NCBI GenBank assembly: GCA_021836725.1
Contig: JAKBHL010000011.1
Coordinates: 94,494 to 158,493 of the forward strand
Direction of reading: 5' to 3'
Length of the DNA stretch: 64,000 nucleotides
Source: a bacterium
GTDB lineage: Bacteria; Patescibacteriota; Minisyncoccia; Phycocordibacterales; Phycocordibacteraceae
Shown: piece by piece, positions 1 through 64,000 of the stretch
Layout: the number at the start of each line of letters is the position of its first letter
Numbering within the stretch: position 1 is the stretch's first letter
Notes under the pieces: model-generated
Database searches by the model: none
What the model was told of the DNA's origin: nothing
Seen by the model: only the letters and a program-made list of their open reading frames with translations
Made by a program: the position numbers and the translations under genes

Positions 1-255
1 CTCTCGGTGAAACAAATCATGGACACCGCAGCGCGCTTTGACGCGACGGTCGTCGGCCCCGTGCCGCTTCCGACTGAAATCAAGCGCTGGACGGTGAACC
101 GTTCGACGTTCGTCCACAAAGACGCGCGGGAGCAGTTCGAGATGCGCATCCATAAGCGCCTCATCGATATCCTGAACCCTTCGCCAAAGGTCATCGAGGC
201 TCTCACGAACCTGAACCTGCCAAGCGGTGTGACCATCGACGTGAAGATGGTCTAG
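1..255 (+). CDS. rpsJ: 30S ribosomal protein S10 (5'-truncated by window edge)
   Basis: Translation GPVPLPT...FVHKDAREQFEMRIHKRLIDI matches the conserved S10 C-terminal half; first gene of S10 operon order. Confidence 0.93.
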   Translation, partial: LSVKQIMDTAARFDATVVGPVPLPTEIKRWTVNRSTFVHKDAREQFEMRIHKRLIDILNPSPKVIEALTNLNLPSGVTIDVKMV

Positions 256-292
256 CGGAGCGTTTCCAAAAAGACTGCCAAGAAAACAAAAA

Positions 293-320
293 CGCCCGTA
301 CGGGCGTTTTTGTTTTCTTG
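293..320. terminator. Palindromic hairpin CGCCCG-TA-CGGGCG flanked by A-run upstream and T-run downstream, between rpsJ and rplC; intrinsic-terminator-like, possible attenuator
   Basis: Perfect inverted repeat followed by TTTTTGTTTT; symmetric A/T flanks suggest bidirectional terminator-like structure. Confidence 0.5.
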
Positions 321-430
321 CATTGTCCGGCCCGGTAGTGTAGTGTATGCCCTAACGCTACGTACGGCGCCTTCGGCCGGACCTATGGCAACTCGCGCGA
401 CGCGATTTGCCGTTGCGCGTTTTGCTTTAA

Positions 431-1048
431 ATGAAATTCATTCTCGCAAAGAAAAAGGGCATGACCCGTATCTTCACGGAAGATGGACGCGCGAAGGCGG
501 CCACTATTTTGGATGCCGGAGCGATGACCGTTACGCAGGTAAAGAGCACAGACGGCAAAGACGGCTATGCGGCGGTCCAGGTCGGCACGGGCATCCGCAA
601 GACGAAGAATGTCAGCAAAGCCGTTTTAGGACATACCAAAGGCAAAGGCTACGCGGCTCTTCGCGAGTTCCGCACCGATGGCGCCGCAACGGGAGTCGGC
701 AGCGAGATCGACGTATCGATTTTTGCCGTCGGCGACACAGTGCGCGTCTCAGGCCTTACCAAAGGCAAGGGTTTTGCGGGCGTGGTGAAGCGCCATGGTT
801 TCCATGGCGGGCCGCGCACCCACGGTCAGAAGCACTCCGAGCGCGAGGCGGGTTCCATCGGCGGATCGGGCGGCCGAGCGGGCGGGCGTGTCGCCAAAGG
901 CATCCGCATGGCCGGTCGCATGGGCCAGGATCGTGTCACGGTCGAGAATCTCAAAGTGCTCTCCGTCGATGCGGCGGCGGGCGAGATCATCGTCTCGGGG
1001 GCGGTACCGGGCGCCCGCGGCACGCTTCTTGAGATAGTCTCCGCATAA
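431..1048 (+). CDS. rplC: 50S ribosomal protein L3
   Basis: MKFILAKKKGMTRIFTEDG...GKGFAGVVKRHGFHGGP typical L3; operon position. Confidence 0.95.
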   Translation: MKFILAKKKGMTRIFTEDGRAKAATILDAGAMTVTQVKSTDGKDGYAAVQVGTGIRKTKNVSKAVLGHTKGKGYAALREFRTDGAATGVGSEIDVSIFAVGDTVRVSGLTKGKGFAGVVKRHGFHGGPRTHGQKHSEREAGSIGGSGGRAGGRVAKGIRMAGRMGQDRVTVENLKVLSVDAAAGEIIVSGAVPGARGTLLEIVSA

Positions 1049-1058
1049 CCTGCACACC

Positions 1059-1811
1059 ATGACCACCGCAAAGAAAACGACATCAAAAAAGAAGACCGCC
1101 TCGGCGCCCGTCGCGCGCACGGCGAAAGCCGCGCCGACCTCGCTTGAACTGGCGATCTTTTCCATGGCCGGCGGGAAAGTCGGGACCATCGCGCTTCCGG
1201 ATGCGCTTTTCGGCGCACCCTGGAGGAGCGATCTCGTGCACCAGGTGACGACCGCGATGCAGGCGAACGCGCGCCAAAACCGCGCCCATACGAAAGATCG
1301 TTCCGAAGTCTCGGGCGGCGGCAAGAAGCCGTGGAAGCAAAAAGGCACCGGCCAGGCGCGCCATGGTTCGAGCCGTTCGCCGATCTGGCGCCATGGCGGC
1401 GTCACATTCGGCCCGCGCAAAGAGCGTGATTACAGCGAGAAGATCAACCGCAAGATGCGCATCAATGCGCTCATCTCGGTCCTTTCGAGGAAAGCGAAAG
1501 ACGGTGAAATAATCCTGGTAGACAAGTTTTCCTTTGCCGCGCCGAAGACCGCGCTCGCAAAAAACGCGCTCCTCGCGCTCGCCAAAGGGGCCGACGCCGC
1601 GCCGCTCGCAGCGAAAAAGAAAAACGCGGCGCTCCTCGCGCTCGCCGGCTATGATGACGCTCTAGTGAAGAGTTTCCGCAATCTCGCCTCGGTCGCCACG
1701 GAGGAAGCGCGCAACTTAAACCCGGTTGATGTGATGGCGCACAAATACCTCATCATAGAAAATCCGGAAGCGGCATTCGCCGTGCTTCTTGCGCGCGCCA
1801 AAGCTAAATAA
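1059..1811 (+). CDS. rplD: 50S ribosomal protein L4 with N-terminal K/A-rich extension and an internal short tandem duplication
   Basis: Core GGGKKPWKQKGTGQARHGS matches L4; 250 aa is long for L4; KNALLALAKG...KNAALLALAG repeat at nt ~1555-1650. Confidence 0.92.
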   Translation: MTTAKKTTSKKKTASAPVARTAKAAPTSLELAIFSMAGGKVGTIALPDALFGAPWRSDLVHQVTTAMQANARQNRAHTKDRSEVSGGGKKPWKQKGTGQARHGSSRSPIWRHGGVTFGPRKERDYSEKINRKMRINALISVLSRKAKDGEIILVDKFSFAAPKTALAKNALLALAKGADAAPLAAKKKNAALLALAGYDDALVKSFRNLASVATEEARNLNPVDVMAHKYLIIENPEAAFAVLLARAKAK

Positions 1812-1817
1812 ATCACC

Positions 1818-2177
1818 ATGGCAATCTTCGGCACCACCAAGAAAGAGAAAGAAACGAAACGCGTACCGCAAACGCGCGCTCGAAAGCTCGTAAGCGGCAT
1901 CGCGCACGAAATTATTCGCGCGCCGTGGTTCTCTGAAAAAGCGCTTATCGCGACCGAGAAAGGCGTCTATACGTTCTCTGTGCCCTCGCGCGCCACCAAA
2001 GCCGACATCGCCGGCGCGCTCAAAGAAATATACAAGGTCGCCCCGCGGAAGATCCGCATCGTGAATCTCCCCGCGAAACGCAAAGCGATGCGCACGCGCC
2101 GCGGCGTAGGCACGCGCGCCGCGCGCCGCAAGGCCTATGTGTATCTGAAAGCGGGCGACACCATCCAGTTCGCCTAA
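1818..2177 (+). CDS. rplW: 50S ribosomal protein L23
   Basis: Size, position between rplD and rplB, ...PWFSEKA...KAYVYLKAGDTIQF motif. Confidence 0.9.
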   Translation: MAIFGTTKKEKETKRVPQTRARKLVSGIAHEIIRAPWFSEKALIATEKGVYTFSVPSRATKADIAGALKEIYKVAPRKIRIVNLPAKRKAMRTRRGVGTRAARRKAYVYLKAGDTIQFA

Positions 2178-2196
2178 GTTGCCTAATTATTTTCGT

Positions 2197-3045
2197 ATGA
2201 AATCCTATCGCCCCACCACCAAGAGCCGCCGCCACATGACCACACTGCCGTACCGGGAGCTTCTCTCGGGCGATGCGCCGCACAAGCCGTTGATGAGAAA
2301 GAAGAAACGCCAAGGTGGCCGAAACGGTTTCGGACGCATTACGACGCGCCACCAGGGCGGCGGTCACAAGCGCCGTTTGCGGGACGTAGACTTTATCTAC
2401 GACAAGAAAGATATTCCGGCGAAAATCGAAACCGTCGAGTATGATCCTTTCCGTTCCGCTTTCATCGGACTCGCACTCTATCGCGACGGCGCGCGCCGCT
2501 ACGTCGTCCTTCCCAAGGAGCTCGGAGTCGGTTCCTCCTTTATCGTCTCGGAACACGCGCCGCTTACGCTCGGGAATCGTCTCCCGCTCGGCAAAATCCC
2601 CGTCGGCACCCTTGTGTACAACGTCGAGCTTTCTCCGGGCGCGGGCGCCGTGCTCGCCCGTTCCGCCGGGAACGCCGCCGAAGTGGTCGCGCATGACGGG
2701 GGATATGCCCAGCTGAAGCTTCCTTCAAGCGAAATCCGCAAGGTATCTGATCTCGCGTGGGCGAGCATCGGAATGGTAGGCAACGAAGAATACAATCTCG
2801 TCGTCATCGGCAAAGCGGGGCGTAGCCGCTGGATGGGCATCCGTCCGACCGTCCGTGGAACCGCCATGAACCCGGTCGACCATCCTCATGGCGGCGGCGA
2901 AGGCAAACAAGGCCGCGGTCTCAAGCGCGCAAAGACCATGTGGGGGAAACCCTCCGGCAAGGGTCAGAAGACGCGAACGCCGAAAAAGTACTCGAACAAT
3001 CTCATCATTTCCCGCAGGAAAGTCGGCAAGAAACGCAAAGGATAA
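2197..3045 (+). CDS. rplB: 50S ribosomal protein L2 (alternative upstream ATG at 2179)
   Basis: MKSYRPTTKSRRHMT... and NPVDHPHGGGEGK motif diagnostic of L2. Confidence 0.95.
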   Translation: MKSYRPTTKSRRHMTTLPYRELLSGDAPHKPLMRKKKRQGGRNGFGRITTRHQGGGHKRRLRDVDFIYDKKDIPAKIETVEYDPFRSAFIGLALYRDGARRYVVLPKELGVGSSFIVSEHAPLTLGNRLPLGKIPVGTLVYNVELSPGAGAVLARSAGNAAEVVAHDGGYAQLKLPSSEIRKVSDLAWASIGMVGNEEYNLVVIGKAGRSRWMGIRPTVRGTAMNPVDHPHGGGEGKQGRGLKRAKTMWGKPSGKGQKTRTPKKYSNNLIISRRKVGKKRKG

Positions 3046-3057
3046 TGGTTCCGCTCA

Positions 3058-3089
3058 CAACAGCCCCGCACGAAAGTGCGGGGCTGTTG
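3058..3089. terminator. 14-bp perfect stem with GAAA tetraloop immediately after rplB (no U-tract)
   Basis: CAACAGCCCCGCAC-GAAA-GTGCGGGGCTGTTG seen directly in sequence. Confidence 0.55.
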
Positions 3090-3092
3090 CCA

Positions 3093-3445
3093 GAACCCAT
3101 CTCAATCTCCCAAGATGACATCTTGAAGACGCTATCTCACTTTGAATTAGGAAACTCCATTTGCGACACGCTCCTCGCTTCCTGCGACTCGTCGCTCTGT
3201 CCTTGCGCTCTCGTTTTTGGCTCGCAAAGCGCGTAGTATAGCCAAAAAACACCAAGCTCAGCGCCTTGCGGACGGTCGCAAATGGAGTTTCCTAATTCAA
3301 AGTATCTCAAACCCCCCGCGAGGGATATGCGGCAGAAAGAGGCTTACGGAGCGTGACGACGCGAGTACGAGCCGCTTTTTGAGCACAAAAAGACGGCGTA
3401 CTCCTTTCTGCAGCATACCCGAGCGGGGAAGTTTGAGACGGGTTC
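3093..3445. mobile_element. MITE-like palindromic repeat, copy 1 (composite: core element plus nested ~30-nt inverted repeats at 3138-3168/3280-3310 and small palindrome CAAGATGACATCTTG)
   Basis: Termini GAACCCATCTCAA ... GTTTGAGACGGGTTC; core GGATATGCGGCAGAAAGAGGCTTACGGAGCG...GAGTACGAGCCGCTTTTTGAGCACAAAAAGACGGCGTACTCCTTTCTGCAGCATACC shared with 6 other loci. Confidence 0.75.
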
Positions 3446-4185
3446 TAGCGGTAGTGCGGATTCAGGATAGCTCCGAGGGTAGCGAGAGGGATGCGGAGCG
3501 TCTGGGGGCCAAGGGCATACGGAGCGACCTGGTACGGGTCGAAGAGGATATCGAGATAGCCGTTATCGATGAAGAAATTTTCGAAATTCTTCGCTTCGGG
3601 CGTCGTACCGCGCGTAATGAAGCCCGTGTCGGCATTTTTCCCTATGACGCCCGGGAGCTCTGCACGGCTGATTGCGGAAAGGGTGTCCAGATACGTTGCA
3701 TTCGGCGCGAAGAGATCGGCGAGCGTGAGTTTCGCGCCCGTTGAAGTGTCAAAGGTGAACGTGTGGAAAAACAGATTTCCGTGCGCGCCGAGCGTGTTTT
3801 CATAGACGGTAAAGATGTATGACACCGTGTGCGGCGAAGATGAGACGAGATATTTGATCTGTAGCGTTTGCTTCGCGCCGCCCGGCGGATATGCGGCATT
3901 CCCTCCGGTTTTGAACTGGGAAATCACGCCGCCGATGTAGCTTTGTATGCGTGCGATGGCTTTTCCGTTCGCTCCGCTTGCAAGGGGGGTGGTAGTCGGG
4001 TAATTCGCGGCAATAACATACTCTGGCGACTGCTCCGTATAGGCTCCCGCAGGTAAAAGGACGGGTGTCTGCGTATCTGCCGCGCTCGTCGGCGCTTTCA
4101 CAGGCACCGGCCGCAGAGCGACATAGACGACGATCCCCGCAAGGACAACGCCGATGACCGTAATGCCAAAAATATCCTTTCGCAT
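3445..4185 (-). CDS. Membrane-anchored secreted protein, DUF3298/DUF4163 (RsiV-like) domain; inserted antisense within the ribosomal protein cluster
   Basis: N-terminal TM helix, C-terminal FDPYQVAPYALGPQTLRIP motif resembling DUF3298; reverse strand between rplB and rpsS. Confidence 0.6.
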   Translation of the reverse strand: MRKDIFGITVIGVVLAGIVVYVALRPVPVKAPTSAADTQTPVLLPAGAYTEQSPEYVIAANYPTTTPLASGANGKAIARIQSYIGGVISQFKTGGNAAYPPGGAKQTLQIKYLVSSSPHTVSYIFTVYENTLGAHGNLFFHTFTFDTSTGAKLTLADLFAPNATYLDTLSAISRAELPGVIGKNADTGFITRGTTPEAKNFENFFIDNGYLDILFDPYQVAPYALGPQTLRIPLATLGAILNPHYR

Positions 4186-4215
4186 ACGCTGTAGTGTAAC
4201 AAACTCGAGGCTCGT

Positions 4216-4244
4216 TTGACGATTCCCCGCCGCTCCTGTATCTT
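4216..4244 (+). promoter_or_regulatory. Sigma70-like promoter TTGACG-17-TATCTT upstream of rpsS
   Basis: Hexamers with 17-nt spacer ~40 nt upstream of rpsS ATG; needed because upstream operon continuity is broken. Confidence 0.4.
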
Positions 4245-4283
4245 TCAGGTACCTCGCGCTTGCGCGGGCTTTTCATTGCTTAC

Positions 4284-4622
4284 ATGGCACGCTCACTCAA
4301 AAAAGGACCTTTCGTGGACGCCAAGCTCCTGAAGAAGGTCAGCCACGTAAAACCGGCATCAGCCGGGGTTATTAACACGTGGGCGCGCAGGAGCCAGATA
4401 AGCCCGGAAATGGTCGGTTTTACTTTCGGCGTGCACAACGGCAAGCAGCACGTCGAGGTGCTCGTTTCCGAAGATATGGTGGGGCACCGCCTCGGCGAGT
4501 TCTCGCCGACCAAAAAATTCATCCGCCACGGCGGTAAAATGCAGAAAGAGATTGAGCAGAAGAAACAGCAGGCCGAGATTGCCGGAGCGAAAGCGGCAAA
4601 AGAATCCACTGCAAAGAAATAG
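4284..4622 (+). CDS. rpsS: 30S ribosomal protein S19 with K/E/A-rich C-terminal extension
   Basis: [12 protein letters not shown]...[18 protein letters not shown] typical S19. Confidence 0.93.
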
Positions 4623-4625
4623 TGT

Positions 4626-4946
4626 ATGGCATACGCAACTCTTGAAAGTCATAACCAATCGCCGCGCAAGATGCGGCTCGTTACGGATCTTGTGAAAGGG
4701 AAAAAAATTCCCGCCGCGCTTGCCGCGCTCCAATTTCTCCCGAAACGCGCCGCAGAACCTATCGCGAAGCTCATCAAGAGCGCGGCCGCAAACGCGAAGA
4801 GCCGGGGCGAGAATCCCGAAGAATTAACAGTGCGCTCGATAACCGTCGAGAGTGCCGGCACACTGAAGCGCTATATGCCCCGCGCCTTCGGCCGCGCTTC
4901 GCTCATCCGCCGCCGCAAAAGCCGCGTCAAGGTGACGCTCGCATAA
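4626..4946 (+). CDS. rplV: 50S ribosomal protein L22
   Basis: Position and SPRKMRLVTDLVKGK...KSRVKV pattern. Confidence 0.9.
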   Translation: MAYATLESHNQSPRKMRLVTDLVKGKKIPAALAALQFLPKRAAEPIAKLIKSAAANAKSRGENPEELTVRSITVESAGTLKRYMPRAFGRASLIRRRKSRVKVTLA

Positions 4947-4953
4947 ATTATTT

Positions 4954-5658
4954 ATGACGCACACCGTACATCCTTACGCCCATCGTCTCGGCATCATCCG
5001 GGACTGGAAGAGCCGCTGGTTTGCGCGCGATAAGCAGAGCTATCGCGAGAATATCAAGGTCGACGAGACTATCCGCCGGTTCCTTGCCAAGCGATTGCGC
5101 GGGACCTACACGAGCGGCATCGACATCGAGCGTTCGGAAAGCGAACTGCGCGTCATCCTTTCGACTTCGCGCCCGGGTCTCGTCATCGGCCGTTCGGGCG
5201 AGAATGCGACGAAATTGCGGAAAGAAATCTCCGAGACGATCCGCCGCGTGGCGCCCAAGGACCGCCGCACGCTCAAATTCGACATCAACGAAGTCCGCCA
5301 GCCGGAGACGGATGCCGCCGCGGTCGCGTACATGGTCGCGGAGGGGCTCGAAAAGCGAATGCCGTTCCGCCGCGTGTTGAAGCAAACGGTCGAGAAAGTC
5401 ATCGCGGCGCGCGAGGTCGAAGGGGTGCGCATCACGGTCTCCGGCAGGCTCGGCGGCGCGGAAATGAGCCGCAAAGAAGAGCTCAAGAAAGGCCGCATTC
5501 CGCTGCAGACGTTTCGCGCGGACATCGACTTCGCGCATGAAGTGGCGCATCTCCCGTACGGGATCATCGGCATCAAGGTATGGATCTATCGCGGGAACGT
5601 GTATCAGGACAAGAAGACGTCAGTGCGCCTGTCTTCGGGCGAACCGGCCCGCGGCTAG
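4954..5658 (+). CDS. rpsC: 30S ribosomal protein S3
   Basis: HPYAHRLGIIRDWKSRWF...KH domain, GIKVWIY C-terminal motif. Confidence 0.95.
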   Translation: MTHTVHPYAHRLGIIRDWKSRWFARDKQSYRENIKVDETIRRFLAKRLRGTYTSGIDIERSESELRVILSTSRPGLVIGRSGENATKLRKEISETIRRVAPKDRRTLKFDINEVRQPETDAAAVAYMVAEGLEKRMPFRRVLKQTVEKVIAAREVEGVRITVSGRLGGAEMSRKEELKKGRIPLQTFRADIDFAHEVAHLPYGIIGIKVWIYRGNVYQDKKTSVRLSSGEPARG

Positions 5659-5679
5659 TGCCCGGGTGTACATTTTCGT

Positions 5680-6102
5680 ATGTTATTTCCAAAAAAAGTA
5701 AAACACCGCAAATGGCAGACGCAGCGCAAAAGCGCGAAGCGCTTGAGCCGTCCCGATACCCGCGGTACGACCATCGTCTTCGGTTCATTCGCCCTGAAAG
5801 CGCTCACGAGCGCGCGCATGACGAGCAACCAGATAGAAGCGGCGCGCAAAGTTCTTACCCGTGCGACCGCAAAGACAGGCAAGCTCTGGATCCGTATCTT
5901 TCCGGACCGGCCGGTGACCGCCAAGCCCGCGGAAGTGGGCATGGGAAGCGGCAAGGGCGACCCGAAGCACTACGTGTTTGAAGTGCGCCCGGGGCGCATA
6001 CTTTTTGAAATGGACGGCGTCGCCGAAAGCATCGCGCGCGCGCATTTGCGCCAGGCGAGCATGAAGTTGCCGGTCAAGACCTCGATAATCACGCGGCACT
6101 AA
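5680..6102 (+). CDS. rplP: 50S ribosomal protein L16
   Basis: MLFPKKVKHRKWQ...MGSGKGDP typical L16. Confidence 0.95.
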   Translation: MLFPKKVKHRKWQTQRKSAKRLSRPDTRGTTIVFGSFALKALTSARMTSNQIEAARKVLTRATAKTGKLWIRIFPDRPVTAKPAEVGMGSGKGDPKHYVFEVRPGRILFEMDGVAESIARAHLRQASMKLPVKTSIITRH

Positions 6103-6125
6103 TTTTATTACTTTTTCATATTTTT

Positions 6126-6326
6126 ATGGTAAAAAAGAACACTATGACGACCAAAACGGATCAGGAGCTTGCGAAACTCCTTCTCGATACGCGCATCCAT
6201 CTGCGAACTGAGCGTTTTGCGGCTGCCGGCGCGCGCCCGAAAGATTCGAGCTCGCCGAAGAAGCTGCGCAAGACCATCGCACGCGCGCTTACCGAGCAGC
6301 ACGCGCGTGCGCATCGAACCGTCTAA
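6126..6326 (+). CDS. rpmC: 50S ribosomal protein L29
   Basis: Small helical protein TDQELAKLLLDTRIHLRTERF between rplP and rpsQ. Confidence 0.85.
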   Translation: MVKKNTMTTKTDQELAKLLLDTRIHLRTERFAAAGARPKDSSSPKKLRKTIARALTEQHARAHRTV

Positions 6327-6330
6327 TCAT

Positions 6331-6603
6331 ATGGAACACCGCGCCCCTCGTCCTCAATCGTTTGCCGGCGTCGTCGTAAAGACGGCCATGAAAGACACGG
6401 CCACGGTCCGCGTTGATCGCTTCGTGAAGCATCCGAAGTACAAAAAGTATTTCGTCCGCTCGAAGAAGTACCTTGCGCACGACCCGGGGAATACCGCTCA
6501 GGTCGGCGACAAAGTCACCATCGTCGCAACGCACCCGCTTTCGAAACTGAAGCATTTCGCAATCGCTCGCGCGAAAGACGCGTCCGTCGACGCGAAAAAC
6601 TAG
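6331..6603 (+). CDS. rpsQ: 30S ribosomal protein S17
   Basis: FAGVVVKTAMKDTATVRVDRFVKHPKYKKY typical S17; internal ATG at 6331 within longer ORF. Confidence 0.92.
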   Translation: MEHRAPRPQSFAGVVVKTAMKDTATVRVDRFVKHPKYKKYFVRSKKYLAHDPGNTAQVGDKVTIVATHPLSKLKHFAIARAKDASVDAKN

Positions 6604-6604
6604 T

Positions 6605-6982
6605 ATGTTGCAGCCCCAATCCATCGTCATGGTCGCAGATAATTCCGGCGGGAAGATCGCACGGGTATTCAAAGTGCTTGGCGGTTCCAAGCGCCGCTAC
6701 GCGCGCATCGGCGATACGGTCGTCATCGCCATCCAGACCGCCGAGCCGCGCAAAGCGGTGAAGAAAAAGGACATCTGCCGCGCGGTCGTCGTGCGGCAGA
6801 CGAAGCCTTTCGCCAGGAAAGACGGTTCGTACATACGTTTCGATGAGAATGCAGTCGTCATCGTCGAGAAGCAGGGCAAGGAAATGGCCCCGAAAGGGAA
6901 CCGGATCTTCGGCCCCGTTCCGCGCGAACTTTCCGAGCGCGGCTGGCACTCTATCGTCTCCTTGGCGCCCGAAGTCGTCTAA
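6605..6982 (+). CDS. rplN: 50S ribosomal protein L14
   Basis: [17 protein letters not shown]... typical L14. Confidence 0.95.
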
Positions 6983-6992
6983 TCATTTTCGT

Positions 6993-7223
6993 ATGCACGT
7001 CAAAAAAGGAGACAAAGTGAGGATAATTTCGGGCAAGGACAAGGGCGCGACCGGCGTCATCCTGCGCGCATTGCCGCGGGAAGACATGGTCGTCGTCGAA
7101 GGCGTCGCCATCGCGAAGCGCCACCGCAAGGGTCGTCCGGGCGAAGTGGGCCACATTGCCGAGCGCCCGCGGCCGATTCACGTGTCGAATGTCGTGCGCG
7201 TCGAATCAGCCAAAGGAAAATAA
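6993..7223 (+). CDS. rplX: 50S ribosomal protein L24
   Basis: [26 protein letters not shown] motif. Confidence 0.92.
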
Positions 7224-7230
7224 ATTGCCT

Positions 7231-7782
7231 ATGTCCATAACCAAACAAAGACAGCAGACCGCCTATCTCGCGCTCAAAGAAACATTCGGGTATACGAGCC
7301 CGATGCGGAGTCCGCGCGTGAGCAAGGTCATCGTCTCCTCAGGCGTGGGCAAGAAACGCGACAAGAAACAGCTCGAGCTCATCGAGGATCGTCTCGCGAA
7401 GATTACCGGGCAGAAACCCTCGCAGCGCGCTGCGCGCATCTCCATCGCTTCCTTCAAAGTGCGCGCAGGCGACACCGTCGGGCTTCAGGTGACGCTGCGC
7501 GGCGCGCGGATGTACGATTTTCTCGACAAGCTCATCCACATCGCGTTGCCGCGCACGCGCGATTTCCGCGGCCTTGCCCCAAACGCCATCGATGCGATGG
7601 GCAATATCACCATCGGCATCAAGGAGCATACTATTTTCCCGGAGACGAGCGATGAGGATCTGAAAGACGTTTTCGGTCTCGCCATAACCATCGTCACCAC
7701 CGCCTCGACCAAGGCCGAAGCCGAGGCGTTCCTGCGCCACCTCGGGTTGCCGCTTATCGTTGACTCGGGCGTAAAACGCTGA
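7231..7782 (+). CDS. rplE: 50S ribosomal protein L5
   Basis: Conserved L5 core, operon position. Confidence 0.93.
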   Translation: MSITKQRQQTAYLALKETFGYTSPMRSPRVSKVIVSSGVGKKRDKKQLELIEDRLAKITGQKPSQRAARISIASFKVRAGDTVGLQVTLRGARMYDFLDKLIHIALPRTRDFRGLAPNAIDAMGNITIGIKEHTIFPETSDEDLKDVFGLAITIVTTASTKAEAEAFLRHLGLPLIVDSGVKR

Positions 7783-7818
7783 TACTCTGGAGCGACGCTC
7801 CTCGGAGCTTTATTTTTT

Positions 7819-8088
7819 GTGGCAAAAAAATCCCAGCTGGCACGGTACGCCAAAAAGGCGAAACTCGTAAAGAAGTACGCGGTCAAGCGTGCGGCTTTGA
7901 AGCTCTCTGGCGATTTTGAGGGCCTCCAAAAGCTCCCGAGAAACTCTTCGCCGGTGCGCCTTAAGAACCGTTGCGCTATTTCGGGCCGTTCGCGCGGCTA
8001 TATGCGCGTCTTCGGACTCTCGCGCATCCAGTTCCGCGAGCTCGCGCGCGAAGGGAAGATCCCGGGCGTCAAAAAAGCATCATGGTAA
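7819..8088 (+). CDS. rpsN: 30S ribosomal protein S14
   Basis: [26 protein letters not shown] typical S14. Confidence 0.9.
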
Positions 8089-8486
8089 GCGACCGCGTCG
8101 GCGATTTCATCATCCGTCTGCAAAATGCCGCGCGCATCGGGAAGCGCGACGTCGGCGTGCCGTATTCCGGGCATCTTTTCGCTATCGCTAAAAAACTGAA
8201 GGAACTCGGTTTCCTTACCGCGGTCGAAGTGAAAACGAAAGAGGGCGAAGGCGTAAAGAAGCTGTTTACCGCGACGCTCGCTTACGACGAGCGCGGGCTC
8301 CCGAAATTGCGCGGCGTGAAGCGCGTGAGCAAACCGGGCCGCCGGCTCTATGCGGCGCATACATCTGCGCATCGGGTGAAAGGCGGCACCGGCGCGCGCA
8401 TCCTTTCTTCCTCGAGCGGTATCGTCTCCGACAGAGAGGCGCGCAAGAATAAGGTCGGCGGCGAAGAGCTTTTCGAAATCTGGTAA
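8082..8486 (+). CDS. rpsH: 30S ribosomal protein S8
   Basis: [16 protein letters not shown]... typical S8 N-terminus; overlaps rpsN stop. Confidence 0.92.
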
Positions 8487-8499
8487 TACAGACACCACC

Positions 8500-9030
8500 A
8501 TGAGCCGCCTCGCAAAAAAGCCGATAGCGATAGGGAAAACCGCAGTCCTCGTGGAGGGCGGGGTACTTTCCGTGAAAGGCGCCAAGGGCGCGCTTACCAA
8601 ACGCATACACCCGGCGGTCGCCATTGCGGTCGATGAGAACGGCGTCTCGATCACGCCGAAAGACCGTTCGCGCCTCGCCAAGGCGCTCACCGGCACGTTC
8701 GCTTCGCATGTGAAAAACATGATGGCCGGCGTCGAGACGCCCTACGTGAAGAAACTCATTCTCGAAGGCGTCGGCTATCGTGTCGAAGTCAAAGGAAGCG
8801 ATATCGTCTTGTCCGTCGGTTTCTCCCACACGGTCGCGCTCAAGATACCGGCGGATGTCTCGGCAACAGTCGAAAAGAACGTTATAAAAATCGAAAGCAT
8901 AAACAAAGAGTCGCTCGGACAATTTGCGGCGGACATACGGCGCGTGAAGCCGCCCGAACCGTACCTGGGGAAGGGCATCCGTTACGAAGGAGAAGTGATC
9001 CGCCGCAAACAAGGCAAGAAAGCCGCTTAA
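8500..9030 (+). CDS. rplF: 50S ribosomal protein L6
   Basis: MSRLAKKPIAIG...KGIRYEGEVIRRK typical L6. Confidence 0.93.
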   Translation: MSRLAKKPIAIGKTAVLVEGGVLSVKGAKGALTKRIHPAVAIAVDENGVSITPKDRSRLAKALTGTFASHVKNMMAGVETPYVKKLILEGVGYRVEVKGSDIVLSVGFSHTVALKIPADVSATVEKNVIKIESINKESLGQFAADIRRVKPPEPYLGKGIRYEGEVIRRKQGKKAA

Positions 9031-9033
9031 TTT

Positions 9034-9390
9034 TTGCATATGACTCACGGATCAAAAACGAATACGGAACTGCGGGCGCGCCGCCGCACTCGCATCCGAG
9101 CGCTTGTCAAAGGGACCGCGGCGCGCCCGCGTCTCGCGGTCTTCAAGAGCAATCGCTTCGTCTCAGCGCAGCTTATTGACGACGTGGCAGGAAAGACCAT
9201 CGCCGCCGCGCACGGACGCGAGTTCAAGGGCGCGCAATCCCTACAGGCGGCATCGGTCGGCGAAGCGATCGCACGAAAAGCTCGGGCAACCGGTATCACC
9301 ACGATCGTCTTCGATCGCGGCGGCTACCGTTATGGCGGACAGGTTAAGGCGCTCGCGGACGCAGCGCGGGCGGGCGGACTCATTTTTTAA
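9034..9390 (+). CDS. rplR: 50S ribosomal protein L18
   Basis: RPRLAVFKSNRFVSAQLIDD ... GGYRYGG typical L18. Confidence 0.92.
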   Translation: MHMTHGSKTNTELRARRRTRIRALVKGTAARPRLAVFKSNRFVSAQLIDDVAGKTIAAAHGREFKGAQSLQAASVGEAIARKARATGITTIVFDRGGYRYGGQVKALADAARAGGLIF

Positions 9391-9393
9391 TTT

Positions 9394-10080
9394 ATGATCG
9401 ACGATACACAGTTGTCACAGGAGCAGGAAACGGAGCAGTCGGCGGACGCCGCAGTGTCCGCGGCGGAGAGCCCGATCGAGACGGATGCCTCGGCTGTCGA
9501 GGACGTATCCGTCGCCGTTTCTGGAGAACCGGCGCCTGCCGCGCTCGCGCGCCCCGAACGAGGCGGCAGGGGGCCGGTGCGCTCGCGCGCTCCGCGCGGC
9601 GGGGCGCGCGCCCGCGCTCCGCGCGAGCGCGGCGAGTTTGAGCAAGTCACCATAGACGCGCGCCGCGTCGCGCGCGTGATGGCGGGCGGCCGCCGTTTCA
9701 GCTTCAGTCTCGTGGTCATCATCGGCGACAAAAAAGGCCGCGTGGGCGTGGGGCTTGGGAAAGGGGTCGATACGGCGCTTGCCATAGACAAAGCGACGCG
9801 CGACGCGAAGAAGCATCTCTTTACGATCGCGCGCACGGCTTCGGGCTCGATCCCGCATCAGGTAGAGGCCAAGTACGCTTCTTCCACGGTCGAGATCATC
9901 CCTTCAAAAGGCCGCGGGATCGTCGCGGGTTCGGCGATGCGCACCGTGCTCGAGCTCGGCGGCGTCACCGACGTCGTGGCGAAAATACACACGCGTTCGA
10001 AAAACAAGCTCACCATCTCGCGCGCGACGGTCGCCGCGCTCAAGAAATTGCGCTTGCCCGAGCGGACAAGCGCACAATAA
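9394..10080 (+). CDS. rpsE: 30S ribosomal protein S5 with ~85-aa acidic/Arg-rich N-terminal extension
   Basis: Core RVARVMAGGRRFSFSLVVIIGDKKGRVGVGLGKG matches S5; rplO starts 12 nt after its stop so no rpmD (L30) gene is present. Confidence 0.92.
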   Translation: MIDDTQLSQEQETEQSADAAVSAAESPIETDASAVEDVSVAVSGEPAPAALARPERGGRGPVRSRAPRGGARARAPRERGEFEQVTIDARRVARVMAGGRRFSFSLVVIIGDKKGRVGVGLGKGVDTALAIDKATRDAKKHLFTIARTASGSIPHQVEAKYASSTVEIIPSKGRGIVAGSAMRTVLELGGVTDVVAKIHTRSKNKLTISRATVAALKKLRLPERTSAQ

Positions 10081-10091
10081 AATATCTTCCT

Positions 10092-10544
10092 ATGCAGCTC
10101 AATTCACTCGTCCCGCGCGCAAAACGCCGTTTGTCCGTAGCGGTCGGTCGCGGCGGCAAGCGCGGCAAGACCAGCGGTCATGGCGGAAAAGGGCAGACCG
10201 CGCGCGCCGGGCACAAAATCCGGCCCGAGGTGCGCGATCTCATAAAAAAGCTCCCGAAACGCCGCGGCCACGGCAAGAATCGTTCGCGCACGGTACGGAC
10301 GAACCAATACGGCGTTTCAGCGGTAAATATCGCAGCGCTCGAAACCGCGTATAATGCCGGAGAGACGGTCTCGCCCGCTTCACTGCTTGCAAAGGGGCTC
10401 GTGCGGCGCGCCAAAGGGCGCGCGCCCGCGGTGAAGATACTCGGCACCGGCGCGCTCACGAAAGCGCTTACGGTCAAAAACTGCACGCTTTCTGCCACCG
10501 CCCGTGCCGCCATCCTCGGGGCCGGCGGCACACACAATGCTTAA
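10092..10544 (+). CDS. rplO: 50S ribosomal protein L15
   Basis: GRGGKRGKTSGHGGKGQTARAGH typical L15. Confidence 0.93.
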   Translation: MQLNSLVPRAKRRLSVAVGRGGKRGKTSGHGGKGQTARAGHKIRPEVRDLIKKLPKRRGHGKNRSRTVRTNQYGVSAVNIAALETAYNAGETVSPASLLAKGLVRRAKGRAPAVKILGTGALTKALTVKNCTLSATARAAILGAGGTHNA

Positions 10545-11811
10545 TTCTTTCACTCACAAGCTCAAACTCGCGTTCGGCGACTCGGAGATACGGCACCGCA
10601 TCCTGTTCCTTGCGGCGGCTCTCGCGCTTTTCCGTTTGCTTGCCGCAGTGCCGATTCCGGGAGTCAACAAGGCCGCGCTCGCCGCGTTCTTTGCGAACAA
10701 CCAATTTTTCGGCCTCCTGAACATCTTTTCGGGCGGCGGCCTTTCCCAGCTCTCGATAGTCATGCTTGGCGTGGGCCCCTACATCACCGCCTCGATAATC
10801 ATGCAGCTCGGCACCATCATATTCCCGCAGGTGAAACAGGCGTACTTTGAAGAAGGGGAAGCGGGCCGCGCGAAGTTCATCGAATGGAGCCGTCTTCTCA
10901 CCGTTCCCATCGCTATTTTGCAGGCCGTCGGTTTCTTGTTTCTTCTTGAGAGCCAGGGCGTCATAGCGCATTTGGGTTCCGTATCGCTCATCGCGAACAT
11001 AACGCTCGTCGCGGCTGGTTCCATGCTCCTCATGTGGATCGGCGAGCTCGTGACCGAATTCGGCATCGGCAACGGCGTTTCGCTCATCATTCTCGCCGGC
11101 ATCCTTTCGCGCGTGCCCGCCGGCATTTCCGAGACCATTTTTGCTTCTACCGCTGCGAATATCCCCAGCTATCTCGCATTCCTCGTTCTTGCTCTCGCGA
11201 TGATCTACGCGGTCGTCGTCGTCTCCGATGCCGAGCGCTCGATACCGATTGCCTATGCGCGGCAGGTGCGCGGCGCGGCGCTCGCTCAAGGCGCGGCGAC
11301 GTACCTCCCCATCCGTCTCCTGCAGGCCGGCGTGATCCCCATCATCTTCGCTCTCTCGCTCCTGCTTCTGCCGCAGATGGCGCTTTCGATGCTCGGGGCC
11401 GCGCATGTCTCGTTCGCCTCGGGCGCGGCGCTTTGGTATACCGCTTTCCTCTCCAATCCGTGGAAGTACGGCGCCGTGTATTTCACGCTCGTCGTGCTCT
11501 TTACCTACTTCTACACCGCGGTTACTTTCGAGCCGCACCGCGTCGCGGAGGATCTCCAAAAAACCGGAGCGTTCGTCCCCGGAGTGCGCCCCGGCCGCGA
11601 GACCGAGGAATACATCGGAAAGGTGGTCAACCGCGTTACGCTTCCGGGCGCCGCTTTCCTCGGCCTTCTCGCAGTGGCTCCCTCGATCATCCAAGGGCTT
11701 ACCGGCATTACGACGCTGGTGTTGGGAGGCACGGCGCTTCTCATCGCGGTGCAGGTGGCGCTTGATCTGGCGCAAAAGATCGACGCACAAGTTTCGCTTC
11801 GGGAATACTGA
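10537..11811 (+). CDS. secY: Preprotein translocase SecY
   Basis: 10 TM helices, conserved SecY motifs (GIGNGVSLIIL); follows rplO. Confidence 0.93.
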   Translation: MLNSFTHKLKLAFGDSEIRHRILFLAAALALFRLLAAVPIPGVNKAALAAFFANNQFFGLLNIFSGGGLSQLSIVMLGVGPYITASIIMQLGTIIFPQVKQAYFEEGEAGRAKFIEWSRLLTVPIAILQAVGFLFLLESQGVIAHLGSVSLIANITLVAAGSMLLMWIGELVTEFGIGNGVSLIILAGILSRVPAGISETIFASTAANIPSYLAFLVLALAMIYAVVVVSDAERSIPIAYARQVRGAALAQGAATYLPIRLLQAGVIPIIFALSLLLLPQMALSMLGAAHVSFASGAALWYTAFLSNPWKYGAVYFTLVVLFTYFYTAVTFEPHRVAEDLQKTGAFVPGVRPGRETEEYIGKVVNRVTLPGAAFLGLLAVAPSIIQGLTGITTLVLGGTALLIAVQVALDLAQKIDAQVSLREY

Positions 11812-11835
11812 AACTAAAAATGCTAGAGTGGACGG

Positions 11836-12462
11836 ATGGATACGCACTCCAAGGATACTCTCGCGAAAGGACGTGAAGGGGCGCATACCGTTTTCTTCAT
11901 CGGGAAACCGGGTTGTGGCAAGGGCACGCAAGCGAAGCTGCTCTCGCAAGCGACCGGCTGGGCGATCATTTCTGCCGGTCAGCAGTTTCGAGACATAGCC
12001 GCTCTCGATACCAGGGTTGGCCGGAAAATCAAGTCTGAGATAGAGGCCGGATTTCTCGCGCCGCATTGGTTCGCGATGTATCTTTTTCAGAAGGCGCTTT
12101 TTGCGCTTCCGGACGGCGCGAGCGCCATCTTTGACGGGTTCAATCGCAAACTGCCCGAAGCCGAACTCATTCTCGAATCCCTTTCGTGGCTCGAGCGGCC
12201 GTTCCTGATTTTCGATATCCGTATATCCGATGAAGAAGTGCATCGCCGTCTCATGGGCCGCAGAGAAACCGAAGGCCGGCATGACGATGCCGTCGTTAGC
12301 GAACGATTGAAAGAATATTACGCACACACCGAAGCGGCGGTGGAAACGTTTCGAAGAGCGGGCGTGCTCATCGACATACAAGGTGAGCAGCCGCCGGAGC
12401 AGGTTGCAAGCGATATTCGCGCGGCACTCGCTCACGCACCTTCGCAGACACACCCGGCATGA
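11836..12462 (+). CDS. adk: Adenylate kinase (short, no zinc lid)
   Basis: P-loop GKPGCGKGTQ, position after secY. Confidence 0.9.
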   Translation: MDTHSKDTLAKGREGAHTVFFIGKPGCGKGTQAKLLSQATGWAIISAGQQFRDIAALDTRVGRKIKSEIEAGFLAPHWFAMYLFQKALFALPDGASAIFDGFNRKLPEAELILESLSWLERPFLIFDIRISDEEVHRRLMGRRETEGRHDDAVVSERLKEYYAHTEAAVETFRRAGVLIDIQGEQPPEQVASDIRAALAHAPSQTHPA

Positions 12463-13223
12463 TACTCCGGAACGATACCGAACGGGCGAATCTTATCGAA
12501 GCGGGGAAACGCCTCGCGACAGTGCTTCGCGCGCTCCGCGTCGCCGTCGCCCCCGGAGTGACATCTGAAGAACTAGACGACAAAGCGGAAGAGCTCATAC
12601 GCGCGGGCGCTGATGAGCCGGTGTTCCTCGGCTATACGCCCGAAGGCGCGCATCGCCCGTACCCGGCGACGCTCTGCGTCTCGATAAACGACGAAGTCGT
12701 GCATGGCATCCCGAATGAATCGAAAAAAATCCTGAAGCAAGGGGATATCGTCGGACTCGATCTCGGTCTCGCGCATGAGGGCATCATCGTCGATGCGGCA
12801 ATCACCGTACCGGTCGGGCACGTAGATGACGAGGCGAAACGGCTCCTGTACGCGACCGAGGAGGCGCTCAAAGCCGGAATCGAGCGTGCTGTCATCGGAA
12901 ATCATATCGGCGATATCTCGCACGCCATCGCGGAGACGATCGAGAGCGCGGGTTTCAAGGTCGTGAAATCCCTCGGCGGGCACGGCGTCGGCGATCGTGT
13001 GCACGAAGAACCTTTCATCCCCAACTATGGGCGCGCGGGAACAGGACCGGTACTGGAGGAAGGCATGGTGCTCGCGCTCGAACCGATTTCAAGCGCCGGC
13101 AAGGCGGCGGTCATCCTCGCTCCGGACGGATACACGTACAAAACCAAAGACGGATCCCGCTCCGCGCACTTCGAGCACACCATCTTGATTGAAAAGGACG
13201 GACCGCGTATCATTACCGGATAA
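12459..13223 (+). CDS. map: Methionine aminopeptidase type I
   Basis: Pita-bread fold motifs (HGIP, DIVGLDLG, GGHGVG, ALEP). Confidence 0.92.
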   Translation: MILRNDTERANLIEAGKRLATVLRALRVAVAPGVTSEELDDKAEELIRAGADEPVFLGYTPEGAHRPYPATLCVSINDEVVHGIPNESKKILKQGDIVGLDLGLAHEGIIVDAAITVPVGHVDDEAKRLLYATEEALKAGIERAVIGNHIGDISHAIAETIESAGFKVVKSLGGHGVGDRVHEEPFIPNYGRAGTGPVLEEGMVLALEPISSAGKAAVILAPDGYTYKTKDGSRSAHFEHTILIEKDGPRIITG

Positions 13224-13252
13224 CCGCTCCGCGGCTATTTATTTTTGAAATT

Positions 13253-13837
13253 ATGGCACACAAGAATCCGAAGGAAGAACGCACGTACGTGATGATAAAG
13301 CCCGACGGAGTGAAAAAGGGGCTGGTCGGCGAGATTATCAAGCGTTTCGAGCAGCGCGATCTCAAGATCGTCGCTCTCGAGATGTTTCAGCCGACGTTCG
13401 AGCAGATCGATACGCATTATCCGAAAGATGCCGCGTGGGTGAAGCGCCTCGGCGAGAAGACGCTCGCTACCTATGAAAAGTATCAGTTTGATGCGATGGA
13501 GGATTTCGGTACGGCCGCTCCCGAAGAGATCGGCCCTGAAATACGGAAATGGCTCGTCGATTACATGCTCTCCGCTCCTCTCGTGAAGATGGTGGTCGAA
13601 GGCACGCACGCGGTCGACATGGTGCGTAAGATCTGCGGCCCGACGATGCCGTATCAAGCCGATATGGGCACCATCCGCGGAGATTTTTCCAATGATTCCC
13701 CCGCCATCGCGAACGCCGAGAAACGCGCGGTCGCGAACATCGTTCACGCGTCCGAGACGCCCGAGGAAGCGGCGCACGAGATTGAGCACTGGTTCGGGAA
13801 GAGCACCCTCCACCGCTACAAACGGCACGGCGATTAG
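13253..13837 (+). CDS. ndk: Nucleoside diphosphate kinase with ~45-aa internal insertion
   Basis: ERTYVMIKPDGV and NIVHASE (active-site His) motifs; 194 aa vs ~140 typical. Confidence 0.85.
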   Translation: MAHKNPKEERTYVMIKPDGVKKGLVGEIIKRFEQRDLKIVALEMFQPTFEQIDTHYPKDAAWVKRLGEKTLATYEKYQFDAMEDFGTAAPEEIGPEIRKWLVDYMLSAPLVKMVVEGTHAVDMVRKICGPTMPYQADMGTIRGDFSNDSPAIANAEKRAVANIVHASETPEEAAHEIEHWFGKSTLHRYKRHGD

Positions 13838-13991
13838 AACCCATCCCAAAACCCCCGCCTCCCCCGCGAAGGGTATGCGGCAGAAAGAGGCTCTCGGAGC
13901 CCGACGGGGCGAGAGGCGAGCCGCTTTTAGAGCAGAAAAAGACAGCGTACTCCTTTCTGTCGCATACCCGAGGGGGTTTTGGGATGGGTTC
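13838..13991. mobile_element. MITE-like palindromic repeat, copy 2 (canonical; perfect 20-nt TIRs GAACCCATCCCAAAACCCCC / GGGGGTTTTGGGATGGGTTC)
   Basis: Begins immediately after ndk TAG stop (TAGAACCC); core shared with other copies. Confidence 0.85.
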
Positions 13992-14150
13992 CAGAAAGGG
14001 AGTATACTTATACCCGGAGCCGTTCTTAAAAACGCAACTTGCCTCATTTTCGGGAGCTTTACATTCAGGTTCGCTTGGCGAATTCCGCAGGGAAATCCGA
14101 TAGCCGCCATTGGGGCACCCACCTGGCAGAATAAAGTTGCATCAGGGAAC

Positions 14151-14197
14151 GGCTCCGCAGAAATCCCGTCTCGCTGAGACGGGATTTCTGCGGAGCC
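14151..14197. promoter_or_regulatory. Perfect 21-bp-stem palindrome (GGCTCCGCAGAAATCCCGTCTC-GCTG-GAGACGGGATTTCTGCGGAGCC) 17 nt upstream of the MBL gene start
   Basis: Seen directly; no U-tract follows. Confidence 0.5.
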
Positions 14198-14213
14198 GTG
14201 ATACAGTGCTAGC

Positions 14214-15605
14214 ATGTCATTGCGGCTGAGTTTTTATGGCGGCGCAGGGAAAGTCACCGGATCGAATTTTTTAATTGAAGGGGCGCGCGGAAGGATTCTC
14301 GTCGATTGCGGGATCGAGCAGGGCGCCGACTTCTGTGCGGCAGACATGTACGGGCCGTTTCCCTATGATGTAAAGGCAATTGACGCGCTTGTTCTCACGC
14401 ACGCGCATCTCGATCACGTCGGGCGCGTGCCAAAACTCGTTCGGAGCGGCTTCCGCGGAAGGATTTTCATGACACCGCCCACGAAAGATATAGCCGAGCT
14501 CATTTTGCGCGATTCGGTCAGCATTCTTCGTCAGGATGCTAAGCGCCGCGGAGCCGAACCACTCTACGAGGAACGGGATGTCGACGCGACGTTCGCGCTC
14601 ATCGAGACGCTTGAGTATCATACGGAAAAAGAAATCGCGCCCGGGCTCACCGTTTATTTGCGCGGCACGGGCCATATCCTCGGCTCCTCGAGCGTCCGCA
14701 TCAAGGATGAAGATGGAACCGCGATCGCGCTTACCGGCGATATCGGCAATTCGCCCTCTCCTCTCCTTCCTGATTGGGAGCCGGTGCCGGACGCCGATGC
14801 GCTTGTCATGGAGAGCGTCTATGGCGACCGGCTTCATCCGCCGCATAGGGAACGCGTAGCGCTTCTGCGCGATACGCTCAAACGCGCCATCGGCAAAGGC
14901 GGCGCGGTGCTCATTCCCGCCTTTTCGCTCGAACGTACGCAGCTCATGCTCTATGAACTCTCCAATTTCTTCGCGGCGGGCGAACTTCCGAAAGTGCCCG
15001 TGTTCCTCGATTCGCCGCTCGCTATCCGTGTGACGGAAGTGTATGAGAAATGGGGACCGACCTATTTCAAGAACGCCGCCGAGGAGGAGATGAAGAGAGA
15101 AAAGAGCCTTTTTGAATTTCCGTTTCTGACTAAGACGTTCTCATCCGCACAGTCGCGGGAGATAGAAAAAACGCAAAATCCCAAAATAATCATCGCCGGA
15201 GCAGGGATGAGTCACGGCGGCCGTATCGGCCTCTGGGAGGCGAAATACCTTCCCGATCCATCCACGACCCTCCTCATCGTCGGGTATCAGGCCCCGGGAA
15301 GTCCGGGGCGGCGCATGGCGGAAGGCGCGTCCTCGGTGCGTCTGAATGGCCGCGCCGTGCGTCTGCGGGCAAAAGTGGAAATCCTCGAAGGGTGGTCAGC
15401 GCACGCCGATCGCGATGAACTTCTCAAGTTTGCCGAAACGGCCCTTTCAGAGAAGCGCACAAAAGTTATTTTCACGGCCATCGGCGAGCCTTCCGCCGAG
15501 CGCTTCCTTGCGCAACGCATTCACGACTATCTCGGCGGGCGCGCCGTTGTCCCGGAGGCAGGGGAGGTATGGGACATTGCCAAAGATTCCGTAAAGAAAG
15601 TCTAA
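14214..15605 (+). CDS. MBL-fold beta-CASP family ribonuclease/hydrolase (RNA-metabolising metallo-beta-lactamase, COG1236-like)
   Basis: HAHLDHVG motif, beta-CASP-like central region, C-terminal HADRDEL motif. Confidence 0.75.
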   Translation: MSLRLSFYGGAGKVTGSNFLIEGARGRILVDCGIEQGADFCAADMYGPFPYDVKAIDALVLTHAHLDHVGRVPKLVRSGFRGRIFMTPPTKDIAELILRDSVSILRQDAKRRGAEPLYEERDVDATFALIETLEYHTEKEIAPGLTVYLRGTGHILGSSSVRIKDEDGTAIALTGDIGNSPSPLLPDWEPVPDADALVMESVYGDRLHPPHRERVALLRDTLKRAIGKGGAVLIPAFSLERTQLMLYELSNFFAAGELPKVPVFLDSPLAIRVTEVYEKWGPTYFKNAAEEEMKREKSLFEFPFLTKTFSSAQSREIEKTQNPKIIIAGAGMSHGGRIGLWEAKYLPDPSTTLLIVGYQAPGSPGRRMAEGASSVRLNGRAVRLRAKVEILEGWSAHADRDELLKFAETALSEKRTKVIFTAIGEPSAERFLAQRIHDYLGGRAVVPEAGEVWDIAKDSVKKV

Positions 15606-15644
15606 TTCCGATGAGAGCTCCGTTTTCATATTAAATTAAAAAAG

Positions 15645-15684
15645 AAAAGCGCCGTTTCCAGCTTACGCTGGACGTGCGCTTTTC
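15645..15684. terminator. Bidirectional intrinsic terminator between convergent genes
   Basis: AAAAGCGCC...GGACGTGCGCTTTT hairpin with A/T flanks. Confidence 0.5.
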
Positions 15685-15691
15685 ACCAAAT

Positions 15692-15916
15692 TCATGCCAC
15701 ATGCTCTGACCTGCCGGCAATGTTGCACGCCAGATGTCCCTGTGCGCATTCATCGCACACAGGAATGATGGTGGCGTGCTTTCTGCTTTTCAGGCCGAAA
15801 GCAAAGAGACAAACGACATGCCGCCCCAGCCACTCGAAATATGTCTCGTTCGGCTTCATGTCCCGGATGGCGTAGTGCATCTCGCCCATTTCACCCTTAC
15901 AGATTGAACAGTTCAT
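15692..15916 (-). CDS. Small zinc-ribbon protein (CxxC...CxxC), hypothetical
   Basis: MNCSICKGE...CDECAQGH; coding call tentative. Confidence 0.4.
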   Translation of the reverse strand: MNCSICKGEMGEMHYAIRDMKPNETYFEWLGRHVVCLFAFGLKSRKHATIIPVCDECAQGHLACNIAGRSEHVA

Positions 15917-16013
15917 GCTCGCTTCTCCTCAGCGTCGTAGTGCGGAGCGCACGAATACCGTTGCGCACTATACAGCATCTCCCCAAAGAAGCAACGCATC
16001 AAGCGCCGCGCGC

Positions 16014-16361
16014 TTATACCGCCTGCTTGGCTATGCGCGTGAAAATTTCTGGGTGTTCGGTCGCGAAAGTCGCAAGAACCTTGCGGTCGAGAAGAATGCC
16101 GTGCTTTTTAAGCGTGCCGATGAAAACGCTGTAGGAAGGATGGCCATTCTCGCGAACGGCAGCGTTGAGCCGGACAATCCAAAGCTGCCGGAAATCGGTC
16201 TTTTTATCGCGGCGATGGGCAAAAGCGTATTTACCCGCATGCAGGAGCGCTTCATGCGCGTAGCGCTCTTTCTTTGAACGCACGCCGCGATAACCCTTCG
16301 CCCGCGCGAGAACGTTCTTACGGCGTTTCTGGGCCAACACACCTCCTTTCACTCGTGCCAT
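16014..16361 (-). CDS. rplT: 50S ribosomal protein L20
   Basis: MARVKGGVLAQKRRKNVLARAKGYRG typical L20. Confidence 0.92.
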   Translation of the reverse strand: MARVKGGVLAQKRRKNVLARAKGYRGVRSKKERYAHEALLHAGKYAFAHRRDKKTDFRQLWIVRLNAAVRENGHPSYSVFIGTLKKHGILLDRKVLATFATEHPEIFTRIAKQAV

Positions 16362-16388
16362 ACGGAATAGGTATTTAAATACGGTTAA

Positions 16389-16574
16389 TTATGCGCCCGG
16401 AAGAAAACGCTGTCGGACCTTTGCAGAGAGCGCGAGGGAGACCGATCGGCGTTTCGAGCGGCGTTTCCCGCTGCTTTGCTTTGCGTTGAAATGGTCCTGG
16501 CCTTTCGCACGCGCGACGAGCTTTCCCGTGCGCGTCACGCGGATCCTTTTTGAATATGATTTATTTGTTTTCAT
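16389..16574 (-). CDS. rpmI: 50S ribosomal protein L35
   Basis: MKTNKSYSKRIRVTRTGKLVARAKGQDHFNAKQS; internal start within longer ORF; infC-rpmI-rplT order. Confidence 0.85.
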   Translation of the reverse strand: MKTNKSYSKRIRVTRTGKLVARAKGQDHFNAKQSSGKRRSKRRSVSLALSAKVRQRFLPGA

Positions 16575-17127
16575 CGTTTTGTTTCTGTTCTTTCTCGCGT
16601 TTTTGCTGCGCGACGAGATCGCGCTCGATGACGCCGGCGAAGCCTTTCGGACTCCTCGTGATCGGTTCGGCGACCTTATACGCATAAGGGATGCGCAGGA
16701 GGAACTTCTCAAGGCGCTCCTTAAGAAACTCCTCACCCATGCCCTTATAGCGGCCCTTCAGGAAGAGCTCGGCGCGTACTCGATGCCCCTCGGCGAGCCA
16801 TTCGGCCGCTTTCTTCGCCTTGAGGAGCATGTCATTGTCGCCGGTACCCACCTTTATCTGGATCTCCTTGGTCTCCGATACTTTGACCTTCGCTTTCGCT
16901 ACTTTCTCTTTTTTGCTGCGCTCGTATTCGAATTTACCATAATCCGTAATCTTCGCAACGGGCGGGACCGCCGAGGGCGAAATTTCAATAAGATCAAGTC
17001 CGGCGCGCTTTGCCGCTTCCAGAGCTTCGGAAAGCTTGAGAACACCGAGGTTTTCTCCTTCCGCACCGATGACGCGCAACTCTTGCGCGCGAATCTCATT
17101 ATTTATACGGAGTCGATCGGTAGCCAC
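16561..17127 (-). CDS. infC: Translation initiation factor IF-3
   Basis: INNEIRAQELRVIGAEGENLGV ... typical IF3 N and C domains. Confidence 0.92.
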   Translation of the reverse strand: MATDRLRINNEIRAQELRVIGAEGENLGVLKLSEALEAAKRAGLDLIEISPSAVPPVAKITDYGKFEYERSKKEKVAKAKVKVSETKEIQIKVGTGDNDMLLKAKKAAEWLAEGHRVRAELFLKGRYKGMGEEFLKERLEKFLLRIPYAYKVAEPITRSPKGFAGVIERDLVAQQKREKEQKQNDENK

Positions 17128-17171
17128 TGGAAGTGGCCGAAGTATAGCACAAAGAGTGCGGAATACACAAT

Positions 17172-18119
17172 TTATTTTGAGAGCTGGCCGGGATCGGAGA
17201 GGATGATTTCCGCTTTGCCCTGATAGGAAGAAATCTTGCCCGTGAGGGTGATGACTGTCCCGTTATAGCGCGCAAGATCGCCGAATTTCTTCACGTCATC
17301 GGCGAAGATCACGCCTGAGAACGGGCAATTTTTATAGTCGGTGCAGAAATCGAGGAAAACGGTTCCGCGCGCCGAAGCGTAGACATTCACCAGCCGGCCT
17401 CGTACCGAGGCGATCGCGCCGATGTGGGCTGGCGCATTGCTGTAGTCGATGACGCCGAGCGAAACGGGCGCGGCCGCTCCCGCGGCCGCGCTGGTGCCTT
17501 TGTAGGCGTCGAAGAGACGCCTCAGTATATTTTCATACGTTTGCCGCAGCGCCGGGTCAGTGCCTATCTCTAGGATTTCGTCATTCAGGGTCGTTGCGGA
17601 GTTGGTCCAGTTATAGCTGCCGAGCGCGTACGCCGAGTCGGTGACGATCGCTTTGATGTGCATGATGCCGTTCCCGCTCCCATGCTTCTCGGTTCTCACG
17701 GGAATGCCGGCCGCAATGAGTTCTTTGATGATCGGCTTATCGTAGCTGTTCGCGCTCTCTCCGGCGTCGACGAGTCCGCGCACCTCCACGCCGCGCTCTT
17801 TCGCCGCGACCAGGGCATCGGCGATATCTTTGAGCGTGAACTCATACATCGCGAAATAGATGCGGCTTTTCGCGGCGTTGATGAGCGCGATGATCTCCTT
17901 GTCGTTTTGCTTCGCGTCGAGGCTATAGATGACGCGCGTGGAACCTGCAGACGGCGCAGTGACGGTGACGGCGGGGATACTCGGCGCGGCGCCTTGCGCC
18001 GCGCCGGAATGCCCCGCAGTGTATCCCGCTCCGCCTGCGGTGAGCGCGAGCGTCGCCGCTATCGCAGAGCGAATGATTTTCTGATCCATAGGTATAGGCT
18101 CAGTATAGCGGTAAAACAA
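17172..18119 (-). CDS. Secreted phospholipase-D-family nuclease (HKD motif) fused to C-terminal OB-fold domain; probable true start at 18089 (MDQKIIRS signal peptide)
   Basis: HIKAIVTDSAYALGSYNWTNSA HxK...D...GSxN motif; signal peptide; C-terminal OB-like segment. Confidence 0.75.
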   Translation of the reverse strand: MFYRYTEPIPMDQKIIRSAIAATLALTAGGAGYTAGHSGAAQGAAPSIPAVTVTAPSAGSTRVIYSLDAKQNDKEIIALINAAKSRIYFAMYEFTLKDIADALVAAKERGVEVRGLVDAGESANSYDKPIIKELIAAGIPVRTEKHGSGNGIMHIKAIVTDSAYALGSYNWTNSATTLNDEILEIGTDPALRQTYENILRRLFDAYKGTSAAAGAAAPVSLGVIDYSNAPAHIGAIASVRGRLVNVYASARGTVFLDFCTDYKNCPFSGVIFADDVKKFGDLARYNGTVITLTGKISSYQGKAEIILSDPGQLSK

Positions 18120-18241
18120 GCCGCTCGTCCCATTCCAGCTGCAAAGCAGTCGGGACCTGGCCGATTCCAGCAGTTATCCCCACGTCCCGGTCTCCCGGGA
18201 TGGAGTACGGTATAGCGCATAAGCCATAACAATACGCCGCT

Positions 18242-18775
18242 ATGAAAATCGTCGCCCTCTCGGGAAGTTTGCGAAAGGATTCTTACAACACGATGCTTCT
18301 GCGCTCATGTGCGGAGCTTGCTCCGGCGAACATGGAAATCGAGCTAGTGGGTATCGGCGATCTGCCGCTCTACAATTCCGATTTGGAAGCGGCGTATCCG
18401 GCTGCGGCGCAGGCGCTCAAAGATGCGGTGAATGCGGCCGATGGCCTCATCATCGCGACACCGGAGTACAACCGCTCGATCTCAGGCGTTCTGAAGAACG
18501 CCATTGATTGGCTGAGCCGGCCGTACGGGCAGAACTCTTTCGCCCGCAAGCCGGTGCTCGTCGCCGGCGTTTCGATAGGGAAGATCGGCACTGCCGTCGC
18601 GCAGAGCCACTTGAAGCAAATCATGACATACCTCGATGCAAATCTTATCGGTCAGCCAGAACTGTATCTCGGGCCCGCTGCCGAGCTCTTCGACGCGTCG
18701 GGGAAGCTTACGAATGACTCGACGAAAGAACTGCTCGCGAAAGCGCTCGGCGCGCTCCTTGAGCGCGCGTCCTAG
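18242..18775 (+). CDS. NADPH-dependent FMN reductase family (SsuE/YieF/ChrR-like)
   Basis: MKIVALSGSLRKDSYN...ATPEYNRSISGVLKNAIDW flavodoxin-like signature. Confidence 0.85.
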   Translation: MKIVALSGSLRKDSYNTMLLRSCAELAPANMEIELVGIGDLPLYNSDLEAAYPAAAQALKDAVNAADGLIIATPEYNRSISGVLKNAIDWLSRPYGQNSFARKPVLVAGVSIGKIGTAVAQSHLKQIMTYLDANLIGQPELYLGPAAELFDASGKLTNDSTKELLAKALGALLERAS

Positions 18776-18925
18776 AACCCATCTCAAAACCCCCGCTCGG
18801 GTATGCGGCAGAAAGGAGTACGCCGTCTTTTTCTGCTCTAAAAGCAGCTCGAACTTACGCCGTCGCGCTCCATAAGCCTCTTTCTGCCGCATACCTCTCG
18901 CGGGGATATAAGGTTTTGAAATGAT
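18775..18925. mobile_element. MITE-like palindromic repeat, copy 3 (opposite orientation of core)
   Basis: Starts at the TAG stop of the upstream gene (TAGAACCCATCTCAAAACCCCC); right end GGTTTTGAAATGAT. Confidence 0.8.
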
Positions 18926-18932
18926 CTGGTAC

Positions 18933-19550
18933 TCAGTGCTCCCGCGTGTCCGCGTCCGTATTCAATCCGTTCTTTCTCGCGCGGCGCGCGAGAAGGTTAT
19001 GGCGCCCGGTAAAGAAGAGCAGCAGGAGGAAAAGAAGCGCAACGCCCCACCGCACAGAACCGATCCACGTGGAAGTGAGGTTCCCGAACCAGTAGGAAGT
19101 TGAGAAAAGTATCGTTGTCCAAATCGACGTCGCGACAATTGCCGTGAGCACGAACGTCGAGAGCGGCGAACGGAAGAAGCCGCTTGCGGTATAGGTCGGA
19201 AGCCGCGAGCCCGGAATGAACCGGGCCGTAAAGACAGTGAGCACGTACCGGCTTTCAAGCCACGCACGAAAGGGCGCGACGAACTCATGATCGACATATC
19301 GTCCGAGCCGGGGGTGCGTGCTCGCGAGCCATCCGAGACAGTAGAGACCGATATCGCCGAGTATGATGCCGGCGTAGAGGGAGAAAAGAGCGATGGGCAC
19401 TCCGATGGCGCCATCGGCCGCGAGCACACCGACGATGACGGTGGTCGGATCCTCGAGGATGAACGTACCGAGGATGATGACGAGCGATAAGGTTACCGAA
19501 CTGCCGATCGCGCCGCCGATAAGGTGGGAAAGGAAAAGAGAGAGGGGCAT
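18933..19550 (-). CDS. DedA/VTT-family membrane protein
   Basis: FILEDPTTVIVGVLAA motif, multiple TM helices. Confidence 0.8.
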   Translation of the reverse strand: MPLSLFLSHLIGGAIGSSVTLSLVIILGTFILEDPTTVIVGVLAADGAIGVPIALFSLYAGIILGDIGLYCLGWLASTHPRLGRYVDHEFVAPFRAWLESRYVLTVFTARFIPGSRLPTYTASGFFRSPLSTFVLTAIVATSIWTTILFSTSYWFGNLTSTWIGSVRWGVALLFLLLLFFTGRHNLLARRARKNGLNTDADTREH

Positions 19551-19622
19551 GTGAACCGCTTCAGTGTACCAAATCCCGGTGCGAAACGTGCGATAAGCCG
19601 GAAGCGTATTAGAATAGCGGGT

Positions 19623-20192
19623 ATGCCGCCCGAGATGACCGATGAAGAAATCGTCCGCCGGACACTGCTCGACAAGGAAGCATTTACGCCCCTCATCGAA
19701 CGGTATGAAGCGAAACTCACGCGTTATCTCGAACGGCTAGGGGTCGGCGTCCGCGAAGATCGTGAAGACATCCTGCAGAATGCCTTTATCAAGGCATACA
19801 GGAACCTCAACAGTTTCGATCAGACGCTCGCATTTTCCTCGTGGATGTACCGCATCGCGCATAATGAGGCGATGAGTTTCTTCCGCTCCCGGCATGCGCG
19901 TCCGCAGGTGGTGCTCGACGAGGGGAGCGAAACGCTCCTTACGGAATTGCGGGATGAGGATTCGGATACGGCGCATCTTGCGGAGCTCCGGCTCTCGCGC
20001 GAGGAACTCGCAAAGGCGTTCACGGCGCTTACGCCCGTGCAGCGAGACGTCCTCACGCTCCGTTTTTTTGAAGATCGGTCATATGCCGAGATATCCGATA
20101 TCCTTGAAGTGCCGACGGGGACGGTCTCAACGCTCCTGTATCGCGCTAAACGGGCTCTGCGCGAAGCGCTTCCTGAACCATTTTCACTATGA
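19623..20192 (+). CDS. ECF-type RNA polymerase sigma-70 factor
   Basis: Region 2 (SWMYRIAHNEAMSFFR) and region 4 (SYAEISDILEVPTGTVSTLLYRAKRAL) motifs. Confidence 0.88.
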   Translation: MPPEMTDEEIVRRTLLDKEAFTPLIERYEAKLTRYLERLGVGVREDREDILQNAFIKAYRNLNSFDQTLAFSSWMYRIAHNEAMSFFRSRHARPQVVLDEGSETLLTELRDEDSDTAHLAELRLSREELAKAFTALTPVQRDVLTLRFFEDRSYAEISDILEVPTGTVSTLLYRAKRALREALPEPFSL

Positions 20193-21070
20193 TGCACGAC
20201 GAACAAAAAGACGACCAGCTCGCTCGAAAGGTGCTCGAACGCATCAGCGGCGAACATCTCGTTCCGCGCCCGCGCTGGGAATTCATATTCAAGAATTATT
20301 TTTTCTGGATATTCGGCGCGTTCGCGGTCGCGCTGAGCGCTCTCGCATTTTCCGCGATGCTCTTCGATATCCAGAACGTCGACTGGCGTCTCTCAGCCGC
20401 TACGCACGCGAACTTCCTTGCTTTCTTCCTTGAGGCGGCACCCTTCCTCTGGGCAGGCGCTCTCATACTTTTCATACTCGTCGGCTACGCGAATGTGCGC
20501 CGGACGGCGCACGGCTATCGTTACTCACTCGCCGTTATCGCGCTCGGCGCGGTGCTCGCTTCTCTGGTGCTGGGCAGCGCCCTTTACGCGAGCGGTCTTG
20601 GCGGCGAGATCGAGGAAGCGATTGGCGACCATCCGCCCTTCTACCGTCCTATTCTTGTTGAAGAGCGCTCCTGGTGGCTTGCGCCGGAAAAAGGCCTCTT
20701 AGGCGGACGCGTAATCTCGCTTGCGCCGGATAACGCTTCCTTCGCACTCCGCGACTTCAAGGGGCATCTGTGGCAGGTCGAAACCGGCGACTTGCGCAAT
20801 GCCGATTTTACAGCCGTGCTGCGCGGCGGCATCGTCCGTATCGTCGGCGTACCGGTGGCGGCGACCAGTTCAACTTTCCATGCCTGTTTCGTATTTCCCT
20901 GGGAGATCCGGTATGGTTTTTTCGGCAATTTTTTCCACGCGCCGTCCATGCCGCGCCCGCCGCTGTCCGCGTCCACCAGTGAAAGGAGCATCACGACGCC
21001 GCGCAGCGAACTCTGCAAGGGCATCCGCCCCTACCGGCAGCTTCGTAGCATCGACGAGACCCGCTTCTAG
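20189..21070 (+). CDS. Putative membrane anti-sigma factor (ATGA overlap with sigma gene); C-terminus runs into MITE copy 4
   Basis: Cotranscribed with ECF sigma, 3-4 TM helices; the last ~60 aa are low-complexity and lie immediately upstream of the MITE, whose first bases give the TAG stop. Confidence 0.55.
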   Translation: MMHDEQKDDQLARKVLERISGEHLVPRPRWEFIFKNYFFWIFGAFAVALSALAFSAMLFDIQNVDWRLSAATHANFLAFFLEAAPFLWAGALILFILVGYANVRRTAHGYRYSLAVIALGAVLASLVLGSALYASGLGGEIEEAIGDHPPFYRPILVEERSWWLAPEKGLLGGRVISLAPDNASFALRDFKGHLWQVETGDLRNADFTAVLRGGIVRIVGVPVAATSSTFHACFVFPWEIRYGFFGNFFHAPSMPRPPLSASTSERSITTPRSELCKGIRPYRQLRSIDETRF

Positions 21071-21215
21071 AACCATTTCAAAACTCAGCATTTCCCCGAA
21101 GGGTGTGCGACAGAAAGAGGCTTACGGAGCGCGACGGCGCGAGTACGAGCCGCTTTTTGAGCACAAAAAGACGGCGTACTCCTTTCTGCCGCACACCCTT
21201 CGGGGGTCTGTCTTC
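21070..21215. mobile_element. MITE-like palindromic repeat, copy 4
   Basis: GAACCATTTCAAAAC...core identical to copy 1 over ~100 nt. Confidence 0.8.
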
Positions 21216-21372
21216 CGCAAACGTCGCAGGCGGGCGTAATTTCCAGGACTTTCTTGGAGGCATCGCGGCGCCATTGCTATGCACAGGTGGCAGCATGCGC
21301 GACCACCTCTCTACCTGAAAGGGGTATGCTTTATCGTAGCGCTCCGCTTCTTGGAGCCGCTTTAGCAGCCTA

Positions 21373-21798
21373 ATGGCTTATATGGCGAAAACACTCTCCC
21401 TCATCTTCGGCGTTATCTTGGTGCTCTTCGGGCTTCTCGGATTCATCTCGAATCCACTCGTCGGCGCCAATGCGCTGTTCGTCGCAGACGGGGCTCACAA
21501 TCTCATCCACATCATTCTCGGCGCGATCTTGCTCGCGGTCGCTCTCTGGGCCAGTGAAAGCTCCGTGCTGTGGCTCAAGCTCGTCGGTGTCATCACGTTT
21601 CTCCTCGGTCTCATAGGGGTCCTCACCGTTCCCGCTATCGGCGGGACGCTGCTTGGCATCGCCGGAACGAACGGGGCTTCAAACTGGCTCAACCTCATCG
21701 CCGGTGTGCTTATATTTGCCGCCGGGAAATACGGCAAAGATGACGCGCGGAACGTCATGCCGCCGGTGCAATCTTCAGGCCCGCAACCCCAGATGTGA
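21373..21798 (+). CDS. DUF4383 family small membrane protein
   Basis: LIFGVILVLFGLLGFI...HNLIHIILG pattern characteristic of DUF4383. Confidence 0.7.
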   Translation: MAYMAKTLSLIFGVILVLFGLLGFISNPLVGANALFVADGAHNLIHIILGAILLAVALWASESSVLWLKLVGVITFLLGLIGVLTVPAIGGTLLGIAGTNGASNWLNLIAGVLIFAAGKYGKDDARNVMPPVQSSGPQPQM

Positions 21799-21815
21799 TA
21801 CGAAACGATAACTAG

Positions 21816-21952
21816 AACCCCCAATCCCCGTCGGATATGCGACAGAAAGGAGTACGCTGTCTTTTCCTTCTGAAAAAGCAGCTCGTACTCGCACCGGCGC
21901 ACTCCGTAAGCCTCTTTCTGCCGCATACCCGAGCGGGGGTTTGGGATGGGTT
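21816..21952. mobile_element. MITE-like palindromic repeat, copy 5
   Basis: TAGAACCCCCAATCCCCGTCGG...GGGGGTTTGGGATGGGTT termini. Confidence 0.8.
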
Positions 21953-21963
21953 GTGACAAAACG

Positions 21964-21992
21964 GAAAAACGGATTTTGAAATCCGTTTTTCC
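21964..21992. other. Perfect 14-bp stem hairpin GGAAAAACGGATTT-TG-AAATCCGTTTTTCC adjacent to MITE copy 5
   Basis: Seen directly. Confidence 0.5.
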
Positions 21993-22045
21993 ATTCCCCA
22001 TGCCGCCCTTGTGCGCCGGTACGATGGCGCGTATTCTAACGGGGT

Positions 22046-22525
22046 ATGAAACGCGCCGGGGTCGCCTGCATCCTTTTTCTCGCGTTCGCCGGCCTTGCGG
22101 ATTCCTCCTATATCGCCCAGCACGAGGCGAGCGGCACGCCGCTCCTCTGCAACATCAGCAATCTTTCAGGATGCAACATCGTTGCGGCGAGTCCGTATTC
22201 GCATCTTTTTGGCATCCCGCTCGCCGTGTACGGCGTCGCTTTTTACGGGATCATTTTTGTCCTTGCCGCGCTTGAGCTTGTCATTTTCGACCGGCTCCTG
22301 CGCCGCGTCTTACAGGGGATGGCATTTTTCGGCGTCATTGCATCGCTGTACTTCACCCTCGTCCAGGTGTTCATCATCGGCGCGCTCTGCATCTACTGCC
22401 TTGCCTCAGCCGGCATCGCGCTTCTCATGATGATTTTCGCGAGCGTCATCGAGCCGGTGCGCGGCGCTACGAAACCCGCGCCGCCGCCGGCATCACAGCA
22501 TTTCTCGATGCCGCCCGCGTCCTGA
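22046..22525 (+). CDS. Vitamin K epoxide reductase (VKOR) family thiol oxidoreductase
   Basis: Loop cysteines (LLCNISNLSGC) and TM CIYC active-site motif; 4-5 TM helices. Confidence 0.75.
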   Translation: MKRAGVACILFLAFAGLADSSYIAQHEASGTPLLCNISNLSGCNIVAASPYSHLFGIPLAVYGVAFYGIIFVLAALELVIFDRLLRRVLQGMAFFGVIASLYFTLVQVFIIGALCIYCLASAGIALLMMIFASVIEPVRGATKPAPPPASQHFSMPPAS

Positions 22526-22532
22526 AATCCGT

Positions 22533-23699
22533 ATGCACCGCGTTCTCATTCCCTTGCTCGCCTCGCTCCTCCTTCCTGCAGGCGCCCTTGCCGCAAGCGC
22601 GCCCGCATCCTTCGTTGCAGCGCATTCGCTGCTTGTTGCGAGCTCTTCGCCGGGGAATGTCTATGCGACCGGCGTTTCAATCGTGCTGACCGCGCCGGTC
22701 GCCGGAGACTTCTCGGCCTTTGGCGGCTCGATCATCACCGCTGCGCCGATTACCGGCGACGGGCTGCTCATCGCTGGCACGATAAGCTCGCGCGCGCAGA
22801 TTTCCGGCGATTTTCGAGCGGCTGGCGGAAGCGTGAACGTTGAGAAACCCGTCACCGGCGATCTCATTGCCTTCGGCTTCTCCGTATACGACACGGGCCA
22901 TGCCGGAGGGAGCGTCTTCGTCGCCGCCGCGAACGCCGCGCTACTAAACGGCGCTTCAGGCCCGGTCACCGTCTACGGGAATACCGTTTCGCTCGCCGGC
23001 GATTTCGCGAGCAATGTCACCGTCGTGACAAGCGGCCATCTCACGCTCGCGCCAGGCACCATCATCCGCGGCAAACTCTCCTACGAGGCGCCGGACACCG
23101 CGACGATTCCGGCGTCCGCGACGGTACTCGGCGGCATCACATACAAAAACGCTTCGTATATACCGGATTCCGGCGCTTCGCGCGCGCTTGCACTCGTGAG
23201 TATCGGCGTGTTCCTGCTGGTGCGCATCCTCGGCGCGCTCATCCTTGCGGGTCTTTTGGCCGGGCTCTTCCCGAAGCTTGCAGAGGCGGTTGCCGAATAT
23301 GCGTATCAGGCGCGCCCGCGCAGCATCCTCCTCACGATGCTGCTCGGTTTTGCGGCATTCGTCGTCACGCCGGTCCTCTTCCTCATGCTCGCGCTTACGT
23401 TCGTCGGCATCGGTCTCGCTTTCCTGCTCCTTTTCGCCTATGCGCTCTTGGCGCTTCTCGCGCTCATGTATGCGGGCACCCTTTTCGGCAGCATGCTGGT
23501 ACGACGTTTCTCCGGACGCGTCACCGTGCTCTGGCGAGACGGGGTTCTCGGCATGCTCGCGCTCTCGCTCATCATGCTCGTACCGTTTATCGGCCCCCTC
23601 ACCGTGTTCTTCTTCACGCTCTTCTCCGCCGGGACGCTCCTCTTGCTTTTCTTCAATTTTGCCTTCCCGCGCGAAGAACATACGCCTGAAATGTTATAG
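22533..23699 (+). CDS. Signal-peptide protein with beta-helical GD-repeat region (bactofilin/DUF583-like) and C-terminal polytopic membrane domain
   Basis: Periodic ...VAGDFSAFGGSI.../...ISGDFRAAGGSV.../...VTGDLIAFGFSV... repeats; 4+ C-terminal TM helices. Confidence 0.6.
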   Translation: MHRVLIPLLASLLLPAGALAASAPASFVAAHSLLVASSSPGNVYATGVSIVLTAPVAGDFSAFGGSIITAAPITGDGLLIAGTISSRAQISGDFRAAGGSVNVEKPVTGDLIAFGFSVYDTGHAGGSVFVAAANAALLNGASGPVTVYGNTVSLAGDFASNVTVVTSGHLTLAPGTIIRGKLSYEAPDTATIPASATVLGGITYKNASYIPDSGASRALALVSIGVFLLVRILGALILAGLLAGLFPKLAEAVAEYAYQARPRSILLTMLLGFAAFVVTPVLFLMLALTFVGIGLAFLLLFAYALLALLALMYAGTLFGSMLVRRFSGRVTVLWRDGVLGMLALSLIMLVPFIGPLTVFFFTLFSAGTLLLLFFNFAFPREEHTPEML

Positions 23700-23707
23700 T
23701 ACGAGCG

Positions 23708-24181
23708 ATGAAGATGCCCGAAATCGGCTCGCCAGCGCCGGACTTCACGCTCCCCGATCAGGAAGGGAAGGAGCACGCGCTTAGCGAGTACGCAGGAAAA
23801 TGGCTACTCCTGTATTTCTATCCGAAGGACGATACCCCGGGCTGCACCATCGAGGCGTGCGCGATCCGCGACCAGTTCAAGGATTTTAAGGATATCGGCG
23901 CCATCGTACTGGGCGTTTCGACCGACAGCGTCGCGAGCCATAAGAAGTTCGCCGATGCGTATGCGCTCCCTTTCACGCTCCTTTCCGATGCGCATAAGGA
24001 GGTGGTGGGCAGATACGGCGTGTTCGGGGAAAAGAAATTTATGGGGAAAACGTATATGGGCACGAACCGCACCTCATTCCTCATCGACCCTTCGCTCGCT
24101 ATCGCCAAAGTGTATGAGAAGGTGAAACCCGAGACACATGCCGCCGAAGTCATCGCTGACCTCAAGGCGCTCGGCGCATGA
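23708..24181 (+). CDS. bcp: Peroxiredoxin Bcp (AhpC/TSA family)
   Basis: FYPKDDTPGCT peroxidatic Cys motif. Confidence 0.88.
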   Translation: MKMPEIGSPAPDFTLPDQEGKEHALSEYAGKWLLLYFYPKDDTPGCTIEACAIRDQFKDFKDIGAIVLGVSTDSVASHKKFADAYALPFTLLSDAHKEVVGRYGVFGEKKFMGKTYMGTNRTSFLIDPSLAIAKVYEKVKPETHAAEVIADLKALGA

Positions 24182-24849
24182 ACAGATATTCTACGCGCTC
24201 GACGCGGAAAGAGCGCGCCCGGAAAATAGTCGCCTACCTGAAAAAGACATATCCGGAGCCCGCAAGCGAGCTTGCATACCGGACGCCGTTTCAGTGCGTT
24301 GCCGCGGTCATCCTCTCCGCCCAGTGCACCGATAAAGCGGTTAACAAATTGACAGAGACGCTTTTCAAGAAATACAAAACCCCGTTTGATTTCGCGCGCG
24401 CGAAACCCGCCGTCTTTACGCGAGAGATCTCGTCCATTCCGTTTTTCCGCACCAAGGCGAAGGCGATCATCAAAGCGGCGAAAATAATCGATAAAAAATA
24501 CGGCGGCGGCATCCCGCAGACCGCCGCGGAACTTACCGGATTACCGGGGGTCGGCTACAAGACGGCGCACGTCATCCTTGGCGAGCTGTACGGCATCTGG
24601 GAGGGCATCCCGACCGATACGCATGTGAAGCGCTTCGCGAAGCGTTTCGACCTCACCGATGCCGATGACCCGACGAACATCTCGAAGGATCTCGAGGCGC
24701 TCATACCGAAAAAAGACTGGAAGTACGTGAATAACGGCCTCGTCCTCTATGGCCGGTACGTGTGTCCCGCACGCCCGCACGAATGTGCGGTGCACCCTCT
24801 GACGAGGCTCTGGCCGCCCTCAGCGAGACGTTGGCCGAAGGCGACATGA
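24178..24849 (+). CDS. nth: Endonuclease III-like HhH-GPD DNA glycosylase with degenerate [4Fe-4S] loop
   Basis: HhH-GPD (LPGVGYKTAHVILG, catalytic K and D present); C-terminus is C-x6-C-x2-H-x5-W instead of C-x6-C-x2-C-x5-C. Confidence 0.8.
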   Translation: MNRYSTRSTRKERARKIVAYLKKTYPEPASELAYRTPFQCVAAVILSAQCTDKAVNKLTETLFKKYKTPFDFARAKPAVFTREISSIPFFRTKAKAIIKAAKIIDKKYGGGIPQTAAELTGLPGVGYKTAHVILGELYGIWEGIPTDTHVKRFAKRFDLTDADDPTNISKDLEALIPKKDWKYVNNGLVLYGRYVCPARPHECAVHPLTRLWPPSARRWPKAT

Positions 24850-24870
24850 GAAATAAGGTACTATGGCGGC

Positions 24871-25560
24871 ATGGGAAAACGCCCGGTAGCCGCTTTCGAC
24901 ATAGACGGGACGGTATTTCGATCATCCCTGACTCTCGAACTCGTCGAACGCCTCATTGAGAAAGGGATATTCCCGCAGGAATCGCACGCTCTCTACGAGA
25001 GAGAACGCGCGCGCTGGCTCGATCGGGAAGGCGATTATCAAGCGTATGTCGACAAGGTCGTTGAGGTCTTCCAAAAACAGATAAAAGGGGTTCCGTTTGC
25101 GGCAGTGGCGGACGCCGCCGGGGAAATTATCGAGGAAAAGAAGAATCGCGTCTATCGCTACACGCGCGATCTCATCAAAGACCTGAAAGGAAGGGGGTAT
25201 TATCTTCTCGCCATCTCGCATTCGCCGAAATTTATCGCCGATGGATTCGGTTATGAAGCGGGATTCGACAAGGTCTACGGATTTTTCTTCACTTCAGGGC
25301 CGTCCGGAAACTTCACGGGCGACGTCGAGGACGGCGATCTCATCCAAAACAAATCAGCGATACTGCAGAGGGCGGTGCGCAAAGAAGGCCTGACGTTTGA
25401 GGGTTCGATCGGCGTCGGGGACACGGAGAGCGACATCCCACTTCTTGAGTCGGTTGAAACGGCCATCGCATTCAACCCGAACGGCGCGCTTTACGCGCAT
25501 GCAAGAAGGCGCGGTTGGAAAATAGTCGTTGAACGCAAAGATGTCGTCTACGAAATTTAG
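24871..25560 (+). CDS. HAD-superfamily hydrolase, subfamily IB-like
   Basis: Motif I FDIDGTV, motif IV GVGDTESD. Confidence 0.75.
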   Translation: MGKRPVAAFDIDGTVFRSSLTLELVERLIEKGIFPQESHALYERERARWLDREGDYQAYVDKVVEVFQKQIKGVPFAAVADAAGEIIEEKKNRVYRYTRDLIKDLKGRGYYLLAISHSPKFIADGFGYEAGFDKVYGFFFTSGPSGNFTGDVEDGDLIQNKSAILQRAVRKEGLTFEGSIGVGDTESDIPLLESVETAIAFNPNGALYAHARRRGWKIVVERKDVVYEI

Positions 25561-26341
25561 GGCGCTGGTGTGGCGGCAGTATCGCGCGCGCGGAAGGCAT
25601 ACGCTGCCGTGGCGCACAACGCATGATCCGTACCGGATACTCGTCTCCGAAATCATGCTGCAGCAGACGCAGGTGGAACGTGTACTGCCGTTCTATGCCG
25701 CGTTCATAAAAAAGTTCCCGACGGCGCGCGCGCTCGCCGCGGCGCCGCTCTCCGAAATTCTGAAAAGCTGGCAAGGACTCGGCTATAATCGTCGGGCGAA
25801 CATGCTCCTCAAGGCGGCGAAAGAAATCGCGGCGCACGGAATGCCGCATACGGTGCACGAGCTCGAAAAATTGCCGGGTATCGGTCCCTACACCGCCCGC
25901 GCTCTTGCGGCGTTCGCCTACAACCATGACGTCGTCGTGGTGGAAACGAACATCCGCACGGCCGTTCTGCATCATTTCTTTCCGAAAAGGAAAAACGTCT
26001 CCGATGCGGAGATAGAACGCATACTGAGGAAGGTGTCGCCTGCGGGGAGGGCAAGAGAATGGTACAGCGCGCTCATGGATTACGGCGCTCACTTGAAACG
26101 TTCGGGCATATCGCGCAATGCGCAGAGCCGGCACTATGCAAAACAGACGAAATTCGCGGGCTCCGCGCGCGAAGCGCGCGGAGCCATCCTCCGAGAACTT
26201 ACTCGTAGAAGCGCAACGAGCGAGCGTCTCATGGGGCTATTCGGGCCGCTCCGGAGAGCGCAGGCCGCGCGCGCCCTTGCTGCGCTTGCCGCGGAGGGGC
26301 TGATTCGCGCCCGAGGGAACCGATACGCGCTCGCGGACTAA
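25529..26341 (+). CDS. MutY-like HhH-GPD adenine glycosylase homolog lacking Fe-S cluster loop and NUDIX-like C-terminal domain; C-terminal winged-helix-like tail (start uncertain, possibly 25541)
   Basis: LPWR...DPYRILVSEIMLQQTQVERV and LPGIGPYTARAL HhH motifs; zero Cys after the HhH region. Confidence 0.75.
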   Translation: MNAKMSSTKFRALVWRQYRARGRHTLPWRTTHDPYRILVSEIMLQQTQVERVLPFYAAFIKKFPTARALAAAPLSEILKSWQGLGYNRRANMLLKAAKEIAAHGMPHTVHELEKLPGIGPYTARALAAFAYNHDVVVVETNIRTAVLHHFFPKRKNVSDAEIERILRKVSPAGRAREWYSALMDYGAHLKRSGISRNAQSRHYAKQTKFAGSAREARGAILRELTRRSATSERLMGLFGPLRRAQAARALAALAAEGLIRARGNRYALAD

Positions 26342-26523
26342 AACCCATTTCAAACCCCATCTTCTCCTAAGATGTCATCTTAGGAGATTTGACCGGCCTC
26401 CGCGAGAGGTATGCGGCAGAAAGAGGCTTACGGAGCGTGACGACGCGAGTACGAGCCGCTTTTTGAGCACAAAAAGACGGCGTACTCCTTTCTGCCGCAT
26501 ACCCGAGCGGGGGTTTTCTGTCC
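26341..26523. mobile_element. MITE-like palindromic repeat, copy 6 (with nested 40-nt palindrome CTCCTAAGATGTCATCTTAGGAG)
   Basis: AAACCCATTTCAAACCCC left end overlapping the TAA stop of the upstream gene; right end abuts stop of MFS gene on the other strand. Confidence 0.8.
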
Positions 26524-27690
26524 CTAGCGGGAATCTTTTATGAGAAGTGTCGTTCCCGCGCCGGCGATGGCGATGAATCCGCCGGTGAGCACGAAGAGGA
26601 TTTGATAATTACCGAAAAAGAGGATCAAGCTCCCCGCAAGCGGCGCGACGAGATCCGCCAGGGGCCAGATACCGCGGAAGATATTCACCGAATTCACGTC
26701 CTGTTCGGAAACCCGCCGGAAAAAATGTATCTCGGTCATGCTTTCAATAAACGCCGCACCGACGCGTGAGATGATGAGGATGCCGAGGATCAGGATGAAC
26801 GGAGAAGCCGCGGAAAGCGCGCCGATTGAGGCGAGCGCGCCGCCCGCAATGAGAAATCCCGCAAACATAAGCTCTTTCTCCCCGAGAAACCGATCGGCGA
26901 TCCACCCCGCCGGATATTCGATGAGCACATAGGGTATGAGCATTATTGAGAACATTTTGCCGAGGCTTGACCAGGGTATGCCGAGCGCGCTGTGGAGATA
27001 TACCGGAACGTAGAGCGGCATCCAGACGTAAAAGAGATACAGGAGAAGATGAGCGAACGTAACCGACGCGAGATCGCGGTCGTGCGCTATGCAAAAGAGC
27101 GCATCGCGCATGCGTGATAGTTTGGGAGGTTTGCCTTTAGGGAGAGCGCGGGCGGCGAAGAGGACGATGAACGGCACAAGCGCCGCTGAGGCGGCGAGGA
27201 ATACGCGGCCGTAGTCATTTGAATGCGCGAGAAGCGCGCCCATGAGAAGCGGTGCCGCAAGTGCGGCGATATTCCATGCGGTAAGGAAAGTCGCTCGGAC
27301 GCGACCGGTCGTACCCTCCTGCGCGATAGTCGCTTCCAGGAGCAGGTCAAGCTGGTAGTACAGGAAGGGTTGCAGCGCTACGGTGACGGCGATAAGCAGA
27401 ATGCCGGCGATAGCGCCCGGAGATGCCGCGAGCGCGAAGAGCGCGACCATTTCCGCGATTGCAAATACGAGCGCGAGCTGTTGCGCGCCGTAGCGCGCAA
27501 CCAGGCGCGGGAGATAGGGGAAAAGCAGAACCGCGCCGAGAGCGCCGAGAGCGATCACGAGACCGGCATCCGCTTCCGGCATGAATGCGGAAAGGTAGGG
27601 GAGCAGGATATAGATGATGAGGGTCGCGAAAAGCGAGAAGAAAAAATTCCCGACGGCGAGGATGACACGCGGACGCATCGCCTCGAGCAT
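26524..27690 (-). CDS. Major facilitator superfamily transporter
   Basis: 12 predicted TM helices, MFS-like loop motifs. Confidence 0.8.
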   Translation of the reverse strand: MLEAMRPRVILAVGNFFFSLFATLIIYILLPYLSAFMPEADAGLVIALGALGAVLLFPYLPRLVARYGAQQLALVFAIAEMVALFALAASPGAIAGILLIAVTVALQPFLYYQLDLLLEATIAQEGTTGRVRATFLTAWNIAALAAPLLMGALLAHSNDYGRVFLAASAALVPFIVLFAARALPKGKPPKLSRMRDALFCIAHDRDLASVTFAHLLLYLFYVWMPLYVPVYLHSALGIPWSSLGKMFSIMLIPYVLIEYPAGWIADRFLGEKELMFAGFLIAGGALASIGALSAASPFILILGILIISRVGAAFIESMTEIHFFRRVSEQDVNSVNIFRGIWPLADLVAPLAGSLILFFGNYQILFVLTGGFIAIAGAGTTLLIKDSR

Positions 27691-27744
27691 ACCACGGCAA
27701 AAGCGCGGTTCGCCGGAGGCGAACCGCGCTTTTCGTTTGCGAGA

Positions 27745-29667
27745 TTACATCCCGATGAGCACGGGGATCACCATCGGCGCCTTATTCGTTCTGGTAAAGA
27801 GGAATCCGGCGATCACGTCGGTGAGCGTATTCTTCACATAATCGAGGTCGATAGGATTCATATTGCGGGTCGAATCCTCGATCGTCTTCTTGATAAGGAT
27901 GCGCGCTTCATTCAAGAGATTTTGCGATTCACGCAGGTAGATAAAGCCACGGCTGATGATATCGGGCGACTTCCGGAGCTTCCCGGTTTTCAGATTCACG
28001 TTTGCGATGATGACGAACATCCCGTCCTTCGCGAGCGACTGGCGGTCGCGGATGACGACTTCCTGCATGTCGCCGATAGTGAAACCGTCTACCACCATGG
28101 GCGCGGACGGCACGCGCTGCTTATGGATGTTCATTCGTTCTCCGTCCTCGATATCGATGACCGTGCCGTTGTCCGCGATGACGATGTTTTCTTTCGGGAA
28201 TCCGGATTGCTCGACGGCTTTCGCATGGCAGGTCGTCATCGAACGATAGCCGTATCCCGGCATGAAGAACTTCGGGTGCACCTGCTTGTTGATCCAGACA
28301 AGTTCGCCGGTATTGCCGTGACCGGTCGAGTGCACGTCGCTCGAACGGTAGTGGATGAGCGTCACGTTATGGCGGTAGAGATTGTCTTTCAATTTCTGCA
28401 CGGCGATCTCGTTGCCGGGGATGACGGACGAGGAGAGCACGATGGTATCGCGCTCGTTCAGGGTGATGTATTTGTGCTGGCGTGTCGCGATGCGCATAAG
28501 TCCGGCGAATTCCTCGCCCTGCGCGCCGGTCGAGAGGATGACGATCTTGTCAGGCGGATAATTGCCGACATCCTGGGCCTGGATGAATGTCTCCTTGTTG
28601 ACTTTCAGAAGGCCGGTTTTCTCGGCTATCTCGAGGTTGGTTTTTATCGAGCGGCCTTCAAGGACTATTTTCTTGTTGTATTTTTCCGCCGCTTCCATGA
28701 TGTGGATCATGCGTTCGAATTGCGAGGCGAACGTGCCGATGATGAGCCGTCCCGAGACGGTCCGGATGATATCTTCGAGCGTCTGGATGACGCGCACTTC
28801 GGGGATGGAGAAACCGTCTTTCTCGGCGTTGGTCGAGTCTGCAATGAGGAAGATATTCTTGTCTTTGCCGATCTCGCCCCAGGTTTTGAATTCGCGTTCG
28901 GACGGGGTCGTGCCGTCGTGATCGAGTTTCAGGTCGCCCGAGATGACGACGTTGCCATGGGGAGTTTCGATCGAAGCGCCCATTGAATCGGGTATCGAGT
29001 GCGTGACCGGGAAGAATTTCACCCGGGTTGAACCGATCGTCATGCTCTGGCCGGCCGCAACGACGATCATTTCAGATTTCGGCACATCCGGATATTCTTC
29101 CTGCCGGCGGGCGATCATTACCGAGGTGAGATTCTGTGTGTAGATGGGCGGCGTGCCGAAACGCGGGAGAATGAACGGGATGCCGCCGATGTGATCGAGG
29201 TGCCCGTGCGTGATGATGACGCCTTTTACGCGCGCCGCGTTTTTTTCGAGATAGCGCGTGTTGGGGAGGATGTAATCGACGCCCGGGGAGGTGTCTTCGG
29301 AAACGAACTGGAAACCGGCGTCAAAGACGAGGATATCGCCGGTCGCGCCGACTTCGACCGCGATCATGTTGCGGCCGACCTCTTCCGCGCCGCCGAGCGG
29401 GATGATGCGGACGGTATTCGCTCCCGCCGGTTCGGGGAAATAGTCCGCAGTGCGGCTTGCGCGCGCGGGCATCGCGGTCGGGCGGCGCAGGATCCTTTGG
29501 ATGCGCCGCGTCGCGCCGCCCGGACGGGCAGCGCCGCGTCCGGACGGACGCGCCCCCCGCTCGAAACGTTTCGGAGGGCGGTTATGGTTCGATTGCGCAT
29601 CGCGCCTCGGGTTTGATCGCGGATGCGGCGAAGCGGGTGCAGGTGCTGGTGCAGGTGCTGGATTCAT
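27745..29667 (-). CDS. rnj: Ribonuclease J (beta-CASP MBL) with Pro/Ala/Arg-rich low-complexity N-terminal extension (start uncertain)
   Basis: VRIIPLGGAEEVGRNMIAVEV..., ITHGHLDHIGG; (AP)n encoded by tandem GCACCTGCACCA repeats at the 5' end. Confidence 0.88.
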   Translation of the reverse strand: MNPAPAPAPAPASPHPRSNPRRDAQSNHNRPPKRFERGARPSGRGAARPGGATRRIQRILRRPTAMPARASRTADYFPEPAGANTVRIIPLGGAEEVGRNMIAVEVGATGDILVFDAGFQFVSEDTSPGVDYILPNTRYLEKNAARVKGVIITHGHLDHIGGIPFILPRFGTPPIYTQNLTSVMIARRQEEYPDVPKSEMIVVAAGQSMTIGSTRVKFFPVTHSIPDSMGASIETPHGNVVISGDLKLDHDGTTPSEREFKTWGEIGKDKNIFLIADSTNAEKDGFSIPEVRVIQTLEDIIRTVSGRLIIGTFASQFERMIHIMEAAEKYNKKIVLEGRSIKTNLEIAEKTGLLKVNKETFIQAQDVGNYPPDKIVILSTGAQGEEFAGLMRIATRQHKYITLNERDTIVLSSSVIPGNEIAVQKLKDNLYRHNVTLIHYRSSDVHSTGHGNTGELVWINKQVHPKFFMPGYGYRSMTTCHAKAVEQSGFPKENIVIADNGTVIDIEDGERMNIHKQRVPSAPMVVDGFTIGDMQEVVIRDRQSLAKDGMFVIIANVNLKTGKLRKSPDIISRGFIYLRESQNLLNEARILIKKTIEDSTRNMNPIDLDYVKNTLTDVIAGFLFTRTNKAPMVIPVLIGM

Positions 29668-29730
29668 AACGATTGGTTAATTACTCGGGCTTGCAAAATT
29701 AATAAATCAAAGAAACCCGTACGAAAATAG

Positions 29731-31485
29731 CTAGTGTTTCTGTTGCGCGAAGAAAGGCCACACCGCGTCGGTTGCACGGTACCAGCGCGCGACCGTCGCG
29801 AAACGATCCGCAGGGGTCACGATCTGCGGGAGCACGACGCCCTTGAGATCTTTCGGCACCGTGTAGGTGAAATCCGGCGCGTAGATGAACGCCGCAGGAT
29901 AATCCGCAGCAATGGTGTCCTCGATTTTCTGGAGGTCGGCCGCGCGAAGCGCCTGATCGTTGGAACTGCGGGCTTCCTCAAGCAGCGTATCGACGGTCTT
30001 GTTCGCATAGAGCGCGATATTGAGGCCGGGATCATTGCGTTCCTGAGAGTCCCAAAAGGCATAGAGATCCTGATCGCGTCCGACGACCATGCCGTAGAGG
30101 AGCGCCTCATATTTGCGCGGCCGTATGACGTTCTGCGAAAGATCACCCGGTTGGTAAAGCTCGATATTGACCGGAATGCCGAGCTTCTCCCAATAGGTCT
30201 TGACGGCGCTTGCGACGTTCTTCAGTTCCGGCACGTTCGACGTGCGTATGGTGATGGTGCCGAGCGTTTGTTTCGAGCTCGCATTCTTCCAGATGCGCGC
30301 GTTGCCGTCGTACACCCACCCGGCCGCCTCAAGGATCTGCGCGGCCGTTGCGGTCGGATTTTTCGACTCGGGAATGGCCACCTGCTTCACGGATCCTCCG
30401 GGCGGTACCGGCCCCATGATCGCGGTCGCATAACCGTCGAGCACCGACTTGATGATGGCGTTGCGATCAAGCGCGAGCGAGAGCGCTTTGCGTACCTCAA
30501 GACGCGCATAGACAGGGTTCTCGCTCGGATTCCAGAACACGCCGAAGATGCGCGCGTAAGGAGCGGTCAGCGCGCCCTTGCCGCTCACGCCATACGCGCT
30601 CTCGACGGCGCCGCTTGCAAGCGCGCTCGCGAGATCTTCAGTACGCGAATAGAAATTGAAGCGGATGCCGTCGAGGTAGGGTCGGCCGAACACATAGTAC
30701 GGGTTCTCGGCGAGCGACACGCTTTGGATGAGTCCGGAAGCGTCGCGCGAGATGCCCACGATCTTGAACGGCCCGGCTCCCACAGGATTCGTTTCGAGAT
30801 TGGAGAAGGGAAACTCCTCGCTCGAGATATTCTGCCAGAGGTGCGCGGGGAGGATGCCCAGAGTCGTCAATCCGAGAAACGGCTCATACGGTTTCGCGAG
30901 CGTAAAGCGCACGGTACGCTGGTCGACCGCGAGCACGCTCACGCCGGACCAGTCCGCGTACTCCGGGCTTTTGAGCGCGGAGTTCTGCGCCTCGTTCACC
31001 GTGAAGACGACATCGGCCGCCGTGACGGGCGTGCCGTCGGAGAATTTCGCGTCTTTGCGCAAGATGAAGGTGTACGTTTTTCCGTCGGGAGATATCGTGT
31101 AGCTTTTCGCGAGCACCGGCACGAGCGTACCGGTACCCGAGAGGCCCATGAGCCCCGCATAGGTGAGCGCGGAGAGGTCGCGATCGGCGTCGCTGATGGC
31201 AAGAAGGGGGTTGATGAATCGCGGGCTTCCCACCTCGCCCTCAACGAGCGTGCCGCCATAACTGGGTACGCGGACGAGCAGGGATTGTTCAAGCGCGTAC
31301 AGGCTCGAAATCGACGCAATGCCGACGAGGATCGCAAGCAGGTAAAATATGCTGCGATCGCCCGGCGAGGCGGCGCGGACACGTTCTTTCACGAACTCAA
31401 ACGCGCGGACGGTATGTTTCCGCGCAAACCGTTCTCGCAACCGCGCGACGTATTCGCGAGAACGAGAACCGTCCATGCGGGTCAT
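29731..31485 (-). CDS. ABC transporter substrate-binding protein, family 5 (OppA/DppA-like), N-terminally membrane-anchored
   Basis: SBP_bac_5-like length and motifs, N-terminal TM. Confidence 0.8.
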   Translation of the reverse strand: MTRMDGSRSREYVARLRERFARKHTVRAFEFVKERVRAASPGDRSIFYLLAILVGIASISSLYALEQSLLVRVPSYGGTLVEGEVGSPRFINPLLAISDADRDLSALTYAGLMGLSGTGTLVPVLAKSYTISPDGKTYTFILRKDAKFSDGTPVTAADVVFTVNEAQNSALKSPEYADWSGVSVLAVDQRTVRFTLAKPYEPFLGLTTLGILPAHLWQNISSEEFPFSNLETNPVGAGPFKIVGISRDASGLIQSVSLAENPYYVFGRPYLDGIRFNFYSRTEDLASALASGAVESAYGVSGKGALTAPYARIFGVFWNPSENPVYARLEVRKALSLALDRNAIIKSVLDGYATAIMGPVPPGGSVKQVAIPESKNPTATAAQILEAAGWVYDGNARIWKNASSKQTLGTITIRTSNVPELKNVASAVKTYWEKLGIPVNIELYQPGDLSQNVIRPRKYEALLYGMVVGRDQDLYAFWDSQERNDPGLNIALYANKTVDTLLEEARSSNDQALRAADLQKIEDTIAADYPAAFIYAPDFTYTVPKDLKGVVLPQIVTPADRFATVARWYRATDAVWPFFAQQKH

Positions 31486-31742
31486 AATCCCGAAAGAAGG
31501 AAGTTCGCTATGGCCGCGAGTACGAGGATAACCGCAATAGCGATAGTCGCGTTGAATAAAAACTTTTCGGCGCCTCTGCGCTTGTAAAAAGTCGACGCGA
31601 AATTATCGCCTCCGAAGGCTCCCCCGAGGGTCGCGCCGCGCTGTTGGAGCACGATGCCGACGATAAGAAGGATTCCGAGGATGATTTCCGCGTACGGCAA
31701 TGCCGATACGAGTGCCTCCATCTGTGCGTCTGAGGATACCAC
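31482..31742 (-). CDS. secG: Preprotein translocase subunit SecG
   Basis: Two TM helices with GGAFGGDN glycine-rich loop typical of SecG. Confidence 0.75.
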   Translation of the reverse strand: MVSSDAQMEALVSALPYAEIILGILLIVGIVLQQRGATLGGAFGGDNFASTFYKRRGAEKFLFNATIAIAVILVLAAIANFLLSGL

Positions 31743-31763
31743 GGACGGATACGTGCGCGCAAC

Positions 31764-31792
31764 TTGCTTGTGGACGGCGGTTTCTCTATACT
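31764..31792 (+). promoter_or_regulatory. Sigma70-like promoter TTGCTT-17-TATACT upstream of groES (no CIRCE element seen)
   Basis: Hexamers and spacing seen directly. Confidence 0.45.
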
Positions 31793-31839
31793 CTGCCCAC
31801 AGGGCTTAGGGGAGAATTATTCATTTATATATAGGGACT

Positions 31840-32145
31840 ATGGCGAAGAAACTTTCACTGGTGCCGCTTGGCGACCGTATTGTAGTGATGCCCTCTGAGA
31901 AAGAGGGAGAAAAGATGCTCGCTTCCGGCATCATCATTCCGGAGACAGTCGATAAAGAAAAACCAGCTCAAGGGAGCGTGGTCGCGGTCGGCCCGGGCAA
32001 ATACGAGGACGGCAAGCTTCTGCCGATGCAGGTAAAAGTGGGCGATACGGTTCTCTTCAGCAAATACGGCTACGACGAGGTCAAAATCGCAGGACAGGAG
32101 TACTACATCCTCTCGGAATCCGGAGTTTTGGGCGTCTTGAAATAA
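31840..32145 (+). CDS. groES: Co-chaperonin GroES
   Basis: LVPLGDRIVV...mobile loop, 101 aa. Confidence 0.95.
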   Translation: MAKKLSLVPLGDRIVVMPSEKEGEKMLASGIIIPETVDKEKPAQGSVVAVGPGKYEDGKLLPMQVKVGDTVLFSKYGYDEVKIAGQEYYILSESGVLGVLK

Positions 32146-32170
32146 CCGATTACCATCAAATTAAGACTAA

Positions 32171-33817
<1,647 letters not shown>

Positions 33818-33833
33818 ATACGTACCCGTACCG

Positions 33834-33869
33834 AAAACAGCGCGGCACCCGCGGGTGCCGCGCTGTTTT
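33834..33869. terminator. Bidirectional intrinsic terminator between groEL and convergent phosphatase gene
   Basis: AAAACAGCGCGGCACCC-GCGGGTGCCGCGCTGTTTT perfect hairpin with A/T flanks. Confidence 0.8.
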
Positions 33870-33876
33870 CGGTTAT

Positions 33877-34614
33877 CTACTCTCCCGGCGTCTCATTGTA
33901 GCTCAAGACCTCCCAGCCGCGCGTGCTTGAAAAGAGTTTCCATGGATGGAATTCGCACACGGTGATATTTGCATTGTCCGAGGCGTTGAAGAAGGAAAGC
34001 TTCACGTAATCGGCGGCATGGAGGCGCTTGCGGTAAAGAAGGTAGGCGATGAGCATTTTCAGAAAGATGCTGTGCGTCACCACGCAGGTCTCGCGCGCGT
34101 TTTGATTGGAGAGGAACGAAAGCGCCCGCCGCGCCCGTTTTTTCAAGTCTTCAAAATTTTCTTCATCCGAGTAGCGATACGTATCATCGTGGTACGCGCG
34201 GTCCATCTGATCGACGATACGAACGACCCCAGGGTCATCATCGCGTTTGCCGACGATCTCGCTCGGATTCCGGCGTTCCGCCAGAAGCTCAGAGTAACGA
34301 ATTGGCACATTGAGATACTGGTTGATGGTATCCGCAGTTTCTTTTGTGCGTTCGTAAGGGCTTGCGATGATACGGGTGATCGGAAAGCGCACGAGATATC
34401 GCCCGACGCGCTTGCTCTGGAGCCGACCTTTTTCGGAGAGACCGCCTTCCGAGCCTTGGCGGATATGAGCGGCATTCAAGAGTGTTTCGCCGTGACGGAC
34501 GAAATAGAAACGCCGCGGTCGCATAAAAAACAGAATAAGAACGGCAACAAGGACAATCAGCGCCGGCGCAAAGAGCGGTGCAGCTGCAACGAGTAGTATG
34601 TGTGCCGACGGCAT
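33877..34614 (-). CDS. Histidine phosphatase family protein (phosphoglycerate mutase-like), N-terminal TM anchor
   Basis: RHGETLLN catalytic motif. Confidence 0.75.
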   Translation of the reverse strand: MPSAHILLVAAAPLFAPALIVLVAVLILFFMRPRRFYFVRHGETLLNAAHIRQGSEGGLSEKGRLQSKRVGRYLVRFPITRIIASPYERTKETADTINQYLNVPIRYSELLAERRNPSEIVGKRDDDPGVVRIVDQMDRAYHDDTYRYSDEENFEDLKKRARRALSFLSNQNARETCVVTHSIFLKMLIAYLLYRKRLHAADYVKLSFFNASDNANITVCEFHPWKLFSSTRGWEVLSYNETPGE

Positions 34615-34667
34615 GAGGCGTAGTATACCCGATATGTTACACTCGTAAGCATCGTTCCTACTTTCTT

Positions 34668-34841
34668 ATGAGCAGCAAGTCACTCATCTGGGGCGGAATG
34701 TTTGTCGGTTCGACCATCGGCGGCTCATTGCCGTATTTTTGGAACGGCGATTTTTTTTCATACACCATCTGGAGCGCCATCGGCGGTTTCGTCGGCATCT
34801 ATATCGGCTTCAAGCTCGCCAAAATGACCGGCGTACTTTGA
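34668..34841 (+). CDS. Small (57 aa) glycine-zipper membrane protein, hypothetical
   Basis: Read directly: MSSKSLIWGGMFVGSTIGGSLPYFWNGDFFSYTIWSAIGGFVGIYIGFKLAKMTGVL; not in supplied ORF track (<60 aa). Confidence 0.4.
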   Translation: MSSKSLIWGGMFVGSTIGGSLPYFWNGDFFSYTIWSAIGGFVGIYIGFKLAKMTGVL

Positions 34842-34862
34842 GGAAAGAGGAAACTTTAGACC

Positions 34863-35369
34863 TTACCACGTAGAGCAGGCGGGCTCTCCGCTACATATCA
34901 TCCACGCCCACGTCGGACGCACTGGGTCATAAAAGGTTTGGTTCACTGAAGGATAGCTTTCCGGCAGCACATGGTCTAGGAATTTGTAGTTGGTGCCATC
35001 GGAATTGTAAATATACCCGGCACACGATTGCGCCACGAAACTCGGATCAACCGGCAATATCGATATATATGTAGGCGCCAAGTTCGGGATATATCCGGAA
35101 GCACCGGTCAGCGTTCCCGCCAATCCTCCGCAATTACCGACTCCATATCCGTTCCAGCCGCTTGAGACCGGGTACGATCCGTTATGATCGTTTGCGTATA
35201 ACTGCAGTGCCTGCTGGATAGAAAGCATCTCTTCCTTTCTTTGAGCGTCACGGGCTTTTGCGCGTGCAGTATTCAGTGAAACGAGTACCACGGCCGATAA
35301 CAACCCGATAATCGCAATGACGACCAGTAATTCAATAAGAGTAAATCCATTTCGTACCGTCGAATTCAT
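34863..35369 (-). CDS. Type IV pilin-like protein (prepilin N-terminal methylation motif)
   Basis: NGFTLIELLVVIAIIGLLSAVVL class III signal peptide. Confidence 0.85.
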   Translation of the reverse strand: MNSTVRNGFTLIELLVVIAIIGLLSAVVLVSLNTARAKARDAQRKEEMLSIQQALQLYANDHNGSYPVSSGWNGYGVGNCGGLAGTLTGASGYIPNLAPTYISILPVDPSFVAQSCAGYIYNSDGTNYKFLDHVLPESYPSVNQTFYDPVRPTWAWMICSGEPACSTW

Positions 35370-35659
35370 GGAGTCTGAGAATTGAAATGTTCTGCTTGCA
35401 TACGAAGCACATCGGATTGTATCTGACTTGCGGGAGTTGGATTGGATGAACCACTGCCAAAAAATACGACAATGATTATTGCCGACACAATTGCGATAAC
35501 GACAAAACCAAGCATAAAATACTTCGCTTGCTCATCATCTTTCGCTATGTGGTGCCTTACCAACCATGCAGACATTCCTCCGGATGCGTTCGACGTAACG
35601 CCAGAATCTCTTACTGAACCGCCCGTATCCTCCTCATCAAAGACTATCTCCCCACTCAT
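35366..35659 (-). CDS. Small membrane protein, hypothetical (translationally coupled upstream of pilin)
   Basis: Single TM; stop overlaps pilin start. Confidence 0.45.
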   Translation of the reverse strand: MSGEIVFDEEDTGGSVRDSGVTSNASGGMSAWLVRHHIAKDDEQAKYFMLGFVVIAIVSAIIIVVFFGSGSSNPTPASQIQSDVLRMQAEHFNSQTP

Positions 35660-35764
35660 GATTTCAGGATAACAGACCTGGGCAAGACTGCGGCAGTCAG
35701 GGTGGATAGTGACACTATATTATTATTCTGGTAGGGGGAATGCGGATGTACACTATCAAGAACC

Positions 35765-36109
35765 ATGTCTCTGCATATCAAACGGGCATACGAACTTCCG
35801 GCAAAAAGTGACGGCCTGCGGATTCTCGTCGATCGCGTGTGGCCGCGGGGCCTGAGTAAAAAGAAGTTAAAGCTTTATCGGTGGGAGAAAGAACTTGCTC
35901 CCAGCACGGCCTTGCGCAAGTGGTTCGCGCACGATCCGGCGAAGTGGGCCGGATTCAAACGCAGATACAGCACGGAGCTCAAAAGATCGAAATCGCTTAT
36001 CGCGCAGTTGCGTGACCTCGCCCGCTCGCGCACCGTAACGCTCGTGTACGGCGCAAAGGACGAAAAGCACAATCAAGCGGCGGCACTGAAGGAATTCTTG
36101 CGCAGATAG
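35765..36109 (+). CDS. DUF488 (YeaO-like) family protein
   Basis: RILVDRVWPRGLSK...WFAHDP motif typical of DUF488. Confidence 0.75.
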   Translation: MSLHIKRAYELPAKSDGLRILVDRVWPRGLSKKKLKLYRWEKELAPSTALRKWFAHDPAKWAGFKRRYSTELKRSKSLIAQLRDLARSRTVTLVYGAKDEKHNQAAALKEFLRR

Positions 36110-36170
36110 CGGCATATTCGCTGCGTAGGGTTCGGAGACGCAGCCTTATCCGAATCGGAAGTTTCTATGT

Positions 36171-36190
36171 GCCGAGACGGTGGGATTTGG
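36171..36190 (-). repeat. Partial duplicate of the tRNA-Ser 3' end (GCCGAGACGGTGGGATTTGG vs GCGGAGACGGTGGGATTTGA)
   Basis: 17/20 identity, ~130 nt beyond the tRNA 3' end. Confidence 0.5.
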
Positions 36191-36320
36191 TCACACATAA
36201 TTTCCTGCTGGAAATTTGCGCTACCCCGCCTCGCGCCGGCGCGCTCCGGCCTTCAAATCCCCCGAATCTCTTGCAATGATGTTTCACTCAGCCAGCTCCC
36301 AGCTGGCTTCGCGAATCATT

Positions 36321-36408
36321 GCGGAGACGGTGGGATTTGAACCCACGAGGGGATTTCTCCCCTGCCTCATTAGCAGCGAGGTGCTTTCGACCACTCAGCC
36401 ACGTCTCC
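36321..36408 (-). tRNA. tRNA-Ser (anticodon GCU), long variable arm
   Basis: Reverse complement reads GGAGACGTGGCTGAGTGG...CTGCTAA anticodon loop...variable arm...GGTTCAAATCCCACCGTCTCCGC; no encoded CCA. Confidence 0.85.
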
Positions 36409-36429
36409 GTGAGGGACACAGTAGCAAAT

Positions 36430-37071
36430 TTAGTGGGCGAGAGCGAGCGGGATGATAGTGGCGGCGCCGGCCGCCGTAAGCGCGTCGATTGCCGCCTGAA
36501 GCGTGGCGCCGGTGGTGAGGACGTCGTCGAGGAGTATGTACGTGTAGGAAGGATTGATGCCGTGCACGGCTTTAAAGGCGCCGCGCATGTTTTCTTTCCG
36601 CTTCCGGCGGGGGAGAGAGACCTGCGAAGCGGTCTCGCGCGTACGCGCGAGAAGCGCGGTATCGACCGTAAAACCGGAAAGATTTTTTATGGCGCGCACC
36701 GCGATTTCCTCGGCTTGGTTGTAGCCGCGCTCTTTTTGCCGTAGCGCGCCGAGCGGTATGGGCACGATCAGACACTTGCGCGACGGCCACTGGTCATCGT
36801 CGCGCAAATACTCCGTGAGCGCCCCGGCGAGCAAGTGGAAAGCTTTTTCACTCCGGTGGTACTTAGCCTCGTGAACGGCCGCGCGCACAGAAGGAGCGGA
36901 AAAGGGAAGAAGCGCGACAGTTTCCGGCCGCGTTCCTCCTGCCACCTGCGGCGAAAGGAGTGCGAGAAAATCGTCATTTGAAACGTCGCGCAGCGCGGTT
37001 TCGTCCGTGCGCGGTGGGAACAGAATGTCGAGAAGACGCCGCATATCCATGGTAGTATTGTCGCATGTCAT
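36430..37071 (-). CDS. comFC: ComF-family phosphoribosyltransferase-domain competence protein (ComFC-like)
   Basis: PRPP-binding motif ILLDDVLTTGATL at C-terminus. Confidence 0.7.
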   Translation of the reverse strand: MTCDNTTMDMRRLLDILFPPRTDETALRDVSNDDFLALLSPQVAGGTRPETVALLPFSAPSVRAAVHEAKYHRSEKAFHLLAGALTEYLRDDDQWPSRKCLIVPIPLGALRQKERGYNQAEEIAVRAIKNLSGFTVDTALLARTRETASQVSLPRRKRKENMRGAFKAVHGINPSYTYILLDDVLTTGATLQAAIDALTAAGAATIIPLALAH

Positions 37072-38141
37072 TCCTTACCGATCTCTTTGCAAAGAAGAAA
37101 GAAGAGAGCGTACTCGGTATCGATATCGGTTCGTCATCTCTGAAAGTCGTGCAGCTGCGAAAGAAGCAGGGGCAGGTCGTGCTCGAGACGTACGGCGAAC
37201 TCGCGCTCGGTCCCTACGGCGGCGCGGAAGTGGGGCAGGCGATGAACCTCTCCGCCGAACAGGTTACCGAGACACTGAAAGATCTGATACGCGAAGCGAA
37301 AGTGACGACAAAAAGCTGCGGCGTCTCAATACCATTTGCGCGTTCTTTGCTCACGCTCGTTGAGTTGCCGTACCGCAAGAATCCGAAAGAACAAAAGACC
37401 ATCATTGAGCTTGAGGCTCGGAAATACATTCCTGTGCCGATTTCTGAAGTGCAGCTCGATTGGTTTATCGTACCGGAGGAAACTCCTTCGGAGAGCGCCG
37501 CGCCGCGGGACAAGGTTTCCGTGCTGATCGTGGCCGTCCATAACGATGAACTGAAGTTTCTGCAGAGCGTTATCGCGGGAGCGCATCTTGCCGCGAGCTT
37601 TTACGAGATTGAGATCTTCAGCACCATCCGCGCGGCAATCGACGAGCCGGTAAAACCGGTCATGGTGCTCGACATCGGCGCCGCTTCGACAAAGACCTAT
37701 GTGGTCGAGCATGGAGTCGTCGCGCTGTCGCACACCATAAACGCCGGAGGGCAGGACATCACGCGCGCCATCGCGGTTTCAAGCAACGTGTCTCTCGCAC
37801 GCGCTGAAGCACTGAAGAAAGAGGAAGGGCTTGGGACCGGTGCCGCTTCCGAGTCTCCCGAACTCGTCTTTTCGCGCATCTTCTCGGAAGCGCGCCGTGT
37901 CCTCATACAATACGAAACGGCGCACAAGAAATCCATCACCGCGATCGTGCTCACCGGCGGCGGCGGTGTCACCAAAGCGCTCGACGCGTATGCGAAGAGT
38001 ATCTTCTCGATCGACGTGCGCATCGCGAATCCTTTCGCAAAGACCGAAGCGCCCGCTTTCATGCGCCCGGTGCTCGAGGAGATCGGGCCGGAGTTCGCGG
38101 TTGCCGTGGGTCTTGCGCTGCGCAAGCTCGAGGAAGTGTGA
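37065..38141 (+). CDS. pilM: Type IV pilus assembly protein PilM (actin-like ATPase)
   Basis: LGIDIGSSSLKVVQL... actin-fold N-terminus, ~358 aa, followed by PilN/PilO-like genes. Confidence 0.85.
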   Translation: MSFLTDLFAKKKEESVLGIDIGSSSLKVVQLRKKQGQVVLETYGELALGPYGGAEVGQAMNLSAEQVTETLKDLIREAKVTTKSCGVSIPFARSLLTLVELPYRKNPKEQKTIIELEARKYIPVPISEVQLDWFIVPEETPSESAAPRDKVSVLIVAVHNDELKFLQSVIAGAHLAASFYEIEIFSTIRAAIDEPVKPVMVLDIGAASTKTYVVEHGVVALSHTINAGGQDITRAIAVSSNVSLARAEALKKEEGLGTGAASESPELVFSRIFSEARRVLIQYETAHKKSITAIVLTGGGGVTKALDAYAKSIFSIDVRIANPFAKTEAPAFMRPVLEEIGPEFAVAVGLALRKLEEV

Positions 38142-38208
38142 GCGTGGGGAAAGTTTTGCACACGCAGCGCGCTCGGGGCTTGTATGAGTAGCGTATACTG
38201 AAAAGGAA

Positions 38209-38868
38209 ATGGCTCTTCCCCCAACGATACCGACTTCGTTCGTTCCTCACGAGGCGTCCGCATCGGCTCGTCGATTTCGCGCCGATTATTCCGGCGCCTT
38301 CGGTTTCTTCGCTTACGGGCTTCTCGTCATAGCCGTCGTGCTTGCCATCGGCGTCTTCCTCTACGGCCGCATCCTGGTCGCGACGCAGGGCGCAAAGGAC
38401 GCCGAGCTTGCGAAAGCCGAAGCGGGGGTCGATCCGGCGACCGTCGAAAGTTTCATACGATTGCACAATCGCCTCGCGTCGGGAGAGGCGCTCCTGGGGA
38501 ATCACGTCGCGTTCTCGAGATTCTTCACGCTGCTTCAGACCGTCATGCCCACGACCGTCCGTTTCTCTTCGCTGCACCTCTGGTTCGACAGCACCGGGAC
38601 GGCAAATGTCGAAGGCACCGGCGTCGCCAAGAGTTTCAACGCTCTCGCGGCCGCCTCTGCCGATTTCGCGACCGACGGCGGTATAAAGAATGCCATTTTC
38701 TCGAATATCGTCGTGAGCAGCAAGAACAACGCCGTATCTTTCGCGCTGGCCGCAACGCTTAATCCGAAGCTCATTGCCTTTTCGCCGACCGCATCCGCAT
38801 CTGCTTCCACTACCACGGTTCCCGCTTCGGGACTCCCGCAAGGAACGGCGAGCACTACATTGCCATGA
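38209..38868 (+). CDS. pilN: PilN-like bitopic pilus assembly protein
   Basis: Single TM after short cytoplasmic N-terminus; operon context. Confidence 0.6.
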   Translation: MALPPTIPTSFVPHEASASARRFRADYSGAFGFFAYGLLVIAVVLAIGVFLYGRILVATQGAKDAELAKAEAGVDPATVESFIRLHNRLASGEALLGNHVAFSRFFTLLQTVMPTTVRFSSLHLWFDSTGTANVEGTGVAKSFNALAAASADFATDGGIKNAIFSNIVVSSKNNAVSFALAATLNPKLIAFSPTASASASTTTVPASGLPQGTASTTLP

Positions 38869-39416
38869 ACAACCGCATCCTGCCGCTCCTCGCGCTTTTT
38901 GTCTCCATCGGTATCTTCTTCGGTTACGTTCATCCGGCCTGGACCGGCGGGATAGCCAGTACGCAAGCCGCTATCGCTTCCGATAACCAGGCACTTGCCG
39001 CGGCAAGCGCCTATGCCGCGCAACAGAACACGCTCATCGCCGCGCGTAACGCGATAGATCCGGCGGATCTCACGCGGCTTGCAACCCTTCTGCCCGATTC
39101 TGTCGACAATGTCGGCATCATCCTCGACCTGAATGCACTCGCCGCGCGTTCCGGGCTCTCGCTTTCCAATATCGACGTCAGGAGCGCAACGAATTCTTCC
39201 GGCGCCGCAGGTGGCGCGGTGCCGTCTTCCGCAAATCCGGTGGGTTCGGTCGATCTCTCCCTTTCCGCGTCCGGGACCTATGCCGCATTCCAGGCGTTTC
39301 TGAGCGGGGTCGAGGCGAGTCAGCGTCTTCTCGATGTCCGCGATCTCCTCGTAAAGGGATCCGATACCGGCATTTATACCTATCAAATGACGCTGCGCCT
39401 CTATTGGCTGCGCTAA
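38865..39416 (+). CDS. pilO: PilO-like pilus assembly protein
   Basis: N-terminal TM, coiled-coil, context after PilN. Confidence 0.55.
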   Translation: MNNRILPLLALFVSIGIFFGYVHPAWTGGIASTQAAIASDNQALAAASAYAAQQNTLIAARNAIDPADLTRLATLLPDSVDNVGIILDLNALAARSGLSLSNIDVRSATNSSGAAGGAVPSSANPVGSVDLSLSASGTYAAFQAFLSGVEASQRLLDVRDLLVKGSDTGIYTYQMTLRLYWLR

Positions 39417-39724
39417 CCCCTATGAAACTTAATTCCAATACCGTCATCATAATCGTTGTCGCGCTCATCGCCGCGGCGGGCGCGTACTGGTATTTCTTCA
39501 CCGGAACGGGGAATCAGCCGCCGATCTCAGTAAGCACGTCGAAGAGCGAGGCGCAGACGCGTTTCCAGGTTCTCGTCAATGAGCTTCAACCGATCTCCTT
39601 CAATACCAGCATCTTTTCGGACCCGCGTTTCAACGCCCTGGTCGATCTTACGACGCCAATTTCTCCGGAATCCACCGGCCGCTCCGATCCGTTCGCTCCG
39701 ATTGCAGGCGTCAGCGGGATGTGA
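39404..39724 (+). CDS. Small bitopic membrane protein (PilP-like position), hypothetical
   Basis: Single TM; location between pilO and pilB. Confidence 0.45.
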   Translation: MAALTPMKLNSNTVIIIVVALIAAAGAYWYFFTGTGNQPPISVSTSKSEAQTRFQVLVNELQPISFNTSIFSDPRFNALVDLTTPISPESTGRSDPFAPIAGVSGM

Positions 39725-39739
39725 GCGGAATAATGAGTA

Positions 39740-41512
39740 ATGAATCTTCTCGGACTGCTTCTTGATAAAGGGCTCCTCTCTTCGACCGACCGAGCGGCAG
39801 TCGAAGCCGCGCTCGCAAAAAAAATCCCTCTGGAGAATGCGCTCGCCGAGCACGGCATCTCTCTCAAAGACGCGCTTGCCGCCGCGGGAGAAGCATATGG
39901 GCTTCCGACGCGCATACTCGGCGATCCTCCCGCAGCCGAAGAAGCGTTCAGCTATATCCCGATAGACTCCGCGCGCCACTACGGATTCGTACCGCTCGAC
40001 GTAGTGGACGGCGCGCTTGAAGTGGGTATCACCGATCCCGACAACATCGAAGCGCTCGACGCGTTGCAGTTCATTTCGGGACAGACCGGCGTTCCCTACA
40101 AGACTTTTCTTATCACGAAACAGGATTTTGACCGCGTATTGAATGCGTACCAAAATCTTTCGGGCGAGATTGGCAGCGCGCTTTCCGAATATGAGACGAC
40201 CACGAAACCCGCTCCTGCTGCCGCGCCCGCCCCGTCCGAATCGGACTCCGCCCTCGACGAAAAGCCGCTGGTCCTCACGGGTGCTCATGAGGTTTTGAAA
40301 GAGGACGCGCCGGTGACAAAAATCGTCTCGACGATATTGCGCTATGCCATTGAGGGACACGCATCCGACATTCACATCGAACCGTCGCCGGGCAAGACGC
40401 GCGTTCGTTTCCGCACCGATGGGGATCTGCACACGTCTTTGGAGCTTCCGGCGAAAATGCACGAAGCGGTGATCGCCCGGGTGAAGATACTCGCGAAGCT
40501 GCGCCTCGACGAGAAAAGAAAGCCGCAGGACGGACGTTTCTCGGCAGTTGTCGAGAAACGCCGTATTGATTTCCGCGTCTCCACCTTTCCGACAGAATTC
40601 GGCGAAAAGGTCGTGATGCGTATTCTCGATCAATCGGCTACCACCGCGTCCCTGGAGTCGATCGGGCTTACCGAGGAGCAGCTCGCCGTAGTCCGCGGCA
40701 TGATGAAAGTCCCGTACGGCATCATCCTCATCGCCGGACCGACCGGTTCGGGAAAATCAACGACGCTTTTCGCGATGCTCTCCGAACTTGATCGCGAGAC
40801 CGCAAACGTCGTCTCGCTCGAAGACCCTGTCGAATACGAGATCCCCGGCGTCGCGCAGAGCCAAGTGCGCCCCGAAATAGGCTATACGTTCGCGAGCGGG
40901 CTCCGTTCCGTCTTGCGCCAGGACCCGGACGTCATCATGGTCGGGGAGATCCGCGATAAAGAGACCGCCGCGCTTGCCGTCCAAGCGGCGCTCACCGGCC
41001 ACCTCGTTTTCTCCACCATCCATACCAATACCGCCGCCGGCGCGATACCGAGGCTCATCGACATGGGCGTCGATCCCTTCCTTGTCGCGCCGACGTTGGT
41101 CGCGGTCATCGGCCAACGCCTTGTGCAAAAACTCTGTACGGGCGCGGGCAAGCCTTTTGCGATTACGGACAGCGTTAAAGAGTTTTTGGATCGGCAATTT
41201 GCGGATCTACCGCAGGAGTACCGCAAAAAATTGCCTCCTTTCAAGGAGTTTTATCACGCCAGCCCGACGGCGGAGTGTCCGAACGGTACGCGCGGGCGCA
41301 TGGCCGTCTTCGAAATACTGCGTATGGACAAGAAGATCGAACAGGTCGTGTTGAAAGCGCCGGTCGAGGAAAATATCTACGCCGCCGCACGCCTGGGCGG
41401 CATGCTCACGATGCGTGAAGACGCCATCGTAAAAGCGCTCGCGGGCGAGATTCCTTTCGAGGAGGTGAATACGCTCGGCGGAGAACTCTTCTCGGCAGGG
41501 GATAGTGCCTGA
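39740..41512 (+). CDS. pilB: Type IV pilus assembly ATPase PilB/GspE family
   Basis: Walker A GPTGSGKST, Asp box, His box, N-terminal GSPII domains; Zn motif reduced to 2 Cys. Confidence 0.92.
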   Translation: MNLLGLLLDKGLLSSTDRAAVEAALAKKIPLENALAEHGISLKDALAAAGEAYGLPTRILGDPPAAEEAFSYIPIDSARHYGFVPLDVVDGALEVGITDPDNIEALDALQFISGQTGVPYKTFLITKQDFDRVLNAYQNLSGEIGSALSEYETTTKPAPAAAPAPSESDSALDEKPLVLTGAHEVLKEDAPVTKIVSTILRYAIEGHASDIHIEPSPGKTRVRFRTDGDLHTSLELPAKMHEAVIARVKILAKLRLDEKRKPQDGRFSAVVEKRRIDFRVSTFPTEFGEKVVMRILDQSATTASLESIGLTEEQLAVVRGMMKVPYGIILIAGPTGSGKSTTLFAMLSELDRETANVVSLEDPVEYEIPGVAQSQVRPEIGYTFASGLRSVLRQDPDVIMVGEIRDKETAALAVQAALTGHLVFSTIHTNTAAGAIPRLIDMGVDPFLVAPTLVAVIGQRLVQKLCTGAGKPFAITDSVKEFLDRQFADLPQEYRKKLPPFKEFYHASPTAECPNGTRGRMAVFEILRMDKKIEQVVLKAPVEENIYAAARLGGMLTMREDAIVKALAGEIPFEEVNTLGGELFSAGDSA

Positions 41513-41538
41513 TACGCATGCGGTATACTGATTAGCAT

Positions 41539-41946
41539 ATGGCATACCGCGTGTATCTCGTTGACGATGACAGGTTCCTGCTTGATCTCTATGCCGTTAA
41601 GTTCAAGAATGCCGGTCACGAAGTGAGCGCGTTTGGCGGCGGCGAAGATCTCCTCGCTGCGCTGCGCAAAGAAGGCGCGGTCACGCCCGACGCGATCCTG
41701 CTCGACATCATCATGCCCGGCATGAACGGTTTTGAAACGCTTGAAACGATACGAAAGGAAGGTCTCGCAAAGGGTGCGAAGATAATCATCCTCTCAAATC
41801 AAGGCCAAGATTCTGACTTCGAGAAATCAAAAGAACTCGTCGCGGACGGTTACATCATAAAGGCGTCCGCTATCCCTTCCGAAGTGCTTGCAGAGACCGT
41901 GCGCATCATCGAAGCGGGCGCATCCCGCGCGGAAGAGTCCCGTTGA
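41539..41946 (+). CDS. Stand-alone response-regulator receiver (CheY-like) domain
   Basis: VYLVDDDRFLL...LLDIIMPGMNG...KIIILSN conserved REC residues. Confidence 0.85.
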   Translation: MAYRVYLVDDDRFLLDLYAVKFKNAGHEVSAFGGGEDLLAALRKEGAVTPDAILLDIIMPGMNGFETLETIRKEGLAKGAKIIILSNQGQDSDFEKSKELVADGYIIKASAIPSEVLAETVRIIEAGASRAEESR

Positions 41947-41950
41947 TCGT

Positions 41951-43012
41951 ATGGCTGCCGAAAAACGTCTCGAAGAACTTCTCAATATCGTTGTCACCGA
42001 AGGCGGTTCCGACTTGCATCTTTTTGCCGGCGGATCGCCGGTGATTCGCGTTTCCAGCACGTTGATTCCTCTTACTAAGTATCCCGCATTTACCGCCGAG
42101 GAGACCGAAGCGATGCTCAAGAGCATCGTGCCGCCGGAGCGATGGGATTCATTCGAGAAGAATCAGACCATCGACCTGTCCTATGCGTACCGGGCGGACA
42201 TGCGCTTCCGCGTGAACGGCTACCGCGTGCAGGGGGGGACCGCCCTTGCGTTCCGGCTCATACCGCATGCTGTCCGCACGTTTACCGAACTCAATCTGCC
42301 TTCCGTGCTCGAAGTCTTTACGCAGCGCGAACAGGGGTTCTTCCTCGTGGTGGGGCCGGTGGGGCAGGGCAAATCAACGACGCTCGCCGCGATGATAAAC
42401 CGCATCAATGATTCGCGCGCCGAGCACATCCTCACCATCGAGGATCCGGTTGAATACCTTTTTACGCCGAAAAAATCCCTCATCCATCAGCGCGAAGTCC
42501 ATATCGATGCGCCGGATTTCGGCACGGCGCTCCAGAGCGCTTTCCGCGAGGACGTCGACGTGATCATGGTCGGCGAGATGCGCGATTACGAGACCATCTC
42601 TTCGGCGGTGACCGCTGCTGAGACCGGCCACCTGGTCTTTTCCACCCTCCATACCAACAACGCCGCGCAGACCATTGATCGCATCATCGACATGTTCCCG
42701 TCCGAACAGCAGGGGCAGGTTCGGGTGCAGCTGGCCGGTTCTCTCGCGGGTATTTTCTCCCAACGGCTCATTCCGCGGGTGTCCGGCGGGCTTATCCCGG
42801 CATACGAACTCCTGATTAATAACAACGCAGTGGCGAACCTTATCCGGGAAGCGCAGACTCACGAGATAAGCGCGGTCATCCAAACTTCTTCGCAGGAGGG
42901 CATGATCGACCTTGATCGCATGCTTGCGGATCTCGTGCATCGGGGCGAAGTGACAGTCGAGCACGCCTACGAACACGCGATGGATCCGAAAACTTTTGAA
43001 CGCTATCTCTAA
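41951..43012 (+). CDS. pilT: Twitching-motility retraction ATPase PilT
   Basis: GPVGQGKSTTLAAMI Walker A, PilT-type AIRNLIRE-like motif (AVANLIREAQ). Confidence 0.9.
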   Translation: MAAEKRLEELLNIVVTEGGSDLHLFAGGSPVIRVSSTLIPLTKYPAFTAEETEAMLKSIVPPERWDSFEKNQTIDLSYAYRADMRFRVNGYRVQGGTALAFRLIPHAVRTFTELNLPSVLEVFTQREQGFFLVVGPVGQGKSTTLAAMINRINDSRAEHILTIEDPVEYLFTPKKSLIHQREVHIDAPDFGTALQSAFREDVDVIMVGEMRDYETISSAVTAAETGHLVFSTLHTNNAAQTIDRIIDMFPSEQQGQVRVQLAGSLAGIFSQRLIPRVSGGLIPAYELLINNNAVANLIREAQTHEISAVIQTSSQEGMIDLDRMLADLVHRGEVTVEHAYEHAMDPKTFERYL

Positions 43013-44222
43013 AACTATGCTCTTCAAATACCGAGCGATCGACCAGGACGGGCACGAACGGGAGGGAACCATAGAAGCTCCTTCCCAGGAGGTCGCAGTC
43101 TCTTCGCTTCAGCGGCGCAATCTCATCATATCGGTCATCGAGTCTTCGGAAAAACATTCATTACTGGAGCTTGAAATCCCGATGTTCAACCGGATTTCAA
43201 ACAAAGAAATAGTCATCCTTTCGCGTCAGATATCAACCCTATTTGAAGCGCAGGTCTCCGCGCTGCGCGTCTTCCGCCTCCTCGCCGCCGAAGTCGACAA
43301 TAAAAAACTCGCAACCGTTCTTTCCACAGTCGGCGATGATATCCAGGGCGGAAGCCCGATAAGCAAAGCGCTCGCGCGCCACCCGAAAGTCTTCGCGCCG
43401 TTCTATGTAAACATGGTCCGTGCGGGAGAGGAGTCGGGCAAATTATCGGAAACGTTCATCTACCTCGCCGACTACCTTGACCGCTCCTACGACGTCATGA
43501 GCAAGGCAGAGAATGCGCTCATCTATCCCGCATTCGTCATCGCGGTCTTCTTCGGCGTGATGGCGCTCATGCTCACGCTCGTCATCCCGAAAATAAGCGC
43601 CGTCCTCATCGATTCTGGACAACCTGTGCCGCTCTATACCCGTATTGTCATCGGCTTCTCTGATTTCCTTGTTAACTACGGCATCTTCCTGCTCATCGCG
43701 CTCATCGCGCTCGGTTTCTACGTGTGGCAGCTCGGAAAGACCGAGCGCGGCAAGCTCATTCTCGACGGCCTGAAGATTTCGGTACCCTATGTCGGCGATC
43801 TCTACAAAAAACTCTATCTCGCGCGCATCGCGGACAATTTCTCCACCATGCTCATTTCCGGCGTCTCGGTCGTCCAAGCGCTCGATATCTCGGCGTCCGT
43901 CGTGGGCAATTCCGTCTATGCAAAGATACTTTCTGAAGTGACCGCGGATGTGAAAGGGGGTTCCTCGATATCCGATGCTTTCGGCAAGCACCCGGAGATG
44001 CCGGGCATCATGGTCGCAATGACGAAAGTCGGCGAAGAAACCGGCGAGCTCGGGAAAATCCTCATTACGCTTGCCAAATTCTACAACCGCGAAGTGAATA
44101 ATGCGGTCGACACGCTCGTCGGCCTCATCGAACCGATCATGATCGTCCTTTTGGGCGTGGGCGTGGGTACGCTCTTGGCCGCAGTTTTGCTCCCGATTTA
44201 TAATCTTGCCGGAGCCATATAG
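42996..44222 (+). CDS. pilC: Type IV pilus inner-membrane platform protein PilC/GspF
   Basis: Two T2SSF repeats, ~400 aa. Confidence 0.88.
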   Translation: MNAISKTMLFKYRAIDQDGHEREGTIEAPSQEVAVSSLQRRNLIISVIESSEKHSLLELEIPMFNRISNKEIVILSRQISTLFEAQVSALRVFRLLAAEVDNKKLATVLSTVGDDIQGGSPISKALARHPKVFAPFYVNMVRAGEESGKLSETFIYLADYLDRSYDVMSKAENALIYPAFVIAVFFGVMALMLTLVIPKISAVLIDSGQPVPLYTRIVIGFSDFLVNYGIFLLIALIALGFYVWQLGKTERGKLILDGLKISVPYVGDLYKKLYLARIADNFSTMLISGVSVVQALDISASVVGNSVYAKILSEVTADVKGGSSISDAFGKHPEMPGIMVAMTKVGEETGELGKILITLAKFYNREVNNAVDTLVGLIEPIMIVLLGVGVGTLLAAVLLPIYNLAGAI

Positions 44223-44332
44223 CACGGCCTCAGCCTCGTGCAAAACGGCACTGGAGGGAACTATCCACACCCTCCCCCATATACACGCCCTGCCAGGCGT
44301 ACAATGGTCCTATTAGCCACACACAACATATT

Positions 44333-44788
44333 ATGTACAAAAATCGTTCTCAAGGTTTCACCCTCATCGAACTTCTCGTCGTGATCGCCATCATCGGCAT
44401 CCTCTCGGCGGTCGTGCTCGCTTCGCTCAACACCGCCCGCCAGAAAGGCAACGATGCCGCCATCCAATCCGACCTCTCGACCATCCAGACTCAGGCCGAG
44501 ATCTACTACGGCGGCGCGGGCAACAACAGCTACGGAACAGTGGCCGGTAGCGCTTGCAATACGGCAAGTACGCTCTTTGCCGATGCGACGATCATAAAAG
44601 CGGTCAATGGCGCTCAGAATGCTGCTGGCACCTCCAATCCGCTTGTCTGTGGTAATTCCACTTCGGCCTATGCGGTTGAAGCGAAACTCACCGCTCCGGC
44701 GACAGCGACGTACTGGTGCGTCGACTCGACCGGCACCGCGAAGCAGGAGACTACGGCATCTGCCGCCGGCTTCACGGTCTGTCCGTAA
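44333..44788 (+). CDS. Type IV pilin (major pilin candidate), paralog 1
   Basis: QGFTLIELLVVIAIIGILSAVVLASLNTARQKG N-terminus. Confidence 0.88.
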   Translation: MYKNRSQGFTLIELLVVIAIIGILSAVVLASLNTARQKGNDAAIQSDLSTIQTQAEIYYGGAGNNSYGTVAGSACNTASTLFADATIIKAVNGAQNAAGTSNPLVCGNSTSAYAVEAKLTAPATATYWCVDSTGTAKQETTASAAGFTVCP

Positions 44789-44819
44789 TTTCCCGTCATT
44801 TATCCCAATCAAATAACTT

Positions 44820-45272
44820 ATGAAAGTACAAAGGCAACGCGGTTTCACCCTCATCGAACTTCTCGTCGTGATCGCCATCATCGGCATCCTCTCGGCGGTC
44901 GTGCTCGCTTCGCTCAACACCGCCCGCCAGAAAGGCAACGATGCCGCCATCCAATCCGACCTCTCGACCATCCAGACTCAGGCCGAGATCTACTACGGCG
45001 GCGCGGGCAACAACAGCTATGGCGCAGCTCAATCGGCTTCCTGTGCCGCGACGACGGGCACCCTCTGGTCGGATCCGACGATCGTCAAGGCCGTTACAGG
45101 CGCTCAGAACGCCTCGGGTGCGGCTGCAAATGTTGTATGTAATAGCACGGCGACCGCCTATGCGATATCGGCTCAGTTGACAGCAGTAAGCGGTACGTGG
45201 TGGTGCGTCGACTCGACCGGCACGGCGAAGCAAGAAACTGCTGCCCTCGGCACTCTCACGGCCTGTCAGTAA
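44820..45272 (+). CDS. Type IV pilin, paralog 2 (5' 179 nt identical to paralog 1)
   Basis: nt 44841-45019 identical to 44354-44532; C-terminal halves diverge. Confidence 0.88.
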   Translation: MKVQRQRGFTLIELLVVIAIIGILSAVVLASLNTARQKGNDAAIQSDLSTIQTQAEIYYGGAGNNSYGAAQSASCAATTGTLWSDPTIVKAVTGAQNASGAAANVVCNSTATAYAISAQLTAVSGTWWCVDSTGTAKQETAALGTLTACQ

Positions 45273-45335
45273 GTCTTTTCGGTGCGCACGTAAGAAGCCC
45301 GCGGCACAGCCGCGGGCTTCTGTTATGATGCGTGC

Positions 45336-46097
45336 ATGCTTTTTCTCCTCACGATCCTATTTTTTGCGCTCGGGGCTATCGTGGCAAGTTTCGTCGGAGT
45401 ACTTGTCGCGCGCCTCAATACCGGTCAGAGTTTTCTTATCGGGCGTTCTCGTTGCGACACGTGCGGCGCGCCGCTTTCGCCGTTCTCACTCATTCCGATC
45501 ATCTCATACGTCGCGCTTGGCGCCCGCGCGCGCTGCTGCGGCGCACGCCTCTCATTCTTCGCGCCTCTCATGGAATTGCTCTTGGGAGGGCTTTTCGCAC
45601 TCGCGTATCTCAAGATCGGTTTTACCGCCGCGCTGCCGTTTATGCTTTTTTCGCTCTCGACGCTCCTCGCGCTCGTCCTCTACGACCTTGCTCACCAAAT
45701 ACTCCCGTCCGTGCTCCTCGGAGCATTCGTCCTTGCGAGCGCTTGCGCGGGATTTTTACCAGCGGAGGATATGAGCGCATTCGGCGTCTCGCTCATGGTC
45801 GCCGGCGCGTTTGCGCTCTTTCTGGCGCTCATCAACCTCCTCTCGCGCGGGCGGGCGATGGGGCTCGCCGACGCGCCGTTTGTGTTCGGACTCGCGCTTC
45901 TGACGGGCCCCGCCGCGCCCGCCGGTTTCATCTCATCGTTTTGGATCGGTGCGGTTATAGGGATAATCGTGTTGGCACGGAGACCGCGAGGTTCTAGAAT
46001 GGGAGTTGAGGTACCGTTTGCGCCTTTCCTCGCCGCCGGTTTCCTCCTCATGTACTTTACTCAATGGAACCCTCTCATCATCGCGGCTTTACGCTGA
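45336..46097 (+). CDS. pilD: Prepilin peptidase (A24 family) PilD
   Basis: N-terminal CDTC...CC zinc-binding region, 6-8 TM helices, conserved Asp-containing loops. Confidence 0.85.
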   Translation: MLFLLTILFFALGAIVASFVGVLVARLNTGQSFLIGRSRCDTCGAPLSPFSLIPIISYVALGARARCCGARLSFFAPLMELLLGGLFALAYLKIGFTAALPFMLFSLSTLLALVLYDLAHQILPSVLLGAFVLASACAGFLPAEDMSAFGVSLMVAGAFALFLALINLLSRGRAMGLADAPFVFGLALLTGPAAPAGFISSFWIGAVIGIIVLARRPRGSRMGVEVPFAPFLAAGFLLMYFTQWNPLIIAALR

Positions 46098-46729
46098 TCG
46101 AACTTCTGGTCGTGTTGGCGATCATGGTCATCCTCACCGCGGTCGTGCTGACCAGCCAAAGCTCTTTCAATAAGACACTCATCCTTGCGAATACCGCATA
46201 CGATGTGGCGCTCACCCTGCGCAGCGCCGAGACCTATGGCCTGGGCAATCGCGTGGCCGGGACCGTAGAAAACGCAGGATACGGCCTCGATTTCCAAAAA
46301 GCGACGCCGGGTTCCTTCACGCTTTTTGCCGATACGTACCCGCCGCCCTCCTCCACAAGCTGTCACCCGACCACCGACCCGACGGCCCCGAACGCCCGCC
46401 CGGGCGACTGCGTGTATGAGGCGAATCAGGGCGAGAAGGTCACCGGTTATACGCTCGGGAATGGCATTACGGTGAGCGATTTTTGCGCCTATACGCCGAA
46501 CACGCTGTCGTGGTCGTGCGCGAATTCCGGTAATCAGGCGCTCACGGTACTCGATATCATTTTCTCGCGCCCGAATCCCGATCCGTTCATGAGCGTAAAC
46601 GGCGCTTATTCGGCATCGTCTCCGGTAACGCAAGCGTGCCTCACCCTTTCCTCTCCGCAGGGCGGCTCGCGCTTCATTTCAGTCGGCGCGTCGGGAGAGA
46701 TAAACGCGACCGCCACCTCATGCCCATGA
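46064..46729 (+). CDS. Pseudopilin/minor pilin with prepilin motif
   Basis: RGFTLIELLVVLAIMVIL N-terminus. Confidence 0.75.
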   Translation: MEPSHHRGFTLIELLVVLAIMVILTAVVLTSQSSFNKTLILANTAYDVALTLRSAETYGLGNRVAGTVENAGYGLDFQKATPGSFTLFADTYPPPSSTSCHPTTDPTAPNARPGDCVYEANQGEKVTGYTLGNGITVSDFCAYTPNTLSWSCANSGNQALTVLDIIFSRPNPDPFMSVNGAYSASSPVTQACLTLSSPQGGSRFISVGASGEINATATSCP

Positions 46730-47244
46730 CCCGCTCCAGAGGATACACGCTCATCGAACTCATCGTCGCGATGGGGCTCTTTTCGCTCATCATGCTGCTG
46801 GCTTCGGGCGCCTACCTCATTCTGATAGGCGCCAACCGGCAAGCGCAGGCCATTTCCACCGGTATCGACAATCTTTCTTTCGCTCTTGAAAGCATGACGC
46901 GCAGCATCCGTACCGGCACGAACTATAACTGCGGCGGCCTGGGCGATTGTCCGAGTGGCGCCAGCAGTTTTTCTGTCGTGGACGATAACGGCGCGTCGGT
47001 CACGTATAGCCTTGTCGGATCCGCGATTCAAAAAATGACGGGCAATACGGCGAGCACGCTCACCGACCCGTCAGTGACTATCTCGTCCTTGACGTTCTAT
47101 GCGTTTGGCACGCATCCGGCGCCGACCGATTACCAGCAAGCGCGCGTTACCATCATCGTTTCAGGCACCGTCTCCTCCGGCCCGGGGAAAACGGAACCGT
47201 TTACGATTGAAACCGGCGCGACAATGCGCGGATCCGATATATGA
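46720..47244 (+). CDS. Pseudopilin/minor pilin (GspJ/PilW-like)
   Basis: RGYTLIELIVAMGLFSLIML N-terminus; internal start within longer ORF. Confidence 0.7.
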   Translation: MPMTRSRGYTLIELIVAMGLFSLIMLLASGAYLILIGANRQAQAISTGIDNLSFALESMTRSIRTGTNYNCGGLGDCPSGASSFSVVDDNGASVTYSLVGSAIQKMTGNTASTLTDPSVTISSLTFYAFGTHPAPTDYQQARVTIIVSGTVSSGPGKTEPFTIETGATMRGSDI

Positions 47245-48005
47245 AAACATTCCACGAGCCTGAAACTCACCCCGACTCCCCGCTCGGGTATGCGACAGAA
47301 AGGAGTACGCCGTCTTTTTGTGCTCAAAAAGCGGCTCGTACTCGCCCCGTCGGGCTCCGTAAGCCTCTTTCTGCCGCATACCTCTCGCGGGGATGCGAGA
47401 GGTTAGAAGCGGGTCTCGGAGAGCGAAGCCAGCTTCGCGGCTTCACGCTCATCGAAGCCATGATCGCCGTAAGCATCCTCGCGCTTGCGGTCGCGGGGCC
47501 TCTGTTCGGCGCGGATCGCGCTATCGTCGCCGCGGAGGGCGCGCGCTACCAGCTCACCGCTTCCTATCTCGCGCAAGAAGGCGTCGAGTACGTGCGCGCG
47601 ATGCGCGATGATGAGTATCTCCTCGCATATCAGGCGGGCGGCACAAACACCTCAAGCGCCGCCTGGACCGACTTCCTTACCGGAACGGACAGCGCGGCCA
47701 TCACCCAATGCCGTTCAATGACCTGCACGCTCGATCCGGCGCTTCCGATGGGCACCGGAAGCGGATTCTCGCTCAACCCCTGTACCGGCAGCGCCTGCAC
47801 GCCGCTCTATCTCGCAAACAACGGTACTACGAACTACTACACCGAGCAGAGCGGCAATGGCGCGATACTACAGCCGTTCACGCGCACGATACAAGCGTTT
47901 ACGGTCTCTTCCACCGAGGAGCGCATCGTCTCGATCGTGTCGTGGAATTTCCATGGTATCCCGTACACAGTTACGGTGATAGACCACCTTACGTCATGGC
48001 AATGA
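47241..48005 (+). CDS. Pseudopilin with prepilin motif; only in-frame start (47241) lies upstream of the MITE, giving a ~65-aa leader read through the element
   Basis: ...LRGFTLIEAMIAVSILALAV prepilin motif at aa ~60; no in-frame ATG/GTG/TTG between MITE and motif. Confidence 0.55.
   Translation: MKTFHEPETHPDSPLGYATERSTPSFCAQKAARTRPVGLRKPLSAAYLSRGCERLEAGLGERSQLRGFTLIEAMIAVSILALAVAGPLFGADRAIVAAEGARYQLTASYLAQEGVEYVRAMRDDEYLLAYQAGGTNTSSAAWTDFLTGTDSAAITQCRSMTCTLDPALPMGTGSGFSLNPCTGSACTPLYLANNGTTNYYTEQSGNGAILQPFTRTIQAFTVSSTEERIVSIVSWNFHGIPYTVTVIDHLTSWQ
47262..47418. mobile_element. MITE-like palindromic repeat, copy 7 (inside the 5' end of the next pseudopilin ORF)
   Basis: CCCCGCTCGGGTATGCGACAGAAAGGAGTACGCC...CTTTCTGCCGCATACCTCTCGCGGGG core. 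Confidence 0.8.
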
Positions 48006-48520
48006 AAAACAAAAATGGCCCCGCGCACATACGCCCCTCCGCGTCTCGGCGGGGGTTCGCGCTCCTCATGGCTCTCATTTTCATGTCGGTGATGCTGAGC
48101 ATCGGCCTCACGCTCGGCTCCCTCGCGTACAAACAGCAAGTGCTCGCTTCCTCGGCCATCGAATCGCAGTATGCGTTTTATGCTGCCGACAGCGCGCTTG
48201 AATGCGCCCTCTATGCCGATCAGCAGCAGAATCTCTTCGCCTATCCTCCGACTACGCCCTCCTCGGCTCCGCTCATGTCCTGCGGTTCGAGCGCGCCGGT
48301 CTCTGCAACCGTACTCTCCTATACTCCAAGCCAGTGGATTATCGCCACACGCCTTTCGCTCGATTCGGGGAAGCATTGCGCGGACGTAACGGTCTATAAA
48401 CCGGCGCTTAGCAGCGGCACGACCTATCTCTTCTCGCAGGGCTACGACGTTCCGTGCGCCACGGTAGCAAGTCCCGGAGGAACGCGCTTTGTATCCCGCG
48501 GTATCAGCGCCCATTACTAG
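47990..48520 (+). CDS. PilX_N-domain pilus assembly protein
   Basis: RRGFALLMALIFMSVMLSIGLTLG typical PilX N-terminal domain. Confidence 0.65.
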   Translation, partial: YVMAMKNKNGPAHIRPSASRRGFALLMALIFMSVMLSIGLTLGSLAYKQQVLASSAIESQYAFYAADSALECALYADQQQNLFAYPPTTPSSAPLMSCGSSAPVSATVLSYTPSQWIIATRLSLDSGKHCADVTVYKPALSSGTTYLFSQGYDVPCATVASPGGTRFVSRGISAHY

Positions 48521-48633
48521 AGCACGTTCAAAAACCCCTCATACTGCGTTGCCCTTCTCTCGAAAACACTCACCGTACCCCAAAGTACGCCTCGTGTTTC
48601 CTCGCTCGTGCGCCTTGTCTGAGGGATTTTTGA

Positions 48634-50703
<2,070 letters not shown>

Positions 50704-50712
50704 TAAAGTGCG

Positions 50713-51009
50713 GTGATGGCAACGGCAGAAGAAGTAAAGAAGCTCGCAACCCTCGCACGCGTTTCCCTGCCCGAGGAAGAGCTCGCAAAATTCGCGAGTG
50801 AATTCGATGCGATCCTTGCCTACGTCGGACAGCTCGAGACGCTCGACATCAAGCAGGGTTCCGCGCAAGAGAAGCCGCCGCTGCGCAACGTCATGCGCGC
50901 GGACGGCACGCCGCACGAAGGAGGCGCCTATACCGAAAAGCTTGCCGCGCAATTTCCCGCACGCGAAGGCACCGCGCTTTCGGTGAAGCAGGTCATACGC
51001 CATGACTAG
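50713..51009 (+). CDS. gatC: Glu/Asp-tRNA amidotransferase subunit C
   Basis: Size and position upstream of gatA; KLATLARVSLPEEE motif. Confidence 0.85.
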   Translation: MMATAEEVKKLATLARVSLPEEELAKFASEFDAILAYVGQLETLDIKQGSAQEKPPLRNVMRADGTPHEGGAYTEKLAAQFPAREGTALSVKQVIRHD

Positions 51010-52435
51010 GCGAAATGAACTGACGATAGCGGAGGCGGCCCGCGCGCTACGCGCGCGGGAATTCACCGTGCGCGAGCTGTGGGACGCGTGCGCGGCGGCC
51101 GCCTCCGCGCGCAATCCGGAACTAAACGCATTTCTTGAGATTTTTGACGCCGACGATGCGGCGATTGCCGCCGCGCAAAAGCGCATCGATACCGACGGTT
51201 CCGCCGCGCCGCCCCTCTGCGGCATCCCGCTTGCGATGAAGGACAATATCCTGATAGAGGGGAAGATTGCGAGCGCCGGTTCCAGGATGCTTGAAAATTA
51301 TCGCGCGACCTATGACGCGACTGTGGTGAAGAAGCTGAAAGAAGCGTGCGCGCTTTTCCTCGGGCGTACCAACATGGACGAATTCGCGATGGGTTCTTCG
51401 ACCGAGCATTCCGCCTACGGTCCGACAAAAAATCCGCATGATACGCGCCGCGTGCCCGGCGGCTCTTCCGGCGGCTCCGCCGCCGCCGTTGCTGCGCACC
51501 TCGCGATTGCGGCGCTCGGCTCCGACACCGGCGGCTCCATCCGCCAGCCAGCGGCGCACACCGGACTGGTGGGATTGAAACCGACCTACGGCGCCGTCTC
51601 GCGTTCGGGACTCATAGCGATGGGCTCTTCGCTCGATCAGATAGGCCCTCTCGCAAAGACGGTTGAGGATGCGCGCCTTCTCTACGAGGCAATCGTCGGG
51701 CGCGATCCCCTTGACGCGACGACGATTCCCGCAGGCCTTTATCCATCACGCGGCATCCCCGAGAAATTCCGCATCGGCGTACCGCGGCACCTTCTCGAGA
51801 AAGGCGTCGACGCCGACGTGCGCGCCGCGTTTGATGCGACGCTGGAGCGACTGAAAGACGCCGGACATGCGCTTATCGACATAGAGTTGCCGATGAGCGC
51901 CTACGCGCTCGCGGCGTATTACGTCCTCATGCCTGCGGAAGTCTCGACCAACCTCGCGCGACTCGACGGTATCCGCTACGGGCGCGCGGCGCGCGGGGAG
52001 ACTCTGCTTGACGACTATCTTCTTTCGCGTACCGGCGGATTCGGGAAAGAAACGCTTCGCCGCATTTTGCTTGGCACCTTCGTACTGTCCTCCGGCTACA
52101 TCGACGCATACTACTACAAAGCGGACGCCGCGCGCCGCGTGCTGCGCCGCGAATACGAGAAAGCGTTTGAAAAAGCCGACATCATCGCTTTTCCGACGAC
52201 GCCGTCGCCGGCATTCGCTCTCGGCGAAAAGAGCGACCCGCTCTCGATGTATCTCGAAGACATTTTCACGGCGACTGCAAACCTTACCGGCATGCCGGCG
52301 CTCTCCGTTCCGATGGGTTTCGTGGAACGCGCGGGGAAACAGCTGCCCGTCGGCATGCATCTCACCGCGCCGAATCAGGCGGAGGACGCGCTTTTCGTCC
52401 TCGGTGCCGCAGTGGAGAAAGCGCGCGGCGCCTAG
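51002..52435 (+). CDS. gatA: Glu/Asp-tRNA amidotransferase subunit A
   Basis: Amidase signature GGSSGGSAAAVAA, catalytic K and S. Confidence 0.93.
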   Translation: MTRRNELTIAEAARALRAREFTVRELWDACAAAASARNPELNAFLEIFDADDAAIAAAQKRIDTDGSAAPPLCGIPLAMKDNILIEGKIASAGSRMLENYRATYDATVVKKLKEACALFLGRTNMDEFAMGSSTEHSAYGPTKNPHDTRRVPGGSSGGSAAAVAAHLAIAALGSDTGGSIRQPAAHTGLVGLKPTYGAVSRSGLIAMGSSLDQIGPLAKTVEDARLLYEAIVGRDPLDATTIPAGLYPSRGIPEKFRIGVPRHLLEKGVDADVRAAFDATLERLKDAGHALIDIELPMSAYALAAYYVLMPAEVSTNLARLDGIRYGRAARGETLLDDYLLSRTGGFGKETLRRILLGTFVLSSGYIDAYYYKADAARRVLRREYEKAFEKADIIAFPTTPSPAFALGEKSDPLSMYLEDIFTATANLTGMPALSVPMGFVERAGKQLPVGMHLTAPNQAEDALFVLGAAVEKARGA

Positions 52436-52459
52436 CGCATCTCGTCTATACTGAAAGCG

Positions 52460-53044
52460 ATGCCCACCACTCCCGCTACGCAGATAAACGTCGAGTATTT
52501 CTTCCGCCTCTTGTACGATCTTTTCTATGGCGCGCATGGGTCGGCGAACTATTCGGTATTTCAGACTTTTCTCGCACACCTCTGGCTCTGGATCATCATC
52601 GTCGGCTACGCACTCTCGGTCATAGGGCTTTTCGTCATCGTGTACGCCATGATACGCCTTTTCGAGCTTCGCGAGCGCGAAGAGGAACAGTACGGCACGC
52701 TACTCCTCGCGCCGGAGGCTGAGGGCGGCATGAACCGGCGCTGGCTGCACATTGAGTCGCTCGGGAACGGCGCAAACGCGAGCGCGTGGCGCGAGGCGAT
52801 CATCGAAGCCGACATCATGCTTGACGACATGCTCACCGAACAAGGGTACGCGGGCGAGGGCGTCGGCGAGAAGCTCAAGACAGTCGAACCGGCGGATTTC
52901 AACACGCTCCAGGATGCGTGGGAGGCGCACAAAGTGCGCAACCAGATAGCGCACGAAGGTTCCGCTTTCGATCTCTCCGAAACCCTCGCCCGCCGCACCC
53001 TTGCCCGCTACGAATCCGTCTTCCGCGAGTTCAAAATCATCTAG
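52460..53044 (+). CDS. Membrane-anchored protein with C-terminal DUF4145/HEPN-like domain (R-x4-H-E-G motif)
   Basis: Two N-terminal TM helices; C-terminal AWEAHKVRNQIAHEG resembles the Rx4-6H HEPN signature. Confidence 0.5.
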   Translation: MPTTPATQINVEYFFRLLYDLFYGAHGSANYSVFQTFLAHLWLWIIIVGYALSVIGLFVIVYAMIRLFELREREEEQYGTLLLAPEAEGGMNRRWLHIESLGNGANASAWREAIIEADIMLDDMLTEQGYAGEGVGEKLKTVEPADFNTLQDAWEAHKVRNQIAHEGSAFDLSETLARRTLARYESVFREFKII

Positions 53045-53051
53045 AAGCATT

Positions 53052-53080
53052 TTTGGTGCAGTTGCGTTGCCGTCGGGAAT
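53052..53080 (+). promoter_or_regulatory. Strong sigma70-like promoter TTGCGT-17-TATACT upstream of candidate ssrA
   Basis: Hexamers and spacing seen directly; ~18 nt upstream of proposed mature 5' end. Confidence 0.5.
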
Positions 53081-53098
53081 TTCCTATACTTGCCCCTA

Positions 53099-53506
53099 GC
53101 GGGGTAGAGGAGAGGTACCTCGGGAGGCTCATGTGAAAACGTGACCCTATCCGGTAACGGGTAGTGGAAAAACTCTCTAAATTGCTGGAATACCGTTAGA
53201 GCTTCTTGTGCTACAGCGCGATCCGAAAGGATGAGCGCGAACGCCTAAAAAACGAGAAGATTCGGCAATCAGCAGCCAAGCCTAGTTTTACTTCGGGGGT
53301 TCCCCCATTCCGATGGGGAAGGCGAACGGCGGAGTGCGAAAGTGAGGACAAAGTCCGAGCGGGAGCAACTCCGGTAAGTGAGACTGGGAAGGTTCAGAGA
53401 CTATAATGGGAGAGTCCTTATGGGATTGTGGTATAGTCCATTCCTGTTGGAAACAGCAGGTGTAAAAGAACCTCCAGACGCCGGTTCGATTCCGGCCCCC
53501 GCAACA
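53099..53506 (+). ncRNA. ssrA: Candidate tmRNA (ssrA), ~400 nt
   Basis: 3' tRNA-like end GCCGG-TTCGATT-CCGGC-CCCCGC-A with 5' GCGGGGT able to form the acceptor stem; promoter upstream and hairpin terminator downstream; tag ORF not confidently identified. Confidence 0.5.
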
Positions 53507-53513
53507 AGCAAAC

Positions 53514-53539
53514 GAAAGCCGCCTAAAAGGGCGGCTTTC
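53514..53539 (+). terminator. Intrinsic terminator after candidate ssrA
   Basis: GAAAGCCGCC-TAAAA-GGGCGGCTTTC hairpin. Confidence 0.6.
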
Positions 53540-53684
53540 GCATTTGCGCAGTTGCGGAGGGAGCGAAGCGCCTGCGCGCTTCGCGTCCGGAATCGAACAG
53601 CCGGAGCGATGTTTCGCCAGCAGGCGAAACTGCGAGGCAGGGTTCGTGAAAATCCGCGAGCGACGGCGAGCGGATTATTCCTGA

Positions 53685-53708
53685 CTTCGACCGGCCCCCG
53701 CAACAAGG
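53685..53708 (+). repeat. Direct repeat of the ssrA 3' end (TTCGACCGGCCCCCGCAACAAGG)
   Basis: Matches TTCGATTCCGGCCCCCGCAACAAGC at 53485-53508; att-like duplication. Confidence 0.6.
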
Positions 53709-53840
53709 TAGTGCGTGGCCTGCTAACCCAGACCGTTCGGCATCAAAAGTGCCGAAAATCAGTTCAAGACTGATACGGTCGAAATACGCAAAAGGCATCC
53801 TTTCGGCCGTCTTTTGCGTAGGTAATGCTAAAGTATCCAC

Positions 53841-54425
53841 ATGACCGACGAACAATTGTTGTCGCGAGCGAGATCTCTGCAAGAAGACGCGCGACGGATT
53901 TTGCAAGAATTAAATTTGTTCTCGATTATCAGAACGATCTCGGAACCGGAAATCGTGGGGAGCGTGAAAAGCGGGCTCATGATCATGCCTGACATCGATA
54001 TCCATGCGTGGATGGAAGAGCCGAATCTCGGGGCTGTCTCGAATATGCTTTCCACACTTGCGAAGATGTCGACCATTCAGATGGTACATTTCAACAACTA
54101 CCGCGAGCTACGGAGGGATTTCCGAAAGGATCGCATCAATTTTCCGCACGCATACTATGTCGGACTGCGTACCATACAGCCCTCGGGCGAATGGAAGATT
54201 GATATGTGGTTTGGAAAGCGCGGGGAAGTGGGCGAGTATGATGCAACCGAGCTTGAAACGATGACCGATGAACAGCGTCTCGGCATTCTGCGACTCAAGG
54301 AGACTTGGAGAGACGGTAAGGGGTATCGGGATGGTGTTCTCAGCACCGATTTCTATAAAGCGGTCATGCGACACGATGTAAAAGACGAGGGAGGATTTGT
54401 AGAATATCTGAAGACGAAAGAATAA
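53841..54425 (+). CDS. Nucleotidyltransferase-fold protein (GrpB/UPF0157-like; GS-x11-DxD motif), in low-GC islet
   Basis: IVGSVKSGLMIMPDIDIH minimal NTase motif; local GC ~50% vs ~63% genome. Confidence 0.6.
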   Translation: MTDEQLLSRARSLQEDARRILQELNLFSIIRTISEPEIVGSVKSGLMIMPDIDIHAWMEEPNLGAVSNMLSTLAKMSTIQMVHFNNYRELRRDFRKDRINFPHAYYVGLRTIQPSGEWKIDMWFGKRGEVGEYDATELETMTDEQRLGILRLKETWRDGKGYRDGVLSTDFYKAVMRHDVKDEGGFVEYLKTKE

Positions 54426-54428
54426 CGT

Positions 54429-54929
54429 ATGGAAATTAAATCTACACTGACTAATCGTTCAGGCCAGGTATTGGATGTTATCTATCGGGACATAGAATCG
54501 TTTGAAGAACTTGGGAATCGCACTGTGCATGGTGTTCACGCGTTCTGTTTCGCCGGTGACGAGCTGATCATCGTCTATTCGGAAGCAAAAGGGTATTGGA
54601 CGCCGCCGGGCGGCGGGGTGGAGCCGGGGGAGACGGCTGAAGAAGCGATTGTGCGCGAAGTCTTCGAGGAAACGAACATGCGGGTACTCAAACAGCGTGT
54701 CATTGGATACCAGGAAATCTCCGAGCCGCACCGGCTTACGGTGCAAGTGCGTTCGGTTTGCATCGTTGAACCGATTGGGCCGTTTATCGCCGATGCCGAT
54801 TCCAGCGATGGCGAAGGAGTGACCGAAATCAAGCCCATTGATCCAAAAGATATCAAAAAATATTTCGACTGGGGTGAAATTGGTGCTCATATACTTGAAC
54901 GATCCTTATCTATTAAAAGACAGCTCTGA
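54429..54929 (+). CDS. NUDIX hydrolase
   Basis: Nudix box GGGVEPGETAEEAIVREVFEETN. Confidence 0.85.
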   Translation: MEIKSTLTNRSGQVLDVIYRDIESFEELGNRTVHGVHAFCFAGDELIIVYSEAKGYWTPPGGGVEPGETAEEAIVREVFEETNMRVLKQRVIGYQEISEPHRLTVQVRSVCIVEPIGPFIADADSSDGEGVTEIKPIDPKDIKKYFDWGEIGAHILERSLSIKRQL

Positions 54930-54940
54930 ACATAGTCACT

Positions 54941-55288
54941 ATGCAAGAGGTCGTACAGGAGGCCAGGAACGATTTTGAGAATGGTCTGATTGATCAAGGC
55001 CTACTCATTGAGTTGTATAGAGGATATAAAGATGTTGGTGATACGGTACGGTTTGTAACCAAAGCAAGAAATATTTTCCCGAACGGGAATTGTGGACTCG
55101 CGTCTCTGTATCTAAAAAGAAAATTAGGAGGCGAAATTGTTCATGGGAAATATGAGAAACACGACCATACATTCCTGCTCAGCAAAGATACTGTTATAGA
55201 TATCACTGCAGATCAGTTCGGAGGCCCAAAAGTGTATGTCGGTCCTCTTCGGTTACCATGGTCATTTGAAGAAAACAGACGAGCTTGA
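54941..55288 (+). CDS. Hypothetical protein (low GC ~43%)
   Basis: ORF with codon usage distinct from surroundings; no recognised motif. Confidence 0.45.
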   Translation: MQEVVQEARNDFENGLIDQGLLIELYRGYKDVGDTVRFVTKARNIFPNGNCGLASLYLKRKLGGEIVHGKYEKHDHTFLLSKDTVIDITADQFGGPKVYVGPLRLPWSFEENRRA

Positions 55289-55373
55289 TAAGCACAGGAA
55301 TTGAACTTGAAAAAATCACTGGATGCACCGATTCCCGACCCGCTGTCCTCCGCTTGCGACACGGCAAAAAATC

Positions 55374-55403
55374 TTGACAAAAGTCAGTAATAAGTGGTAT
55401 TCT
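55374..55403 (+). promoter_or_regulatory. Sigma70-like promoter TTGACA-18-TATTCT
   Basis: Seen directly upstream of 55476 ORF. Confidence 0.4.
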
Positions 55404-55475
55404 GCAATCGAGTCGTCTGGGAATTAGACGCACTCGGTACATTCGTCGTTCAACGAAATACCGTAGGAGTTCTTT

Positions 55476-55763
55476 ATGAATCGAAACAGAGAGCTCGTTT
55501 ATTCCGCTATCCTCGCGATGGTCATGTTGCCGGCCATGGCCGCAGCACCGGCACCACGCGCAGCGGAAACGCAGTTAAGCATCCGCATCACGCGGCATGC
55601 CGCGGAGCTGATTGCCGCACGAGAGCGCGGCATGACACCGACCATCGCGCCAGCCACTGCCCGGCCAGGCTCGAACAGGTTCTTTGCGCAGTCCTGCAAA
55701 GCAGCCGGCGGCAACGCCGTCATCGCGCGAGGGGCAGGTTCCAAGCAGCTCGTTTGCGTGTGA
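55476..55763 (+). CDS. Small secreted protein, hypothetical
   Basis: Signal peptide (AILAMVMLPAMAAAPA). Confidence 0.45.
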   Translation: MNRNRELVYSAILAMVMLPAMAAAPAPRAAETQLSIRITRHAAELIAARERGMTPTIAPATARPGSNRFFAQSCKAAGGNAVIARGAGSKQLVCV

Positions 55764-55883
55764 ATCGCACGCATTCACGGGGCAAAAGGGCATGCTGAGA
55801 TGCCACCAGGGCGGAAGCGAAAGCTTCCGCCCTAATTTTTTGTTCATTCTTGCGCGCTATACTGGAGGAACACCGCACCCGCC

Positions 55884-56861
55884 ATGGTATCGAAAACGAT
55901 TAAAACCGCGTCAGTCATGCTCGCCATCGCGTGTTTTGCCTTGCCGTCCGTGGCATCAGCTTCGACGCTCTCGTCCGGGCAGGTACAGGCGATTATCGGG
56001 TTACTTGAGGCGTTCAACGTCAGCCAATCGACCGTAGCTCGCGTAAAGCAGGCGCTCGGGATTTCCCAAACCCCCGTTTCCGGCGGTCGCACCAGCGCCG
56101 CGGACCCGCCCACTCCTTCGCAGCCACCGCCCGCTCCGCATGTTCCTGCGATCGGAAGCGCGTACCCCTCGAGCAATATCGGTTTCGACCTTTCTTACAA
56201 TGCTCTTTCATACCCGGCCGGGCACTTCAGTTTCGGCATCGTCGGCATTTCAGGCGGGAAAGCGTTCGTGCACAACAACCGGCTGGTTTCCGAATACTCC
56301 TGGGCGCATGTCGGTGCTATCGCACCGACCGTCTACATGAACCTGAACGCGCCCTATGGCAGTACTGTGGCGGGGAACACCGATACTCCCAAATCCTGCC
56401 CGACACAGGGCGCATCCGGTACCGAACCCACGGCCTGCGAAGGATACAACTACGGTTTCAATGCGGCGAAAGACGCATACGCGTACGCAAAAGATCATGC
56501 CGTTACATCCGCGCTCTGGTGGATCGATATCGAGGAAGCGAACAGCTGGTCGCCGAACACGGCTGTCAACGACGCAACGATACAAGGCGCGATTGATTAC
56601 CTGAATACGCAGGGCGTGCGCGCCGGCATCTACTCCGTGGCGCGCATGTGGAACGACATCGCGGGAAATAATTTCGTGCCGACACAGACGATAAACGGCC
56701 AGACGGTTTCCGTTCCGGCGTGGATGCCCATAGGCATTTCGAACCTGGTCAGCGCGATCAACGCGTGTGCGACTGAAACGAGTTTCATCCCGGGCGGTCC
56801 GATTTGGCTCGTGCAGTATGTGGCGAACTCGACAGCCGTCGACCAAAACGTTTCCTGCTGA
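55884..56861 (+). CDS. Secreted protein with P-rich linker; possible glycoside-hydrolase-like TIM-barrel (GH25/DUF1906-like) domain
   Basis: Signal peptide; IGFDLSY...WWIDIEE motifs weakly reminiscent of GH25/DUF1906; function call weak. Confidence 0.5.
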   Translation: MVSKTIKTASVMLAIACFALPSVASASTLSSGQVQAIIGLLEAFNVSQSTVARVKQALGISQTPVSGGRTSAADPPTPSQPPPAPHVPAIGSAYPSSNIGFDLSYNALSYPAGHFSFGIVGISGGKAFVHNNRLVSEYSWAHVGAIAPTVYMNLNAPYGSTVAGNTDTPKSCPTQGASGTEPTACEGYNYGFNAAKDAYAYAKDHAVTSALWWIDIEEANSWSPNTAVNDATIQGAIDYLNTQGVRAGIYSVARMWNDIAGNNFVPTQTINGQTVSVPAWMPIGISNLVSAINACATETSFIPGGPIWLVQYVANSTAVDQNVSC

Positions 56862-57005
56862 AAGACCGAAAAAGACTCCCGCGTAAGGAAGCTTGACACG
56901 TTCTAATTGATATATATGCTCTGCGGCAGAGCCCTTTGATTCCATTGCGGACAGAGAGCTTCGCCCGCACCGGCCGGCGCGGACAATCCCTCGAGGAGAG
57001 TTGTC

Positions 57006-57578
57006 ATGGCCACACAAAATGCGGTCGAAGAGAAACTAAGTACGACAATCCGGACACAACCTTTGTTTGTCCCCGTCGGAACGACAGAACTTCCGAAACT
57101 CCCCAGCAAGCCGACTGATCAGTGTTTCAACGGTCCGCAGTACGGGTTGCGCAGCATCAATCTCAACCGTTGGCTCCTGTCATATCAGCCGGGAACGCCC
57201 GGTTGCGTTGTCACGGCGCTCAGGCCAACCGGGGTGGTGACAGAAGCTGAATGGGTTGCGGCGCTGCTCGGCGTACCAGCTGATACGCCGATGAAATTAA
57301 CAGCCGAGCTCCTCAAAGAGCGCGACCACACCATGTCCTTGGTACAAGTGGAAGGCATGGTGGAACGAACGCAACAAGGACTTCGTACCGGCATGCCTAC
57401 TGACGGGTGGTCCAGTTTCTTCTTTGTGGAGAACAAGAAAGACGGTGTTGAACTGACGGGCATCTATCGTGACGAAAGTAAAATGCGATGGTGTCTGCGC
57501 TTTTCACTCAATCGCGATATTCTCTGGCATTGCAATCATCGTCTCCTTGTTCCCAATTTGGACGTTTCGAAGCTCTGA
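57006..57578 (+). CDS. Hypothetical protein
   Basis: ORF with upstream TTGACA-type promoter and downstream terminator. Confidence 0.5.
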   Translation: MATQNAVEEKLSTTIRTQPLFVPVGTTELPKLPSKPTDQCFNGPQYGLRSINLNRWLLSYQPGTPGCVVTALRPTGVVTEAEWVAALLGVPADTPMKLTAELLKERDHTMSLVQVEGMVERTQQGLRTGMPTDGWSSFFFVENKKDGVELTGIYRDESKMRWCLRFSLNRDILWHCNHRLLVPNLDVSKL

Positions 57579-57612
57579 TTCCCTTACCATAGCGTTCAAA
57601 CGTTCTCCAAAT

Positions 57613-57644
57613 AAAATCCCTCTCGCGCACGCGAGAGGGATTTT
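57613..57644 (+). terminator. Intrinsic terminator
   Basis: AAAATCCCTCTCGCG-CAC-GCGAGAGGGATTTT. Confidence 0.75.
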
Positions 57645-57666
57645 ATATCATTTCCGATAGAAAGAT

Positions 57667-57691
57667 AAAAACCGCCTTCTCGGCGGTTTTT
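57667..57691. terminator. Bidirectional intrinsic terminator
   Basis: AAAAACCGCC-TTCTC-GGCGGTTTTT. Confidence 0.75.
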
Positions 57692-57710
57692 ATCCGCATC
57701 GCGTCTTCTC

Positions 57711-57938
57711 TTACATCTTAACCGGGCACATTGTGCAGGTTTTTTTGTGGGTGAAAGCAAGATAGAGCGCAGAGAGGCCGACGAGTATGTAGACTGTCCA
57801 CTCAAGCGACGGCCACGCGCTGAGTACGAAGTGGACGACGTTCCAATCAGCCCCTGCAAAATTCCCGAGACCGATCAAACCCCAATTGAGCGCCCCGACA
57901 ACCGTCAGCACGAACGCAATCTGGTGGAATATTTTCAT
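57711..57938 (-). CDS. DUF378 family small membrane protein
   Basis: VVGALNWGLIGL...WTVYILVGLSALY typical DUF378. Confidence 0.75.
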   Translation of the reverse strand: MKIFHQIAFVLTVVGALNWGLIGLGNFAGADWNVVHFVLSAWPSLEWTVYILVGLSALYLAFTHKKTCTMCPVKM

Positions 57939-58010
57939 ACGATGACGACGGCCGCTAGCTAGTAAGGTTTATGATGCCGTCTGCCGGAAGTATGACGTCT
58001 CCGGGGGAAA

Positions 58011-58532
58011 ATGAAAGGGCGGCAGGTGCACAACGGGATATCGAAATGTTTGGCATGGTACACTCGAAGAACTATGACGCACATCATCATCTTTACCGCG
58101 AATTATCTCTATCTGCTACCGGTAGTCATATTCATCGCGTACGGGCTCCTCACGAAAAGAAGGAGGGAGTTCATACTGCTTTCCGTGCTGGTGCTCCCGA
58201 CAAGCTATCTGCTTGGCGTTCTTGCCGGGCACCTGTTCTATGATCCGCGCCCCTTTGTCGTTTCCCATACCACGCCGCTCTTCCCCCACGCGCCGGACAA
58301 CGGATTCCCCTCGGATCACGCGCTCCTTACCGGAACGCTCGCGGCGCTCATCACGGCCTTTAGCGTGCCTCTTGGGTTGTTCATGTGGTTCCTCGCGTTT
58401 CTTATCGGCGCGTCCCGCGTCCTCGCCGGCGTGCATCACGCTCTCGATATCATCGGTTCGTTCCTTATCGCGGCGGCGAGCACGGCAGTTCTGTGGCAGC
58501 TTTTGAAACGATTCCACTCATTCCGGAACTAA
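58011..58532 (+). CDS. PAP2-family phosphatase (undecaprenyl-diphosphatase-like); probable start at 58074
   Basis: PSDH and SRVLAGVHHALD PAP2 motifs. Confidence 0.8.
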   Translation: MKGRQVHNGISKCLAWYTRRTMTHIIIFTANYLYLLPVVIFIAYGLLTKRRREFILLSVLVLPTSYLLGVLAGHLFYDPRPFVVSHTTPLFPHAPDNGFPSDHALLTGTLAALITAFSVPLGLFMWFLAFLIGASRVLAGVHHALDIIGSFLIAAASTAVLWQLLKRFHSFRN

Positions 58533-58568
58533 CGATTGTTTCTAAAGAGACGGCTGCGCGAGAACGAA

Positions 58569-58898
58569 TCAATGAGTGACCGGAAGACCAGCCTTCTGCC
58601 ACGCGATGATGCCACCGGTGACGCTTGCCGCCTGCTCCAGACCGAGGCCGTGCAGGAGATCGGTAGCCATGGAACTGCGTCCACCGGAACGGCAGATGAC
58701 ATGAATCGAATCGTATTGCTTGAGACGCGCCGCTTCGGTTTCAAGGCGGTCGATAGGGATGTTCAGCGCGCCGGCGATGCCTTCCGCGCGGACTTCTTCC
58801 CGCGTGCGCACGTCAAGCAGCACATGGCCTTCAGCGCCGAGGCGCTCATACGCTTCGGTGACGGATATGCTCGGGGGGCCGGATGAGAAGCCAAACAT
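58569..58898 (-). CDS. Rhodanese-domain sulfurtransferase
   Basis: Active-site loop CRSGGRS. Confidence 0.85.
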   Translation of the reverse strand: MFGFSSGPPSISVTEAYERLGAEGHVLLDVRTREEVRAEGIAGALNIPIDRLETEAARLKQYDSIHVICRSGGRSSMATDLLHGLGLEQAASVTGGIIAWQKAGLPVTH

Positions 58899-58972
58899 AC
58901 GTTACAAGAGAGCATACGGCGAAGCCGGCGCTGCCGTCAACACGCCGCGCGAACCGTACGCTCCACCGCCGG

Positions 58973-59458
58973 CTACCAATTTCCGATCTTGAAAGAGTAT
59001 TTCTCGTGCAGCATTCTGTCGATGCTGTAATAACGCCAACTTTTGCCGAGCCAGAGCGCGACAAATACGATGAAATAAATGATAGCCGCGCCGATATCGG
59101 TCGAGCCCGGCTGGTAAGGACCGCCAAATCCCTCGGCAGTCGACCAGATGACAAGCGCCATCAGCATGCCGCCGGTCATCGTCACTTTGCTGAAAACTCC
59201 GAAAATGAGACCGAGCGCAATCGCCGTTTCCGCAACCGCAACCACGATGGCGAAGAAATGGGGTTGAACGTTTACCCCTTGCACCCAGAGATTAATCCAG
59301 GCTTGCACCAGAGCGCCTTGTCCCTGCGCTCCGCTGGTAAGATACGAAGTGAGATTGTTGATGAACGCGGGACTCCACTTGAAATACGCATCAATGAGCC
59401 AGACGAAGCCGAAGGCGATACGCAAGACGGCAAACGAACGATCTTCTCGGGGGCGCAT
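58973..59458 (-). CDS. DoxX family membrane protein
   Basis: 4 TM helices, DoxX-like pattern. Confidence 0.7.
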   Translation of the reverse strand: MRPREDRSFAVLRIAFGFVWLIDAYFKWSPAFINNLTSYLTSGAQGQGALVQAWINLWVQGVNVQPHFFAIVVAVAETAIALGLIFGVFSKVTMTGGMLMALVIWSTAEGFGGPYQPGSTDIGAAIIYFIVFVALWLGKSWRYYSIDRMLHEKYSFKIGNW

Positions 59459-59592
59459 AATTGAAATGAGTTATGGAGTAGTAACCGGCAGACTCATGCT
59501 TCGAACGCGCACATCCATCATGGTAAAGCAAACGACGTGAAATGAAAGCGCCTCCTGGGGAGTAATAAAGATATACCAACATAGCCATATTC

Positions 59593-60072
59593 ATGAAAAA
59601 GCTTCTCGCAACATCATTCCTGGTCGGAGCGTCGGTCTTATACATATTCTTGCGGCCCGGGAATGCAACGACGCCCGCTACGCTTGGGGCGACAAACAAC
59701 GCCACCAGCGCCGGCGGCGGAACGGCGACGTCCCAAGGCAGCGCGGCACCGCCGCCCTCGTCGGCTGCGCCCGCCGCCGCACAAAGCGGATACAAGGATG
59801 GGACCTATACCGGCAGCATCGCGGATGCGTATTACGGGCCGGTGAAGGTGCAAGCAACGATTAAGGGTGGAGCTCTGAATAACGTCTCTTTCCTTTTGTT
59901 TCCAAATGGCGAGCAAACCTCGACTTATATAAACGAGCAGGTGATGCCGATGCTCACCCAGGAGGCGATTTCCGCACAAAGCGCAAACGTGAACGGTGTC
60001 TCCGGAGCGACGTTTACAAGCCAGGCATTCGAGCAATCGCTCGCTTCAGCACTCAGGAAAGCGCGAAGCTAG
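59593..60072 (+). CDS. Secreted FMN-binding domain protein (flavinylation target, SGAT motif)
   Basis: Signal peptide/anchor; VSGATFTS motif at C-terminus typical of FMN_bind domains flavinylated by ApbE. Confidence 0.75.
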   Translation: MKKLLATSFLVGASVLYIFLRPGNATTPATLGATNNATSAGGGTATSQGSAAPPPSSAAPAAAQSGYKDGTYTGSIADAYYGPVKVQATIKGGALNNVSFLLFPNGEQTSTYINEQVMPMLTQEAISAQSANVNGVSGATFTSQAFEQSLASALRKARS

Positions 60073-60078
60073 CCGGAC

Positions 60079-60822
60079 ATGCGGGAGACACGCCTCATCA
60101 TGGGCATGCCCATCGAAATAGAAATCGTGCACGAGGGCGCGCATGATGCGCTTGAAGCGGCGTTTGCGCACCTGGTCGCCGTTGATGAGCAGTTCAGTCC
60201 GTATAAAAATGACAGTGAAATTTCCCGTATGAACCGCGGCGAAGTTGCGCCTGCAACCTCGAGCGAAGCGATGCGCGAGATCCTCGCGCTTGCCGAAAGG
60301 ACGAAATCAGAGACTGACGGCTACTTCGATATTCGTCGTCCGGATGGGCTTATCGATCCTTCGGGCATCGTGAAGGGACTCGCGATACGCGATGTCGCGG
60401 CGCTTCTTTCCGCGCGCGGGTGCGGGCATTTTTTTGTAAATGCCGGCGGCGATATCGCAATGAGCGGGGAAAATCCGGACGGCAGCGCATGGAGCGTCGG
60501 CATCAGGAACCCGTTCAAGCACGACGAGATAGTGAAAGTCATCTATCCGCGCAGCAAGGGCGTCGCGACCTCGGGCTCCTACATCCGCGGCGCGCACATC
60601 TACAACCCGCATGCGCCCTCGGAGGAGCTGCGCGACGTCGTGAGCGTCACGGTCATCGGTCCCGATGTGCTCGAGGCGGATCGTTTCGCGACCGCGGCGT
60701 TTGCGATGGGGAAGGGTGGTATCACGTTTATCGAAAACCTGCCCGGCTTTGAAGGGTACGCGATCGACGCGCAGGGCATCGCAACCATGACGAGCGGTTT
60801 TGCCGCTTTTACCAAGCCATGA
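60079..60822 (+). CDS. apbE: ApbE-family FAD:protein FMN transferase (short form)
   Basis: ApbE fold motifs (DPSGIVKGLAIRD, GGDIA). Confidence 0.75.
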   Translation: MRETRLIMGMPIEIEIVHEGAHDALEAAFAHLVAVDEQFSPYKNDSEISRMNRGEVAPATSSEAMREILALAERTKSETDGYFDIRRPDGLIDPSGIVKGLAIRDVAALLSARGCGHFFVNAGGDIAMSGENPDGSAWSVGIRNPFKHDEIVKVIYPRSKGVATSGSYIRGAHIYNPHAPSEELRDVVSVTVIGPDVLEADRFATAAFAMGKGGITFIENLPGFEGYAIDAQGIATMTSGFAAFTKP

Positions 60823-62327
60823 TCGGGGCCCTGAAAGCGTTCATCGATCGCACCACGATGTATCGGCTGGTGCTCTATTACCTCCTCACGCTTCTTGCCG
60901 CCGCAGTCGTTTTGGGCGCGTTCGGCGTCCTGCCGTACGCGCCACTCGTCCTGCTGTATGCGACCGGCGTGCTGCTTGCGGCGGCGTGGATCAGCAACGA
61001 GATCCTGGCGCGATTTTTCGGCGCGGCGACCAATGCCGAGTCCGCCATCATTACGGCACTCATCCTCGCGCTCATCTTTTCGCCCCTTGCGGTTACCGGT
61101 ACTAACGGCGTTGCCGCCTTCGCGGCCATCGCCGCAGTCGCGATGGCGTCGAAGTATCTTCTTTCGATCGAGAAGAAGCACATCTTTAACCCGGCGGCGT
61201 TCGCCGCCGTGTTCTCGGCATTCGCCTTCGGAATTCCCGCGACATGGTGGATCGGCGGGAACAGCACGCTTTTGGCGCTCGTCATCCTCGGCGGCGTCCT
61301 CGTCGTGTATAAATTGCGCCGACTCGATCTCGTGCTCGCTTTTGCCGTCGCGGCGCTCGGCACCATCGCGCTTACGTCGTTTGATCCTCTCGGTGCGATT
61401 GAGGAAACGCTCCTACACTCCGCATTTTTCTTTCTCGCGTTCGTGATGCTGACCGAGCCTTTGACCATGCCGCCGACGCGGCGATCCCGCATCCTCTACG
61501 GCGCGCTCGTCGGCGTACTTTTCGTGCCTATCGTCCATGTGGGATCATTTTATGTTTCGCCGGAGTTGGGGCTTCTCATCGGAAATGCGTTTTCGTACCT
61601 GGTGAGCCCAAAGAGGCGTTATACGCTCACGCTCATCGAGCGCCACAAGCTTGCGCGCGGTATTTATGAATTCGTATTTCGCCCCGATCGCCCTTTGAAT
61701 TTCGCGCCCGGGCAGTATCTGGAATGGACGCTCGCGAAAGTCCCGTTCGACAGCCGCGGCAATCGCCGTTACTTCACGATCGCCTCAGCGCCTCATGATG
61801 AGAACGTGCGCCTCGGCGTGCGTTTCTACGAGACACCGAGCGCATTCAAACGCGCGCTCGCCGCACTCCCGCAGGAAGGAGTCATCTACGCCGCTTCGCT
61901 TGCCGGAGAATTCATGCTGCCGAAAGACAAAAAGAAAAAACTGGCATTCATCGCAGGCGGCGTGGGCATCACGCCGTTTGCAAGCATGGCACGGCATCTT
62001 TCTTCTTCCGGAGAATCGCGCGATGCGGTATTGCTCTATGCGAGCCGCACCGCCCCCGAAGTGGCATATCAGGACGTTTTCGCGCGCGCGGCGCGGGAGG
62101 GCTTGCGCACCGTTTATGCGCTCACGGCTGAAAGCCCTCTTCTGCCCGGCACGCATGCCGGAGCGATTGATGCGGCGCTCATCAAGCGCGAGATCCCCGA
62201 CTATCGCGAACGCCTCTTCTATCTTTCCGGGCCGCCGGGCATGGTGTCGGGAATGAAACGCATTCTCGTCGCGCTCGGCGTCTCGCGCTTCTCGATCAAG
62301 ACCGATTACTTCCCCGGCCTCGCCTGA
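60819..62327 (+). CDS. Polytopic membrane oxidoreductase: N-terminal 6-8 TM domain fused to C-terminal FNR-like FAD/NAD(P)-binding module
   Basis: RYFTIASAP (RxYS FAD motif) and GGVGITP NAD motif; coupled (overlap) with apbE. Confidence 0.7.
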   Translation: MIGALKAFIDRTTMYRLVLYYLLTLLAAAVVLGAFGVLPYAPLVLLYATGVLLAAAWISNEILARFFGAATNAESAIITALILALIFSPLAVTGTNGVAAFAAIAAVAMASKYLLSIEKKHIFNPAAFAAVFSAFAFGIPATWWIGGNSTLLALVILGGVLVVYKLRRLDLVLAFAVAALGTIALTSFDPLGAIEETLLHSAFFFLAFVMLTEPLTMPPTRRSRILYGALVGVLFVPIVHVGSFYVSPELGLLIGNAFSYLVSPKRRYTLTLIERHKLARGIYEFVFRPDRPLNFAPGQYLEWTLAKVPFDSRGNRRYFTIASAPHDENVRLGVRFYETPSAFKRALAALPQEGVIYAASLAGEFMLPKDKKKKLAFIAGGVGITPFASMARHLSSSGESRDAVLLYASRTAPEVAYQDVFARAAREGLRTVYALTAESPLLPGTHAGAIDAALIKREIPDYRERLFYLSGPPGMVSGMKRILVALGVSRFSIKTDYFPGLA

Positions 62328-62369
62328 ACGCCGTCTTTCATAGGACGGAAATGGTACCATGACATTTCT

Positions 62370-64000
62370 ATGCCTTCCGATAAGAAGAGAACAGCGCGCG
62401 TGTGGCCTGTGTTGCGCGCGTACAGCAAAGCCGCGCTCGCATATCCGAAATCCCTGAGCATCGCGATCATCGCGACAATCGGTATTGAAGCGGCCGCGGT
62501 CATCGCGCCGCTATATTTGCGGCAGTTCATAGATCTGCTCTCCGGCGGCGCACCCTCTGTGGGCACCGTGCAAGCGCTTTTCATCGTGCTCGGCTTTTTT
62601 GCCGCGGTAAATTTTGTCGGATGGATCGGACAGCGCGTACGCATGCTCTCAATCGGGCGCATGGAAGCGAAAGTGATGACCGATTTGTATGAAAACGCTT
62701 TCAATTATCTGCTCGGCCACGCGCATGAGTTTTTCATCTCGAACTTCACCGGCACGCTCACGCGCCGCGTTGCGCGTTACGCGCGCTCCTTTGAACAAGT
62801 TTTCGATAATCTGCTACTCAACTTTTCCCCCGCCTTTATTTTCGCCATCGGCGTCATCGGTGTGCTCTCGACGCAAAGCATGCTGCTTGGCGTCGGGCTT
62901 TTCGTATGGACGGTCACATTCGTATACATCCAGTTTAGGATGGTGCTGTGGCGCCAGCCGCTGCGCTCCGCGCGCGCCGAGGAAGACAGCAAGGTAACCG
63001 GTTTCCTTTCCGACACGGTACTCAACCACTCGACCATCACTACTTTCGCAGCCGCCCCGTACGAGAGGATGCGGTTTCAAGACACGGTCGCGCGCTGGTA
63101 TGCGGCGACAAAGCGCGCCTGGGATGCCGATGCGTGGGTCTACGGCGTGCAGGGGCTCTTCGCCATCGGGATAGAGGTGGCGCTGCTCGCGGGCGCGGTG
63201 CTGCTCTGGCAGCAAGGCATCGTGACGGTGGGAGATTTCGTGCTGATCCAGATCTACATTCTCGGCCTCATGAATCGCATCTGGGGCATCGGGCGCAACA
63301 TGCGCCAGCTCTACGACGCGTTCGCCGATGCGACTGAAATGCTCGATATCATCGAGATGCCGCACGCGATCCAGGATGCCGCAGGCGCACAACCCCTCCG
63401 GGTGCGCGAGGGAGCGATCACTTTCGAGCATGTCCATTTCGAGTACCATGAAAATCAGGCGGTGCTTCTTGATTTCGACCTTGCCATCCCGCCGCACGAA
63501 AAAGTGGCGCTGGTCGGCTCTTCCGGCGCGGGGAAGTCGACCATCACGAAACTGCTCCTGCGTCTCTACGATGTCACGGATGGGGCTATCCGCATCGACG
63601 GGCAGAACATAGCCGATGTGGCGCAGGAGAGCTTGCGCGCGGCGATAGCGTTCGTTCCGCAAGAGCCGATGCTCTTTCACCGTTCGCTCATGGACAACAT
63701 CCGCTATGGCCGCCAGGGGGCGACCGACGAGGAGGTTTTCGAAGCGGCGCGGCAAGCGCACTGCGATGAGTTCATCGGCCGTTATCCGGAAGGGTTTGAG
63801 ACGATGGTCGGCGAGCGCGGCGTAAAGCTTTCCGGAGGCGAGCGCCAGCGCGTGGCGATCGCGCGCGCAATCCTGAAAAACGCGCCGATTCTCGTCCTCG
63901 ACGAGGCGACATCGAGTCTTGATTCTGAATCCGAGGCGCTTATTCAGGATGCGTTTACGCGGCTCATGCGGGGCAAGACCGTCATCGCCATCGCGCACCG
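62370..64000 (+). CDS. ABC transporter permease/ATP-binding fusion (MsbA-like exporter), 3'-truncated by window edge
   Basis: 6-TM domain then Walker A GSSGAGKST, signature LSGGERQR; not in ORF track because no stop within window. Confidence 0.85.
   Translation, partial: MPSDKKRTARVWPVLRAYSKAALAYPKSLSIAIIATIGIEAAAVIAPLYLRQFIDLLSGGAPSVGTVQALFIVLGFFAAVNFVGWIGQRVRMLSIGRMEAKVMTDLYENAFNYLLGHAHEFFISNFTGTLTRRVARYARSFEQVFDNLLLNFSPAFIFAIGVIGVLSTQSMLLGVGLFVWTVTFVYIQFRMVLWRQPLRSARAEEDSKVTGFLSDTVLNHSTITTFAAAPYERMRFQDTVARWYAATKRAWDADAWVYGVQGLFAIGIEVALLAGAVLLWQQGIVTVGDFVLIQIYILGLMNRIWGIGRNMRQLYDAFADATEMLDIIEMPHAIQDAAGAQPLRVREGAITFEHVHFEYHENQAVLLDFDLAIPPHEKVALVGSSGAGKSTITKLLLRLYDVTDGAIRIDGQNIADVAQESLRAAIAFVPQEPMLFHRSLMDNIRYGRQGATDEEVFEAARQAHCDEFIGRYPEGFETMVGERGVKLSGGERQRVAIARAILKNAPILVLDEATSSLDSESEALIQDAFTRLMRGKTVIAIAH

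Follow-up and report, generated by a model that had tools for sequence, protein, structure and literature searches.

The ribosomal protein genes rplB and rpsS lie 1238 nt apart (spacer 3046-4283; rplB ends at 3045, the rpsS ATG is at 4284) in the window, the 64-kb stretch of DNA analysed here. We propose, with a probability of about three in four, that this spacer is the local form of an old split, shared across Paceibacteria-type CPR bacteria, which divides the S10-spc cluster into two transcription units. Comparison with relatives indicates that the rplB-rpsS gap is an old operon break common to one large group of ultra-small (CPR) bacteria, and that only the repeats inside it are recent.

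Few gene orders in prokaryotes are better conserved than that of S10-spc, which is the basis of the 16-protein marker sets that place CPR bacteria. In the window, rplB is the final gene of an upstream unit, rpsJ-rplC-rplD-rplW-rplB, and its start, MKSYRP, agrees with that of relatives. The close-packed genes on the other side of the spacer are, in order, rpsS, rplV, rpsC, rplP, rpmC, rpsQ, rplN, rplX, rplE, rpsN, rpsH, rplF, rplR, rpsE, rplO, secY, adk, map, and ndk. Repeat copy c2 supplies the ndk stop codon (13835-13837) through its terminal TAG. The original prediction held that the S10-spc operon had been interrupted at this junction by an antisense gene, a miniature inverted-repeat transposable element (MITE), and hairpins, and that a de novo promoter now serves the genes downstream. 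Its inventory of the spacer proved accurate: the separation of 1.2 kb, the 14-bp GAAA-tetraloop hairpin with its perfect stem, the reverse-strand gene for a DUF3298-like membrane protein, and a MITE copy with nested inverted repeats are all present. Its history of the spacer did not hold.

Features of the rplB-rpsS junction, with coordinates in the window
Feature	Position	Strand	Remarks
rplB (L2)	2197..3045	+	Pfam Ribosomal_L2_N E=1e-26, L2_C E=3e-48
Terminator-type hairpin, 14-bp perfect GC-rich stem, GAAA loop	3058..3089	+	Starts 13 nt after the rplB stop
Displaced left outer arm GAACCCATCTCAA (3093-3105) and small palindrome module CAAGATGaCATCTTG (3111-3125)	3093..3133		Pairs with right arm 3427-3449
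Element A, 165 bp, 29-nt perfect inverted ends (29/29)	3139..3303		Nested in the repeat copy
Repeat copy 1, palindromic, MITE-like (core and right outer arm)	~3304..3448	+	Terminal CTAG holds the DUF3298 stop
DUF3298/MPT64-type domain protein, N-terminal membrane anchor, 246 aa	3445..4185	-	Pfam DUF3298 E=1.3e-13
-10-like TACACT	4193..4198	-	7 nt upstream of the DUF3298 ATG; read from the sequence
rpsS promoter: -35 TTGACG (4216-4221), 17-nt spacer, -10 TATCTT (4239-4244)	4216..4244	+	Very probable, by conservation
rpsS leader: 6-bp stem-loop CTCGCG-cttg-CGCGGG (4253-4268), tail CTTTTCATTG (4269-4278)	4253..4278	+	Conserved; ATG 5 nt on
Downstream unit	4284..13837	+	19 close-packed genes, rpsS to ndk

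The comparison set comprised the 80 nearest species-level genomes by rplB, which belong to Paceibacteria-type CPR (Kaiser-, Nomura-, and Taylorbacteria). A gap of more than 150 nt separates the two genes in 52 of the 60 relatives holding both; among those 60, the gap measures 0.5-1.5 kb in 30 and exceeds 1.5 kb in 18. A further 13 relatives have no rpsS for at least 1 kb downstream of rplB. Short gaps occur at 8 of the 60 loci, and none of these 8 carries a terminator-type hairpin after rplB. The gap holds different genes in different lineages. Specifically, an antisense DUF3298 gene occupies it at 13 species-level loci, and a gene for DgkA, on the same strand as the ribosomal genes, occupies it at 26 (Pfam E=1e-28). 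Two further kinds of cargo are confirmed by Pfam, a phosphoribosyltransferase (pyrE-like) and the toxin PemK; for the remaining pyr-type genes and the large surface proteins, identities were read off the sequences only. On the rplB tree, the DUF3298 loci form one clade and the DgkA loci another, and the cases with adjacent genes are nested among the split ones. Literature searches for an earlier account of a divided S10 operon in CPR or Parcubacteria returned nothing relevant.

Conservation is also what identifies the promoter of the downstream unit. In 52 of 61 loci, the window included, a TTGAC-type promoter followed by a hairpin precedes rpsS, and these loci include various cargo lineages. 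The same pattern appears in 39 of 1220 dinucleotide shuffles (3.2%), 20 of 1143 random windows (1.7%), and 1 of 61 reverse complements. In the window, the hexamers make 9 of 12 matches at a spacing within 16-18 nt, and such hexamers alone are at chance level (1 found versus 0.8 expected), so the significance of this promoter derives from its conservation only. Given 52 of 61 loci versus 2-3% in controls, the promoter is conserved. The TTGACG-17-TATCTT sequence of the original prediction is where it was placed, but it did not arise de novo. A promoter dedicated to the rpsS-led block is very probable, with transcription predicted to initiate near 4251, and the comparison lends good support to separate transcription of the downstream genes, which number 19 (rpsS to ndk) rather than the 20 first proposed. 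We note that the TTGAC...TGcTAGTAT promoter type alone recurs elsewhere in the loci of low-GC relatives. The combination of promoter and hairpin was rejected as a general genome feature: rpsS is its only convincing instance in the 64-kb window, and two other matches look like chance.

The hairpin that follows the promoter would open the transcript, as it starts within 1-3 nt of where transcription is predicted to begin. Its distance from TTGAC is 36-37 nt in 43 of the 52 loci, and the ATG follows it by 11-18 nt in 41 of the 52. The stems comprise 17 distinct sequences, every one pairing (for example, CTCGCG/CGCGGG, CCCGC/GCGGG, GAGCTC/GAGCTT, ACCCC/GGGGT, and AAACGCC/GGCGTTT), in a hairpin census drawn from a search that required pairing and backed by the null rates from shuffles and random windows. 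RNAalifold, run on a MAFFT alignment of the leaders in which two GC classes were misaligned, returned no consensus structure. The loops vary in sequence and in length, and the only conserved unpaired part is the 3' tail, ...ATTG; no conserved unpaired loop nucleotides for protein recognition were found among the loci compared. The rpsS mRNA has no obvious Shine-Dalgarno motif. The hairpin at 4253-4268 was also considered as a terminator for DUF3298 and rejected: it lies upstream of the DUF3298 start, and on the minus strand it has no U tract.

What the leader does is a separate question, and here we are more cautious. Slightly short of an even chance, in our estimate, is the idea that it functions as a 5'-terminal stabiliser combined with a translation-initiation module. 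Stem-loops that stabilise mRNA from its 5' end include the E. coli ompA 5' hairpin and the 5' stabilisers of the B. subtilis aprE/ermC type. The rpsS leader is like them in that its stem lies so close to the predicted start and in that structure is conserved and sequence is not. A further likeness is that the window encodes a beta-CASP/RMMBL RNase (14214-15605). By contrast, the conserved ...ATTG tail of the rpsS leader has no counterpart in those systems.

Alternatively, the leader hairpin could be regulatory, either as a promoter-proximal attenuator or as an autogenous binding site for a downstream r-protein, as with L4 on S10 and S8 on spc in E. coli. Like r-protein leaders, it is structured, conserved, and placed 5' of an operon of 15 r-proteins, and a pattern scan flags it as terminator-like. 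Its hairpin and U-rich tail resemble a weak terminator, so a role in attenuation is possible. In addition, the short distance to the ATG means that a bound protein would occlude the ribosome. Regulatory elements have been proposed inside the S10 cluster elsewhere, an example being the candidate L2 r-leader of Alphaproteobacteria (Eckert & Weinberg 2020, PMC7247131). With that leader and the E. coli S10/L4 attenuator, the rpsS leader shares a structured 5' region, made of a hairpin and a U-rich stretch, directly before an r-protein operon. It differs from them in being about 30 nt long, in forming the extreme 5' end of the predicted transcript, in its variable loop and stem sequences, and in its place upstream of rpsS rather than of rpsJ or rplB. 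The free variation of the loops and the unconserved stem sequence argue against sequence-specific protein recognition. The tails, such as CUUUUCAUUG and AUUUAUAUUG, are far poorer U tracts than those of clear terminators in the same genomes (GGGUAUUUUUUGU). Moreover, the leader matches no Rfam family: searches with gathering thresholds over the whole window, and with permissive E-values over 3000-4340, gave 0 matches for the hairpins, the repeats, and the leader. We consider a regulatory leader less likely than not.

At the opposite end of the spacer, the evidence for division comes from the rplB hairpin. In 58 of 80 relatives, the rplB stop is followed within 35 nt by a hairpin of at least 8 bp, usually as an A-tract, a stem, and a T-tract. 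Its typical form is ACAAAAAATACCC-gaaa-GGGTATTTTTTGT, and in most relatives it is a textbook terminator with 5-7 U. The hairpin at 3058-3089 is the local homologue of this clade-wide rplB terminator. Like an intrinsic terminator, it is a GC-rich stem-loop closely 3' of a stop codon. The U tract of an intrinsic terminator is degraded here (CUGUUG); the stem is followed by CCAGAACCC, with CTGTTG within. In two sister species (L007 and L089), CCCCGCAC-gaaa-GTGCGGGG is followed by CTTTTGTTT, and the T tract is kept. Transcription from rpsJ would be expected to terminate after rplB; in the window, where the hairpin lacks its U tract (GGGGCUGUUGCC), read-through into the repeats, antisense to DUF3298, is possible.

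If such read-through were the rule, the cluster could still be largely co-transcribed, with the rplB hairpin stabilising or processing the RNA and the rpsS promoter serving as a supplementary internal one, as in the B. subtilis S10-spc-alpha cluster. The missing U tract fits this reading. So do three relatives with adjacent rplB and rpsS (L037, L040, and L072), in which TTGGAA-17-TATAGT overlaps the 3' end of rplB and there is no terminator, that is, an internal promoter exists where there is no split. However, polymerase reading through in the window must cross 355 nt of palindromes and then 740 nt antisense to a gene under selection. Those palindromes are extremely stable (-199 kcal/mol), and the stretch 3046-3450 folds much more stably than shuffled sequence (z = -12.7). 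In most relatives, moreover, polymerase would meet the textbook form of the terminator, and in many of them several kilobases of opposite-strand genes lie between rplB and rpsS. General co-transcription is, in our view, improbable.

The antisense gene is an authentic one. Its product scores 52.1 bits against Pfam DUF3298 (PF11738), for which the gathering threshold is 24.1, and matches the PDB structure of M. tuberculosis MPT64 (2hhi; E=6.5e-6). We found 230 homologues, and the gene occupies the equivalent site and strand in 13 species-level relatives and in 4 sister species. Its dN/dS is 0.11-0.15 at dS 0.5-1.3, which argues that the gene is functional and under purifying selection. A chance antisense ORF in GC-rich DNA is ruled out by the Pfam match, the homologues, and the low dN/dS. 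Some databases call the homologues "RsiV family protein", and the extracytoplasmic domain is indeed of the DUF3298/MPT64/RsiV type. Unlike RsiV-type proteins, however, the protein here has no anti-sigma N-terminal domain and possesses only a signal anchor; it scores 32.3 bits against the NCBIfam RsiV equivalog NF052658 (cut-off 250) and 48 against the Rv3036c esterase model (cut-off 200). At the place equivalent to the -10-like TACACT, relatives have TAGAAT, TAGTAT, or TACACT. This element probably serves the gene as its promoter, in which case the mRNA would be leaderless or have a very short leader.

The repeats are the youngest part of the spacer. The repeat family has 7 copies in the window, each about 150 nt, with 60-97% identity. 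As is usual for MITEs, they are small, non-coding, multi-copy, and intergenic without exception. Terminal inverted repeats are present too: several copies carry the outer arms GAACCCATCTCAAAACCCC and GGGGTTTTGAGATGGGTTC, and the unit as a whole reads as an imperfect palindrome. In 5 copies, the stop codon of a neighbouring gene adjoins the repeat terminus. The flanks read TA(G)/CTAG at several ends and CAG or a degraded sequence at others, and the candidate TA duplication is not clean throughout. The small palindrome module found in the spacer also lies beside repeat copy c4, at 26369-26389. The family is limited to the window's species and its sister species and is missing in more distant relatives. 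All sister species carry a copy at the rplB-DUF3298 site, in either orientation, and no empty site was found among them at this locus. Exact-pattern scans of JGI metagenomes and IMG/VR gave 0 matches to the repeat core, as did blastn against PLSDB.

Element A is younger still. Its arms, 3139-3167 and 3275-3303, do not occur elsewhere in the window, where 0 such pairs are expected by chance, and it is flanked by direct repeats of ATCTC (3134-3138 and 3304-3308). It is present in the window's species only and is missing from every sister-species spacer. Terminal inverted repeats, a flanking direct repeat, and presence or absence between close relatives are all MITE traits. Element A is not multi-copy: the window has a single copy, and no other turned up in the loci, in exact-pattern scans of JGI metagenomes and of IMG/VR, or in a blastn search of PLSDB.

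The repeats may have moved by transposition, and they recall two known kinds of element. The Correia elements of Neisseria and other MITEs of the IS630/Tc1-mariner type use a TA target, often CTAG. The repeat family resembles them in size (~150 bp), in being non-coding, in its terminal inverted repeats, and in its intergenic copies at gene ends. Its ends, (C/T)TAG|AACCC...GGGTT|CTAG, fit a TA duplication, and its copies fold into long hairpins at which RNA could be terminated or processed. It differs in that several ends have an imperfect TA flank, no empty site is available at the rplB-DUF3298 locus, orientation flips between sister species, and no similarity was found in the collections searched. 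The REP/BIME sequences of enterobacteria are intergenic palindromes with units of 35 nt. They, too, are modular, mosaic palindromes that lie where genes and operons end (3') and between convergent gene pairs; here, by contrast, the units are about 150 nt, and the terminal CTAG overlaps stop codons.

Did these insertions break the operon? Read as a history, the original prediction would have the MITE and the antisense gene split a continuous S10-spc operon recently, with a new promoter rescuing the genes downstream. The repeat copy and element A are indeed lineage-specific and recent, the promoter hexamers do exist, and the cluster is divided at this point. The proposed cause fails. Relatives with 74-88% rplB identity have the rplB/antisense DUF3298/rpsS layout and no repeat; specifically, L008, L020, L021, L027, and others read rplB, terminator, convergent DUF3298, promoter, rpsS. 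Synteny therefore reveals an old lineage arrangement without the MITE, and repeat-free relatives are equally split. The promoter and hairpin are shared with lineages carrying other cargo, and the repeats are bounded by a terminator that was already there and by the DUF3298 stop, outside any operon. A recent interruption is thus very improbable. Finally, although one related assembly (L007) breaks within the repeat, a mis-join or assembly chimera at the repeats, which the original prediction had named as a possible undoing, can be ruled out: the 399 nt from rplB to DUF3298 (3046-3444) are 100% identical in four independent assemblies from different samples, three of which span rplB to rpsS with equal spacing (the fourth contig stops before rpsS), the exact DUF3298 protein is present on 22 contigs, and sister species show a matching layout.

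The division into two units would work as follows. The first unit, rpsJ to rplB, would end at the terminator-type hairpin just past the rplB stop. The second, rpsS to rplO followed by secY, adk, map, and ndk, would start at the conserved sigma-70-type promoter, and its transcript would open with the short stem-loop and the U-rich ...ATTG stretch that lead up to the rpsS ATG. Lying between terminator and promoter, the intervening DNA would be part of neither operon and would thus tolerate insertions. Lineages appear to have filled this slot with different cargo, in the present case an antisense gene for a DUF3298/MPT64-fold membrane protein with its own -10 element. In repeat-free relatives, the DUF3298 stop is directly followed by the hairpin common to DUF3298 and rplB; originally, the DUF3298 gene would have shared this bidirectional terminator with rplB. 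The palindromic MITE-like repeat came afterwards, presumably by landing exactly at the DUF3298 stop codon. Last, and in the window's species only, element A became nested inside the repeat.

Departures from the canonical S10-spc-alpha order are known, for example, in Leptospira (PMC2481283). The arrangement described here is likewise a lineage-specific, stably inherited change in a highly conserved cluster. It differs in that gene order is kept, and a single junction is opened into a variable slot with a conserved terminator and promoter. We speculate, tentatively and with the odds somewhat against us, that the rplB/rpsS junction in Paceibacteria is a maintained, insulated slot, with a conserved terminator at one border and a conserved promoter and a leader RNA new to description at the other, that repeatedly captures cargo and mobile repeats, and that the leader is a regulatory RNA, acting through mRNA stability or autogenous feedback, for the 19 genes from rpsS to ndk.

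The mechanisms at work, internal promoters, terminators, and MITE-like repeats at gene ends, are all of known kinds, and the locus is no dramatic anomaly. Its interest lies in the picture that they would compose: a CPR class that stably splits the S10-spc cluster at one junction, maintains there a terminator as well as a promoter and leader of its own, and lets the gap take up variable genes, among them dgkA, pyr genes, toxins, surface proteins, and DUF3298. There is also a warning for binning and annotation pipelines, as contigs tend to break at the rplB-rpsS spot, where repeats accumulate. The rpsS leader provides a candidate leader RNA motif to add to those held in Rfam, from which it is missing. 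Together, these features may offer a handle on how ribosomal gene expression is organised in uncultured CPR organisms.

Among the 80 closest species-representative loci by rplB, rplB and rpsS are seldom neighbors. Specifically, the gap between them is 150 nt or less in only eight of the 60 loci that hold both genes; it measures 151–500 nt in four, 0.5–1.5 kb in 30, and more than 1.5 kb in 18. At 13 further loci, at least 1 kb of sequence past rplB contained no rpsS. The adjacent-gene cases nest among split relatives in an rplB neighbor-joining tree, and thus the split appears ancestral for the sampled loci, with occasional re-closure. From these sequence comparisons, the split is old and clade-wide. 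The original prediction, that an antisense gene and a MITE had interrupted the operon, was right about the spacer's contents, all of which lie between 3045 and 4284. A recent MITE-associated interruption is not supported: 52 of the 60 two-gene relatives have gaps exceeding 150 nt, and the repeat family is absent from the 79 more distant relatives.

Assembly artefact is ruled out. Four assemblies, each from a different sample, agree at 100% identity over the 399-nt rplB-to-DUF3298 stretch (3046–3444), and three of them span both genes with the same rplB–rpsS spacing; 22 contigs encode the exact DUF3298 protein. Matches to rplB come from Patescibacteria/CPR MAGs labelled Paceibacterota, Kaiserbacteria, Nomurabacteria, and Taylorbacteria, the best being 98% identical. 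We note that in one sister species (L007, JAJYCP010000005.1, 5896–6025; rplB 98% identical), the contig stops inside the repeat, 179 nt past rplB. Evidently, these repeats break short-read assemblies in the middle of a ribosomal marker-gene cluster.

Features of the rplB–rpsS spacer, and copies of the repeat family in the window
Feature	Position	Strand	Remark
14-bp perfect stem, GAAA loop	3058–3089		First hairpin after rplB
Short repeat-arm piece and small palindrome	3093–3133		
Element A, 165 bp, 29-nt perfect inverted ends	3139–3303		ATCTC on each side
Palindromic repeat, ~145 nt	3304–3448		
ORF, DUF3298 domain and N-terminal hydrophobic anchor	3445–4185	Reverse	Pfam E=1.3e-13
Putative rpsS promoter, TTGACG-17-TATCTT	4216–4244		
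6-bp stem-loop, then CTTTTCATTG	4253–4268 (stem-loop)		Upstream of rpsS
Repeat family copies	3313, 13862, 21091, 26397	Plus	
Repeat family copies	18791, 21825, 47278	Minus	

In the window, 1238 nt separate the end of rplB (3045) from the rpsS ATG (4284), and the stretch 3046–3450 has a predicted folding energy of -199 kcal/mol (z = -12.7). Signals at both edges of this spacer are shared with relatives. On the rplB side, a hairpin of at least 8 bp begins no more than 35 nt past the stop codon in 58 of the 80 loci and in none of the eight short-gap loci. Its usual form, of which ACAAAAAATACCC-gaaa-GGGTATTTTTTGT is an example, is an A-tract, GC-stem, and T-tract, as in a bidirectional intrinsic terminator. 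The first hairpin after rplB in the window is the homologue of this terminator-type hairpin. Its sister-species counterpart reads CCCCGCAC-gaaa-GTGCGGGG-CTTTTGTTT; the A and T tracts on either side have changed to CAACAG and CTGTTG in the window, leaving the hairpin there without a U tract.

On the rpsS side, 52 of 61 loci, the window counted, possess a common promoter–leader layout: TTGAC, then a -10-like TATCTT, TACATT, or TGcTAGTAT, then a stem-loop of 5–8 bp, and finally a U-rich tail closing in ATTG, with the ATG 11–18 nt past the stem. The stem-loop begins 36–37 nt after the T of TTGAC and thus would form the first nucleotides of the transcript. Null rates for the detector are 3.2% in dinucleotide shuffles, 1.7% in 200-nt windows drawn at random from these loci, and 1/61 in reverse complements. 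By themselves, the promoter hexamers occur at chance level (one found versus 0.8 expected). Given conservation of the whole layout and these low control rates, the promoter is not de novo, contrary to what had been proposed; judged by its distribution, it was present before the high-GC Kaiserbacteria-like and low-GC Nomurabacteria-like lineages diverged. The stems comprise 17 distinct sequences, every one of which pairs, and the loops vary freely. The leader has no Rfam match. Within the 64-kb window, rpsS presents the sole convincing case of this architecture, and two other matches look like chance. At three loci with gaps of 21–26 nt (L037, L040, and L072), TTGGAA-17-TATAGT overlaps the final rplB codons and there is no leader hairpin, so rpsS may keep its own promoter even without a gap.

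What lies between the two signals differs by clade. Antisense DUF3298 occupies 13 species-level loci forming one clade with the window, and a same-strand DgkA gene (Pfam DAGK_prokar, E=1e-28) occupies 26 low-GC loci in a separate clade (L038, L046, and loci within L049–L084; Nomurabacteria-like). Elsewhere, Pfam confirms a pyrE-like phosphoribosyltransferase gene and a PemK toxin as cargo; further ORFs were read, from their sequences only, as additional pyr genes and surface proteins of very large size. At L046, the dgkA stop lies 4 nt upstream of the rpsS -35 and the first hairpin after dgkA is the rpsS leader hairpin, which might double as the dgkA terminator.

The DUF3298 protein has 230 database homologues, with MPT64 the closest solved relative (E=6.5e-6), and scores below the RsiV and Rv3036c equivalog cut-offs. 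Against four sister species, dN/dS is 0.11–0.15 at dS 0.5–1.3, indicating purifying selection. A -10-like TACACT sits 7 nt ahead of its ATG (TAGAAT or TAGTAT in relatives), which suggests an mRNA of the leaderless type. In repeat-free relatives, the DUF3298 stop directly adjoins a hairpin common to DUF3298 and rplB. Thus, the ancestral layout would have been rplB, a bidirectional terminator shared with the opposing DUF3298 gene, divergent promoters, and rpsS.

The repeat family has seven copies in the window, all intergenic palindromes of ~150 nt; so many repeats are unusual in a CPR genome, given its small size. Three copies separate convergent genes, and one directly follows ndk, with which the rpsS-led block ends. 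In five copies, a neighbor's stop codon (ndk, FMN reductase, ORF 20189–21070, HhH-GPD glycosylase, DUF3298) abuts the terminus, the junction being TAG|AACCCATCTCAAAAC; the MFS gene stop also falls within a CTAG, this one where copy c4 is degraded at its far end. These junctions would fit insertion into the TA of (C/T)TAG, the target used by IS630/Tc1-type MITEs such as Correia elements; several ends are imperfect. There are two sub-variants (GGGTATGCGG... and GGGTGTGCG...), each with self-complementary arms. Every sister species (DUF3298 74–91% identical) carries a repeat at the same site, in either orientation and with differing internal inserts. Element A is absent from all of them and is thus the most recent event; no second copy turned up in the window, the relatives' loci, JGI metagenomes, IMG/VR, or PLSDB. 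Another short repeat class appears in the same-species locus L001 (11740–11870), where several AAGGTTAAACCTTGTTA-like palindromic motifs lie on both sides of a terminator-like hairpin in the fusA–tuf spacer. In the type IV pilus/pseudopilin region of the window, a 187-nt direct repeat (44354–44540/44841–45027, 98% identical, 487-nt spacing; second pair 44708/45195) looks as though a small gene had recently been duplicated in tandem. Finally, a tRNA-Met(CAT) at 53100–53500 (+), not called by ARAGORN, has its anticodon loop apparently split by a group I intron (Rfam RF00028, 53121–53460, 60 bits, E=9e-13; exons 5' GCGGGGTAGAGGAGAGGTACCTCGGGAGGCTCAT and 3' ...AACCTCCAGACGCCGGTTCGATTCCGGCCCCCGCA).

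Four events follow one another in this order: a class-level operon split with terminator and promoter/leader, capture of DUF3298 in a family-level clade, genus-level insertion of the repeat at the DUF3298 stop codon, and species-level nesting of element A. Internal promoters, r-protein leaders, lineage-specific S10–spc rearrangements, and MITE- or REP-like repeats at gene ends are already known kinds; literature searches turned up no account of CPR bacteria in which a conserved rplB|rpsS split comes with its own leader.

Regarding the leader, an attenuator or r-protein feedback site is a serious rival. We favor a role as 5'-terminal stabilizer and in translation initiation because its structure is conserved while its sequence is not, because the predicted transcript would open with the hairpin, at +1 to +3, and because, as a U tract, the tail falls far short of those at clear terminators in these genomes. 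At 14214–15605 (+), a few hundred nucleotides past the ribosomal block and beyond repeat copy c2, the window encodes a 463-aa RNase of the beta-CASP/RMMBL metallo-beta-lactamase type (RNase J/CPSF-like), which bears on the idea of mRNA protection by 5' hairpins.

Across the comparative data, the terminator and the promoter/leader are conserved whatever lies between them, as two separate transcription units predict. The rpsJ–rplB transcripts would end at or near 3089, here perhaps within the very stable repeat hairpins, and the 19-gene rpsS–ndk unit would initiate near 4251.

Follow-up and report, generated by a model that had tools for sequence, protein, structure and literature searches.

The repeated palindrome in the window (the whole 64-kb stretch of DNA analyzed here) is a new family of bacterial MITE of the Correia/RUP/ERIC class, assigned on the basis of its structure and its empty insertion sites. 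The best explanation, to which we give a probability of about 70%, is a nonautonomous Correia/RUP-type MITE that inserted in an ancestor at the TA within (C)TAG and was later rearranged through its own palindrome. The element would have entered the common ancestor of a small Minisyncoccota (Parcubacteria) species group and integrated at TA within (C)TAG, and insertions lying exactly on stop codons would have been tolerated. Copies would then have been inherited at fixed sites as their termini decayed. The long near-palindrome would drive inversion of the whole element in place, and also internal microhomology deletions, arm-to-arm correction, nested insertions, and occasional precise loss. Transcription in either orientation would give the upstream message a very stable 3'-terminal hairpin. 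If this hairpin has a role at all, it would most likely be that of a terminator, a stabilizer, or an RNase III substrate where genes are tightly packed. In one case, an in-frame copy would have been tolerated because it lies in a pilin leader that is cleaved.

Seven copies of a discrete element

Repeat detection, blastn with the core consensus as the query, and a covariance model (R1) built from 17 copies all identified seven copies of a core of about 115 nt in the window, on both strands. These are the seven places named in the first-pass annotation, which had also described both orientations and two composite copies. We define the "+" orientation as the strand that reads CCCCGCGAGGGGTATGCGGCAGAAAGAGGCTTACGGAG...GTACTCCTTTCTGCCGCATACCCGAGCGGGG. 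R1 scored the copies at 102 to 141 bits on the assigned strand and at 29 to 38 bits on the other strand, and the orientation of each copy is therefore unambiguous. There was no eighth match in the window by blastn with the core consensus or by R1; weak covariance-model matches at 36174-36270 and 50310-50358 were rejected as copies. The copies and their parts are as follows.

Copy 1, composite: 3092..3448, + strand, core 3314-3428
Copy 1, left terminal repeat: 3092-3107
Copy 1, small nested palindrome: about 3108-3132
Copy 1, nested second MITE-like element of 165 bp: 29-nt perfect inverted repeats at 3139-3167 and 3275-3303, flanking direct repeat TATCTCA
Copy 1, right end CTAG: 3445-3448, where the minus-strand DUF3298 gene (3445-4185) has its TAG stop
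Copy 2: 13835..13994, + strand, core 13862-13976; left end TAG is the ndk stop (13835-13837), right end CAG
Copy 3: 18772..18928, - strand, core 18791-18905; between the convergent FMN reductase and VTT-domain genes
Copy 3, edges: element end at the FMN reductase TAG stop, 18773-18775; stop of the VTT-domain gene at 18933
Copy 4: 21067..21215, + strand, core 21092-21206; right terminal repeat degenerate
Copy 4, left edge: TAG stop 21068-21070 of a membrane protein downstream of an ECF sigma factor
Copy 5: 21812..21952, - strand, core 21826-21940; between the DUF4383 and VKOR genes
Copy 6, composite: 26338..26527, + strand, core 26398-26512; between the convergent HhH-GPD glycosylase and MFS transporter genes
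Copy 6, edges: glycosylase TAA stop 26339-26341; MFS transporter stop CTA 26524-26526
Copy 6, nested 25-nt palindrome: about 26362-26388
Copy 7, intragenic: 47262..47418, - strand, core 47278-47392; inside a pilin-like ORF (47241-48005)

Copies are about 140 to 190 bp long, with one composite copy of 357 bp, and together they take up about 2% of the window. A related 25-nt palindrome lies between the terminus and the stem in copies 1 and 6. The flanks are unrelated housekeeping genes. The copies are therefore discrete elements and not fragments of a longer duplication, a possibility that the first-pass annotation had raised against itself. As is expected of a MITE, the element is shorter than 300 bp, has no coding capacity of its own, and is dispersed among unrelated flanks.

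Distribution among sister lineages

When one genome per species was scanned for the exact pattern, 10 loci turned up, in three MAGs: BP9.bin55, WY4.bin53, and a Candidatus Parcubacteria MAG with 99.96% identity to BP9 in the region of overlap. Further copies in related genomes, which had been anticipated, are thus present, at unrelated loci in BP9.bin55 and the Parcubacteria MAG. The same kind of pattern scan gave no core match in JGI metagenome contigs and no match in viral contigs. To detect a transposase C terminus or other in-frame fusions, we searched 5.8 billion proteins with six-frame peptides of the element. There were three matches, namely, two pilin-like proteins and a 161-aa ORF that runs across an element copy, has no Pfam match, and is probably spurious. 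Homologs of the flanking genes are labeled Minisyncoccota, Paceibacterota, or Kaiserbacteria. Only a few Minisyncoccota (Parcubacteria) lineages carry the family.

The window is 99.6 to 100% identical to stretches of contig DAICBA010000001.1 (GCA_027422635.1) and to many ENA, Logan, and JGI contigs. We distinguish four species-level lineages, W (the window), BP (BP9), WY (WY4), and EN (ENA contig L011), with about 88 to 92% DNA identity and 71 to 76% identity at four-fold degenerate sites. Copies are found at orthologous sites in all four.

Terminal repeats and hairpin structure

The terminal inverted repeats are about 22 nt long, with the consensus CTAGAACCCATYTCAAAACCCC / GGGGTTTTGARATGGGTTCTAG; the element ends can also be written GAACCCATYTCAAAACCCC. 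The terminal repeat GGGGTTTTGRRATGGGTTCTAG had four matches at three or fewer mismatches, compared with none expected. The termini quoted in the first-pass annotation are therefore real, but they are not the conserved part of the element: their mean match to the consensus is 64 to 68% (about 66%), they are intact in some copies only, and it is the interior that is conserved. The element thus has the terminal inverted repeats of a MITE, though in a decayed state.

The outer stem consists of the terminal repeats, a CCCCGC/GCGGGG helix broken by a tandem GA·GA mismatch, and an invariant 16- to 17-bp helix (GGTATGCGGCAGAAAG/CTTTCTGCCGCATACC). This stem of about 45 bp closes around an asymmetric three-way junction, which contains about 11 unpaired bases (AGGCUUACGGA), a 4-bp hairpin (GCGYGACGRCGC), and a larger hairpin (GAGUACGAGCCGCUUUUUG-AGCA-CAAAAAGACGGCGUACUC). 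The first six bases (AGGCU) and the last three (GGA) of the single-stranded stretch are invariant. The RNA folds at -61 to -74 kcal/mol (z of -4.0 to -9.1 versus shuffled sequence) and the DNA at -35 to -42 kcal/mol (z of -6.4 to -8.4 versus shuffled sequence). The palindromic structure is thus confirmed and is far more stable than shuffled sequence.

Pairing is also maintained in the alignment. Across the 17 copies, 94.5% of cells are paired, with compensatory double changes at eight pairs. In the small hairpin, pairing reaches 100% of cells, the variants being GC (9 copies), CG (7 copies), and UA (2 copies). In the large hairpin, the loop is closed by CG in 9 copies and by GC in 6. Mismatches of the G·U type outnumber those of the A·C type by 27 to 11 cells, or by 13 to 7 when they are counted as distinct events. 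This wobble excess is a weak hint of folding on one strand and is not significant in the count of events. A search of Rfam 15 gave no match at the gathering score, and its permissive mode gave only hairpin-like chance matches with E values above 1.

Conservation of the core

Orthologous cores are 86 to 97% identical, versus 71 to 76% at four-fold sites and about 66% for the match of the termini to their consensus. This pattern is the reverse of that of a young, recently amplified MITE. It implies that the interior has undergone more than neutral decay and would have been shaped by selection or constraint, by homogenization (concerted evolution) among copies, or by both. Orthologous cores are no closer to each other than they are to paralogs. 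In addition, the loop-closing pair tends to be shared within a genome (C-G in six of seven BP copies and G-C in four of the seven window copies), a pattern that is suggestive of concerted evolution among copies. This conservation of the interior is the part of the analysis most worth following up.

One alternative is that the conserved core is a domesticated functional module, either a structured RNA or a protein-binding DNA site, and that its transposon origin is only history. We consider this unlikely. A core that evolves several-fold more slowly than four-fold sites and than its own termini is what such a module would show, and a count by eye puts the differences between the window and BP9 consensus cores at only about 5 of 115 positions. 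The compensatory GC-to-CG exchanges in both inner hairpins (7 and 6 copies), the invariant bases in the junction, and the wobble-type mismatches that favor one strand point the same way. However, the strand bias is not significant as events, there is no Rfam match, the copies have in places been internally deleted or lost, and the family occurs in a handful of lineages. Furthermore, the orientation with respect to host transcription is conserved neither within a genome nor between orthologs, and no promoter-like site was found inside the element in the two element regions scanned. Because of these last two results, we rank a selfish or neutral element, whose hairpin has side effects, higher than a dedicated RNA gene.

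Insertion at preexisting stop codons

Element ends coincide exactly with stop codons at 6 of the 14 ends. Four of these stops are those of ndk (TAG, 13835-13837), the FMN reductase (TAG, 18773-18775), the membrane protein (TAG, 21068-21070), and the HhH-GPD glycosylase (TAA, 26339-26341), in agreement with the four copies that had been reported to start at the stop codon of the upstream gene. On the opposite strand the first-pass annotation had noted one stop, whereas we see two, those of the DUF3298 gene (CTA at 3445) and the MFS transporter (CTA at 26524).

The same annotation had proposed a comparison of filled and empty orthologous loci, and clean empty sites were indeed found. Orthologous loci were recovered via homologs of the membrane protein at 20189-21070. 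The loci recovered from relatives at 80% protein identity (L012 and L013) and 72% protein identity (L014 to L016) had no copy. A same-species contig (L033) carries an empty allele at copy 2; over the 1.7 kb upstream of that copy, it matches the window with 100% identity. The empty sites read as follows, with a slash marking the junction.

Copy 2, L033: empty allele GATTAGAAGGGAG; GGCGAT TAG AAGGGAGTATAC in L033 versus GGCGAT TAG[AACCC...GGGTTCCAG]AAAGGGAGTATAC in the window
Copy 3, L012: ...GCA TCA TAG CGCCCGGTGT TCA...; junction TCATAG/CGCC
Copy 4, L013 and L014: GGC TTT TAG C... and GGC TTA TAG C..., respectively; junction TTTTAG/CC
Copy 6, L014: GCA GAC TAG CGG; junction GACTAGCGG

In every empty site recovered (copies 2, 3, 4, and 6), the TAG stop is at the identical codon in the filled and the empty alleles. 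At copy 6, the empty site is a single palindromic CTAG that forms the overlapping stops of both convergent genes. Because the TAG was already present at the same codon, insertion took place at the stop, and the proteins were neither shortened nor lengthened. The stop codon is the insertion target and not its product; it was duplicated, not created. The suggestion that element-borne stops remodel protein C termini therefore does not hold.

Empty sites have one (C)TAG and filled sites have one at each end, which is the target duplication of a MITE. The duplicated length can be read as TA, TAG, or CTAG, i.e., 2 to 4 bp within CTAG. A TA flanking GAAC...GTTC fits all intact copies, so the TA duplication that had been suggested is compatible with them, but a 3- or 4-bp duplication within CTAG fits too. 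Overall, the target sites are (C/T/A)TAG, with TA at both ends.

CTAG occurs 28 times in the window, compared with 237 times expected from the base composition (about 8-fold depletion). C-TAG stop codons account for 12 of the 28, in a greedy ORF set that includes at least one spurious call, and about 89% of the window is coding. The element is found on stop codons because CTAG is depleted, because nearly half of the remaining CTAGs are stops, and because coding is dense. The association is also seen in other genomes, for example, at the gyrA and ruvC stops in BP9. A target preference for TA in CTAG, CTAG depletion, and dense coding can thus funnel a mobile element onto stop codons, and this funnel can mislead annotators, for whom the element seems to supply the stops.

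With such a clear (C)TAG preference, different lineages might have received independent insertions into the same preferred TAG sites. The same-species empty allele at copy 2, with its ancestral-looking flank, would fit this scenario, as would the finding that orthologous copies are no more alike than paralogs. Nevertheless, all six window copies that could be compared (over about 38 kb) have a counterpart at exactly the same site, and there are no lineage-specific copies although eight C-TAG stops in the window are unoccupied by the element. Copy 7 is not on a stop codon, yet it is present in three lineages with the same left end, CTGAAAC. Copies 4 and 5 have locus-specific degenerate ends in common with L011. 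We therefore regard independent insertion as quite improbable and favor a single ancestral insertion at each of these sites.

Inversion between sister species

At four of the seven orthologous loci (copies 2, 5, 6, and 7), the orientation is opposite to that in a sister species with about 10% divergence. Wherever an orthologous locus was compared between the window and BP9, the element is flipped relative to identical flanking genes. The state of each copy by lineage is given below.

Copy 2: W +, BP - (L004); absent from one same-species contig (L033)
Copy 3: W -, EN - (L011); empty in L012
Copy 4: internally deleted remnant in L011; empty in L013 and L014
Copy 5: W -, EN + (L011, center deleted, derived right end as in W); no element in L013 and L014
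Copy 6: W +, BP - (L010), EN + (L011); empty in L014
Copy 7: W -, BP + (L002), WY + (L003), with the frame open in BP and WY too

We compared flipped and direct fits by the identity of whole-element global alignments.

Copy 2, W/BP: flipped 90%, direct 70%
Copy 6, W/BP: flipped 75%, direct 61%
Copy 7, W/BP: flipped 81%, direct 64%
Copy 7, W/WY: flipped 88%, direct 68%
Copy 3, W/EN, same-orientation control: flipped 67%, direct 89%
Copy 7, BP/WY, same-orientation control: flipped 69%, direct 83%

Copies 5 and 7 have derived termini that are common to the lineages, such as the left end CTGAAAC of copy 7 in three lineages, and an interior that is flipped. This combination points to inversion in place and not reinsertion. 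At copies 2 and 6, in-place inversion is not strictly separable from loss followed by reinsertion at the same TAG. A comparison of breakpoints through the arms, direct versus flipped, could not discriminate, since each arm is an inverted repeat of the other. The window orientation is seen at all seven copies in about 20 independent assemblies of the same species (98.5 to 100% identical; consensus contigs). The flips are therefore not fast.

Assembly artifact was rejected as the source of the inversions. The perfect arm repeats are only about 17 to 26 bp, which is shorter than the k-mers as inferred from contig names; the independent BP9 and WY4 assemblies agree at copy 7, where the frame is kept open through compensated indels. 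A caution for other work is that contigs of such genomes break at these repeats.

Local rearrangements were seen as well. In L011, the left terminus of copy 4 is joined to the right arm by a deletion at a GCA microhomology, and about 60 nt are inserted in the small hairpin of copy 6. In several copies, the GA·GA mismatch has been turned into perfect pairing (GAAG/CTTC or TC/GA), and copy 7 has the same variant at both termini (CTGAAAC/GTTTCAG). The matching terminal variants suggest that the termini may undergo arm-to-arm correction. We also looked at a cluster of 16 substitutions in strain contig L036 as a possible conversion from a paralogous copy and rejected it; the tract runs past the element into the gene, so allelic recombination is the better explanation.

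Copy 7 inside a pilin-like gene

Copy 7 is in frame between the ATG at 47241, which overlaps the TGA of the preceding gene as ATGA, and the prepilin cleavage motif RG/FTLIE (47436-47456; the slash marks the cleavage site). The N-terminal methylation motif RG/FTLIEAMIA is at ORF residues 66-86. Codons read by eye revealed no alternative start codon between the ATG and the motif in the window. Between the ATG and the motif, W (element -), BP (+), and WY (+) all have an open frame, although three different element reading frames are used, that of WY being different from that of BP; the element is 157, 160, and 160 nt long, respectively. The frame is also open in the four same-species strain variants that we checked, one of which has 12 substitutions in the leader/element region. 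Gene callers predict products of 254 and 256 residues (P0121 and P0122). Orthologs without the element have leaders of 8 to 35 residues, and the end of the leader (REQ..LRG) is still recognizable beyond the insert. The same pilus operon contains a candidate processing enzyme, identified by Pfam.

Prepilin peptidase, A24 N-terminal domain: 45336..46097, + strand

This A24 peptidase is the enzyme expected to cut off the leader that carries copy 7. The simplest reading of the sequence is that copy 7 is an RPE-like in-frame insertion within a 65-residue leader that is putatively cleaved. Copy 7 would be tolerated because the leader is removed, and, since the leader is expected to be cleaved off, the mature pilin-like protein would be unchanged. 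Purifying selection appears to keep the frame of copy 7 open.

The flips could also be put to use. We consider it a long shot that the 80-nt core is a selected, domesticated module at scores of gene ends, with recombinase-independent flipping that is used functionally. If so, a flip would set which strand's three-way-junction RNA or outward promoter faces the neighboring gene and would recode the 65-residue pilin leader, and the element would be a MITE-derived self-inverting regulatory element.

Programmed invertible switches (invertons) that toggle outward promoters or recode the pilin leader are very unlikely. They would account for the orientation differences between sister species at four of seven loci and for an intragenic copy 7 whose frame is open both ways. 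At copy 2, moreover, the terminal repeat contains an outward-facing hexamer that resembles a -35 box and is aligned with a flanking -10, as a consensus match only. However, invertons show coexisting orientations and a cognate invertase. The roughly 20 same-species assemblies all have the window orientation, as consensus contigs in which minority orientations could be hidden, and there is no invertase among the 47 window ORFs. The invertible unit is only about 110 to 150 bp, which is probably short for recombinase synapsis. The inversions are presumably hairpin driven.

Mobilization and relation to known elements

A Pfam scan of 57 ORFs (47 in the window and 10 beside copies elsewhere) found no transposase or recombinase. 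A left half-element pattern meant for an autonomous parent had no match in JGI metagenome contigs. No transposase with matching ends was found in these searches, and mobilization in trans, by a DDE transposase, is therefore an inference. IS630 prefers CTAG, which would match the (C)TAG sites here, and an IS5-group YTAR 4-bp duplication fits the target sites as well as an IS630-type TA/CTAG duplication does. The element may also have an effect on RNA.

REPs are imperfect palindromes of roughly 20 to 40 nt that have a conserved head, GTAG, and are associated with a Y1 (RAYT) transposase. It is hardly credible that the present element is of the REP/BIME type and is mobilized in single-stranded form by a tyrosine transposase of the RAYT or IS200/IS605 group, since the strong single-strand hairpin, the covariation of the arms, and the slight one-strand wobble bias that this reading would explain come with a length of about 150 bp, 22-nt terminal inverted repeats, TA at both ends, no GTAG head, and no Y1 transposase among the ORFs tested.

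The ERIC/Correia-like character proposed in the first-pass annotation is well founded: the MITE described here is discrete, dispersed, and noncoding, with terminal inverted repeats, TA/TAG ends, and both filled and empty sites. Bacterial MITEs with TA termini and long stem-loops are known (PMC2229807). The closest parallel is the Correia element (CREE/NEMIS) of Neisseria, which is likewise about 100 to 155 bp and noncoding, with terminal inverted repeats of about 24 bp, TA termini, target duplication, long-hairpin transcripts, and copies beside genes (PMC2229807). In-place inversion, outward promoters, and a role as RNase III substrates are reported for Correia elements (PMC2229807, PMC10969869, PMC2649163), and a 2024 MITE review attributes their ability to invert in place to Elbeyioglu 2017 (cited in PMC10969869). 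However, the host phylum is unrelated, and no sequence resemblance was recognized, as judged without alignment. Here, moreover, the interior and not the termini is most conserved, and the association with TAG stops is much stricter. By this comparison, the element would be a functional analogue only and not a member of the Correia family.

RUP of Streptococcus pneumoniae is likewise small, with terminal inverted repeats and TA-containing insertion sites, and is proposed to be mobilized by IS630-Spn1, which inserts at such sites (PMC2229807). RUP has a proposed parent IS with matching ends, and its copies are highly conserved and thought to be recent insertions, whereas we found no such parent among the ORFs scanned and the copies here are old and fixed. 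The RPE of Rickettsia is a palindrome of about 150 bp with in-frame insertions like copy 7 (PMC2229807, PMC10969869), and both RPE and a 107-bp Correia element have been found fused in frame into genes (PMC2229807). RPEs lie within mature proteins; here one of seven copies is intragenic, and it is in a leader expected to be cleaved. The hairpin-associated small inversions of plastids are also inverted-repeat-bounded segments that flip between close relatives. They flip back and forth without a dedicated recombinase. Their loops are of a few to about 50 bp in nonmobile spacers, whereas here a whole 150-bp mobile element is flipped.

Candidate-phyla-radiation genomes are usually described as streamlined and repeat poor. 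A full-text literature search returned no account of a MITE family from bacteria of this radiation. The in-place flips between species, the in-frame copy in the pilin leader, and the conservation of the interior over the termini had escaped the first reading of the sequence. The four sister species provide a data set on in-place palindrome inversions, deletions, and precise loss, and copy 7 may exemplify the tolerance of an element within a signal peptide that is cleaved off.

Insertions and small palindromes within element copies

Copies 1 and 6 of the seven-copy element carry smaller palindromic sequences, as follows.

3139-3303: a second MITE-like element of 165 bp, with perfect 29-nt terminal inverted repeats (ACTTTGAATTAGGAAACTCCATTTGCGAC)
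3108-3132: a short, roughly 25-nt palindrome (TCTCCYAAGATGNCATCTTRGGAGA), in copy 1
26362-26388: a related small palindrome, in copy 6

The 165-bp element is unrelated to the seven-copy element. Copy 1 holds it within its left terminal repeat, where the direct repeat TATCTCA flanks it on both sides. Neither the window nor the fetched loci contain a further copy of it. The palindrome of about 25 nt separates the terminal repeat from the stem, and does so only in copies 1 and 6 (two matches to the pattern, with 0.05 expected). It is either characteristic of a sub-family or a third, very small insertion. In BP9.bin55, of the sister lineage, a truncated element copy (L009, about 945-1003) consists of the terminal repeat and the left arm as far as GCGGCAGAA. 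A full copy follows directly downstream of it, the two being in tandem or nested.

Sequence variation and assembly breaks at element copies

Contig L036 (ENA ERZ27237364) differs from the window at 20 positions in 3.8 kb. Of these, 16 are packed into about 280 nt (window equivalent, 47267-47549) that cover copy 7 and the first part of the pilin gene, and they include a four-base compensatory swap in the small hairpin of the element; elsewhere the contig is nearly identical to the window. This cluster looks like an allelic recombination tract.

Just 3' of copy 2, at 13996-14020, the window reads TATACTTATACCCGG, whereas both the empty allele of the same species (L033) and BP9.bin55 (L004) read TATACTGGTACCGG. 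The difference from TATACTGGTACCGG to TATACTTATACCCGG is a clustered three-base change that lengthens a local palindrome, and a template switch may have produced it.

In other samples, many short contigs end or start inside element copies, at these window positions.

3382: start of L045-L047
18805: end of L026 and L029
21855: end of L021
47306: end of L039 and L041

Therefore, the element fragments assemblies of this organism.

Leader peptides of pilin orthologs

Orthologs of the pilin-like product of 47241-48005 were found in other Parcubacteria (P0128, P0130, P0154, and P0165). Their leader peptides are unusually long and variable (31 to 62 residues), and the motif GFTTKR...SDFSFANE(C/R)REQ recurs in them, in some cases twice. 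These features suggest that the pilin leader is in general tolerant of insertions or duplications.

Other features of the window

A tRNA gene at 53098-53503 contains a group I intron in its anticodon loop (Rfam RF00028, 60.2 bits, 53121-53460). ARAGORN did not detect this tRNA in the unspliced sequence. Splicing in silico at 53132|53469 yields a 72-nt tRNA-Met(CAT); the splice points are approximate, and the anticodon assignment is therefore tentative.

This gene adjoins a series of ORFs (52460-59464), none of which is matched by Pfam.

52460-53044
53378-53773
53841-54425
55394-55798
55884-56861
57006-57578
58536-59464

The run surrounds a dip in GC content (to 0.51) at 54-56 kb.

CTAG is strongly avoided in the whole window: base composition predicts 237 sites and 28 are present, 12 of them as C-TAG stop codons.

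Follow-up and report, generated by a model that had tools for sequence, protein, structure and literature searches.

This analysis identified a conserved same-strand gene cluster, (Bcp)-Nth-(HAD)-MutYX, which appears to be directed against oxidative damage and in which both DNA glycosylases lack the canonical four-cysteine (Cys4) [4Fe-4S] motif. One of these is an adenine glycosylase of the cluster-free MutYX type; in the other, an endonuclease III (Nth)-like enzyme, the cluster site seems to have become a compact four-ligand site, likely for Zn2+. A probability of about 0.6 is given to this reading as a whole. The cluster lies in a window of 64,000 nucleotides, this being the whole stretch of DNA that was analysed, from a member of the Patescibacteria of Kaiserbacteria/Paceibacteria type, and its features are as follows, with positions numbered in the window.

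23708..24181, + strand: Bcp/AhpC-type peroxiredoxin (Pfam AhpC-TSA, 9e-42)
24178..24849, + strand: Nth-like glycosylase, predicted to be bifunctional, without the Cys4 cluster motif, 223 aa (HhH-GPD, 1e-19)
24559..24618, + strand: Nth-like enzyme, predicted catalytic Lys128 (GVGYKTA) and Asp147 (TDTHV), aligned to G. stearothermophilus EndoIII (1ORN)
24763..24834, + strand: remodelled cluster region of the Nth-like enzyme, C196-PAR-P-H201-E-C203-AV-H206-PLTRL-W212-PPSARR-W219, from the codons and the homologue alignment
24871..25560, + strand: HAD-IB family hydrolase (Pfam HAD, 1e-17; TIGR01490, 95 bits)
25541..26341, + strand: MutYX-type cluster-free adenine glycosylase (PDB 8UUC, 4.7e-56)
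26144..26338, + strand: Gln206 and Arg214 of the MutY-like protein (= MutYX Gln201/Arg209, 8-oxoG contacts) and X domain, residues 213-270, from the phmmer alignment and the Foldseek match

The stop codon of the Bcp gene overlaps the start codon of the Nth-like gene (ATGA), therefore Bcp probably opens an oxidative-damage operon. Relatives of the Nth-like gene are present in at least 258 species genomes, and synteny was compared in the best 80 of these loci, all of which (80 out of 80) are from Patescibacteria. Among these best 80, MutYX is on the same strand as Nth and within 6 kb in 62 species, Bcp is immediately 5′ of Nth in 18, and the HAD gene is between Nth and MutYX in 19 and present in 32 overall; the HAD-IB hydrolase is not always part of the cluster. 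A preliminary description of this DNA had the two glycosylase genes as adjacent. This is not the case in the window, where the HAD-IB gene separates them, but they are direct neighbours in 31 of the best 80 loci.

The Nth-like protein matches endonuclease III of G. stearothermophilus (PDB 1P59/1ORN) at 5e-44, and its AF2 model (pLDDT 84) has a Foldseek TM of about 0.8 to 1P59/2ABK. It narrowly misses the TIGR01083 (nth) cut-off, with 203 bits against 211.7, which is consistent with its divergent C-terminus. The catalytic Lys in the HhH and the Asp approximately 20 residues on that mark the HhH-GPD fold are both present, and the Lys128 and Asp147 motifs are found in 117 of 120 homologues and are invariant in alignment A1; the Cys-x6-Cys-x2-Cys-x5-Cys ligand pattern is absent. 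Because the Lys and the Asp are retained, this is predicted to be a bifunctional endonuclease III of the Lys/Asp type, with glycosylase/AP-lyase activity on oxidised pyrimidines. The bridge residues Arg152 and His149 are also kept. In MutY, the Cys1 ligand connects to the catalytic Asp via an Arg and an Asn, the position of the latter being occupied by His in endonuclease III.

The C-terminus of the Nth-like protein, ...YVC196PARPH201EC203AVH206PLTRLW212PPSARRW219PKAT, carries the motif C-x4-H-x-C-x2-H-x5-W. Aligned to 1ORN/1P59, C196 is Cys1, C203 is Cys2, H206 takes the place of Cys3, and W212 is at the Cys4 position; the loop has kept its length and its Arg (Arg199). The ending C-x6-C-x2-H-x5-W given in the preliminary description is thus borne out, both by this alignment and by 120 out of 120 homologues. 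Its account of a degenerate Fe-S motif is correct in that Cys3 and Cys4 are gone, but His201, at Cys1+5, had been overlooked, and with it four Cys/His are kept. Likewise, three base changes rather than the two suggested would be needed to restore both cysteines, two in the His206 codon (CAC to TGC/TGT) and one in the Trp212 codon (TGG). All 120 of the closest homologues have CHCH and W219, with W (105) or Y (15) at the Cys4 position, and the CHCH+W/Y motif is present in 73 of 80 species-representative genomes (best 80 loci). In alignment A1, with a mean column identity of 72%, C196, R199, H201, C203, H206, and W219 are invariant. AF2 confidence for residues 191-220 is only 52-77. No C-x2-C-x5-C is present in the other frames of 24760-24850, and a frameshift hiding a canonical Cys motif was therefore rejected.

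Variation at this site was surveyed in 150 representatives of 50%-identity clusters of Nth relatives. A His at Cys1+5 is present in 12 of the 150, and each of these 12 has lost a canonical Cys; where all four Cys are present (109 representatives), this position is never His and is Pro in 104. Since the new His is seen only where a canonical Cys is lost, four Cys/His ligands persist. These are at 0, +5, +7, and +10 in the variants CHCH, CHCC, and CHHC, and at 0, +5, +10, and +13 in one further representative (P0333). At the old Cys4 position there is W, Y, L, or F (Y/L in the CHCC variants), or R/S if the protein ends there; in another representative (P0276) the Trp is one residue earlier. Some relatives have no ligand at all, yet retain the scaffold, A/S..Y/K..D..Y/L, and the catalytic residues, showing that the fold can exist without any metal. 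Zn sites typically show such interchange of Cys and His at set positions. On this pattern of co-variation, the Nth site looks like a remodelled, ligand-replaced compact metal site rather than the product of simple decay, and the metal predicted for it is most likely Zn2+. In a neighbour-joining tree of 146 representatives, built with the cluster region left out and too crude to give the order of events, the non-canonical forms are mostly near the query, interleaved with canonical ones. No SUF or ISC genes were found in the window and its flanks. This Nth, with a site of two Cys and two His, is an undescribed variant of endonuclease III; a search of the literature for cluster-free or Zn endonuclease III, or for Fe-S loss in Patescibacteria, found only a one-sentence mention in the MutYX paper (PMC12631127), and a paper on CPR bacteria says nothing about Fe-S.

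Tentatively, and at somewhat less than even odds, it is proposed that this is a natural, active endonuclease III without an Fe-S cluster, in which a newly evolved C-x4-H-x-C-x2-H site binds one zinc that holds the DNA-binding loop, and that its relatives display a stepwise route from Cys4 to Cys3His to Cys2His2 to no ligands. In the main reading, which is held more likely than not, Cys196-x4-His201-x-Cys203-x2-His206 replaces the cubane site, and Trp212, where Cys4 used to be, and Trp219 fill the space vacated by the cluster; the DNA-binding loop would be stapled by one metal ion without redox activity, most likely Zn2+. Selection may have acted against a costly cofactor that oxidants readily damage, or for sparing use of Cys throughout a streamlined genome. 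It is unlikely that the protein still binds an Fe-S cluster through mixed Cys2His2 ligation, whether a [4Fe-4S] with His201 standing in for Cys4 or a Rieske/mitoNEET-like [2Fe-2S]. Such a cluster would account for the strict conservation of four ligand-capable residues, the retained x6 and x2 spacings, and the natural single Cys-to-His variants among the representatives (CPHCC, CKHCC, CACHC, and CVCHC), and the fold tolerates a His-ligated cluster, the engineered C199H form of E. coli MutY having kept its [4Fe-4S] (Messick et al. 2002, as cited in PMC12631127). By the same second-hand account, however, E. coli MutY tolerates replacement at the second Cys only (PMC12631127), and it is Cys3 and Cys4 that are replaced here. 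The Trp/Tyr at Cys4 and the second invariant Trp also suggest a filled cavity, a mononuclear site better fits both the ease with which Cys and His replace each other at +7 and +10 and the compact variant with ligands at 0, +5, +10, and +13, and the operon partner, MutYX, is wholly cluster-free.

A metal-free site is similarly improbable. The Cys and His would then serve in H-bonding, packing, or a Cys196-Cys203 disulfide, with aromatics filling the old cavity, as in an earlier model of clusterless MutY. The scaffold and the catalytic residues persist in the ligand-less relatives, MutYX shows that this fold family can do without metal, and W212 and W219 are conserved. However, exactly four Cys/His positions are strictly invariant across 45-98% identity and only Cys and His interchange at them, which packing alone explains poorly, and a disulfide is not likely in the cytoplasm. 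It is hardly credible that the altered residues come from sequencing or assembly errors, or from decaying pseudogenes. The ORFs are intact, independent assemblies carry the same residues (120/120 homologues; 73/80 genomes, best 80), and catalytic residues and synteny are conserved; errors at the His and Trp codons, named in the preliminary description as grounds for abandoning its proposal, are ruled out by this conservation among homologues. The absence of these cysteines is real and maintained by selection.

The MutY-like ORF opens at TTG 25529, however the likely start is ATG 25541, since Met5 is the start in 77 of 121 aligned sequences. The observations that there are no Cys after the HhH motif, no NUDIX-like domain, and a winged-helix-like tail all hold: there are no Cys in the entire protein, there is no NUDIX hit, and the AF2 model (pLDDT 87) gives the tail three helices and a beta-hairpin (H213-226, H231-235, H240-255, E259-262, and E265-268). 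Among 120 homologues, 67 are Cys-free and the remainder have 1-3 scattered Cys. The protein scores 173.7 against the TIGR01084 cut-off of 286.5, and neither the Cys4 nor the NUDIX-like domain with FSH loop of canonical MutY is present. The model does match MutYX, the clusterless adenine glycosylase of Eggerthella sp. (PDB 8UUC; Trasvina-Arenas et al., NAR 2025, PMC12631127), with a Foldseek TM of 0.82 over 273 columns (full length) at 41% identity. The sequence and structural marks of MutYX are found: the catalytic Glu, here Glu41 (VSEIMLQQTQV; Glu33 of 8UUC), which is invariant in sequences covering the position, the absence of a Cys4 motif, an X domain in place of the NUDIX-like domain, and the Gln/Arg pair. 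E41, E139, Q206, and R214 are near-invariant across 121 MutY-like sequences (Q206 in 118 and R214 in 121), and the Q206-R214 spacing of 8 residues is the same as in 8UUC. By sequence and modelled fold, this gene clearly belongs to the cluster-free MutYX family already described, with adenine glycosylase activity predicted. Its lack of cysteines, previously counted as a loss of metal ligands, is therefore that of a known cluster-free subfamily with another C-terminus (PMC12631127). In the proposed mechanism, the Glu41/Glu139 pair would excise adenine, extra helices would take the place of the cluster loop, and the small winged-helix-like X domain, replacing the NUDIX-like domain, would read 8-oxoG via Gln206 and Arg214.

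Two further proteins in the window, PilB (39740-41512; Pfam T2SSE 7e-117, MshEN 6e-15) and LigA (48706-50703; Pfam adenylation 6e-80, OB 3e-33, HhH 9e-19, BRCT 1e-9), have reduced Cys4 sites.

41135..41278, + strand: PilB tetracysteine region with two of four Cys (C466, A469, T510, C513), from alignment to EpsE 1P9R/4KSS
49909..50001, + strand: LigA Zn-finger region with two of four Cys (FPTH-S-ALC...AAHRC...GSF), from alignment to E. coli LigA 2OWO

Both had been reported as keeping two of four Cys, and both reports are upheld. LigA has Ser and Phe at Cys1 and Cys4 of the E. coli Zn finger, with Cys2 and Cys3 kept, and has no match to PF03119 (Cys4 Zn finger) in Pfam; the pattern is lineage-conserved, being present in all 56 homologues inspected from the 120 closest. 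The His next to Cys3 (AAHRC) was considered as a replacement ligand and rejected, as the Cys4 LigA of T. filiformis has the same His; the upstream His (PTH) is variable among relatives. PilB has Ala and Thr at positions 2 and 3, and this is conserved in its closest relatives: of the 20 at 55% identity or above, 16 have Cys at positions 1 and 4 alone, and in the other 4 at least one of those two is missing as well. More distant relatives are mostly CCCC (50 of 80).

It is possible, but doubtful, that the glycosylases, LigA, and PilB are four symptoms of a purge of Cys, in which structural metal ligands would be lost systematically across the genome. Four of the five Cys4 sites that could be tested in the window are reduced (Nth, MutY, LigA, and PilB), each of them lineage-conserved. 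Cys makes up 0.40% of 14,652 residues, with 29 of 56 Pfam-supported genes having none; these statistics are from the Pfam-supported gene list, a greedy ORF set having been discarded for its spurious antisense ORFs. The S14 in the window is the Cys-free long form and the Adk is without a Zn lid, although both are common in ordinary bacteria. Against a purge, PilD retains all four Cys, intact CxxC..CxxC zinc ribbons are present in a small window ORF and in two proteins of a 97.8%-identical strain, Bcp and VKOR have kept their redox Cys, and the Nth site has gained a His ligand rather than just losing ligands. The window is also only about 6-8% of the genome and is rich in Cys-poor ribosomal proteins. 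The trend of Cys loss is real and recurrent, but it is not a purge, and "systematic", as proposed in the preliminary description, is too strong.

Endonuclease III and MutY pose a textbook puzzle in their [4Fe-4S] cluster, which is unneeded for the chemistry yet almost universally conserved. It has been proposed to help in binding DNA, to control the catalytic Asp allosterically, and to carry redox signals over long distances from one repair enzyme to another. For endonuclease III, we know of no characterised equivalent of MutYX. MutYX (2025) was the first structural example of a MutY without the cluster, and the Nth family with Cys2His2 and Trp, which is linked to MutYX and present in at least 258 species genomes, would let nature show which functions of the cluster can be dispensed with, its relatives providing graded natural intermediates for biochemistry. 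If the Nth site does bind zinc, the whole Nth and MutYX base-excision system of this lineage would run without a redox cofactor. The pair would also be a concrete case in which to ask whether bacteria that are streamlined and depend on a host dispense with cofactors that are expensive or easily harmed by oxidants. For annotation, both proteins score under the curated thresholds for nth and mutY and have inconsistent names in public records.

Compared with MutYX 8UUC, the MutY-like protein of the window is alike in having no Cys4, a catalytic Glu and Glu (Glu for Asp), the Gln/Arg 8-oxoG contacts at equal spacing, and an X domain of approximately 60 residues, helical with a beta-hairpin, in place of the NUDIX-like domain; the identity, however, is only 41%. 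Helix H8 carries its active-site Tyr (Tyr121, GPYTA), an arrangement shared with canonical MutY and with MutYX of the Entamoeba and Chlorobi type, and the Tyr132 swap of the Actinobacteria-type MutYX is missing, this position being Val137. It also differs in sharing an operon with a non-canonical Nth. The published list of 46 clusterless MutYs names Lactobacillales, Actinobacteria, delta-proteobacteria, spirochaetes, Chlorobi, and Entamoeba, and does not name Patescibacteria (PMC12631127).

The Nth-like enzyme shares with endonuclease III (E. coli 2ABK, G. stearothermophilus 1ORN/1P59) the fold, HhH, Lys/Asp, Arg/His bridge, cluster-loop length and Arg, Cys1, and Cys2. It differs in having His for Cys3, Trp/Tyr for Cys4, and His for the Pro at Cys1+5, and its family has an extra conserved C-terminal tail, PPAAxRWPKAK. 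E. coli MutY C199H, as that mutant is described second-hand, shows that His can occupy a ligand position of the cluster motif; in C199H there is one engineered change, at Cys2, with the cluster retained, whereas here there are two natural ones, at Cys3 and Cys4, and a new loop His. For the wider trend, Makarova and colleagues are said to have distinguished, in 2001, Cys-free (C-) from Cys-containing (C+) Zn-ribbon ribosomal proteins. GspE/PilT-family ATPases without the tetracysteine motif exist, for example XpsE and PilT, as does an entomopoxvirus NAD+ ligase without a Zn finger. All of these are precedents for Cys4 sites being lost by lineage with function kept; they were described protein by protein, whereas here several such changes are found in one 64-kb stretch of a single lineage.

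The segment at 24178-26341 carries three genes on one strand; the glycosylase genes, described in the preliminary description as adjacent, are separated by a HAD-IB hydrolase gene.

Genes of the glycosylase locus:
23708-24181, + strand, Bcp peroxiredoxin, the 3′ end of which shares ATGA with the Nth start
24178-24849, + strand, endonuclease III (Nth)-like ORF, 223 aa (HhH-GPD, 1e-19; TIGR01083 nth, 203 bits vs cut-off 211.7)
24871-25560, + strand, HAD-IB hydrolase
25529-26341, + strand, MutY-like ORF, 270 aa from TTG (TIGR01084, 174 bits vs cut-off 286.5)

It is likely from the alignment that the MutY-like gene starts at ATG 25541, because 77 of the 121 aligned sequences (the window protein and 120 homologues) start at that Met; read from TTG 25529, the ORF and the 3′ end of the HAD gene share 32 nt (25529-25560). 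In its two closest database clusters the start is called at Met43 (228 aa), probably a mis-call, since catalytic Glu41 would be lost.

Scanning a single genome for each species gave 258 genomes with an Nth relative; the best 80 loci of these, all from Patescibacteria, were analysed. The genes run in the order VKOR, a 388-aa membrane protein, (Bcp), Nth, (HAD), MutYX (the subfamily of the MutY-like protein), MFS, and RNase J. MutYX lies within 6 kb of Nth on the same strand in 62 of the 80 loci: adjacent or overlapping in 31, with HAD between in 19, and farther apart in 12. A peroxiredoxin beside the glycosylases fits an oxidative-damage module, a functional link that we infer.

Of the two glycosylase genes, the Nth-like one is the more surprising. 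Its product ends C196-PARPH201E-C203-AV-H206-PLTRL-W212-PPSARR-W219-PKAT, and a phmmer alignment to Geobacillus stearothermophilus endonuclease III (1ORN/1P59, E=5e-44) places C196, C203, H206, and W212 on the cluster ligands Cys1 to Cys4, with catalytic Lys128 and Asp147 kept. The C-x6-C-x2-H-x5-W ending noticed earlier is therefore correct, although His201, at Cys1+5, had been overlooked. Regaining both Cys would take three base changes and not two as proposed, as CAC to TGY takes two changes and TGG to TGY one. Sequencing error is discounted, since the 120 closest homologues, which share 75-98 % identity and stem from many independent assemblies, all have C, H, C, H (residues 196, 201, 203, and 206). 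In place of old Cys4, 105 of them have W and 15 have Y; all 120 have W219, and 117 retain the Lys and Asp motifs. In the best 80 loci of the 258 genomes, a pattern search found CHCHW in 62 and CHCHY in 11, and had no match of any kind in six. The AlphaFold2 model (pLDDT 84) has the endonuclease III fold (TM ~0.8 to 1P59 and to 2ABK from Escherichia coli), residues 191-220 scoring only 52-77.

More distant relatives were taken from 50 %-identity cluster representatives of 1.84 billion proteins (4,828 matches at E<=1e-10; best 150 compared). All four Cys are present in 109 of the 150, and in these the residue at Cys1+5 is Pro (104), Ala (3), or otherwise Thr or Arg, never His. His is found there in 12 of the 150, all 12 missing a canonical Cys. 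Their patterns are CHCH-W/Y (6), CHCP-W (a fragment), CHCC-Y, CHCC-L, CHHC (2), and P0333, which by eye reads C-x4-H-x4-C-x2-C and has Phe where Cys4 was. Four Cys/His positions (0, +5, +7, and +10) are thus preserved, with Cys and His swapping at the last two; in the majority of variants Cys4 has given way to an aromatic or aliphatic side chain. The most likely reading of these patterns is a former cluster site remodelled into a compact tetrahedral predicted metal site, the ion most likely Zn and the old cluster cavity filled by Trp212 and Trp219.

Natural single Cys-to-His variants do occur among the representatives (CPHCC, CKHCC, CACHC, and CVCHC), and the loop is unchanged in length and still has Arg199, with Cys1, Arg152, and His149 also present; in MutY, Cys1 connects to the catalytic Asp via Arg and Asn (PMC12631127). 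A mixed-ligand Fe-S cluster and a metal-free site are both considered less likely. Some relatives have lost the ligands altogether (A/S, Y/K, x, D, Y/L), yet their catalytic residues and the scaffold PAR-x-Y...DPL...Y-P-x-AA-x-R-F are retained. Beyond a one-line remark that endonuclease III orthologues with altered ligands exist (PMC12631127), the literature searched contains no description of the variant.

Reduced Cys sites were also reported in LigA and PilB, and both reports hold. Against E. coli LigA, the Zn-finger positions are S, C, C, F, PF03119 has no match in the window LigA, and FPxxS-x-LC...AAHRC...GSF is present in 56/56 homologues with the region extracted (from the 120 closest). 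The His before Cys3 was rejected as a replacement ligand because the T. filiformis ligase, which has all four Cys, has this His too. All close homologues of Nth, MutY-like, and LigA are patescibacterial proteins, their sources labelled Kaiserbacteria, Paceibacterota, or Minisyncoccota in the public databases. In PilB the tetracysteine positions are C, A, T, C relative to EpsE; 16 of 20 relatives with at least 55 % identity have only Cys1 and Cys4, and four are short of one or both too. Among 80 relatives retrieved, CCCC is seen in 50, the more distant ones, and all four Cys are gone in a few other lineages.

The trend is real and lineage-wide for Nth, MutY-like, LigA, and PilB; systematic loss of structural metal ligands, as first proposed, is only partly supported on 64 kb. 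The window includes the S10-spc ribosomal operon, SecY, Adk, Map, GroES/EL, RNase J, a type IV pilus cluster, LigA, and GatCA. Over the 56 Pfam-supported genes (14,652 residues), a sample heavy in ribosomal proteins, themselves Cys-poor, Cys accounts for 0.40 % of residues and is missing from 29 genes; this is low beside the roughly 1 % of typical bacteria. S14 (c. 7790-8090, +) is the long Cys-free form and Adk (11836-12462, +) has a short lid without a Cys4 zinc site, both common elsewhere. Against systematic loss, PilD (45336-46097, +) retains four Cys in its N-terminal domain, as CxxC and adjacent CC (C67, C68) rather than a second CxxC, and the redox Cys of Bcp and VKOR are intact. A 74-aa ORF (15692-15916, -) without a Pfam match has CxxC at both ends, zinc-ribbon-like, the sole CxxC..CxxC candidate in the window. 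On L161, a contig of a 97.8 %-identical sister strain, an island encodes a DUF805 protein (9468-10058) and a trypsin-like protease (10662-12344), each opening with an intact zinc ribbon (CxxC-x11-14-CxxC), so the lineage still makes use of Cys4 ribbons.

Other features of the window are as follows:
53099-53503, + strand, tRNA(CAU) gene split by a group I intron (exons 53099-53132 and 53469-53503)
3314-3444, 18788-18907, 21093-21198, 21819-21938, and 26400-26515, copies of a ~125-nt palindromic repeat
13937-13960 and 47295-47318, core only of the same repeat

The 336-nt intron (53133-53468) lies directly 3′ of the anticodon CAT and matches RF00028 at 53121-53460 (60.2 bits vs gathering score 50). 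ARAGORN calls tRNA-Met(cat) from the spliced sequence and misses the gene in the raw window. Collinearity with L161 ends at ~53796, at the split tRNA gene, which therefore adjoins a strain-variable island. Low-GC patches (0.51 vs about 0.58 elsewhere) lie at 34001-36000 and 54001-56000, the latter within the strain-variable region with a NUDIX gene (54429-54929) and hypothetical genes. The repeat, present in seven copies where chance would give none, folds as a single long hairpin (-65.3 kcal/mol, z = -8.0) and has no Rfam family. MutYX and MFS are convergent, and one copy separates them, directly 3′ of the MutYX stop. Candidate identities for the repeat are a MITE/REP-like element and a structured terminator-type repeat. 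At 60079-62327 (+), an ApbE flavin transferase gene precedes that of a 502-aa protein with no Cys, an RnfD/NqrB-like membrane domain fused to an FNR-type NAD-binding domain, with no ferredoxin-type Fe-S domain such as NqrF-like reductases have. A DUF3298-domain gene (3445-4185, -) splits the S10 operon between L2 and S19 on the opposite strand.

The MutY-like protein, reported to have no Cys after the HhH motif, has none at all. Membership of a known cluster-free subfamily had been named as a finding that would refute the preliminary idea, and for this protein such membership holds. Its best solved-structure match is 8UUC (E=4.7e-56; canonical MutY far behind at 1e-33), the clusterless adenine glycosylase MutYX of Eggerthella, which has a 67-residue X domain in place of the NUDIX-like domain, Glu134 for the catalytic Asp, and Gln201 and Arg209 to read 8-oxoG (PMC12631127). 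The window protein likewise has E41 and E139 (ETN), and Q206 and R214 at the identical 8-residue spacing; across 121 sequences all four vary little or not at all. Its AlphaFold2 model (pLDDT 87) matches 8UUC over 273 columns, C-terminal domain included (TM 0.82, 41 % identity). Based on these matches, it is a member of MutYX, in a lineage absent from the 46 clusterless MutYs previously listed, which include no Patescibacteria (PMC12631127). One departure from 8UUC is that active-site Tyr121 is on helix H8, as in canonical MutY and the MutYX of Entamoeba and Chlorobi, the Tyr/Ala swap being exclusive to Actinobacteria MutYX (PMC12631127).

Follow-up and report, generated by a model that had tools for sequence, protein, structure and literature searches.

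Two adjacent pilin genes in a 64,000-nt stretch of bacterial DNA (GCA_021836725.1 JAKBHL010000011.1:94494-158493; hereafter the window) are identical over a long 5′ segment while their 3′ halves diverge, and the question is what has kept one part of the pair identical. The initial annotation had described tandem pilin paralogs that share a perfectly identical 179-nt segment encoding the N-terminal α-helix region, had ascribed this identity to either gene conversion or recent duplication, and had regarded the segment as a substrate for recombinational pilin variation or copy-number change.

The two genes, g1 and g2, are co-oriented open reading frames (ORFs) located between pilC and pilD (Table 1), and both matched PF07963 (N_methyl) with scores of 39.5 and 40.5 bits, the cut-off being 21.2, as expected of the tandem pilin paralogs that had been annotated. 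Genes for a prepilin peptidase and for PilB, PilC, and PilT (Pfam T2SSE, T2SSF, and A24_N_bact) flank the pair within a complete type IV pilus operon, and ligA follows the four genes downstream of pilD. Gene lengths for the stretch of pilB, the response regulator, and pilT were taken from the syntenic locus L001. In the PilD homolog, only the N-terminal PF06750 was matched at E ≤ 0.01 and Peptidase_A24 (PF01478) was not reported; thus, its peptidase part may be divergent. The g1 and g2 genes are probably co-transcribed, since a scan of the + strand found no promoter-like or terminator-like site in the 31-nt spacer and a strong hairpin is placed after g2. RNA folding of 45273-45335, the region of this hairpin, gave −38.3 kcal/mol; the hairpin was not called by the consensus terminator scan, and its T run is weak. 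The pilin homologs carry the source names Patescibacteria, Paceibacterota, or Minisyncoccia, and the closest named relatives of PilC are Candidatus Kaiserbacteria. The lineage belongs to Paceibacteria, near Kaiserbacteria, and is an uncultivated ultra-small Patescibacteria bacterium.

Table 1. Positions of the pilus genes, the homogenised tract, and other features in the window
Feature	Position (nt)	Strand	Evidence or remark
pilB ATPase	39740-41512	+	T2SSE Pfam match
CheY-type response regulator	41539-41946	+	Pfam
pilT-like ATPase	about 41951-43012	+	T2SSE Pfam match
pilC, platform protein, T2SSF family	42996-44222	+	PF00482, E 1.8e-57; directly upstream of pilin pair
Promoter-like site, TTGGCC-18 nt-TATAAT	44175-44204	+	Within pilC 3′ end, upstream of g1; consensus match only
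Pilin gene 1 (g1)	44333-44788	+	151-aa prepilin ORF; PF07963, E 3.5e-10
g1 leader codons, outside tract	44333-44353	+	38% identical to g2 leader; 95-100% to g1 orthologs
Homogenised tract, copy 1	44354-44532	+	Exact identity; concerted substitutions across genomes
Second identity island, copy 1 (23 nt, exact)	44714-44736	+	Within YWCVDSTGTAKQE codons (beta strands 127-131, 136-139); offset 487
g1-g2 spacer (31 nt)	44789-44819	+	Sequence and promoter/terminator scan
Pilin gene 2 (g2)	44820-45272	+	150-aa prepilin ORF; PF07963, E 1.6e-10
g2 leader codons, outside tract	44820-44840	+	90-100% identical to g2 orthologs
Homogenised tract, copy 2	44841-45019	+	Exact identity; concerted substitutions across genomes
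Second identity island, copy 2	45201-45223	+	Exact match, offset 487
Terminator-like GC-rich hairpin just 3′ of g2	45295-45321	+	11-bp stem, 5-nt loop, then TGTTAT
pilD, prepilin peptidase	45336-46097	+	PF06750, E 1.3e-21; directly downstream of pilin pair
Minor-pilin gene	46064-46729	+	ORF, Pfam, synteny
Minor-pilin gene	about 46720-47244	+	ORF, Pfam, synteny
Minor-pilin gene	47241-48005	+	ORF, Pfam, synteny
Fourth downstream ORF	about 48002-48520	+	Without pilin family match
Dispersed element	3313-3428	+	
Dispersed element	13861-13980	+	
Dispersed element	18786-18903	-	
Dispersed element	21093-21207	+	
Dispersed element	21823-21929	-	
Dispersed element	26397-26517	+	
Dispersed element	47278-47390	-	

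The g1 product begins with the leader MYKNRSQ and the g2 product with MKVQRQR, each followed by G/FTLIELL. Both leaders are thus short and basic, with seven residues before the Gly, and the hydrophobic FTLIE with Glu5 that marks a type IV pilin follows; judging from sequence, both pilins would be processed by PilD. The mature proteins are both about 143 aa long, and Gly, Ala, Ser, and Thr together account for 48% of g1 and 50% of g2, a length and content typical of major pilins (PMC11623550). In an AlphaFold2 model (pLDDT 80.6), residues 11-59 form the α1 helix and residues 85-98 another helix, the loop between them being of low confidence, and four strands follow at 105-139. A profile of 63 homologs matched full-length type IVa pilins in the PDB (9laa, 7e-8; Neisseria meningitidis PilE, 1.6e-7), and Foldseek returned no significant PDB hit for the model (best E 0.5). 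Taking motif, operon context, fold, and composition together, g1 and g2 are type IVa major-type pilins. Their heads are about 55% identical in protein, the g1 head carrying Cys75, Cys106, Cys129, and Cys150. The ortholog dN/dS of the heads was 0.15-0.24 for g1 and 0.05-0.06 for the slower g2; this faster non-synonymous change in the g1 head hints at different exposure or roles of the two subunits.

The reported 179-nt identity was confirmed exactly: the two tract copies match at an offset of 487, and the match cannot be extended by even one base on either side. Each copy is in frame within its ORF; it opens with the cleavage-motif codon for Gly(−1) and stops two bases into the Tyr67 codon. The product, prepilin residues 8-67 (G(−1)FTLIE...GGAGNNSY), comprises Gly(−1), all of α1, and the first eight residues of the α-β loop, so its description as the N-terminal α-helix region agrees with the modelled structure. 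No exact repeat in the 64-kb window is longer than the tract, the runner-up being an 86-nt repeat of an unrelated dispersed element, and no further tract copies were found within the window. Outside the tract, the leaders of g1 and g2 are as unlike as listed in Table 1, and the 3′ parts are 60.4% identical, with a pS of 0.68, a dS of 1.77, and a dN of 0.39, bearing out the annotated divergence of the 3′ halves. At the rate of the 3′ part, the probability of zero synonymous changes over the about 45 synonymous sites of the tract is about 4e-23; with the tract rate cut threefold, as found between orthologs, it is still about 9e-11. The GC3 of the tract is 0.85-0.87, compared with 0.62-0.64 in the remainder of the genes. 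The same tandem layout and the same 179-nt tract occur in two independent assemblies, L159 (GCA_027422635.1) and L160, an ENA contig, and therefore did not arise as an error confined to the assembly of the window. One or two true differences between the copies could nonetheless be masked by bubble-popping or consensus polishing when short reads are assembled.

Syntenic loci of related genomes, whose DNA is about 91% identical to that of the window, were then used for a three-genome comparison of the window, L001 (with L002), and L004. Each genome has an exact shared tract of its own, 187 nt long in L001/L002 and 183 nt long in L004, and all of them begin at gene position 22. Between genomes the tract differs at 8-12 of its 179 sites, mostly synonymous, and at all 15 of the 15 variable tract sites the two paralogs of each genome carry the same base. 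Tract identity was 100% between paralogs within a genome and 93.3-95.5% between orthologs; the corresponding values were 60-66% and 81-88% for the 3′ parts (heads) and 33-38% and 90-100% for the leaders. Leaders and heads cluster by gene position, not by genome, and this orthology by position across the window, L001/L002, and L004 indicates that the duplication predates these genomes. The comparison of 5′ with 3′ rates that the initial annotation had proposed gave a paralog dS of 0-0.02 in the tract versus 1.1-2.6 in the 3′ part. Between orthologs, the tract dS was 0.14-0.24; synonymous tract sites are thus free to change, but as this dS is about one third of that of the 3′ part, extra constraint or between-strain recombination also acts on the tract. 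The second island in L001 carries three lineage-specific substitutions common to both paralogs. Among more distant relatives, the shared tract is 101 nt long in L012 and only 19 nt long in L006/L007, where the paralog dS of the tract region is 1.3. Given that L006/L007 keep both genes with this region diverged, the identity is unneeded for function, and it may be a neutral by-product.

The near-zero paralog dS, the 15 of 15 shared sites, and the separate tract of each genome point to concerted evolution by recurrent interlocus gene conversion. The pair is very probably an ancient tandem duplicate of a type IVa major-type pilin gene whose α1-coding 5′ segment has been homogenised in this way, a process that we infer from the pattern rather than from conversion events directly seen. 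Of the two causes named in the initial annotation, gene conversion is thus favoured by the concerted sites, and recent duplication is refuted by the saturated dS and by the positional grouping in at least three genomes. Homologous recombination between the direct copies, presumably of the RecA type, would carry the α1-coding segment non-reciprocally from one gene to the other; owing to this repeated copying between g1 and g2, the segment would evolve as one unit within each genome. The tract ends where similarity collapses, that is, at the start of the mature protein on the 5′ side, because the leaders are unrelated in sequence, and at the start of the variable α-β loop on the 3′ side. Purifying selection on α1, the helix that makes up the core of the filament and touches the assembly machinery, would keep the copies alike enough for conversion, and conversion would erase the differences that arise, so that the process would be self-sustaining. 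The heads, outside the tract, meanwhile diverge independently. The tract repeat would also be a plausible substrate for deletion or duplication that yields hybrid genes.

The same alignments bear on the other readings of the identity. Were the tract the remnant of a recent tandem duplication whose 3′ half diverged fast under positive selection, tandem, co-oriented genes of equal length in the same frame register would be expected, and such they are; yet the 3′ synonymous sites are saturated, the leaders are unrelated, clear g1 and g2 orthologs exist in at least three genomes at about 9% DNA divergence, and all between-genome tract substitutions are found in both paralogs, which a single duplication, old or young, cannot yield. 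We consider this reading to have next to no probability. It is also highly improbable that purifying selection at the nucleotide level (mRNA structure, codon optimisation, or an embedded signal) maintained the identity without exchange. The raised GC3 of the tract and the roughly threefold lower ortholog dS there relative to the 3′ part would fit such selection, but the tract sites that do differ between genomes are mostly synonymous and always changed in both paralogs together, the same region has reached a paralog dS of 1.3 in L006/L007, and GC3 excess was uncorrelated with paralog identity across 47 genomes (rho 0.10, p 0.5). GC-biased gene conversion, considered because of the high tract GC3 (0.86 versus 0.62), was rejected for lack of the same correlation. 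That metagenome assembly or polishing created the duplication or its perfect identity is very unlikely as well. The window does lie on a metagenome-assembled contig, contig titles of related metagenome-assembled genomes (MAGs) give a coverage of about 2.7-3.3×, repeats longer than the k-mer are error-prone, and hybrid genes are present in related assemblies. Nevertheless, at least nine independent contigs (L001-L007, L159, and L160) show the two genes in tandem, each with a leader and a head of its own and with the spacer between them, diverged forms of this arrangement are found in dozens of species, and lineage-specific substitutions common to both copies are not creatable by assembly.

The population recombinants and copy-number variants that the initial annotation had suggested looking for were searched for in public assemblies, and candidates occurred in the lineages of the window, L001, L004, and L158, although they may be assembly paths. 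L008 (GCA_021778295.1) is 100% identical to L004 over 6204 nt to the end of the tract and 99.9% identical from the second tract on; it thus represents a clean 486-nt deletion relative to L004 that leaves one hybrid gene, composed of the g1 leader, the tract, and the g2 head. The same hybrid gene is found in L009, L010, and L011. For the window's lineage, a join of 44163-44532 to 44841-45360 reproduces L155 at 100% identity, and L154 is similar. L156 and L157, from the L001 lineage, carry a single hybrid gene between flanks 99.9-100% identical to L001, and L158 (GCA_054610295.1), from a lineage with only about 86% DNA identity, likewise carries one gene of the hybrid type. Reciprocal hybrids, with the g2 leader and the g1 head, are P0124, P0126, P0135, and the second gene of L005, all from contigs of 657-2867 nt. 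In the protein cluster table, P0133 is identical in protein to g1 of the window. In the 780-nt L011 (ERZ27236874 k141_1479098), the upstream 142 nt and the tract are L001-like (95%) and the head and downstream part are 100% of the L004 type; it stems either from recombination between strains or from assembly of a chimera whose parts meet in the conserved tract. Typing of the distant single pilins L017, L018, L020, and L027 as head 1 or head 2 was abandoned, since they are 35-49% identical to both and too diverged.

The ENA contigs with hybrids are megahit k141 assemblies, and contig titles of related MAGs indicate about 3× coverage. A tandem of the form A-R-B-R-C, in which the repeat R is longer than k, contains every k-mer of A-R-C and of B-R-B, and the hybrids may therefore be assembly paths rather than molecules. 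For this reason a megahit A-R-C contig was not accepted as proof of deletion: with k below the repeat length, the tandem genome contains all of its k-mers too, and the competing edges can be lost through coverage gaps at low depth. At least some of the hybrids are possibly, though not probably, real. The wider proposition, that recombination within the tract recurrently deletes or duplicates the inter-repeat segment and that one-, two-, and possibly three-pilin haplotypes coexist in at least three lineages, we hold to be rather unlikely. The annotated role of the tract as a substrate for recombination or copy-number change thus gains candidate hybrids and reciprocals in related assemblies but, as these are possibly assembly artefacts, is unproven. 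As the repeat in the pilC-pilD interval is longer than typical k-mers, pilin copy numbers and hybrids in MAGs are untrustworthy without read support, and this repeat is a practical point for annotators and assemblers of these genomes.

A further reading makes the tract the recombination site of a dedicated variation system, a programmed head-swap or copy-number switch similar in purpose to Neisseria pilE/pilS or Moraxella tfpQ/tfpI. In its favour, all four leader-by-head combinations are present in public assemblies, single genes that join leader 1 to head 2, their flanks matching the tandem versions at 99.7-100%, are known from the lineages of the window, L001, and L004, and a single hybrid is found again in the L158 lineage, about 14% diverged in DNA. 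These forms can, however, be explained by paths that a de Bruijn graph allows when the repeat exceeds k, and those with leader 2 and head 1 come from the short contigs noted above. Both genes are complete, with start codon and leader, leaving no silent cassettes; the copies are direct, not inverted; a recombinase gene is absent from the cluster; no G4 motif (G3+N1-7 x4) was found on either strand of 43800-45700; and it is the conserved part, not the variable part, that is homogenised. A dedicated system is therefore improbable.

The pair was also compared with characterised systems. In Neisseria gonorrhoeae and N. meningitidis, pilE-pilS variation likewise proceeds by non-reciprocal, RecA-dependent gene conversion between pilin copies (PMC2188579 and PMC13463697), but the donors there are promoterless, 5′-truncated silent copies that give variable 3′ sequence to one expressed gene, and a G4/R-loop initiator is needed. 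With no silent cassettes, no G4 motif, and the conserved 5′ part exchanged, the window pair is not a Neisseria-type variation system. Nor is it an invertible switch like Moraxella tfpQ/tfpI-Piv, in which inverted segments adjoin a site-specific recombinase, because its repeats are direct and a recombinase is absent from the cluster, which contains only pilB, the response regulator, pilT, pilC, pilD, and pilins. The closest analogue is Streptococcus sanguinis pilE1/pilE2 (pilA1-3), which forms a heteropolymeric type IV pilus (PMC10628169 and PMC11121087). In this monoderm, two or three adjacent major-pilin genes, their number varying with the strain, lie in the pil operon; PilA1 and PilA3 are identical in α1 (residues 1-53), and the paralogs are more alike within than between strains (PMC10628169 and PMC11121087). 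The window similarly has two adjacent major-pilin-like genes with identical α1 and different heads. The S. sanguinis heads are, however, 70-94% alike in amino acids and their co-assembly was demonstrated by cryo-EM, whereas the window heads are much less alike and expression and co-assembly of the subunits are predictions; conversely, the nucleotide-level concerted pattern was analysed here and not in the S. sanguinis papers (PMC10628169 and PMC11121087). The archaeal ArlB1/ArlB2 of Methanocaldococcus villosus (cited in PMC10628169) are likewise two paralogous major subunits of a type IV filament, but alternate regularly as pre-formed heterodimers. Another type IV pilus from Patescibacteria, that of Saccharibacteria TM7x, likewise has a small major pilin, folded as a type IVa "lollipop" (PMC11623550); in TM7x, though, PilA1 and PilA2 belong to two separate pilus systems at different loci (PMC11623550), unlike the tandem pair with its shared 5′ tract. 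In principle, the case does not differ from general interlocus conversion of tandem duplicates (PMC2720389 and PMC3924837), whose defining pattern is the same: paralogs more alike than orthologs, flanked by normal orthology. Concerted evolution itself is ordinary and known; what is new is its instance in a Patescibacteria pilin pair, and our literature search found no description of this tandem-pilin tract pattern in Patescibacteria.

How widely such tracts occur was surveyed at two levels. A pilC-anchored scan with one genome per species yielded 80 loci, 47 of which have at least two major-type pilins directly after pilC. An exact shared run of 40 nt or longer lies within the first 200 nt in 14 of these 47 species-level pairs, and in 22 the shared run does not exceed 14 nt. 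Adjacent pairs on metagenome contigs shared at least 40 nt in 11 cases of 49 and at least 100 nt in none. About a quarter of the roughly 100 tandem pairs surveyed thus have shorter shared tracts (40-104 nt), and the run lengths in both surveys indicate that the window's clade is the extreme of a common, graded phenomenon. Metagenome contigs scanned with g2 contained no close relatives or population variants of the window's lineage (best full-length match, 74%). Two loci of other Paceibacteria depart from this form. In L071 (5338-6444), a 453-nt identity that starts at position 55 unites two pilins of 168 residues and points to conversion of nearly the whole gene or to very recent duplication; in L021 (5803-6927), an exact run of 82 nt is common to the second and third pilins and lies at the 3′ ends, not the 5′ ends.

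Elements unrelated to the tract were also recorded in the window. A dispersed palindromic element of about 120 nt (about 160 nt with outer arms) is present in seven copies in the 64 kb (Table 1). It has long terminal inverted repeats, GGTATGCGGCAGAAAGAGG ... CCTTTCTGCCGCATACC, a predicted RNA/DNA hairpin of about −70 kcal/mol, and an internal stem with compensatory changes between copies, and most copies lie just after genes, similar to REP/MITE elements; Rfam has no family for it. One copy is inside the leader-coding part of the last minor-pilin ORF (47241-48005; region 47241-47440), which reads MKTFHE, then the element, then SQLRGFTLIE, and no in-frame ATG, GTG, or TTG occurs between the element and the GFTLIE motif. 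L001 (8933-9091), L004 (8961-9064), and L008 have the element at the same site with its core inverted and the 256-aa ORF still open; L006 (about 8960-9000) and L158 are without it, the L006 leader being MSMKKFTGFTLIE. The element may have inserted in frame, as Rickettsia palindromic elements do, and may undergo flip-flop inversion between the inverted repeats that it carries; chance is possible too, as about half of the frames are open across the element. Separately, a tRNA-Met/Ile2-type gene with anticodon CAT (53098-53505, + strand) carries an intron of about 336 nt in the anticodon loop, matched at 53121-53460 by the Rfam group I intron model RF00028 (60.2 bits), and ARAGORN detects this tRNA only with introns allowed.

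Few surface structures are conserved across Patescibacteria, and type IV pili are one of them; cultivated Saccharibacteria use these pili for host binding, competition, and motility (PMC11623550). With identical α1 helices, the two subunits of the pair should suit PilD, PilC, and the filament core equally well; g1 and g2 would be able to enter the same filament, and they could form mixed or alternative filaments, as PilE1 and PilE2 of S. sanguinis do (PMC10628169). Many Paceibacteria have two or three tandem major-type pilins with diverging heads, among which gene conversion preserves an identical or nearly identical, assembly-competent α1; this suggests that mixed or alternative filaments are common in the group. 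If the hybrid genes are real, the tract would constitute a high-frequency, homology-driven switch of pilus surface composition in an uncultivated, probably episymbiotic bacterium, and this could alter host attachment or phage susceptibility. The pilin pair is thus a concrete, testable locus for population-level pilin variation.
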